Positions 1 to 32,000 are shown, counted from the first letter of the stretch. The stretch: DNA of 32,000 nucleotides from Xanthomonas campestris pv. campestris str. ATCC 33913 (GCF_000007145.1 NC_003902.1:400325-432324), one strand, 5' to 3'. The notes: generated from the sequence alone by a model not told the origin. Made by a program: numbers and translations.

Positions 1-50
1 CTGGTTGGCAGCGCCTAGTCTGCCCCAACAATGCTCCAGGCAAGAACTAA

Positions 51-191
51 GAGCGGCTAACAAAACGTAGCGAGCAGCCGTCAGGTGGGTGCGGACGGCG
101 CGGAGGAACCGCAGTGTACGGGGGTACATGCGGATTCCGAGCGCCGGCCGCGCCCGCCTGACGGCTGCGCAGCAGTTTTGACAGCTGCTCT
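51..191 (+). repeat. ~140-bp imperfect-palindromic intergenic element (MITE/REP-like), copy 1, forward
   Basis: The arms GAGCGGCTAACAAAACGTAGCGAGCAGCCGTCAGGTGGG and CCCGCCTGACGGCTGCGCAGCAGTTTTGACAGCTGCTC are near reverse complements. A similar copy lies at 16258..16400 and inverted copies at 13910..14046 and 18898..19040. Confidence 0.75.
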
Positions 192-282
192 GATTACCAG
201 GCAAAGCTACGCAAAATTCAAGCCTCAGCCCGCTAATAGCTTTGCCTACCGCGACAGCAGAGACGCCGTAAGCAGATGCGGC

Positions 283-1074
283 TCAGGGATCGGCTGGCGT
301 ATATCGCAGCAGATCGCTGCCGACAAAGTAGTTGCCGTAGTACTCGTTCTTTCGAAGGCCGGGGTGTGCTGCAAAGTCGATATAGGGCGCAGCGCAGTGT
401 GGGCAGCGGAACGGATTCATATAGCGATAGGCCGACCCATCCGGTGCCAGCGGAAGCCGTTCTTCCAGTGCATGCAGCTGCTCGGGGTCCGGCTCTGTCA
501 ATGCGGCCGGACTGCCGGCAATGTGGTCCTCCACCGTGATGGTGTACCTGCCGGATTCCGAGTAGAAATAGCCCGCGTTGCTGAAGCCGGCGTGGTAGGA
601 ACGGATCAGGAAAGAACGTTTGCAGTGGTCGCATTCACAGGAAAGCAGTACGTTGCCGCCGGTGACTAGTCCACTGAAGTGCAGACCCCTGGCAAAAAGC
701 CCCTTGCCTGCAAGTGCGGTACTGCTGACGCTGGCGCCCGGCAGGAAGAACGGCTGAAATCTGATCCCGTCTGCGTGCCCATTCGCAAACGCGTCTGGAT
801 CGAGCTGCTCGGTCTGGGAAATGACACAGTCTGCCTGGCACCCCAGGTTGGGATGTACGCGAATGGAGAAGTGGAACCATCCTGTTGCAGCACCAAGTTC
901 ATGCCGATGCACACCTCCCGCCGAGTCGGTAAATTCCAGGACGCTATCGGCTTTCAACCATGCGGAAGGCTTGATCTCACACGGGACATCACTCTGGCTA
1001 ATGCGACACAACTCCCGCCCATCGGCACGAACAATCAGTAATGGAGCGGCTTGCTTCTTGAAGATGGAGAACAT
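283..1074 (-). CDS. hypothetical protein with two Cys pairs (possible zinc-ribbon)
   Basis: ORF track gives 283..1137 with a TTG start. The internal ATG at 1074 is preceded by AAGGA. CECDHC and CPHC motifs are present. I recognise no family. Confidence 0.55.
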   Translation of the reverse strand: MFSIFKKQAAPLLIVRADGRELCRISQSDVPCEIKPSAWLKADSVLEFTDSAGGVHRHELGAATGWFHFSIRVHPNLGCQADCVISQTEQLDPDAFANGHADGIRFQPFFLPGASVSSTALAGKGLFARGLHFSGLVTGGNVLLSCECDHCKRSFLIRSYHAGFSNAGYFYSESGRYTITVEDHIAGSPAALTEPDPEQLHALEERLPLAPDGSAYRYMNPFRCPHCAAPYIDFAAHPGLRKNEYYGNYFVGSDLLRYTPADP

Positions 1075-1139
1075 GCGTTCCTTGACGGTAATGCTGGAAT
1101 GACAGATTGGAGCGCTGGCGCGAGCGCAGCAGAACAATT

Positions 1140-1598
1140 TTAGCTCTTCAAAACGTCAGACGCCGCGCTTGCCCTCGACGTTTTCCTCTTGAAGGCCATA
1201 CCTACACTGGCAGGCGCAGTCAACGCAAAACCGAACTGCTGGTAGAGCTTATACGCCGCACCATCCGCAATCAGGCTGACATACGCAGACGCAGGTACTT
1301 CGCGTTCTATGTAGCTTGCGATCTCACCCATGACAGTCTTGCCCAGACCACGGCCCTGATGTGCTGGCAAAACCGCAATGTCCACCACCTGATAAAAACA
1401 GCCGCCATCGCCGATGACGCGCCCCATCGCTACCGGCTCGCCATCGCAAAGCACCTGCACGCTGAACAGCGAGTTGGGCAACCCGCGCTCGGCCGCTTCC
1501 AACGCTTTCGGGCTCAAGCCGCTTGCTTGGCGAAGATGACGATACGCTTCGATAGTCGGCGTTTGATGTACGACACGATACAGGGATGATGAGAGCAT
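1140..1598 (-). CDS. GNAT family N-acetyltransferase
   Basis: 152-aa ORF with the acetyl-CoA-binding-type motif QGRGLGKTVM and GNAT-like length and layout. Confidence 0.8.
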   Translation of the reverse strand: MLSSSLYRVVHQTPTIEAYRHLRQASGLSPKALEAAERGLPNSLFSVQVLCDGEPVAMGRVIGDGGCFYQVVDIAVLPAHQGRGLGKTVMGEIASYIEREVPASAYVSLIADGAAYKLYQQFGFALTAPASVGMAFKRKTSRASAASDVLKS

Positions 1599-1610
1599 GA
1601 CGGGAGTGCT

Positions 1611-1757
1611 TTAGGGATGGTCTGAATTTGATGGTGTTGTTACCAGTTCTTGGAAAAGGCCAATGACCGTAGCAAGCTCTGGATTATTCAAGGGCGCCAT
1701 ATCACGCGCGGATGCGGTGAGTGGCAAGAGCAAAGGAAGTAGTACGAGAAGTCTCAT
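1611..1757 (-). CDS. possible small secreted peptide (48 aa)
   Basis: ATG at 1757, just inside attC 1763..1822. The N-terminus MRLLVLLPLLLPLTASA looks like a signal peptide. The track ORF 1611..1910 reads through the attC. The ORF is short and weakly supported. Confidence 0.3.
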   Translation of the reverse strand: MRLLVLLPLLLPLTASARDMAPLNNPELATVIGLFQELVTTPSNSDHP

Positions 1758-1762
1758 CAGAG

Positions 1763-1822
1763 GCCTAACGCCTGAATTAAGCCGACCCGCGAAGCGGGTT
1801 CGGCTTGAATGAATTGTTAGGC
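1763..1822 (-). repeat. attC site 1 (most distal)
   Basis: GCCTAAC...GTTAGGC ends, arms AATTAAGCCG/CGGCTTGAAT, central stem GACCCGC-GAA-GCGGGTT. Confidence 0.88.
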
Positions 1823-2218
1823 ACTGCCGACACCTACAACAACGCCGATTGCCGGTGTGGTTAGGAACCAGACACCTGGCAGCCAGACGAGCTTGCGTGC
1901 CCGAAGCCACAGCGGTTTGAGGTGGGGCGGGATAGTAGACGACGGCTGTGTGATCCAGCTCAGCTCACAAAAATTGTTGTGGTAGCCAGGACCAAGACCA
2001 GGAAATTGCGTGAGGTGTTCCCAGGCAGCTCGATCAACGGCCAGAAGATCTTGACGAAAACGGATGTTGAGTAGCGCGCCAGCCCCGCCTGCAAGTGCAA
2101 GACTACCCACGGCATAAAGCGTGATTAGCCACTCTCGTGGACCGACCACTCCGAAACGAAGCAAAAGAACCCAAGCTGCCAAAATTCCCCATGCAACAAA
2201 TAACCATCGAACTTTCAT
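1817..2218 (-). CDS. cassette-encoded small membrane protein (133 aa)
   Basis: ATG at 2218. Several hydrophobic segments. The TAA stop lies inside the attC core (GCC TAA C). Confidence 0.55.
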   Translation of the reverse strand: MKVRWLFVAWGILAAWVLLLRFGVVGPREWLITLYAVGSLALAGGAGALLNIRFRQDLLAVDRAAWEHLTQFPGLGPGYHNNFCELSWITQPSSTIPPHLKPLWLRARKLVWLPGVWFLTTPAIGVVVGVGSA

Positions 2219-2223
2219 GCGGT

Positions 2224-2316
2224 GCCTAACGTCGGAGTTGACCGGCGACCGGCGGAGAGGACCGTAGCGAAGCGAAGGACCGCCGTTGGGCGTCCGTGTC
2301 GAACGACCTGTTAGAC
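2224..2316 (-). repeat. attC site 2, divergent 93-bp type
   Basis: Starts GCCTAAC and ends GTTAGAC. The interior is unrelated to the array consensus. The GTTAGAC end matches the GTCTAA at the other end of its cassette (3554..3559). Confidence 0.6.
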
Positions 2317-2355
2317 CGCAGGCCCGACCTCAAAGAACCGTACCCCAATATAACT

Positions 2356-2811
2356 TCACGGCTTCGGTCCGGGCTGGGAAGCACACCAAGCATTCAGGGC
2401 CACTTTGCCGACACTGGCGAGGACGAGCGCAATGAGTGGGGCGATGACGGCTGCGGCAACGCTTAGCTGCGGTGCTATTGCCACCGCCATCGCGCTCACT
2501 ACGTATGTACGGGCAAGACCCTTTTCGCCGAAAAGCCCATCCCTTTCCTTCTTATATTTCTTGTCCCCGCAAAGAAAAGCGCGGATCTCCGAGCGCAAGT
2601 TATCCAGGAATGCCCCCTTGTCGCCGACGGGAGCCGACGCAGAGAAGCGGTAGGTGTTTTCAGCAGAGGCTGTAATCCAGGCTTGAGCGATATCCTCGTA
2701 CGATGAGCCGGCTGACCGCAACTCCTGGATAGCGGAGCGCTGGAACTCTGGAAGCTCACCGACCCATTTGTCCGGGTCGTCTTGCAGCAATGTGTCGATG
2801 GTGTCCGTCAT
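2356..2811 (-). CDS. hypothetical protein with a C-terminal hydrophobic anchor (151 aa), partner of the protease
   Basis: Its ATG lies 2 nt after the protease stop. Soluble N-terminal ~100 aa, then VVSAMAVAIAPQLSVAAAVIAPLIALVLASVG. Confidence 0.6.
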   Translation of the reverse strand: MTDTIDTLLQDDPDKWVGELPEFQRSAIQELRSAGSSYEDIAQAWITASAENTYRFSASAPVGDKGAFLDNLRSEIRAFLCGDKKYKKERDGLFGEKGLARTYVVSAMAVAIAPQLSVAAAVIAPLIALVLASVGKVALNAWCASQPGPKP

Positions 2812-2813
2812 AG

Positions 2814-3521
2814 CTAGTACATCTTAGAAAGGTACTCCGACGATACCGCGTGCGTCGTCTGATGAAGAGTGTGCGGGTCGACTCCCCCCAACGATATGCC
2901 GCCGCCGCCCCCGGGGGCATAGGAGCCGACGAGCACCCCTACCAGCCGACCATCAGTCTTTCTGAAGATCGGACTGCCAGACTGCCCAGGGCGTGCCTGA
3001 GTATTTAGGACCAGGTGTTTTGCCTTGATGCCGCCGGATGCGATTAGAACTCGCGCCCCAATCTCAGCGTCTTGTTGCGTAAGAACCATTCGGCAGTGAT
3101 CCGCGTGTGGGAAACCAAAACTGGCGACCTGCGTACCCACCGTTGCGTCATCTGCGCCACCTACCACCACACTCGACGTAGAGATTACATCTGCCTTAAG
3201 GACGGCGAGGTCATGAAACGGGTCAAGGGCGTGGATCTGCACAGGAAACGACCTGATGGAGGTGTCTCCGGTGTCTTGATAGTCGTGCAGTGCTGCGAGC
3301 GGCTTGAAGGCGAGGACAAGGTTCTGTCCCTCCGTCCCCGCCACGTGCGACGCTGTCGCGAAGAGACCGGGCTTGTCTAAAGCAAATGCAGTGCCCAAAA
3401 GCTGAACGCCCCCTGGCCCGTTGCGCCCAAGGGCAAAGACGAGATTCGAAACAGGACTGAAGTCGAACAACTGATGCCTCCAAAGATATGAATGCCACTG
3501 CTGAGTGTAAAGAAGGCCCAT
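2814..3521 (-). CDS. trypsin-like (S1/chymotrypsin-fold) serine protease, no signal peptide
   Basis: Internal ATG at 3521; the track ORF 2814..3749 runs upstream through the attC. Triad contexts are TASHV (His), DLAVLK (Asp) and GQSGSPIF (Ser). Confidence 0.7.
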   Translation of the reverse strand: MGLLYTQQWHSYLWRHQLFDFSPVSNLVFALGRNGPGGVQLLGTAFALDKPGLFATASHVAGTEGQNLVLAFKPLAALHDYQDTGDTSIRSFPVQIHALDPFHDLAVLKADVISTSSVVVGGADDATVGTQVASFGFPHADHCRMVLTQQDAEIGARVLIASGGIKAKHLVLNTQARPGQSGSPIFRKTDGRLVGVLVGSYAPGGGGGISLGGVDPHTLHQTTHAVSSEYLSKMY

Positions 3522-3553
3522 GCGGAGGGACGATACGGGGATTCTGTACTGCG

Positions 3554-3613
3554 GTCTAATGCTTGAATTAAGCCGAGTTGCGAAGCAACTTCGGCTTGAA
3601 TGAGTTGTTAGGC
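3554..3613 (-). repeat. attC site 3 (belongs to repeat cassette A)
   Basis: GTCTAAT...GTTAGGC ends, central stem GAGTTGC-GAA-GCAACTT, right arm GAATGAGTTGTTAGGC. Confidence 0.85.
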
Positions 3614-3893
3614 AGTGAGTGGCCGCAAAGGTTGGATGATGCAACCATGCTCCCCAGCACTGCCGCCTGGGCAGAGTGTGCCACAGCTTGCGGGATGGAG
3701 CTTGCCCCAGCGAAGCAGTGGCGCGTGACGCCACCGAAGCCAACTGCAACGAGCGCAGCGCGGGAACGACGTACCAAGGCGAAGCACCGACTTACCGCAA
3801 CCAGCAACGGTGATGACTGCTGTCCGGAGCCAACCGCATGCACACCTGCAAACTCACCGAAGCGGCGACCACCAACGCATTTGCTCCACCACG
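3614..3893. repeat. ORF-less 280-bp cassette family, copy A
   Basis: Aligns end to end with 4432..4711, 7223..7502, 8110..8390, 10539..10818, 11743..12023 and 12084..12363. Carries +1 and -1 indels relative to the other copies. Confidence 0.9.
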
Positions 3894-3982
3894 GCCTAAC
3901 GCCTGAATTAAGCCGGCCCGCCCGACCAACTGTCCGCTCATTGCCGTAACGATGCGGGCCCGGCTTGAATGAATTGTTAGGC
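3894..3982 (-). repeat. attC site 4, long (89 bp) variant
   Basis: GCCTAAC...GTTAGGC with the usual arms but an extended central stem (GCCGGCCCGC...GCGGGCCCGGC). Confidence 0.8.
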
Positions 3983-3992
3983 CTCAACCCAG

Positions 3993-4355
3993 TTACCGAT
4001 TGGCAGCCGCAGGGATGTAGCCATTTCTTACCCAGGAAGCGCCAAATCCAAAGACGCAGACAAACATGATGATCTTGTCTGCTATCAATGCGATCGGCGG
4101 AAGCGACCCTGATAAGAAATAAAAAATTAAGTTAATGATGAAAACGGATCCCATCGCTAGGATGAGCTGCAGCCACGGAATTTTTGGTGCAGCAAACTTC
4201 ATGCCGATAAGGCATACGCACAGCAATATTGGGAAAGCATAGCGCAGGAGACTACTGTCGCCATTGATCGCTCTATACCCCAGATAGACCATAGTGGCCG
4301 CAATAAGCAACGTAGCAATTCTGATTCTAATCGGTGAGAACCTTGGATCATTCAT
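3993..4355 (-). CDS. cassette-encoded small membrane protein (120 aa)
   Basis: ATG at 4355. Hydrophobic throughout, consistent with multiple TM segments. Markedly AT-rich compared with the core genes. Confidence 0.6.
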   Translation of the reverse strand: MNDPRFSPIRIRIATLLIAATMVYLGYRAINGDSSLLRYAFPILLCVCLIGMKFAAPKIPWLQLILAMGSVFIINLIFYFLSGSLPPIALIADKIIMFVCVFGFGASWVRNGYIPAAANR

Positions 4356-4371
4356 GATCTTCCCCTTTGAG

Positions 4372-4431
4372 GCCTAACGCCTGAGTTAAGCCGAGTTGCG
4401 AAGCAACTTCGGCTTGAATGAGTTGTTAGGC
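4372..4431 (-). repeat. attC site 5 (repeat cassette B)
   Basis: GCCTAAC...GTTAGGC, central stem GAGTTGC-GAA-GCAACTT. Confidence 0.88.
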
Positions 4432-4711
4432 AGTGAGTGGCCGCAAAGGTTGGATGGTGCAACCATGCTCCCCAGCACTGCCGCCTGGACCAAGTGTGCC
4501 ACAGCTTGCGGGAGGGAGCTTGCCCAGCGATGCAGCGGCGCGTGATGCCACCGAAGCCAACTGTACCGAGCGCAGCGCGATAACGACGTGCTAAGGCGAA
4601 GCGCCGAACTTACCGCAACCAGCAGCGGTGATGACTGCTGTCCGGAGCCAACCGCATGCATGCCTGCGAACTCACCGAAGCGGCGACCACCAACGCATTT
4701 GCTCCACCACG
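4432..4711. repeat. ORF-less 280-bp cassette family, copy B
   Basis: Full-length alignment with the other six copies. Confidence 0.9.
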
Positions 4712-4771
4712 GCCTAACGCCTGAATTAAGCCGAGTTGCGAAGCAACTTCGGCTTGAATGATTTGTTAGGC
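4712..4771 (-). repeat. attC site 6
   Basis: GCCTAAC...GTTAGGC, GAGTTGC-GAA-GCAACTT stem, right arm GAATGATTTGTTAGGC. Differs by one base from attC 12364..12423. Confidence 0.88.
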
Positions 4772-4781
4772 GGCTGATCCA

Positions 4782-5030
4782 TTAATGGACGCCGCTGGGC
4801 GGACCAATGAGGGAGTCAATTCCCTCATCCCGAATAGTGCGCAACGCCTCGTCGAGTGCGGCCTGGTCCGTTGCGAATAGGTCATCCCAGACGGTGGAGT
4901 TGTTGAACTCATCAACAGCCTCAAGGGTCCAGTCGGTGTCGAGCCCGCGATAGATCTCTAGGCGAACAGTGCGGCCATCGGTCGTGACGGAGCGGCATAG
5001 GGGCGAGGTAACAAGCTGATAGTTGTCCAT
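4782..5030 (-). CDS. hypothetical 82-aa cassette protein (copy 1 of 2)
   Basis: ATG at 5030. The protein is identical to the ORF at 12434..12682. Acidic and soluble-looking. No family recognised. Confidence 0.6.
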   Translation of the reverse strand: MDNYQLVTSPLCRSVTTDGRTVRLEIYRGLDTDWTLEAVDEFNNSTVWDDLFATDQAALDEALRTIRDEGIDSLIGPPSGVH

Positions 5031-5064
5031 GAAAAGTCTCAGTTGCGATTGTCTCTGTTCATCT

Positions 5065-5124
5065 GCCTAACGCCTGAATTAAGCCGACCCGCGAGGCGGG
5101 TTCGGCTTGAATGAATTGTTAGGC
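5065..5124 (-). repeat. attC site 7
   Basis: GCCTAAC...GTTAGGC, central stem GACCCGC-GAG-GCGGGTT. Confidence 0.88.
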
Positions 5125-5564
5125 GCGCCCCCAGAAGTTCCAGAAACTGCGCAAAGCTGCAGGATCTCATCTAGACCCTCCATTAGCCATTCTGGGTGAG
5201 GTAATGCCGTGGGTCCACCGTAGCGTAGAAAATGACGTTTGTGCTGATCGCTGAGGTTGGTAATCAATGCCCGAGTTTGGTTGCTGATTGTGACGAGGCC
5301 GGAAAGCATTTCTGCAAGCTTTGCAAGGTTGTGCCTAGTATCAACCGCTTTAAGTTCCTGCGAAGTAACGTCGCGTTTGAGCAAAGCAGCCTTTAGAAGA
5401 AGCTCAATCACATGCGAAGCCAGGTAATAGACTGGAAGACAGGCCATTTTTGCGGGTAGGCCATTTTTGTCTTTGTCCATATCTGCGAGAAGCACGTTGA
5501 TGCAGTGTCGAAAGGCTCCAGCGTGACCAAGGTACATAGCTCCGAGGAGATGAGTATCTTCCAT
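5079..5564 (-). CDS. possible HEPN-like helical protein (161 aa)
   Basis: The internal ATG at 5564 is the first Met inside the cassette; the track ORF extends to 5654 through the attC. The segment ELLLKAALLKRD...TRHNLAKLAEML resembles the HEPN helix pair. The ORF runs into the attC and stops at the TAA of AATTAAGCC. Confidence 0.45.
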   Translation of the reverse strand: MEDTHLLGAMYLGHAGAFRHCINVLLADMDKDKNGLPAKMACLPVYYLASHVIELLLKAALLKRDVTSQELKAVDTRHNLAKLAEMLSGLVTISNQTRALITNLSDQHKRHFLRYGGPTALPHPEWLMEGLDEILQLCAVSGTSGGAPNNSFKPNPPRGSA

Positions 5565-5567
5565 AGC

Positions 5568-5679
5568 ACCTAACGCTTGAATTAAGCCGAGTTGCGCAGT
5601 GGAGGCAACAACATGGCAAGCTTTATTTGCCATGTTGTTGCTGTAACGAAGCAAGTTCGGCTTGAATGAATTGTTAGGC
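5568..5679 (-). repeat. attC site 8, long (112 bp) variant
   Basis: ACCTAAC...GTTAGGC with the usual arms. The centre carries a perfect 15-bp hairpin (5605..5641, GCAACAACATGGCAA/TTGCCATGTTGTTGC). Confidence 0.75.
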
Positions 5680-5709
5680 GGTAATCAGTATGTATCAGCC
5701 TTCTATTTT

Positions 5710-6150
5710 CTATTTAGCGAGGCCAGACGCTAAAACACCTTTTCTCCCCTCTTCTTCGGAAACCAGCTCGACATTTGCCCCGCCCACGAAAACACCCATT
5801 TTGATGTATTGGCGGATGAAGTAGTTCATTCCTGATTGAACCGTGAACTTGAAATCATTATCGCTAAACTCGGACTCCGTTGACACTGTGTGCTCGCCAG
5901 GGTCGACCTGATTGTAGAAGTAGGTTTTGTTAGCGCTTTCCCCAAGCCGCTTGCCATCCATGTAGATGTCTTTTTTGAGCGCTTGACCCATAAAACTATT
6001 CCTGTACATGTAAACGCCAGCCTTTCCCGCAGGCGGTGGTGCGAAAGTCTTTAGCTCTGCATCTTGAGATGCAGGCGCCATAGGAACCGAAGCGCAACCG
6101 GAAGCCAGCAGAATGGCCGCCAACACCGCAACAAATTTTCCCCTCAACAT
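5710..6150 (-). CDS. lipoprotein, DUF2846-like
   Basis: Signal peptide with lipobox LASGC. The beta-rich body (GVYMYR...DGKRLG...PGEHTV) resembles the DUF2846 family. Confidence 0.65.
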   Translation of the reverse strand: MLRGKFVAVLAAILLASGCASVPMAPASQDAELKTFAPPPAGKAGVYMYRNSFMGQALKKDIYMDGKRLGESANKTYFYNQVDPGEHTVSTESEFSDNDFKFTVQSGMNYFIRQYIKMGVFVGGANVELVSEEEGRKGVLASGLAK

Positions 6151-6196
6151 GTGTATTCCTCTGTTTGTAATGGATCGAGATGAAGCTGGAACTGCC

Positions 6197-6256
6197 GCCT
6201 AACGGCTGAATTAAGCCGACTGGCGAAGCCAGTTCAGCTTGAATGAATTGTTAGGC
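6197..6256 (-). repeat. attC site 9
   Basis: GCCTAAC...GTTAGGC, central stem GACTGGC-GAA-GCCAGTT. Confidence 0.85.
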
Positions 6257-6739
6257 ATCAGGCTCCGATGCCCGTACGGCCACCACATCAAACCGCCACC
6301 GGTGATCCGGCGCCGGAGCTAGTGAATCACCCGCAAAGTACAAATACTCGTTGAAGTCCCGGGCTTGGCCAGGAGGAACCTTTATGTAGAGCGTTTCCCG
6401 CGTTTCCGCGACGACCACGCAGGGTGACGCGGCGGGCGGTTGTGGACACTCACTTACAGCGATCTCGAAATCGACTTGCGAAAGGGTGTGCTGCGGGGAC
6501 GTATTTGTCACCCGACCTCTGAAACGGTAGCTACCGTACTCAGAAAGAATCTTCGTGTTGGTCACTCTAACTTGAGCGGCAGTGATCCGTGAATTGGCGA
6601 GACGCTCCTGATGTTGGTCATACAGGTAGTAGCCTCCGCCACCCACTGCGGCTAGCAATAGCAGCACACCGGAAAACTTGCGGAAGCTCGCCGACACAAT
6701 TAGCAGGATGAGGACAACGATTGCAAAAAGCCACGCCAT
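6251..6739 (-). CDS. membrane-anchored hypothetical protein (162 aa)
   Basis: ATG at 6739. Two N-terminal hydrophobic helices followed by a beta-rich domain. The TAA stop lies inside the attC core. Confidence 0.6.
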   Translation of the reverse strand: MAWLFAIVVLILLIVSASFRKFSGVLLLLAAVGGGGYYLYDQHQERLANSRITAAQVRVTNTKILSEYGSYRFRGRVTNTSPQHTLSQVDFEIAVSECPQPPAASPCVVVAETRETLYIKVPPGQARDFNEYLYFAGDSLAPAPDHRWRFDVVAVRASEPDA

Positions 6740-6755
6740 GAACTTTCCCCCTGAT

Positions 6756-6815
6756 GCCTAACGCCTGAATTAAGCCGACCCGCGAAGCAGGTTCGGCTTG
6801 AATGAATTGTTAGGC
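6756..6815 (-). repeat. attC site 10
   Basis: GCCTAAC...GTTAGGC, central stem GACCCGC-GAA-GCAGGTT. Confidence 0.88.
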
Positions 6816-6820
6816 CTAGC

Positions 6821-7147
6821 CTATCGGAAGGTCTCAGCCTTGAGTTGTTGCGATGACGGGTCCGACCTTTTGCGAGCAAGCTCATTCTTGAGTGGGACTA
6901 GCACAGAATCGGGAAAGACTGCGCCTGGCATGTTTGAATCATCAATCCAGGCGCTGGCGAAGGCGGCCTTGTCTTCTCGGAAGTACGGTGCAATAGCGCC
7001 GATCTTCTTGTTCGCGATCTCGGCAGAGAGTACCGCAATTGCCGCGTTGCGTTGGAGCTGATGCACCTCAGTCTCAAGACGAAGCACACGGTAACTGAGG
7101 AAAAGGCAGGCGACCGCAAGGACGGTAAGAAGGACTTTGGATGCCAT
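6821..7147 (-). CDS. membrane-anchored hypothetical protein (108 aa)
   Basis: ATG at 7147. N-terminal TM helix (VLLTVLAVACLFLSY) followed by a helical segment. Confidence 0.55.
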   Translation of the reverse strand: MASKVLLTVLAVACLFLSYRVLRLETEVHQLQRNAAIAVLSAEIANKKIGAIAPYFREDKAAFASAWIDDSNMPGAVFPDSVLVPLKNELARKRSDPSSQQLKAETFR

Positions 7148-7162
7148 AACCTCTCCAGCTAG

Positions 7163-7222
7163 GCCTAACGCTTGAATTGAGCCGAGTTGCGAAGCAACTT
7201 CTGCTTGAATGAGTTGTTAGGC
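7163..7222 (-). repeat. attC site 11 (repeat cassette C)
   Basis: GCCTAAC...GTTAGGC, GAGTTGC-GAA-GCAACTT stem, slightly mutated arms. Confidence 0.85.
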
Positions 7223-7502
7223 AGTGAGTGGCCGCGAAGGTTGGATGGTGCAACCATGCTCCCCAGCACTGCCTCCTGGACCGAGTGTGCCACAGCTTGC
7301 GGGATGGAGCTTGCCCAGCGATGCAGCGGCGCGTGATGCCGCCGAAGCCAACTGCAACGAGCGCAGCGCGGGAACGGCGTACCAAGGCGAAGCACCGAAC
7401 TTACCGCAACCCGCAACGGTGATGACTGCTGTCCGGAGCCAACCGCATGCCCGCCTGCGAAATCACCGAAGCGGCAACCACCAACGCATTTGCTCCACCG
7501 CT
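7223..7502. repeat. ORF-less 280-bp cassette family, copy C
   Basis: Full-length alignment with the other six copies. Confidence 0.9.
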
Positions 7503-7562
7503 GCCTAACACCAGAGTTAAGCCGCGCCGCGAAGCGGCGTCGGCTTGGACGAATTGTTAGGC
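7503..7562 (-). repeat. attC site 12
   Basis: GCCTAAC...GTTAGGC, central stem GCGCCGC-GAA-GCGGCGT. Confidence 0.85.
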
Positions 7563-8030
7563 GCTAGGCCCGTTATCTACAAGCTTGACCGCCGCTAGCA
7601 CAGATTGGCCATGCCTCGCGATGACGATGACCGCAGCGAGGCTGAAAAGCGAAAAGACTAGTGCAACCCAAAGCGACATGTGCCACAGAAGTGCGCTGAA
7701 GCTAACGAAGAGTGTAATCAGCCCAGCGATAGCTAGCCCGGTAGCTACCCCAATGCTTCCCACTTTCCGAAAGTGAGCATAGGAGTCTGGCCCATACAGC
7801 AAGTATGGCTGTACGTACTGCCAGACAACTATCCAGATCGGGATGCCCAGAGCAGCTGCAGCAAACGAGACATGCAGTGCAACGGAGGTCAGCTTGACCT
7901 GAAGAAGAACCAGGACAATCGCGGCGGAGAAGCTGCCACCGCCAATGGCCGCACTCCGCATCTGACCTAAGTAGCTTTCTGAAATGCGGCGCGTGACAGG
8001 CGCTAGCGTCGTTTCGAAGTTCGTACTCAC
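7557..8030 (-). CDS. multi-pass membrane protein (157 aa)
   Basis: GTG start at 8030 with AGGAGG about 10 nt upstream. Four hydrophobic segments. The TAA stop lies in the attC core. Confidence 0.6.
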   Translation of the reverse strand: MSTNFETTLAPVTRRISESYLGQMRSAAIGGGSFSAAIVLVLLQVKLTSVALHVSFAAAALGIPIWIVVWQYVQPYLLYGPDSYAHFRKVGSIGVATGLAIAGLITLFVSFSALLWHMSLWVALVFSLFSLAAVIVIARHGQSVLAAVKLVDNGPSA

Positions 8031-8049
8031 CGCACACTTTCCTCCTAGC

Positions 8050-8109
8050 GCCTAACGCTTGAATTAAGCCGAGTTGCGAAGCAACTTCGGCTTGAATGAG
8101 TTGTTAGGC
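8050..8109 (-). repeat. attC site 13 (repeat cassette D)
   Basis: GCCTAAC...GTTAGGC, GAGTTGC-GAA-GCAACTT stem. Confidence 0.88.
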
Positions 8110-8390
8110 AGTGAGTGGCCGCGAAGTTGGGATGGTGCAACCATGCTCCCCAGGACTGCCGCCTGGGAAGAGTGTGCCACAGCTTGCGGGATGGAGCTTT
8201 CCCAGCGATGCAGCGGCGCGTGATGCCACCGAAGCCAAGTGCACCGAGCGCAGCGCGGGAACGACGTGCCAAGGCGAAGCACCGAACTTACCGCAACCAG
8301 CAACCGTGATGACTGCTGTCCGGAGCCAACCGCATGCATGGCCTGCGAACTCACCGAAGCGGTAACCACCAACGCATTTGCTCCACCACG
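8110..8390. repeat. ORF-less cassette family, copy D (281 bp)
   Basis: Full-length alignment with the other copies, with one extra base in the variable patch after CCGCATGCATG. Confidence 0.9.
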
Positions 8391-8450
8391 GCCTAACGAC
8401 GAAATTAAGCCGAACCGGGTAGCGGTTTCGGCTTGAATGAATTGTTAGGC
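8391..8450 (-). repeat. attC site 14
   Basis: GCCTAAC...GTTAGGC, central stem GAACCGG-GTA-GCGGTTT. Confidence 0.85.
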
Positions 8451-8891
8451 CCCAAGCCGACGCAGCCTGCCCCACGACTGTCGGAGCCCCACAAGGTGCA
8501 CCAGACCAATGGCGAGACAGATCGCCGAGCTCACGACCCAGAACGTGAGGCTGTTGCCAGGGAAGTAGGTCATGACCGGGACGAACGCCACACCGCGAAG
8601 GATATAAACACCTGTGACCGCTGTAAGGACTGTTCGACGTAGCGGAAACGGCCGGAATACGCCCGCGGCCGAGAGTGCGTACGCACCCCAGGTGGCCAAG
8701 ACGGTGGCGATCGCGAGCGTGACCACTGTGGGGTACCAGCCGCCTTCAGCGTGAAGTTGCGCCATCTGCTCTCCGGCGCCCAAGAGGCGGAAGAGCGGCG
8801 CGCCCACTACCAAGCACGCAAGATGTGTCAGTGCTGCAACGCCACTCAGTGCGCCGCCGACGATGAGGAGCTTGTTAGTTGGGCCTTCCAC
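8445..8891 (-). CDS. multi-pass membrane protein (148 aa)
   Basis: GTG start at 8891 with GGGAG 5 nt upstream. Four hydrophobic segments. The TAA stop lies in the attC core. Confidence 0.6.
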   Translation of the reverse strand: MEGPTNKLLIVGGALSGVAALTHLACLVVGAPLFRLLGAGEQMAQLHAEGGWYPTVVTLAIATVLATWGAYALSAAGVFRPFPLRRTVLTAVTGVYILRGVAFVPVMTYFPGNSLTFWVVSSAICLAIGLVHLVGLRQSWGRLRRLGA

Positions 8892-8906
8892 GCGATCTCC
8901 CTTGCG

Positions 8907-8966
8907 GCCTAACGTCTGAATTAAGCCGCGCCGCGAAGCGGCGTCGGCTTGAATGAACTGTTAGGC
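8907..8966 (-). repeat. attC site 15
   Basis: GCCTAAC...GTTAGGC, central stem GCGCCGC-GAA-GCGGCGT. Confidence 0.88.
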
Positions 8967-9044
8967 AGATGCGCTCGCAACCCCGACGCCTCTGCCGAAG
9001 AGCTAGCATGCCACAGCTGAGCGGACTTGGAGCTTGCCCTCAGC

Positions 9045-9073
9045 TTGACCCAAGCCATTGGCGGCGCTAGATT
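9045..9073 (+). promoter_or_regulatory. sigma70-like promoter inside the SymE-like cassette
   Basis: TTGACC (9045..9050), 17-nt spacer, TAGATT (9068..9073). Confidence 0.5.
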
Positions 9074-9079
9074 TGCTGC

Positions 9080-9137
9080 AGGTGCTGAACACACCTTCGT
9101 AGGCGGAAGCCACTCCCGTTAGCCAAGTGGCTTTTTT
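9080..9137 (+). ncRNA. putative ~58-nt sRNA or terminated leader
   Basis: Lies between the promoter at 9045..9073 and the intrinsic terminator at 9108..9137. No ORF. Ends are predicted only. Confidence 0.4.
9108..9137 (+). terminator. rho-independent terminator
   Basis: 7-bp stem AGCCACT/AGTGGCT with an 11-nt loop, followed by TTTTTT. Confidence 0.65.
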
Positions 9138-9157
9138 GTGCCCCGCCTTTTTCTATG

Positions 9158-9235
9158 GCCGGGTGGCGCGCAGCTATGCAATACCCGAAAGGGGAAAACT
9201 GCGGGCGGCCCTACGACCGTGTTCAAGCACCCGGC
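9158..9235 (+). promoter_or_regulatory. structured 5' leader of the SymE-like gene
   Basis: Nested helices: GCCGGGTG (9158..9165) pairs with CACCCGGC (9228..9235), GCGCAG pairs with CTGCG, and CCC-GAAA-GGG caps the structure. Confidence 0.35.
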
Positions 9236-9283
9236 CGCCTCTCTGAACAGGAGGCGAAATAGAACGAATCGTAGGAGTACACC

Positions 9284-9505
9284 GTGACTGCCAAGAAGAC
9301 CCCGTCACCGAAGCCTCGCTATCTTACGATTGGCTACCAGGTTTACGAAAGCCGACACAAAGATCGGGAATGCCGCTACCGACCACGACAAGTGCCGTTC
9401 CTAAGGTTGAGTGGCGATTGGCTATCCGCAGCTGGCTTCGCGGTTGGTCAGAAAGCGCGAATACAAGTGACCGACCAAGGCATTGTGATCTTGCCTGAAG
9501 GCTGA
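9284..9505 (+). CDS. SymE-like (AbrB/SpoVT-fold) type I toxin family protein, inverted relative to the array
   Basis: GTG start with GTAGGAG upstream. LTIGY...LRLSGDWLSAAGFAVGQKARIQVTDQGIVILPEG parallels the E. coli SymE core VTVGY...[30 protein letters not shown] as I recall it. Confidence 0.65.
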   Translation: MTAKKTPSPKPRYLTIGYQVYESRHKDRECRYRPRQVPFLRLSGDWLSAAGFAVGQKARIQVTDQGIVILPEG

Positions 9506-9514
9506 GCTAGATAA

Positions 9515-9557
9515 GCTGCGGGCAAAGACTGTACATGCCCGCGGCATTTTGCTTTTT
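9515..9557 (+). terminator. rho-independent terminator of the SymE-like gene
   Basis: 10-bp stem GCTGCGGGCA/TGCCCGCGGC followed by ATTTTGCTTTTT. Confidence 0.7.
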
Positions 9558-9560
9558 GAT

Positions 9561-9620
9561 GCCTAACGCCTGAACTAAGCCGCGCCGTGAAGCGGCGTCG
9601 GCTTGAATGAATTGTTACGC
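9561..9620 (-). repeat. attC site 16
   Basis: GCCTAAC...GTTACGC, central stem GCGCCGT-GAA-GCGGCGT. Confidence 0.85.
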
Positions 9621-9624
9621 CATT

Positions 9625-10458
9625 CTACGAGAGCAAGTCAGCAGCCTCGTAGCCGGCCTTGGTGATCTGGAACATCTCGCGCTTGTGGTTCAAGGCGTTG
9701 ATGTAACCCGCATTCTCGAGCTCGTCGAGCGCGGATGTCCAGATAGCGCGCGAGCGGTCACTGCCTTCTTCAATTACGTTCTTCCCATTGACCTGAATAG
9801 CGCGACCGCCGATGTATGAAAGGTTCATGATGTGACCACTCAAATCTGATGCGCATTCTTTAAGCAGATATGAAGCCTCTTTTGATAGGCGCACTAAGTT
9901 GGTGGCAGGTTCAATGTCCGCAGTGAAGTTCCCGGCATCGCTCTGGAAGTGCGCATCATTGTTTAGCTTGAGCTGGAGCTGCCGGTAAAGCTTTGTCCGA
10001 AATTCTTGGAGGTCTGCATATGACTCGTACAGGCCGCGGGTTTGGCAAGACCGCTTGAACTCTTGGAGGCTTGCGTACTGCTCTGGCTCGATGCTCTCTG
10101 GAACAACTGGGGCTGATGAAAAGTAGAGCATTGTTGGCCTGCCGGCTTTGATGTGCTCCTCAATCTCTTCCACGCTCCCGCTAGCGTAGTCGCCGGTTGG
10201 AGTGCCGATTCGCGTCCAGAAAACTCCTATAAGCAAGTCGCAGTTATTAAGAACCTGCTTGTTGATTATCGCTTGAGGCCTGTCACCCATTTCAGGAACG
10301 GCGTGCGTCTCCCAACCAGCAGGCAGGAGCACGCGATGAGACCTTCTTGAATTGACAATATTCCATTCGGCTAGAAGCTCTCTGACGATGGCTCGTTCGG
10401 TTGAGACGTCGCCTGGAGAAGCAATCATCACTTCATAAACTGTCGCTGCATGACTCAT
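9625..10458 (-). CDS. TIR-like/DUF4062-like (nucleoside 2-deoxyribosyltransferase-like) N-terminal domain protein with a winged-helix-like C-terminus (277 aa)
   Basis: ATG at 10458 with GGAG upstream. N-terminal pattern VMIASPGDVSTER...CDLLIGVFWTRIGTPTG...SGSVEEIEEHIKAGRPTMLYFS. C-terminal segment AIWTSALDELENAGYI...FQITKAGYEAADLL. The CDS itself is secure; the domain call comes from motif memory and is less secure. Confidence 0.6.
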   Translation of the reverse strand: MSHAATVYEVMIASPGDVSTERAIVRELLAEWNIVNSRRSHRVLLPAGWETHAVPEMGDRPQAIINKQVLNNCDLLIGVFWTRIGTPTGDYASGSVEEIEEHIKAGRPTMLYFSSAPVVPESIEPEQYASLQEFKRSCQTRGLYESYADLQEFRTKLYRQLQLKLNNDAHFQSDAGNFTADIEPATNLVRLSKEASYLLKECASDLSGHIMNLSYIGGRAIQVNGKNVIEEGSDRSRAIWTSALDELENAGYINALNHKREMFQITKAGYEAADLLS

Positions 10459-10478
10459 TGGAACTCCGAAAGATCATG

Positions 10479-10538
10479 GCCTAACGCTTGAATTAAGCCG
10501 AGTTGCGAAGCAACTTCGGCTTGAATGAGTTGTTAGGC
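10479..10538 (-). repeat. attC site 17 (repeat cassette E)
   Basis: GCCTAAC...GTTAGGC, GAGTTGC-GAA-GCAACTT stem. Confidence 0.88.
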
Positions 10539-10818
10539 AGTGAGTGGCCGCAAAGGTTGGATGGTGCAACCATGCTCCCAGCACTGCCGCCTGGATCAAG
10601 TTTGCCACAGCTTGCGAGATGGAGCTTGCCCAGCGATGCAGCGGCGCGTGATGCCACCGAAGCCAACTGTACCGAGCGCAGCGCGGGAACGACGTGCCAA
10701 GGCGAAGCACCGAACTTACCGCAACCAGCAACCGTGATGACTGCTGTCCGGAGCCAACCGCATGCATGGCCTGCGAACTCACCGAAGCGGCGACCACCAA
10801 CGCATTTGCTCCATCACG
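10539..10818. repeat. ORF-less 280-bp cassette family, copy E
   Basis: Full-length alignment with the other copies, with one deletion (CTCCC-AGC) and one insertion (CATGG). Confidence 0.9.
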
Positions 10819-10878
10819 GCCTAACGCCTGAATTAAGCCGACCCGCGAAGCGGGTTCGGCTTGAATGAATTGTTAGCG
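10819..10878 (-). repeat. attC site 18
   Basis: GCCTAAC...GTTAGCG, central stem GACCCGC-GAA-GCGGGTT. Confidence 0.85.
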
Positions 10879-11327
10879 CCCGCGCCGGGCAAGTACACAG
10901 GCGTACCGAGCGCGGCAGCGTAATGTGACTGAGATGAGAACGGCCAGTACGCCATGTCGCCGGCGGACCGTAGGCGACGGAAGTAGATGCGTCCTGCTAA
11001 TCCAAGTGTCAGCAAGTTGCCAATAGTGAGAAGCGCAGACTGGCCGCGGGAGAGAACCGGCCAAAGGTAGGCAAGGCCTGACTTGAGAAAGAGGACGCAG
11101 CGAACTGCTGCGTCCCTTTGAGCTTGCGACAGCCTGTCGGCACCGACCAGGCGGTGCTCTCGAAGATCACAGTAGAGCAGCCATAGGAATTGGTTGTAGA
11201 TCTCTCGGATCGCCGGATCCGCCGACTTTGGCACCCCATCGTCGAACTGGAAATTTGTGATACGAGCGCCAATGAGCCAGCGCGTTGACTCAGCCAAAGT
11301 TGCTCGAGCTTGCTGATCAATTGCCAT
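10833..11327 (-). CDS. hypothetical cassette protein (164 aa)
   Basis: ATG at 11327. The ORF reads into its attC and stops at the TAA of AATTAAGCC. No family recognised. Confidence 0.55.
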   Translation of the reverse strand: MAIDQQARATLAESTRWLIGARITNFQFDDGVPKSADPAIREIYNQFLWLLYCDLREHRLVGADRLSQAQRDAAVRCVLFLKSGLAYLWPVLSRGQSALLTIGNLLTLGLAGRIYFRRLRSAGDMAYWPFSSQSHYAAALGTPVYLPGAGANNSFKPNPLRGSA

Positions 11328-11331
11328 AGGG

Positions 11332-11391
11332 CGCTAACGCCTGAATTAAGCTGAGTTGCGAAGCAACTTCGGCTTGAATGAATTGTTATAC
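11332..11391 (-). repeat. attC site 19
   Basis: CGCTAAC...GTTATAC, GAGTTGC-GAA-GCAACTT stem. The non-consensus ends match those of the neighbouring cassettes. Confidence 0.85.
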
Positions 11392-11673
11392 GCCGCGTAG
11401 CATCTGAGTGATTGCCTGTGACGCAACGGCAATAGCTGCTAAGACGGCACCTGCTGAGTTCCATCTGACCTGCGCCTCCATAGTCTCTTTCAACTCAGCA
11501 CCGAAGAGTTCAAGGCCACCAAGGTTTGGCTTTTCGCCAGTCTTCTCGGCACGTTTTCGGCGCTTTTCCAGTGCGGCCTCCCGGGTCACTTTCACGTTGC
11601 TAGCATAGAGCCAAGCTCCAGCAGACATGAAGCCTGCAATTACGGAGAGCCACGTGAGTATCGTCACCAGCAT
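11386..11673 (-). CDS. small two-helix membrane protein (95 aa)
   Basis: ATG at 11673. Hydrophobic N- and C-terminal helices flank a charged middle (EKRRKRAEKTGEK). The TAA stop lies in the attC core. Confidence 0.5.
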   Translation of the reverse strand: MLVTILTWLSVIAGFMSAGAWLYASNVKVTREAALEKRRKRAEKTGEKPNLGGLELFGAELKETMEAQVRWNSAGAVLAAIAVASQAITQMLRGV

Positions 11674-11682
11674 GATTGCACC

Positions 11683-11742
11683 GTATAACGCCAGAATTAA
11701 GCCGAGTTGCGAAGCAACTTCGGCTTGAATGAGTTGTTAGGC
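11683..11742 (-). repeat. attC site 20 (repeat cassette F)
   Basis: GTATAAC...GTTAGGC, GAGTTGC-GAA-GCAACTT stem. Confidence 0.85.
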
Positions 11743-12023
11743 AGTGAGTGGCCGCGAAGGTTGGATGGTGCAACCCTGCTCCCCAGCACTGCCGCCTTGA
11801 CCGAGTGTGCCACAGCTTGCGGGATGGAGCTTGCCTCAGCGATGCAGCGGCGCGTGATGCCGCCGAAGCCAATTGCAACGAGCGCAGCGCGGGAACGACG
11901 TGCCAAGGCGAAGCACCGAACTTACCGCAACCCGCAACGGTGATGACTGCTGTCCGGAGCCAACCGCATGTACGCCTGCGAACTCACCGAAGCAGCAACC
12001 ACCAACGCATTTGCTCCACCACG
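11743..12023. repeat. ORF-less cassette family, copy F (281 bp)
   Basis: Full-length alignment with the other copies, with one inserted base (GCCTCAGCG versus GCCCAGCG). Confidence 0.9.
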
Positions 12024-12083
12024 GCCTAACGCCTGAGTTAAGCCGAGTTGCGAAGCAACTTCGGCTTGAATGAGTTGTTAGGC
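12024..12083 (-). repeat. attC site 21 (repeat cassette G)
   Basis: GCCTAAC...GTTAGGC, GAGTTGC-GAA-GCAACTT stem. Confidence 0.88.
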
Positions 12084-12363
12084 AGAGAGTGGCCGCGAAG
12101 GTTGGATGGTGCAACCATGCTCCCCAGCACTGCCGCCGGGAACGAGTGTGCCACAGCTTGCGGGATGGAGCTTGCTCAGCGATGCAGCGGCGCGTGATGC
12201 CACCGAAGCCAACTGCAACGAGCGCAGCGCGGGAACGACGTGCCAAGGCGAAGTACCGAACTTACCGCAACCAGCAACGGTGATGACCTCTGTCCGGAGC
12301 CAACCGCATGCACGCCCGCGAACTCATCGAAGCGGCGACCACCAACGCATTTGCTCCACCACG
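12084..12363. repeat. ORF-less 280-bp cassette family, copy G
   Basis: Full-length alignment with the other copies. Directly adjacent to copy F (tandem cassettes). Confidence 0.9.
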
Positions 12364-12423
12364 GCCTAACGCCTGAATTAAGCCGAGTTGCGAAGCAACT
12401 TCGGCTTGAATGATTTGTTAGAC
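12364..12423 (-). repeat. attC site 22 (first cassette)
   Basis: GCCTAAC...GTTAGAC. One base different from attC 4712..4771. Confidence 0.88.
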
Positions 12424-12433
12424 GGCTGATCCA

Positions 12434-12682
12434 TTAATGGACGCCGCTGGGCGGACCAATGAGGGAGTCAATTCCCTCATCCCGAATAGTGCGCAACGCC
12501 TCGTCGAGTGCGGCCTGGTCCGTTGCGAATAGGTCATCCCAGACGGTGGAGTTGTTGAACTCATCAACAGCCTCAAGGGTCCAGTCGGTGTCGAGCCCGC
12601 GATAGATCTCTAGGCGAACAGTGCGGCCATCGGTCGTGACGGAGCGGCATAGGGGCGAGGTAACAAGCTGATAGTTGTCCAT
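12434..12682 (-). CDS. hypothetical 82-aa cassette protein (copy 2 of 2, attI-proximal)
   Basis: The protein is identical to the ORF at 4782..5030. It occupies the first cassette position next to attI. Confidence 0.6.
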   Translation of the reverse strand: MDNYQLVTSPLCRSVTTDGRTVRLEIYRGLDTDWTLEAVDEFNNSTVWDDLFATDQAALDEALRTIRDEGIDSLIGPPSGVH

Positions 12683-12716
12683 GAAAAGTCTCAGTTGCGA
12701 TTGTCTCTGTTCGTCT

Positions 12717-12745
12717 GCCTAACTAATATTGGACCGCCTAAAAGC
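12717..12745 (-). other. attI region with crossover core GCCTAA|C
   Basis: This is the last GCCTAAC of the array (12717..12723) and has no attC partner arm. A second GCCTAA lies 19 bp away (12736..12741). It sits directly upstream of intI. Confidence 0.6.
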
Positions 12746-12816
12746 GGTGTTGCGCCAAGTATCGACGAAGGCCGGATGGCTGGGAAGGGGGAATTCCTAT
12801 TTCGTAATAGTGACTT

Positions 12817-12867
12817 GTCGGATAGCAGCCGACAATCTTGACGTCAATGCTGGTTGCGTTATCCGAC
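12817..12867. promoter_or_regulatory. dyad-symmetric element, possible back-to-back intI and cassette promoters
   Basis: The palindrome TTGACGTCAA (12838..12847) gives a TTGACG -35 hexamer on both strands. Each is followed after 16-17 nt by TATCCG, from the inverted repeat GTCGGATA (12817..12824) / TATCCGAC (12860..12867). The -10 hexamers are weak. Confidence 0.3.
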
Positions 12868-12911
12868 GTTTGAGCCGGCGTATGAGTTACACCCGTGACG
12901 ATGCAGGCGTA

Positions 12912-13895
12912 ATGACGCGTCTGACCCCCAAGCTGTTGGATCAGGTCCGTGGTCGGCTGCGGCTTCGCCACTACAGCCTGCGCACCGAGCAGGCGTATGT
13001 GGGCTGGATCCGACGCTTCATCCTGGCCAACGGTAAACGGCATCCAGCGCAGATGGGGCAGGCAGAGGTCGAGGCGTTTCTCACCGACCTGGCGACGCGG
13101 GGCCAGGTGTCGGCCGGCACGCAGAATCAGGCGCTGGCGGCACTGCTGTTCCTGTATCGCGAGATCCTGGGCCTGGAGTTGCCCTGGATGGAGAACCTGG
13201 TGCGCGCCAAGCGACCGCGGCGCATTCCAGTGGTGCTCTCGGTCGAGGAGGTGACGCGCCTGCTGACGATGCTGGAGGGGGCGTGTCGGCTGATGGCGGG
13301 GCTGCTCTACGGCAGCGGGATGCGGTTGCTGGAATGCCTGCGGTTGCGGATCAAGGATGTGGACATGGTGCGTTGCGAGATCGTGGTGCGCGACGGAAAA
13401 GGCGGCAAGGATCGGCGGGTGCCGCTGCCGCGCAGCCTGCGAGGGGAATTAATGCAGCAGCGCGAGCGGGCGCTGCTGCTGCATGCCGCTGATCTCGCCG
13501 AGGGAGCAGGACAGGTGTTCCTGCCGCATGCGTTGGCGCGCAAGTATCCCTCGGCCGATGTCGAGCCCGGCTGGCAGTATCTGTTCCCCGGCGCGCGTCG
13601 ATCGGTGGATCCGCGCAGTGGCCGAGTTGGTCTGCATCACGTATCGGAGGAGATCCGGCAGCGTGCGGTACATGCGGCACGGCGCCGTGCGGGGATCGAC
13701 AAGCCGGCGACCTGCCACACCCTGCGGCATTCGTTCGCCACGCATCCGCTGGAGGCCGGCCACGATATCCGCACTGTGCAGGAGCTGTTGGGCCACAAGG
13801 ATGTGGCAACCACGCAGATCTACACGCATGTGCTGGGGCGCGGTGCGTCGGCGGTGCGCAGCCCGCTGGATGGGCTGCATCTCAGCGGCGGGTGA
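12912..13895 (+). CDS. intI: integron integrase IntI (tyrosine recombinase), apparently full length
   Basis: 327 aa from the ATG at 12912 (alternative ATG at 12882; the track TTG at 12729 overlaps attI). It aligns along its whole length with the IntI1/VchIntIA pattern as I recall it: [19 protein letters not shown] (Arg), GKGGKDR (Lys), [10 protein letters not shown] (His, Arg), LGH, IYTHV (Tyr). The IntI-specific insert segment ARKYP...DPRSG is also present. Confidence 0.9.
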
Positions 13896-13909
13896 CGTTG
13901 CCGCCAATA

Positions 13910-14046
13910 AGAGCAGCGATCAAAACGACTGCGCAGCCGCCAGGCGTGCGCGGCCGGTGCCCGGAGTCGGCATTCCCCCGTACGCGCCGGTTCCGAGCGC
14001 TGTCCTCCCACCTGACGGCTGCTCGCTAAGTTTTGTTAGCGGCTCT
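13910..14046 (-). repeat. ~140-bp imperfect-palindromic intergenic element, copy 2, inverted
   Basis: Reverse-complement alignment with 51..191. Lies between the intI stop and the ilvD stop. Confidence 0.75.
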
Positions 14047-14124
14047 AAAAAGCCACCCCACGCTGGGTTTGCAGTCACGCGTCGGGACGGAAGTCCCTTC
14101 CATCGTCCTATGCCGGGATACGAC

Positions 14125-14151
14125 GAAGACCGCTAAATATCCGCGGTCTTC
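14125..14151 (-). terminator. hairpin downstream of ilvD (no clear U-tract)
   Basis: 9-bp stem GAAGACCGC/GCGGTCTTC with a 9-nt loop, 12 nt after the ilvD stop. Confidence 0.35.
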
Positions 14152-14162
14152 ATCGCAATGCC

Positions 14163-16001
14163 TCAGCCGTCCAGCATCGCCTTGTCGCGTACCGCGCCCT
14201 TGTCCGCACTGGTCGCCAGCAACGCGTACGCCTTCAGCGCGGTGGTGACTTTGCGTGGGCGCACTTCCACCGGCTTCCAGCCCTTGGCGTCCTGCTCGGT
14301 GCGGCGTGCGGCCAGTTCTTCGTCGGAGACGAGCAGGTCGATTGAGCGCTTGGGGATATCGATGAGAATCTTGTCGCCGTTGCGCACCAGGCCGATCGCA
14401 CCGCCCGCGGCGGCTTCCGGCGAGGCGTGGCCGATCGACAGACCCGAGGTGCCGCCGGAGAAGCGGCCGTCGGTGAGTAGTGCGCAGTGTTTGCCCAGGC
14501 CCTTGGATTTCAGGTAGCTGGTGGGGTAGAGCATCTCCTGCATGCCGGGGCCGCCCTTGGGGCCTTCGTAGCGGATCACCACCACATCGCCGGCTTTGAC
14601 TTCGTCGGCGAGGATGCCCTTGACCGCCGAATCCTGGCTCTCGTAGACGCGTGTGTTGCCTTCGAAGACATGGATGGATTCGTCCACGCCGGCGGTCTTC
14701 ACCACGCAGCCATCGCGCGCGATATTGCCGTACAGCACCGCCAGGCCGCCTTCCTGCGAGAACGCGTGTGCGACATCGCGGATGCAGCCTTCGCTGCGAT
14801 CGGTATCCAGGGTGTCCCAGCGCGTGGCCTGGCTAAACGCAATCTGCGTGGGAATGCCGGCCGGGCCGGCCTTGTAGAACGTATGCACCTTGTCGTCGTC
14901 GACCTGGGTGACATCCCATTGCGCGATGGCGTCGGCCAGCGTGCGTGTGTGCACGGTGGCTGCGTTGGTGTGCAGCAAGCCGCCACGTGCCAGTTCGCCG
15001 AGGATGGACATGATGCCGCCGGCACGGTGCACGTCTTCGATGTGGTACTTGGGCGTGTTCGGCGCGACCTTGCACAGCTGCGGCACACGCTTGGACAGGC
15101 GGTCGATATCGCGCATGCCGAACGGCACTTCGCCTTCCTGTGCGGCAGCCAGCAAATGCAGGATGGTGTTGGTGGAGCCGCCCATGGCGATGTCCAGCGT
15201 CATCGCGTTTTCGAACGCTTCGAAGGTGGCGATGCCGCGCGGCAGTGCGGTGGGGTCTTCGCCGCCATACCAGCGATGGCACAGCTCCACCGCCACGCGC
15301 CCGGCGCGCAGGAACAGCTGCTCGCGGTCGGCATGCGTGGCCACCACGGTGCCATTGCCGGGCAATGAAAGACCCAGCGCTTCGGTGAGGCAGTTCATCG
15401 AGTTGGCGGTGAACATGCCCGAGCACGAGCCGCACGTGGGGCAGGCGCTGCGTTCGAACTCGGCGACCTTTTCATCGGAGGCGCTGTCGTCGGCGGCGAT
15501 CACCATCGCGTCGATCAGATCCAGATTATGGTCGGCCAGCTTGGTCTTGCCGGCTTCCATCGGCCCGCCGGAGACGAACACCGTCGGGATGTTGAGGCGC
15601 AAGGCGGCCATCAACATGCCGGGGGTGATCTTGTCGCAGTTGGAAATGCACACCAGCGCGTCGGCGCAATGCGCGTTGACCATGTACTCGACCGAGTCGG
15701 CGATGATCTCGCGGCTGGGCAGCGAGTACAGCATGCCGTCGTGGCCCATCGCGATACCGTCGTCCACGGCGATGGTGTCGAACTCCTTGGCTACGCCGCC
15801 GACACGTTCGATCTCACGTGCCACGAGTTGCCCAAGATCCTTCAGGTGCACATGCCCGGGAACGAACTGCGTGAACGAATTGGCGATGGCAATGATCGGC
15901 TTGTGGAAATCGCCATCCTTCATGCCGGTGGCGCGCCAGAGTGCGCGGGCGCCCGCCATGTTGCGGCCGTGGGTGGAGGTCTTTGAGCGGTATTCGGGCA
16001 T
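14163..16001 (-). CDS. ilvD: dihydroxy-acid dehydratase
   Basis: 612 aa starting [53 protein letters not shown], with a typical IlvD length. Confidence 0.97.
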
Positions 16002-16257
16002 GGCGGGATCGACAACGTGAGCGAGCGATGGCTGGCAATTAGACCGCGCCAGGACTGTTGCTGCTGCAACCGTCGCGGTGCGTTCCGGTGATCTCGCACG
16101 GTAGCACGCAGCTGCCGGGTGAACAGACGGCCAAACGTGACTGCCACTGGGGCGATGACATCAAACGTCGAGCACGCCACCCCGCTGCGCCAAACGGTTC
16201 ATCCATGTGCAGCAATAGCGCAGGCACTCGCAACTGCACGCGAGCGGCCGCGGTTTA

Positions 16258-16400
16258 GAGTGGCTAACAAAACGTAGCGAGCAGTTGTCAGGTGGGTGCG
16301 GACGGCGCGGAGGAACCGGAATGTACGTGGGTACATGAGGATTCCGAGCACCGGCCGCGCCCGCCTGGCGGCTGCGCAGTAGTTTTTTGATAGCTGCTCT
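16258..16400 (+). repeat. ~140-bp imperfect-palindromic intergenic element, copy 3, forward
   Basis: Aligns along its length with 51..191. Lies between the ilvD start and the YkgJ-like gene. Confidence 0.75.
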
Positions 16401-16406
16401 TAGACT

Positions 16407-16679
16407 GTGCGCATGACCTCCACCCTTTCGTGCCGCTCCGGCTGTGCCGCGTGCTGCATTGCCCCGTCCATCAGTTCGCCGATTCCGGGCATGCCGCACG
16501 GCAAGCCGGCCGGTGTGCCGTGCGTGCAGCTGGATGCGCAGTGGGGCTGCCGCCTGTTCGGGCAGCCGAGCCGCCCGGCGGTCTGCGCCAGCCTGCGTCC
16601 TTCAGTGGAGATGTGCGGCGGCTCGCGGACGCAGGCGCTGGCGATGCTCGCCGCCCTGGAGCGCGCGACACAGCCTTGA
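16407..16679 (+). CDS. YkgJ-family cysteine-cluster protein
   Basis: 90 aa with [34 protein letters not shown]...CRLFG...RPAVCASL, typical of the YkgJ/UPF0153 family. The start could be the ATG at 16413. Confidence 0.7.
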
Positions 16680-17083
16680 ATGTCAGGCGCGTCGTGCCAT
16701 TGCGCACGGCCGACTGGAGCGCCGCGCTGGAACTGCAGGGATCGCTGCGGCTTAGCTGCGCCGCTTTGCGCGTTCCATGTCAATCCGGGCAACGCTGGCA
16801 GCGATGTGATCGAGCGGCGCGTGGCTCTGATGGACATGCCAACCTAGGCGCCGCATGCAGCGCGGCGTTGTTGCCGCATGCGTTGCATCCTCGCCGTAGC
16901 CGGGTGCGGTGACCAGGCAGCCTTCCTGGGCCTGCACTTGCACAGATGCCAGCCGGTCAGCCTGACCATTGCCGCACAGCGCAGTGCCACCAGCGACTAT
17001 CGCGCTTCACAGCGCGGCAGGCGGGAAACATCTGCCAAGCCAAAAAGCCGATGGAGAATGGCGAAGCAGCGCCAGCCCCGCGT

Positions 17084-17980
17084 TCAACCGTTGCCGTTCG
17101 CCTTGCGACCGGCGAACACCCGCCTGATGCCGGCGCCCAGCGCCAGCACGCCGAACAACACCAGCTTCCAGCCCTTGGCCAGCAGCAGGCCCAGCTTGGC
17201 GAACAGCCCGGCCTTGGCCGCCAGGCCGCCGCCGATCAGGCCGGCCAGGCCATAGCTGGCAATCTTGTCGGTGGAGGGGTTGTGGTCGGCATAGCGCGCG
17301 CCCTGGTCGAACTCGGTCATCGGCAACAGCTGCTGCATGCCCTGGCGCACCTGGTCGAGCTGGCCGATGCCGGCGACGGCGTTGAGGCTGAGATAGCCGC
17401 TACGGCCCAGCACGCGGATGTCGTAGTTGAGCGTGTGCTGCTGGGCGCCGTCGAAGCGCAGCTCCTTGGCCCAGTAGAGCTTCTTGCTGCTGGCGTCGTA
17501 GCGCGGCGGTACCGCCCAGCCGAGCAGGTCGACCGTGCCGTAGCCCTGTTCACGCCGCGCAGCGTTGTCTTCGGCGGTGCCTTTCTGCATGTCGGCCAGC
17601 AGTTCGCTGTAGTCGATCTTGGCGGCATCCTCGTCGGACACATAGCCCTCATCGCTATAGGTCACCACCACCGCCCAGCTGTCTGGTGCATCCAGCGCAG
17701 GCGTGCGCGGCACGATCATGCCCAGCACGCTGTCGTCGGGCGGGTTGCCCCACAGCTGTTCGAGCACACGGCGCGTGTCGGCCTTGTCCAGATAGCGGAA
17801 GGCCGGGTCCAGATCGAAATGCGCCTTGGCCTGCGGCACGGCGATGTGGCCGTCGCGGTACTGCAGCGCAGCCAGCACTTGCGCTTCGTCGACAGCATCG
17901 GCCGGGATGGCGAACAGCAGCGGGCTTGCGACAAGCAGGCAAGCGGCCAGCAGGCCGCGCAGGACAACGGTGGTGTGCAT
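17084..17980 (-). CDS. DUF2167 membrane-anchored protein
   Basis: The internal ATG at 17980 gives a signal-like N-terminus (MHTTVVLRGLLAACLLVASPLLFA). The body matches the DUF2167 pattern (LEQLWGNPP, VVVTYSDEGYVSDEDA, GWAVPPRYD) and ends in C-terminal TM helices. Confidence 0.75.
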   Translation of the reverse strand: MHTTVVLRGLLAACLLVASPLLFAIPADAVDEAQVLAALQYRDGHIAVPQAKAHFDLDPAFRYLDKADTRRVLEQLWGNPPDDSVLGMIVPRTPALDAPDSWAVVVTYSDEGYVSDEDAAKIDYSELLADMQKGTAEDNAARREQGYGTVDLLGWAVPPRYDASSKKLYWAKELRFDGAQQHTLNYDIRVLGRSGYLSLNAVAGIGQLDQVRQGMQQLLPMTEFDQGARYADHNPSTDKIASYGLAGLIGGGLAAKAGLFAKLGLLLAKGWKLVLFGVLALGAGIRRVFAGRKANGNG

Positions 17981-18061
17981 GCAGGTCGAATCCATTCGAT
18001 GGCAGCGTCCCCACGCCGCAGGCCGCCGACTTTGCCACGCGTTCACATGGCAGACAACGGG

Positions 18062-18622
18062 TCAGCCCGCGCTGGCCGCGCCCAGATACTGGTCCTTGAG
18101 CCGCACATAATGCTGCGCCGAATAATGCAGGCTTTCGATCTCCTGGTCGCTGAGGCGGCGCGCCAGCCGGGCCGGATTGCCCAGCCACAATTCCGCTTCG
18201 CCAACCACCTTGCCCGGGCCCACCACCGCGCCGGCACCGACAAAGCCGTAGCGTTTGATGGTGGCGTTATCGAGCACGCAGGCGCCCATGCCGATCAGGC
18301 ACAGGTCTTCGATGGTGCAGGCATGCAGGATGGTGCCGTGGCCCACGGTGACGTCTTCGCCGATCACGGTCGGGTAGCCGCCCTTGTTGAACGGGCTGTG
18401 GTGGCTGACGTGGATGATGGTGCCGTCCTGCACGTTGGTGCGCGCGCCGATCTGCACAGAGTTGACGTCGCCACGAATCACCGTGCCCGGCCATACCGAC
18501 ACGTCGTCGCCCAGCTGCACCTTGCCGATGATGGTGCAGGCCGGGTCGACATAGACGCGCGCGCCCAGCTGCGGGGTGTGTTCCAGAAACGGGCGAATCG
18601 GGGTCACGGCACTCTCCGGCAA
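18062..18622 (-). CDS. gamma-carbonic-anhydrase-like / hexapeptide-repeat protein
   Basis: 186 aa with left-handed beta-helix hexapeptide repeats (VWPGTVIRGDVNSVQIGARTNVQDGTIIHV...), as in YrdA/PaaY-like proteins. Confidence 0.85.
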   Translation of the reverse strand: MPESAVTPIRPFLEHTPQLGARVYVDPACTIIGKVQLGDDVSVWPGTVIRGDVNSVQIGARTNVQDGTIIHVSHHSPFNKGGYPTVIGEDVTVGHGTILHACTIEDLCLIGMGACVLDNATIKRYGFVGAGAVVGPGKVVGEAELWLGNPARLARRLSDQEIESLHYSAQHYVRLKDQYLGAASAG

Positions 18623-18897
18623 GTTAGCGTGCCGCCAACTGCGGGCACAGGTGGATGATACCTGTGCGGTGTGTGTTGCTGCGGCGGTGCTGCGCGATGG
18701 ATGCAGATGGCATGGATGCGGGTTTTGGATGCTTGGAAGCGGTGCATCTCGACGCGTATTGGGTGAAGCTGTGTGTATCGCTGCAAGTGAGTCGCGCGTT
18801 TGAAGTCATATGCGGTGCTGTTGCTTGGTATGCGGTGTATCCGGCGATCTGACGGGGGACGCAGCGCGTCCGCTAACCACGATGCGTGCATGGTCAG

Positions 18898-19040
18898 TAA
18901 CAGCTGACAAAACTAGTGCGCGACCGCCAGGCGGGCGCGTCCGGTTAGCGGAATCGGCATGTGCCGCTCGTACGCTCTGATTCTGGGCACATAGTCCATG
19001 ACTACCTGACGACTGTTCGCCACGTCTTGTCAGCGGCTCT
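18898..19040 (-). repeat. ~140-bp imperfect-palindromic intergenic element, copy 4, inverted and more diverged
   Basis: CAGCTGACAAAACTAGTGCGCGACCGCCAGGCGGGCGCG...ACCTGACGACTGTTCGCCACGTCTTGTCAGCGGCTCT aligns with the reverse complement of 51..191. Confidence 0.6.
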
Positions 19041-19494
19041 ATTCGCATGGATCGTTTGTCGCGTTGCTATTCGCCAGTATGCGTTGCGCAAGGTCGCGCG
19101 ACAGTGCGGACAATCACCCCACACGTGCGTCAGAGCGATCTCGAACAGCCAACGCGGTAGCGATGCGGCGACGAACGATGCTGCCGCGCAGGATCCGGTT
19201 GCCCGTCGTGCTCCATGCCTTGAGGCGCACCACACAAGCAGACAACACATCCGAACCTGGCGCCGCGCAAGCGAAGCTCATTGGGTCTGCATCCGATAAG
19301 CGCACACCACTGCGGGGATCAGCCTTGAACGGCACCCGCAATCGGCCTAGCGTGCAGGCCATTGCGACGTATCCGTTGCGTCTGTCGCAACACACACGGT
19401 TTTCGAGGGTGCGTCCGCGCGTTTTCCCATCGCGCAGCGTGGATGCACCTGTGCCACCGCTGCGCCACATCAGCCCCCCTCACAGGACACGCCA

Positions 19495-20805
19495 ATGCTT
19501 CAAGGCACGCCAACTTCCGCGCACTTTGTTTTGGAGCGCATGACGCCGTTCCAGTGGAGGGCCGTGGCGGTGTGCGTGCTGCTGACGATGCTCGACGGCT
19601 TCGACGTGATGGCGATGGCGTTCACCGCCCCGCACGTGTCGGCCGACTGGCAGCTGTCGGGCAAGCTGCTGGGAGCGCTGTTCAGTGCCGGGCTGGTCGG
19701 CATGGCGGTCGGCTCGCTGGTGCTGGCGCCGTGGGCAGACCGCATTGGCCGCCGTGCGCTGATCCTGGTGTGTCTGGCCATCCTGACTGTCGGCATGGGC
19801 GCCTCCGCACTGGCAGGCACTGCCTGGCAGCTGGGCGCGCTGCGGGCGTTCACCGGTGTCGGCATCGGCGGCATGCTGGCCTGCGTGGCGGTGACTGCCG
19901 CCGAATATTCCACTGCACGCTGGCGCAGCACGGCGACGGTGCTGCAGGCCACCGGTTATCCGGTCGGGGCGACGATTGGGGGCGCGATTGCCGCGCTGCT
20001 GTTGCAACATTGGTCCTGGCCATCGGTGTTCTGGCTTGGCGCGTTCGGCGCGTTGCTCTGCGTCCCGCTGGTGCTGGCCTGTTTGCCCGAATCGCTGGAG
20101 TTCCTGATCGCCCGCCGGCCGCCCAATGCGCAGGCGCGCTTCAACGCGGTGCTGGCACGCATGGGGATGCCGCCGCATTCGCAGTTGCCGCTGCCGCCTG
20201 CGCAGGCGGCCGGGCAGGTGCAGGGGTATGCGGCCCTGTTCGTAGGTGCGCTGCGGCGGCAATCGCTGTTGATCGCGCTGGCATTTTTCTTGTTGATGTT
20301 CGCGTTCTACTTCGTGCTCAGCTGGACTCCCAAGCTGCTGGTGACCGCGGGCCTGTCGGCTGGCCAAGGTGTCACCGGTGGGGTGCTGTTGAATCTGGGC
20401 GGCATTGTGGGCGGCACGCTGTTCAGTTGGTTGGCCCTGCGTGGTCGCTTGTCGTGGCTCACTGCCGGCGCACTGGTGCTGGTGGCGGTGGGGATGGTCG
20501 CATTCGGGTTGAGCAGCACGGTGCTGAGTTGGGCATTTGCCACCGCGTTGCTGACCGGTGCCGCGCTGACGGCAGCGATGGGTGGGCTGTATGCGGTGGC
20601 ACCGGTGGTGTTCACCGCGGCGGTGCGCTCCACCGGCATGGGCTGGTCGATCGGGATCGGGCGGCTGGGCGCGATTGCCTCGCCGCTGTGCGCCGGGGTG
20701 CTGCTGGATGCCGGGTGGTCGCCGGCCATGTTGTATCTGGCATGCGGCGTGCCGTTGTTGTTCGCTGCTGCCGCGGTGGTGGCGATGCGCCTGCCGGAGC
20801 GCTGA
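19495..20805 (+). CDS. MFS transporter, aromatic acid:H+ symporter (PcaK-like) family
   Basis: 436 aa with 12 predicted TM segments. Motifs MLDGFDVMAMAF and GxLxDRxGRR-like (PWADRIGRR) are typical of the AAHS family. It lies near pobA/pobR. Confidence 0.85.
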   Translation: MLQGTPTSAHFVLERMTPFQWRAVAVCVLLTMLDGFDVMAMAFTAPHVSADWQLSGKLLGALFSAGLVGMAVGSLVLAPWADRIGRRALILVCLAILTVGMGASALAGTAWQLGALRAFTGVGIGGMLACVAVTAAEYSTARWRSTATVLQATGYPVGATIGGAIAALLLQHWSWPSVFWLGAFGALLCVPLVLACLPESLEFLIARRPPNAQARFNAVLARMGMPPHSQLPLPPAQAAGQVQGYAALFVGALRRQSLLIALAFFLLMFAFYFVLSWTPKLLVTAGLSAGQGVTGGVLLNLGGIVGGTLFSWLALRGRLSWLTAGALVLVAVGMVAFGLSSTVLSWAFATALLTGAALTAAMGGLYAVAPVVFTAAVRSTGMGWSIGIGRLGAIASPLCAGVLLDAGWSPAMLYLACGVPLLFAAAAVVAMRLPER

Positions 20806-20953
20806 ACCGCTCAGCGGGCATTGCCTATTGCCGGTTGGGGAGGCGGCTGCGGTTGCGCCCGGCCCAAAGAATCCTGCGCGGCTGCCGATAACTCCGCAGA
20901 CCCGCCACGCCTGTGGTGGGCGCTATGCGGACCACTTGCAGACCAGCGCCGGC

Positions 20954-22195
20954 ATGCTCAGAACCATCGACTCCGACCAACTCCGCCCCGGCATGTATGT
21001 CTACAAGCTGCTGGGCGCGTGGGTGCACCATCCGTTCTGGAAGACCTCCTTCCTGGTCGATGCCGACGATGTGGGCAAGATCCACGACAGCCGCATCGAG
21101 CAGCTGGTGATCGACACCGCACGTGGGCTGGACGTGGAAGCGGCTGCGCCCGCCGCAGTGGAAGAGCCCGCTCCGCCGGCGCCCACGCCTGCAGCCTCCG
21201 AACCACCAGTGGCTGCGCCTGTCGAACGCGCCGCACGCGCCGCTAACGTTGCGCCCAAGGTGGGCATCGAGGCCGAAGTGGTGCGCGCGCGCCGCATCTT
21301 CGAAGACGGCCGTAGCGTGGTGGAAGAAATGTTTCGCGACGTGCGGCTGGGCCGCACTGTCGACACCGAGGCGGCGATGCCGCTGGTGGAGGCCATCAAC
21401 GATTCAGTGCTGCGCCATCCGCAGGCCTTGATCAGCGTGGCGCGGCTCAAGACCGCCGACGACTACACCTACCTGCATTCGATGGCGGTAGCCGGCCTGA
21501 TGAGCGGGCTGGCGCGCCAGCTCGGCCTGCCCGATGCGCAGGTGGTGGAGGCGGCGATGGGCGGCCTGCTGCACGACATGGGCAAGGCGGTGACGCCGCT
21601 GGATATCCTCAACAAGCCCGGCAAGCTCACCGACGAAGAAATGGACGTCATCCGCCGGCATCCGCTGGATGGCCATCGCCTGTTGTTGGCCGGCGGCGTG
21701 CAGAACGCGGTGGTGCTGGAAATCGCCATGCATCACCACGAAAAGATGGATGGCAGTGGCTACCCGAAGGGCCAGGTAGGCGAAGAGATCTCGCTGATGT
21801 CGCGCATGGGCGCGGTGTGCGATGTCTACGATGCGATCAGCTCTGACCGGCCCTACAAGCGCGGCTGGGACCCGGCCGAATCGCTCAAGCGGATGGCCTC
21901 GTGGACCGGTCACTTCGACCCGGTGGTGTTCCAGGCCTTCGTACGGCGGCTGGGCATCTACCCGGTGGGCTCGCTGGTGCGGCTGGAGTCGCAGAAATTG
22001 GCGGTGGTGATCGAACAGGCCGCCGAGTCCTTGCTCAAGCCGAAGGTACGGGTGTTCTATTCGGCCAAGCTGCGCAGCCACGTGCTGGTGCAGGACATCG
22101 ATCTGTCGCGTGCGGAGTGCCAGGACCGCATCGTGCAGATGGAAAGCCCCACTGATTGGGGCTTCCGCGATCTTGAGAAACTCTGGCTGCCGTAA
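20954..22195 (+). CDS. HD-GYP domain protein (c-di-GMP phosphodiesterase family) with a DUF3391-like N-terminus
   Basis: In-frame ATG at 20954 (MLRTIDSDQLRPGMYVYKL). HDMGK ... HHEKMDGSGYP motifs are present. The track start at 20582 overlaps the MFS gene. Confidence 0.85.
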   Translation: MLRTIDSDQLRPGMYVYKLLGAWVHHPFWKTSFLVDADDVGKIHDSRIEQLVIDTARGLDVEAAAPAAVEEPAPPAPTPAASEPPVAAPVERAARAANVAPKVGIEAEVVRARRIFEDGRSVVEEMFRDVRLGRTVDTEAAMPLVEAINDSVLRHPQALISVARLKTADDYTYLHSMAVAGLMSGLARQLGLPDAQVVEAAMGGLLHDMGKAVTPLDILNKPGKLTDEEMDVIRRHPLDGHRLLLAGGVQNAVVLEIAMHHHEKMDGSGYPKGQVGEEISLMSRMGAVCDVYDAISSDRPYKRGWDPAESLKRMASWTGHFDPVVFQAFVRRLGIYPVGSLVRLESQKLAVVIEQAAESLLKPKVRVFYSAKLRSHVLVQDIDLSRAECQDRIVQMESPTDWGFRDLEKLWLP

Positions 22196-22923
22196 GGCCT
22201 CTCGCACGTTTGACGCTGTGCAGGGTGCTGCTAGCGTTCGCGCGGTAATGATCGCCGGACCTTGTGCCGGATCAGCGCTCCGCGCAGCCAGTAGCCGCGT
22301 GGCGCTTCATCGCGCCTAGGCGCGCTCCTCCTCCAGGGCTTAATGCGTCACGTGCCCTGTAGCGCGCTCTGCGGCCGTCGCCGGCCGGATGCTGCAGCGG
22401 CGCGACGCTGCTGCTGCGCGTCCCAAGAGTCCACCTTGCGCCACCAGCCCGGCACTGCCGGCGGCCCGGCCGCGCTAGCGTCGCAGACCACGATGCGCCT
22501 CGTCTTCTCCGCCCAGCGCCATCTCACACCCTCAGCGTTGCCATGACACGGGCTTTGCCTCGTCTGGACGGGCGCTCACCACTACCAGCGGCCGCCAGCT
22601 TGGAGCCTAGCGAGCGCGACCATGCTGCGCTGCAGCTTGGCAATGTAGTTATGGTGCATAACTATTCCGGGACGCAATCATTGGCGCCCGGATCCCCATG
22701 CCGTACCCGCACCTGGACCATTCCGCTTTTCCGCCGCCGGTGCGGCGCCGGTGCGTGGTCTCCAGCATGGGCACTGCAGCGGCCGGCGCGCTGCCGCTGT
22801 GGTCGGCACAGCAGGCTGACCGCGCAACGCAAGCGATACCGGCACGCCCCGCCAGGTCTACAATGCGGCTCACGTCGCGGGCCGGCGTTGCAGGCGCCTG
22901 GCGCGCCGCTCCCTGGTTCGGTG

Positions 22924-23424
22924 ATGGCCCTTGTCGCGAGAATCCTCATGCCTGCCACGTCCAGCGCCGTGCTGCTCCCCGATCCTGTTGCCACGGTGGA
23001 CCAGGCGCGCCTGCTGCGGTTGCTGGGCTACCGCATCACCCGCACCGAGCTGCTGGTGCGGCGCATGTTCCAGGATTGCGTGGCAGCCTTCGACCTCAAG
23101 CCGGTCGACTTTTCGCTGCTGATGCTGGTGGACGGCAACCCGGGCATCAATCAACGCCAGATCGGCGACGTGCTGCATGTCTCGGCGCCGAATCTGGCCA
23201 TCGTGGTGGCCCGTCTGGTGAAGCGGCGCCTGCTGCGGCAGGTGCGTGGGCGCCAGGACCGTCGCATGCAGCATCTGTCCTTGACCGCCACCGGGGCCAG
23301 CCTGCTGGCGCAGGCCGAAGCGGAGGTGCTGGGCATGGAACAGCAGCTCAGTGTGGTGCTCGGCCCCAGCGAAGCGCCGTTGCTGCGCGCGCTCGATCGC
23401 CTGGATCGCCTCGACACGCTGTAA
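22924..23424 (+). CDS. MarR family transcriptional regulator
   Basis: Internal ATG at 22924. The wHTH pattern INQRQIGDVLHVSAPNLAIVVARLVKRRLLRQVRGRQDRR is typical of MarR. Confidence 0.8.
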   Translation: MALVARILMPATSSAVLLPDPVATVDQARLLRLLGYRITRTELLVRRMFQDCVAAFDLKPVDFSLLMLVDGNPGINQRQIGDVLHVSAPNLAIVVARLVKRRLLRQVRGRQDRRMQHLSLTATGASLLAQAEAEVLGMEQQLSVVLGPSEAPLLRALDRLDRLDTL

Positions 23425-23507
23425 CCGACCACGCGCGCGCATCGCGCGACGGCACGTGCAGTACACCACGTATCCGCCAGTCCAGACTGCGATCCACGTT
23501 CAGTGGT

Positions 23508-23957
23508 CGTCGCGCTCTCAATCCGGGCGCAGGGTACTGGCCGCTGGTGCCCAACTACGCTGTCACCGCATTGCCCACGCCGCATTGGGAGATCAGTGCG
23601 CGCCTGAACTACATCGACACCTTGCGCAGCCACCGCCGGCCCAATCTTTCCGAGGGCGTTGCGTTCCGCAATGGCCAGGCCGGCGATGCGGCCTGGATCA
23701 ACGTCGCCACCTCATGGGAGGTGGTGCGCGATGTGTGGGTCGGCATCAGCGCCTACTCCCTCATCCATTTGCGCGACAACCGCAGCAATGGCCAACGCGT
23801 GGCTAACAGTCGCCCGACCGCGTTCCATGCCGGCCCGGGCGGTGCCTGGCGCGTGGATGCCAACAACCTGTTGTTCGCCAATCTCTATCTGCAGGTGGAG
23901 GTCAAAAACGCGGCCTCCGGCAGCAACCTCAATGTGCAGTTCGTCCACGTGTTCTAG
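23508..23957 (+). pseudogene. C-terminal fragment of an outer-membrane channel (MetA-pathway-of-phenol-degradation-like family)
   Basis: ~149 codons ending ...NLNVQFVHVF (aromatic terminus) with alternating beta-strand pattern. There is no Met, no signal peptide, and no room for the N-terminal half after marR. Confidence 0.4.
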
Positions 23958-23989
23958 CGCCGGTGATGCCGGCAACTTCGGAGAAGGCA

Positions 23990-24757
23990 ATGCGCTTGTT
24001 GAACAAGACCATCGTGGTGACCGGCGTGGCATCGGGCATCGGTGCGGAAGTGGCGCGCTTGGCGCGCTTTGAAGGCGCAACCGTGATCGGCATCGATCGC
24101 ACGCCGGTGCATATGAGCCTGCACGGCTTCCATCAGGCCGACTTGGGCGATCCCGCTGCGATCGATGCGCTGGTGCAGGCACTGCCGGAACGGATCGACG
24201 CGCTGGCCAATGTGGCCGGCGTCCCCGGCACCGCGCCGCTGGAGGCGGTGGCGCGGGTCAACTACCTGGGCCTGCGTCACCTCAGCCACGCGCTGCTGCC
24301 GCGCATCAGCCGTGGCGGCGCCATCATCAACGTCGCCTCGATTCTCGGCGCCGAATGGCCGCAGCGGCTGGACCTGCACAAGCAGCTGGCCGCCGCTGCC
24401 AGTTTTGCCGACGGCAGCGCTTGGCTGGCCGCGCACCCGGTTGCGCACGACACCTGCTATCAGTATTTCAAGGAAGCCCTGATCGTGTGGACCTTGCTGC
24501 AATCGTGGCCGTGGTTCGCCGATCACGGCGTACGCGTCAACAACGTCTCGCCCGGGCCGGTGTTCACCCCGATCCTGGGCGACTTTGCCGCGATGCTTGG
24601 CGCCGAGCGTGTGCAGGAAGACGCCAAACGCATGCAACGCCCCGCGTATGCCGACGAGGTGGCCGAGGCGATCGTGTTCCTGGCATCGGACGCCGCGCGC
24701 TGGATCAATGGCATCACCTTGCCGGTCGATGGCGGCCTGGCATCCACCACTTTGTAA
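23990..24757 (+). CDS. SDR family oxidoreductase (coniferyl-alcohol-dehydrogenase-like)
   Basis: ATG at 23990 with GGAGAAGG upstream. TGVASGIG cofactor motif. 255 aa. Confidence 0.85.
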   Translation: MRLLNKTIVVTGVASGIGAEVARLARFEGATVIGIDRTPVHMSLHGFHQADLGDPAAIDALVQALPERIDALANVAGVPGTAPLEAVARVNYLGLRHLSHALLPRISRGGAIINVASILGAEWPQRLDLHKQLAAAASFADGSAWLAAHPVAHDTCYQYFKEALIVWTLLQSWPWFADHGVRVNNVSPGPVFTPILGDFAAMLGAERVQEDAKRMQRPAYADEVAEAIVFLASDAARWINGITLPVDGGLASTTL

Positions 24758-24793
24758 GTCCCCTTGGACCCCCAACCAGCAGGAGGCTCGACC

Positions 24794-26275
24794 ATGCATG
24801 CGCTCCCCAGCATTGCGACACCCACGACCGCCACACCGGCGTGGCACGGCTGTATCTTCAATGGCGACTGGGTTCCCGGTAGCGGCGGCACGCTGCAGAT
24901 CCATGAGCCGGCCACCGGCGGCCTGTTGCACGAGGTCGGCAAGGCCGATCTATCCGATGTGGAGGCCGCCATTGCGCAGGCCAAGCATGCCCAACGTGCC
25001 TGGGCAATCACCTCGCCGCGCGAGCGTGCAGCGGTGTTCCACCGCGCTGCGCAACTGATGGAAGCGCACCGCGCCGAGGCTACCTTGCTGATCGCGCGCG
25101 AGACCGGCGGCATCATGCCCAAGGCCGAGCGTGAGGTGAGCGAGGCGATTGCCTACTACCAGCAAGCGGCCGGGCTGCCGCTGCAGGCGATGGGCCAGGT
25201 GCTGCCAACCGCCGCAGGCCAGCTCAGCCTGGCCAGGCATTTGCCGCTGGGCATCATTGCGGTGATTTCGCCGTTCAACTTCCCGCTGATCCTGTCGCTG
25301 CGGTCGGTGGCACCGGCGCTGGCGATGGGCAATGCGGTGATCCTCAAGCCGGACCCGCGCACGCCGTATACCGGCGGTGTGATCATCGCCCAAGTGCTCG
25401 AAGAAGCCGGACTACCCAAGGGGCTGCTGCACGTGCTGCACGGCGGCGCCGACATCGGCCAGGCCCTGGTCGAAGCGCCGGACGTGCCGATGATTGCCTT
25501 CACCGGCTCCACCGCTGCCGGGCGCCGGATCGGCGAGCTCGCCGGCCGTCACCTGAAAAAGGTGGCGCTGGAACTCGGTGGCAATAATGCAGTGATCGTG
25601 CTCGACGACGCCGACCTGGAGCGCGCCGCATCGGCAATCGCCTTCGGTGCATACCTGCATCAAGGCCAGATCTGCATGGCCACCGGCCGTGTGCTGGTGC
25701 AACGCGGCGTGGCCGACGCGCTGACCAAACTGCTGGCCGACAAGGCACGCCACCTGCCGGTGGGTGACCCGGTCAGCGGCACGGTGGCGCTGGGCCCGAT
25801 CATCGGCCAGCGCCAGTTGCAGCGCGTGCTGGACATCGTCGATGACAGCATCGACGCCGGCGCGGTGGTCGAAGCCGGCGCCACCCACGACGGCCTGTTC
25901 TATGCAGCGACCGTGTTGTCGAACGTGCGCCCGGGCATGCGGGTGTTCGATGAGGAAGTGTTCGGCCCGGTGATCAACATCACGGTGTTCGATACCGACG
26001 AAGAAGCCGCGGTACTGGCCAATCACGGCGAATACGGCCTGGTGGCAGGCATCATGTCGGCGTCGGTGTCGCGCGCCATGGTGCTGGGCGAGCAATTGCA
26101 CACCGGCTTGCTGCACATCAACGACCAGACCGTGGCCGATGAGGTCATCAATCCATTCGGTGGCACGGGCGCTTCGGGCAACGGCACCAGCGTGGGTGGG
26201 CCGGCCGATTGGGAGCAGTACATGCACTGGCAATGGCTGACGATCAAGCACGCGGTGCCGCAGTACCCGTTCTGA
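24794..26275 (+). CDS. NAD(P)-dependent aromatic aldehyde dehydrogenase (benzaldehyde/vanillin dehydrogenase-like)
   Basis: ATG at 24794 with AGGAGG at 24781..24786. ALDH motifs ELGGNN, GQICMA (catalytic Cys) and EEVFGPV are present. Confidence 0.9.
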   Translation: MHALPSIATPTTATPAWHGCIFNGDWVPGSGGTLQIHEPATGGLLHEVGKADLSDVEAAIAQAKHAQRAWAITSPRERAAVFHRAAQLMEAHRAEATLLIARETGGIMPKAEREVSEAIAYYQQAAGLPLQAMGQVLPTAAGQLSLARHLPLGIIAVISPFNFPLILSLRSVAPALAMGNAVILKPDPRTPYTGGVIIAQVLEEAGLPKGLLHVLHGGADIGQALVEAPDVPMIAFTGSTAAGRRIGELAGRHLKKVALELGGNNAVIVLDDADLERAASAIAFGAYLHQGQICMATGRVLVQRGVADALTKLLADKARHLPVGDPVSGTVALGPIIGQRQLQRVLDIVDDSIDAGAVVEAGATHDGLFYAATVLSNVRPGMRVFDEEVFGPVINITVFDTDEEAAVLANHGEYGLVAGIMSASVSRAMVLGEQLHTGLLHINDQTVADEVINPFGGTGASGNGTSVGGPADWEQYMHWQWLTIKHAVPQYPF

Positions 26276-26302
26276 GTGTGCGGCTGATGCCCGGCCGGTG
26301 GC

Positions 26303-27214
26303 TTACCCCGCCGCACGGAAGTGCGATGGGGAGCAGCCGGCGTGCCGGGCGAAAAACCGGCTGAAGTACGCAGCGTCGAAAAATCCAAGGTCGGCAGCCA
26401 CCTGCTGCACGCTCATGCTGGTGTAGCGCAGGCTGCGCCCGGCTTCCAGCATGAGCCGGCGTTGCAGCAACTGCAGCGCCGAGGCGTTGGCCAGGCGCTG
26501 GCACACCGCGTTGAGGTGCCCGGGGGTGAGCCCCACCTGCGCGGCATAGCGGGCAATGGACCAATGCGCGCGGTAGTGCACATCGATCAAGGCCTGGAAG
26601 CTGCGCAGATGCCGCAGGCCTGGGTCCGCATGCGCAGCAGTGATTGCGTGGTCGTGGGCTTTTTCCAGCGCCGTGCGCGCGCACCAGACCAGCAGTTGCG
26701 CGGCCGCTGCCTGCATCGCCGCCTCGCGGCCGATGCGTTGCCGCGCGTGGTCGTCGGCAAGGCTGGCAAAGACAAGATCGAGCAATTGGCGGCTGCGCCC
26801 AGCCGCAAGTAGCTGCGGAGACGCTAACGCCTGACGCAACGCAGGCGCACCCTGCACGGTGGCGTGCACCAGCGGCATGCACAGCGTGGCGATATGCCCG
26901 CGCACCCGCGGATCGAAGTTGAAGCCATGCACGCACATCGGTGGCAACCAGATCACCGTGGCACCGCCGATGCGCTGTGTGCGGCCATCCAGATGCACGG
27001 TGGCCGGGCCACGTTGCACATAGAGCAACTGCGCCAGCTCGTCGTGCCGGTGTGGCGCAATCCGCCAATCATGCAGCCGGCTGCGCGCACCGATCGATTC
27101 CCAGTGCAGCAGATCCGGCACCGCCACGCCGTGTTCGCCATACAGGCCGAACGCCGGAACCGCTACAGCCGCAGATACATTACGCGCGCGTGTGGGCATC
27201 GTCGAAAAGTCCAA
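26303..27214 (-). CDS. pobR: AraC family regulator, PobR-like
   Basis: C-terminal AraC HTH (SVQQVAADLGFFDAAYFSRFFARHAGCSP). Divergent from pobA with a 78-bp gap. The start could be the ATG at 27199. Confidence 0.75.
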   Translation of the reverse strand: MDFSTMPTRARNVSAAVAVPAFGLYGEHGVAVPDLLHWESIGARSRLHDWRIAPHRHDELAQLLYVQRGPATVHLDGRTQRIGGATVIWLPPMCVHGFNFDPRVRGHIATLCMPLVHATVQGAPALRQALASPQLLAAGRSRQLLDLVFASLADDHARQRIGREAAMQAAAAQLLVWCARTALEKAHDHAITAAHADPGLRHLRSFQALIDVHYRAHWSIARYAAQVGLTPGHLNAVCQRLANASALQLLQRRLMLEAGRSLRYTSMSVQQVAADLGFFDAAYFSRFFARHAGCSPSHFRAAG

Positions 27215-27283
27215 GCACTGCCGGCAATCATCCCTTCAATCGGGCGGCATGGCTACCGACACTGCAACGCATCGTCGCTGTAG

Positions 27284-28477
<1,194 letters not shown>

Positions 28478-28693
28478 GCCCCGCACACCAACGCGATGGC
28501 CGATCAAAGGGAAGCAAAAAGTGCCCTGGTACACGTCAAAGCGTCTAGCGGGCGAGCGAGCACGGCCGGTAGGGTGGCGGTGACGCGTGCGGAGCGCAAC
28601 GTTGGCAAGGACGCGTCATTCCCCCAATCGTCGGCACTGACCGCCTTGATGGCATGCGAGCGGCAGGCTGGCCTCCCTACCCAGGAGTACCCC

Positions 28694-29206
28694 ATGAAAC
28701 AACTGTTCTCCCGCGCCCTGTTGCTGGTCATGCTGTTGGCGCCCATGGCGGCCTTCGCGCAGACCGCCGTCACCGCCAACCCCAACCACCAGAAACTGCT
28801 GATCGGCTCCAATTGGTCCGAAACCGCCAACAAGCGCCTGGTCTACGATTTCTGGCGCATCGTGTTCGAAGCCGGCCAGGTGCAGTACGCACCGATGTAC
28901 ATGGACAAGAACTACATCCAGCACAACCCGAACGTGGCCAATGGCCGCGATGCGTTCATTGCCTTCCTCACCGCGTTCGTGCCGCCCACCCCGGTGCAGC
29001 CGCGCGTGCAGTTGCCGCTGGTGGCGATCACCGCCGATGGCGATCTGGTCACGCTGGTATCGGTGCGGACCTTGCCGGACCCGCGTGATCCGTCCAAGAC
29101 CTACACCACCACCTGGTTCGACATGTTCCGCATCGAAAAAGGCCTGATCAAGGAACATTGGGATCCGGACACGATTGCCGGGCGCGCCAATACTGGCGGC
29201 CAGTAA
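28694..29206 (+). CDS. SnoaL-like / NTF2-fold protein with signal peptide
   Basis: ATG at 28694 with AGGAG at 28683..28687. Signal peptide MKQLFSRALLLVMLLAPMAAFA. YIQHNP and EHWD motifs are typical of SnoaL-like cyclase-fold proteins. Confidence 0.65.
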   Translation: MKQLFSRALLLVMLLAPMAAFAQTAVTANPNHQKLLIGSNWSETANKRLVYDFWRIVFEAGQVQYAPMYMDKNYIQHNPNVANGRDAFIAFLTAFVPPTPVQPRVQLPLVAITADGDLVTLVSVRTLPDPRDPSKTYTTTWFDMFRIEKGLIKEHWDPDTIAGRANTGGQ

Positions 29207-29278
29207 CTGCTGCGACACTGCAGGGCTGCAGCGTGTAGCACTGCAGTGCGTAACTCACGCGAGTTGCCAACCTAACGT

Positions 29279-29309
29279 TGCGCCCACCGGATGGTGGGCG
29301 CAGTCTTTT
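29279..29309 (+). terminator. rho-independent terminator between convergent genes
   Basis: 10-bp stem TGCGCCCACC/GGTGGGCGCA with loop GGAT, followed by GTCTTTTC. It lies between the SnoaL-like stop and the glpK stop. Confidence 0.7.
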
Positions 29310-29321
29310 CGGTGTTAGTGC

Positions 29322-31713
<2,392 letters not shown>

Positions 31714-31854
31714 GGGCGGCCTTGCGCGCTGCGCGGTGTATGGCCGTTGTGGTGTTGCGACGCGTCTGGCGACGCGCAAGTGTGTCTGGTTGTGCTCATC
31801 TCAGTTGCCCTCCACGAAATACCCATGATGATGCGCGGCGCGCGCGCCAGGATA

Positions 31855-31885
31855 CGTTGCCAACGACCCTTCCTCGTTGGCAACG
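31855..31885 (-). terminator. 12-bp perfect hairpin after the upstream partial gene (no U-tract)
   Basis: CGTTGCCAACGA-CCCTTCC-TCGTTGGCAACG, 13 nt downstream of the stop at 31898..31900. Confidence 0.4.
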
Positions 31886-31897
31886 TCAGTCACGCTG

Positions 31898-32000
31898 TCA
31901 GGCCGGGACCACGTGCGTCTGCGCGTTGGCGTGCGCAGCTGGCCGCGTCTGCAGATACGCCTCCAGGCGCGCGCGCGCCTCGGCATCTACACGCAGGCCC
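31898..32000 (-). CDS. 3' end of an unidentified gene that runs off the window
   Basis: The frame reads ...GLRVDAEARARLEAYLQTRPAAHANAQTHVVPA-stop with strongly G/C-biased third positions. It is not in the track because it has no start codon in the window. Confidence 0.4.
   Translation of the reverse strand, partial: GLRVDAEARARLEAYLQTRPAAHANAQTHVVPA

Follow-up and report, generated by a model that had tools for sequence, protein, structure and literature searches.

A third of the cassettes in the integron of Xanthomonas campestris pv. campestris str. ATCC 33913 are copies of one element of about 280 bp, which was rigorously shown to be non-coding. The copies lie in the window, i.e., the whole 32,000-nt stretch of DNA that was analysed, and belong to a multi-copy family present in several species. 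Conservation along the element is a mosaic. This mosaic, the almost even distribution of private mutations and the star-like phylogeny of the copies fit a non-autonomous cassette that propagates itself, and we estimate the probability that the family is such an integron passenger at about 40%. The original prediction had offered a structured RNA, a DNA-level element and a selfish empty cassette as explanations. The last of these is the best fit of the three.

Seven independent cassettes in a minus-strand array

The integron integrase gene intI is an uninterrupted ORF (PF00589, 5.8e-32; PF13495, 2.6e-27), beyond which ilvD is located (Table 1). The attI core site GTTAGGC, read from the sequence, marks the start of the array. 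The array and its cassette ORFs are read on the minus strand, divergently from intI on the plus strand. The extrahelical G of the attC sites, also read from the sequence, is on the plus strand, which is therefore the attC bottom strand. The array contains 21 attC sites, not the 22 slots counted earlier, and the seven copies are scattered over slots 2, 3, 6, 10, 12, 18 and 20.

On the sense strand, each copy consists of a body of about 280 bp followed by its own 58-60-bp attC (GCCTAAC...GTTAGGC). Because the array reads on the minus strand, this constant subtype, GAGTTGCGAAGCAACTT ... GAATGAGTTGTTAGGC, precedes each copy in plus-strand view; it had been described as following them, where copies A, C, D and E are in fact succeeded by an attC of a different type. 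A cassette was defined as a unit bounded by the attC cores R'' (RYYYAAC) and R' (GTTRRRY), with one attC at its 3' end. All seven copies have these cores and lie in an array with an attI and a divergent intI. With attC sites bounding every copy, each is an independent integron cassette and not a segmental duplication, in agreement with the original prediction.

Table 1. Positions of the element and its surroundings in the window
Feature	Position	Strand	Constant attC (ahead of the copy, plus-strand view)	Body	Remarks
attC sites of the array	1763-12425	-			
Copy A	3554-3893	-	3554-3613	3614-3893	280-bp ORF-less body; nhmmer 405 bits
Conserved 3' module, copy A	3614-3706				lowest ~93 nt of body
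Copy B	4372-4711	-	4372-4431	4432-4711	
Copy C	7163-7502	-	7163-7222	7223-7502	
Copy D	8050-8390	-	8050-8109	8110-8390	281 bp
PIP-like site, copy D	8325-8349				one mismatch
sRNA-Xcc1/symE cassette	8967-9562	+			RF02221 (strand of the sRNA)
Copy E	10479-10818	-	10479-10538	10539-10818	
PIP-like site, copy E	10753-10777				one mismatch
Copy F	11683-12023	-	11683-11742	11743-12023	281 bp; in tandem with G
Copy G	12024-12363	-	12024-12083	12084-12363	second cassette from attI
Representative 3' module, copy G	12084-12176	-			attC-proximal ~93 nt of body
Conserved hairpin, copy G	12098-12118	-			ATGGTTG / CACCATC / CAACCTT
Conserved 5' terminus of body, copy G	12351-12363	-			CGTGGTGGAGCAA
attI core site	12717-12723	-			
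intI	12729-13895	+			
ilvD	14163-16001	-			

All seven copies were found where they had been predicted, with a mean column identity of 96%. The 340-bp units are 92-94% identical, which is far beyond chance. Copies B and G differ by exactly the 20 substitutions counted earlier, with no indel, and the remaining pairs by 11-21. The single-base indels reported for four copies are present as well (A -1/+1, D +1, E +1/-1, F +1), as are the two hypervariable patches beside the invariant core. The near-invariance of this core holds among the seven copies, but family-wide the core is the most divergent part.

Three signs indicate recent integron activity. The intI ORF is intact, an 82-aa cassette has been copied to the attI-proximal slot, and array content varies among contigs whose common segments are 99.5-99.8% identical. 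Identity is 99.4% between the adjacent 82-aa cassettes but only 93% between the 280-bp copies next to them. Copy D and the next cassette are missing from the related contigs L024 and L030. Copy C is identical to a metagenome copy (L024:2957-3306) and copy G to L038:13034-13383, and copy F differs by 0.4% from L038:12693-13043.

A non-coding family with conserved ends

In total, 65 distinct full-length copies were found in at least eight Xanthomonas species and in metagenomes, with at least 20 copies in the genome of Xanthomonas sp. 3075. They form two deeply diverged subfamilies, the window copies belonging to subfamily 1. The subfamilies are 67% identical over 175 nt, yet both are 280 bp long and show no net indel over this part. 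Tandem runs reach three to four copies and mix both subfamilies (e.g., L005 6772/7112/7452). The phylogeny of the copies is star-like: the nearest neighbour of most of them is the consensus-like copy L010:545-894, and this holds for four out of five window copies that were compared. Window copies differ from each other by 4-6.5%.

Conservation peaks where the body would meet the attC in an excised circle, namely in the 5'-terminal 13 nt and the 3'-terminal ~93 nt of the body. Between subfamilies, identity is 100% in the 5' terminus (13/13), 67% in columns 22-198, 85% in the 3' module, the best-conserved interior part, and 96.5% in the attC. Shorter relatives, with bodies of 189-238 bp, keep only the 13 nt at the 5' end and the 3' module, and their middles are unrelated. 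The R'' box is invariant in 30 copies. In the set restricted to isolates, private mutations show a nearly uniform distribution, with a 3' module/5' body ratio of 0.81 (p=0.35 in a low-power test).

The absence of a maintained reading frame, as claimed originally, was confirmed. Substitutions between the subfamily consensuses are flat over the codon phases (22/24/23), and dN/dS is 0.58-1.43 over all six frames. The element has no match in Pfam, and a search of 1.84 billion representatives returned no protein family and only eight singleton ORF calls. The 64-codon frame of the plus strand does end in TGATGA, with the premature stops in A and B that had been noticed (at 85 and 211). The element is thus an ORF-less, or gene-less, cassette with no frame under coding constraint, and it has neither the conserved homologues nor the codon-phase bias of a protein-coding gene or pseudogene family.

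Proposed mobility and its alternatives

A passenger of this kind would be excised as a circle by IntI, the presumed enzyme moving the cassettes, and reinserted at attI. Copies would accumulate because of their low cost to the host, and selection would act mainly on the needs of recombination, i.e., on the attC with its flanking 3' ~93 nt and 5' 13 nt of body, while resident copies would decay almost neutrally. The conserved flanks would then act in cis on recombination, and the amplification of the family would result from efficient recapture. In the subfamily of the window, the two flanks form imperfect inverted repeats which could lengthen the attC stem, and the junction of the excised circle is predicted to fold into a longer hairpin. 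The terminal arms of subfamily 1 pair better than shuffles on the bottom strand (z -2.6), as do those of L043 (z -4.0), L004:1525 (z -3.1) and L041 (z -2.0).

Other observations speak against the mobility reading. This terminal complementarity is missing in several relatives (z -0.4 in subfamily 2, 0.0 in L018, -0.3 in L020, +1.1 in L022:4353), and no compensatory changes were seen in the arms. Other cassettes of the array also carry the constant attC subtype. The equal 280-bp length of the diverged subfamilies may point to some constraint acting on the body beyond pure mobility. A stronger form of the mobility reading can be put forward tentatively: the family may be an integron parasite, in which the body ends around the attC form an extended recombination site that raises capture by IntI. 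Such a cassette would multiply within arrays and spread between Xanthomonas species.

It is unlikely, though conceivable, that the family is cis-regulatory, with the 3' module acting as a cassette-sense promoter which would start transcription anew for downstream cassettes that lie far from Pc. According to the available text of PMC11014356, most of 29 gene-less Vibrio cassettes tested had sense promoter activity which software cannot predict, an observation that also counts against mobility; in PMC12444791, a recurring empty Xanthomonas cassette is suggested to act as a promoter. In the interior of the body, the best-conserved block is located 35-95 nt upstream of the attC, facing the next cassette, and the copies are scattered along the array. 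However, no sigma-70-like promoter was matched in the seven copies on either strand, and the consensus of the conserved module contains no TANNNT hexamer on either strand. The promoter would have to be non-canonical, and the element is possibly a mobile sigma-54-type promoter module, as the alignment shows conservation of a GG-N10-GC motif with TTGC (GGGGAGCA[T/C]GGTTGC). This match agrees with the consensus at only 8 of 12 positions, about four chance matches are estimated per 32 kb, and its conservation is partly imposed by the search pattern. Tandem runs would be odd for a promoter, and the 3' module shows no clear shortage of private mutations. The HrpX-type PIP box (TTCGB-N15-TTCGB upstream of a -10-like element) has no exact match in any unit. 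One-mismatch sites in family units occur only in copies D and E, where a +1 insertion common to both creates them, and do not characterise the family; window-wide, PIP-like sites are not in excess (19 versus 17.1 by chance).

The copies might also be inert filler, relics with no role in cis or trans, but this is improbable. Their mosaic could be explained by recent common ancestry together with gene conversion or homologous exchange near the attC sites, which are all very similar within the array. The near uniformity of private mutations and the common unpaired +/-1 indels are in agreement with decay. Two copies (L027 and L040) are truncated at the 5' side, apparently by insertion sequences as judged by eye. 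On the other hand, the family persists at high copy number in at least eight species and its R'' box never varies. Gene conversion alone poorly explains how both conserved ends of the body were kept next to unrelated middles.

A structured RNA is not clearly supported. The stems noted originally suggested a plus-sense RNA, but the plus strand yields alifold z-scores of only -0.96 for the body and +0.26 for the module. It is rather improbable that the family encodes a cassette-sense (minus) ncRNA, whether as an independent sRNA or as a structured part of the Pc transcript containing the conserved hairpin. Such an RNA would agree with the sense-strand z-score of the 3' module (-2.07), with the length preserved between subfamilies and with the presence of a known sRNA, sRNA-Xcc1, in the same integron. 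The hairpin keeps its 7-bp stem with a variable loop (6-7 nt as tabulated, ~11 nt in L043 by eye), and its second pair covaries, being T.T, C-G, A-T or G.T across the family. Its few wobble-type changes lean to the minus strand, a tendency confounded by sequence ascertainment. For the whole body, however, the sense-strand z-score is weak (-1.4), and single-sequence folds are not more stable than shuffles (z -0.7 to +2.0). No significant covariation was seen in the body; beyond the hairpin pair, only the attC stem covaries, with compensatory changes across the family. Pairs changed on both sides number two in the body versus four in the 12-bp attC stem, and the total of six is not above shuffles (62/500). 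Rfam covariance models at the gathering threshold found nothing inside any copy, including the integron-borne families sRNA-Xcc1 and sX9 whose search had been advised, and at E<=10 the best score was 15.9 bits, to unrelated eukaryotic families. Neither promoter nor terminator was matched in the copies, and bodies of 189-280 bp with unrelated middles are not expected of such an RNA.

A decayed protein-coding cassette of ~90 aa, read in sense frame 0 from a GGAG-ATG start in some copies to the TAA of the attC R'' box, is effectively refuted: this frame is open from the cassette start to that TAA in 8 of 35 window and isolate-genome copies and is also open in the subfamily-2 consensus, and sporadic "hypothetical protein" calls exist, but the A-poor sense strand (13-15% A) explains the open frames alone, frame 0 has a dN/dS of 1.02 with flat codon phases, frameshifts are frequent, no protein family was found, and a +1/-1 pair shifts ~10 codons between the subfamilies where the nucleotides are still conserved.

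Relation to known systems

The original statement that nothing explains the element was too strong, since gene-less cassettes are an established class (PMC11014356) and a recurring "empty" cassette has been reported, several per Xanthomonas array (PMC12444791, Microb Genom 2025). Our element is almost certainly the latter, matched through its description in the available text: it is ORF-less, recurs across Xanthomonas species in multiple copies per array, and resides in the ilvD-linked integron. That text devotes one sentence and a promoter guess to it; its sequence, anatomy and subfamilies and the coding and structure tests are absent there.

The gene-less promoter cassettes of the Vibrio superintegron (Blanco et al. 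2024, PMC11014356), which lie in chromosomal arrays, and the ORF-less cassettes of oral metagenomes (PMC6557892) are likewise gene-free, with a proposed role at the nucleic-acid level. As far as the available text goes, those cassettes are diverse, AT-rich and mostly single, with measured promoter activity, whereas the Xanthomonas element is a single family of 63% GC with no sigma-70-like site. The sRNA-Xcc1/symE cassette is another cassette of this integron with a non-coding function, and it has a weak similarity of ~35 nt to the 3' module (TGCCACAGCT..GGAGCTTGCCC). In contrast to the element, it is in the opposite orientation, has its own promoter-like site and terminator, and matches its Rfam family with 84 bits.

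In its way of working, the element resembles MITE- and SINE-like elements, which are non-coding, mobilised in trans, multi-copy and star-like, with conserved ends, a variable middle and decaying residents. The family, too, is multi-copy and star-like, with conserved cis ends and nearly neutral decay, and its mobility is inferred. It would differ from them in moving as a circle by attC x attI recombination instead of transposition, and its "ends" would be the flanks of one recombination site. If the parasite reading is true, this would be the first described selfish cassette, a MITE-like element inside a site-specific recombination system.

Orientation and turnover of the array

In the minus-strand reading of the array, each repeat unit consists of a 280-bp body and, after it, an attC of its own (58-60 bp). 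This orientation follows from the layout of intI and ilvD, the attI core, the minus-strand cassette ORFs and the extrahelical G of the attC L box. As read from the sequence, this G is a plus-strand base, so that the plus strand is the bottom strand that recombines. The seven bodies of ~280 bp (copies A to G in plus-strand order, between 3614 and 12363) lie where the original prediction placed them. The constant attC (stem GAGTTGC-GAA-GCAACTT, arm GAATGAGTTGTTAGGC), which had been placed after each copy, actually precedes each on the plus strand, and the attC downstream of A, C, D and E on that strand is of a different type. Since 21 attC sites were counted from 1763 to 12425, the family occupies seven of the 21 cassettes. 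Two attC sites are unusually long (3896-3982, 87 nt; 5570-5679, 110 nt), the others being uniform at 58-60 nt.

In an alignment that includes the flanking attC, column identity averages 96% over the seven copies, which differ pairwise by 11 to 21 substitutions. Exactly 20 substitutions separate B from G, as had been counted by hand, and the alignment likewise contains the single-base indels reported in A, D, E and F and the extra stops of A and B in a 64-codon plus-strand frame. D and E have one insertion in common. A constraint on length or frame through paired +1/-1 indels was rejected, as unpaired +/-1 indels are common.

Coordinates and evidence for features in and around the array
Feature	Position in the window	Strand	Evidence or detail
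intI	12729-13895	+	uninterrupted integron-integrase ORF
attI core	12717-12723	-	GTTAGGC
ilvD	14163-16001	-	adjoins intI
Reverse-orientation cassette	8967-9562	+	
sRNA-Xcc1 in reverse cassette	9157-9244	+	Rfam, 84 bits
SymE toxin ORF in reverse cassette	9284-9505	+	PF08845
Sigma-70-like site upstream of sRNA-Xcc1/SymE	9045-9073		TTGACC-17-TAGATT
Hairpin and T-run upstream of sRNA-Xcc1/SymE	~9110-9140		by eye
Rfam sX9 sRNA, four matches	within 50-179 and 16257-16386 (the two strongest); 13970-14041, 18959-19035		

The integron is still active or was so until recently. A cassette with an 82-aa ORF (4772-5066; no Pfam match) has a 99.4% identical attI-proximal copy (12424-12718; two differences in 360 nt), which points to recent IntI-mediated copying and to an active integron. 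The 280-bp copies beside these two cassettes differ by 7%. The metagenome contig L038 and the window have segments in common (99.5-99.8% identity), between which L038 carries a different array (window 2239-11686), and the related metagenome contigs L024 and L030 are without copy D and the adjoining 148-aa cassette (window 8111-8900). Cassette content thus turns over fast.

In the reverse-orientation cassette, the sigma-70-like site together with the hairpin and T-run would yield an extra transcript of ~60 nt before the annotated sRNA. The attC-adjoining ~35 nt of this symE cassette (TGCCACAGCT..GGAGCTTGCCC; 8967-9039) resemble the 3' module of the family, the attC-proximal ~93 nt of the body. 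The similarity is weak, its nhmmer score of 54 bits being little above that of an attC-only match. The two strongest sX9 matches lie inside a 130-nt direct repeat (50-179 and 16257-16386), whose copies are 92% identical and flank the integron and ilvD region (~16 kb).

Distribution and conservation of the cassette family

An invariant 21-mer, looked for in one genome per species, placed the element in eight isolate genomes: the window's organism, Xanthomonas sp. Leaf148, X. prunicola, X. sp. 3075, X. arboricola, X. hortorum, X. sp. LMG 31884 and X. codiaei. Scanning metagenomes for a second motif added 31 contigs, and an nhmmer profile retrieved 71 full-length matches (65 distinct) at 71-95% identity. 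In the fetched pieces of Xanthomonas sp. 3075, at least 20 copies are present among 43 attC-bearing matches. There are two main 280-bp subfamilies, that of the window (subfamily 1) and subfamily 2; tandem runs are common and sometimes mix the two. Shorter relatives, whose bodies measure 238, 190 and 189 bp, keep both ends, the only parts in common with the family, around unrelated middles. ORF calls overlapping the element are recorded in X. campestris, X. cannabis and two X. citri pathovars.

Portability of the 3' module between unrelated cassettes was mostly rejected. Contigs L041, L043, L019 and L018 carry shorter family members, and among unrelated cassettes the symE cassette alone is weakly similar. 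Two further candidates (L027:3856-4079 and L040:2708-2878, as contig and coordinates) look like family copies truncated by an insertion sequence: their 5' parts are missing, and the adjoining unrelated sequence resembles an insertion sequence end.

Conservation is centred on the attC. Between the subfamily consensuses, identity is complete over the 5' terminal 13 nt (13/13, 100%), 67% over body columns 22-198, 85% over the whole 3' module (97% over its columns 199-230) and 96.5% over the attC. In the excised circular cassette the two body ends join around the attC, so that the conserved unit becomes a contiguous block of ~170 nt centred on the recombination site. Private mutations are spread nearly evenly along the element, and the phylogeny is star-like. 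Most copies, four of the five window copies compared among them, lie closest to one consensus-like copy (L010:545-894); the window copies are 4-6.5% apart from each other and ~4% from it.

The preferred reading, to which we give a probability of roughly 40%, is that the element is an empty cassette that propagates itself, with the sequences beside its attC acting in cis on recombination by IntI. It is favoured because heterogeneous divergence between lineages, uniform private decay, the star-like tree, the high copy number and the spread over species together form the signature of a non-autonomous mobile family. In a concrete version, the body ends would lengthen the attC stem in the excised circle. 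The circle junction folds into a longer hairpin, and on the bottom strand the terminal 36-nt arms pair above shuffles in the window's subfamily (z -2.6), as they do in L043, L004:1525 and L041. This complementarity is absent in subfamily 2, L018, L020 and L022:4353 and shows no compensatory change, which weakens the stem-extension step.

Alternative readings

A sense-strand regulatory element or promoter is a possible, rather unlikely, explanation. On both strands of every copy, the consensus scan was negative for sigma-70-like promoters and for intrinsic terminators. The lack of a predicted promoter is weak evidence, because PMC11014356 describes sense promoter activity, unpredictable by software, in the majority of 29 gene-less Vibrio cassettes. 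The HrpX PIP box has no family-wide occurrence, with exact matches in 0 units; one-mismatch sites within family units are confined to D and E and result from their common insertion. By inspection, the TANNNT hexamer is absent from the conserved module. The module does contain GG-N10-GC with TTGC (GGGGAGCA[T/C]GGTTGC), a weak sigma-54-like match (8/12 consensus positions, with an estimated ~4 chance matches per window) that may serve as a lead only. Many attC sites carry a near-PIP sequence on the minus strand, TTCAT-N15-TTCGC (e.g., 7529-7553, 1789-1813 and 6782-6806). One perfect TTCGB-N15-TTCGB occurs in a cassette-sense attC, and the window-wide total of matches is not above chance.

A minus-sense RNA seems improbable. 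Rfam holds no family matching the element, at gathering thresholds or at E<=10, and single-sequence folds are not better than dinucleotide shuffles. For 35 diverse copies, RNAalifold z-scores against column shuffles are -1.4 on the sense and -0.96 on the antisense strand, or -2.07 and +0.26, respectively, for the conserved 3' module. In a 63-sequence alignment, just two body pairs changed on both sides, while the 12-bp attC stem, used as a positive control, had four; the total of six was reached in 62 of 500 shuffles. A whole-body RNA structure was not supported on either strand, neither stability nor covariation being significant. Locally, the stem of a 7-bp hairpin, A-X-GGTTG / loop / CAACC-Y-T, is conserved. 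At the X:Y pair, the window's subfamily has T.T, subfamily 2 and others have C-G, L020 has A-T, and a few copies have G.T or T.G. The loop measures 6-7 nt in tabulated copies and, judged by eye, ~11 nt in L043; such variation in length speaks for a folded strand and against a double-stranded operator. Assigning the strand from the wobble changes of the hairpin was abandoned, since the pattern used to search the metagenomes kept the 5' arm constant.

That the copies are inert filler which became homogenised close to the attC has an equally small chance of being correct. Among isolate copies only, a set free of the second (metagenome) search pattern, singletons per site amount to 0.42 in the 5' body, 0.34 in the 3' module and 0.29 in the attC; the ratio of 3' module to 5' body is 0.81 (p=0.35). 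The constant length fits poorly with every reading proposed: over 175 nt the two subfamilies diverge by 33% without a net indel, yet both measure exactly 280 bp.

A decayed gene is highly implausible, and protein coding is excluded in any frame by codon-phase counts, dN/dS, Pfam, phmmer and cluster names. Column entropy (26.6/25.5/29.4) and GC content are flat across the three codon phases, and the 69 differences between subfamily consensuses split 22/24/23. Nei-Gojobori dN/dS spans 0.58-1.43 over all six frames and is 1.02 in the most gene-like one, sense frame 0, which in some copies extends from GGAG-ATG through to the TAA of the attC. The cassette-sense (minus) strand of all copies is markedly A-poor (A 13-15%, T 20-23%), leaving two or three sense frames nearly stop-free without coding. 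The original prediction named a conserved protein as the finding that would contradict it; no protein family was found in any frame. No Pfam family matched in any frame, and DUF1488, mentioned as a multi-copy cassette in PMC12444791 (2025), was rejected as the identity of the element for lack of a Pfam match. When 1.84 billion cluster representatives were searched exhaustively with phmmer, eight proteins were returned. The seven examined are all singleton clusters: four from Xanthomonas, named 'hypothetical protein' or 'uncharacterized protein', and three nameless.

Significance and relation to known elements

Integron arrays are usually viewed as stores of adaptive genes. Here, one non-coding cassette takes up a third of an array and, in another genome, no fewer than 20 slots; some of an array's content may thus mirror how the recombination system behaves instead, or have a regulatory use. 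A recurring 'empty' cassette, found several times per Xanthomonas array and possibly with promoter activity, is mentioned in one sentence of PMC12444791 (2025), whose supplements hold nothing further on it. The cassette described there is almost certainly this one, whose existence is therefore not new, and ORF-less cassettes are an established class (PMC11014356, PMC6557892). New are the corrected orientation, the proof of its non-coding nature, the subfamilies and size variants, the attC-centred mosaic conservation, the hairpin and the evolutionary signature.

If the flanks raise recombination, cis determinants of cassette capture would extend beyond the attC, and the element would offer a natural high-efficiency substrate for IntI studies. 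A promoter would account for the expression of distal cassettes in Xanthomonas, a plant pathogen. Under either reading, the 340-bp repeats provide homologies able to drive array rearrangement. In non-autonomous mobile families, selection acts on transmissibility and not on each resident copy, and the pattern of this element is their classical signature.
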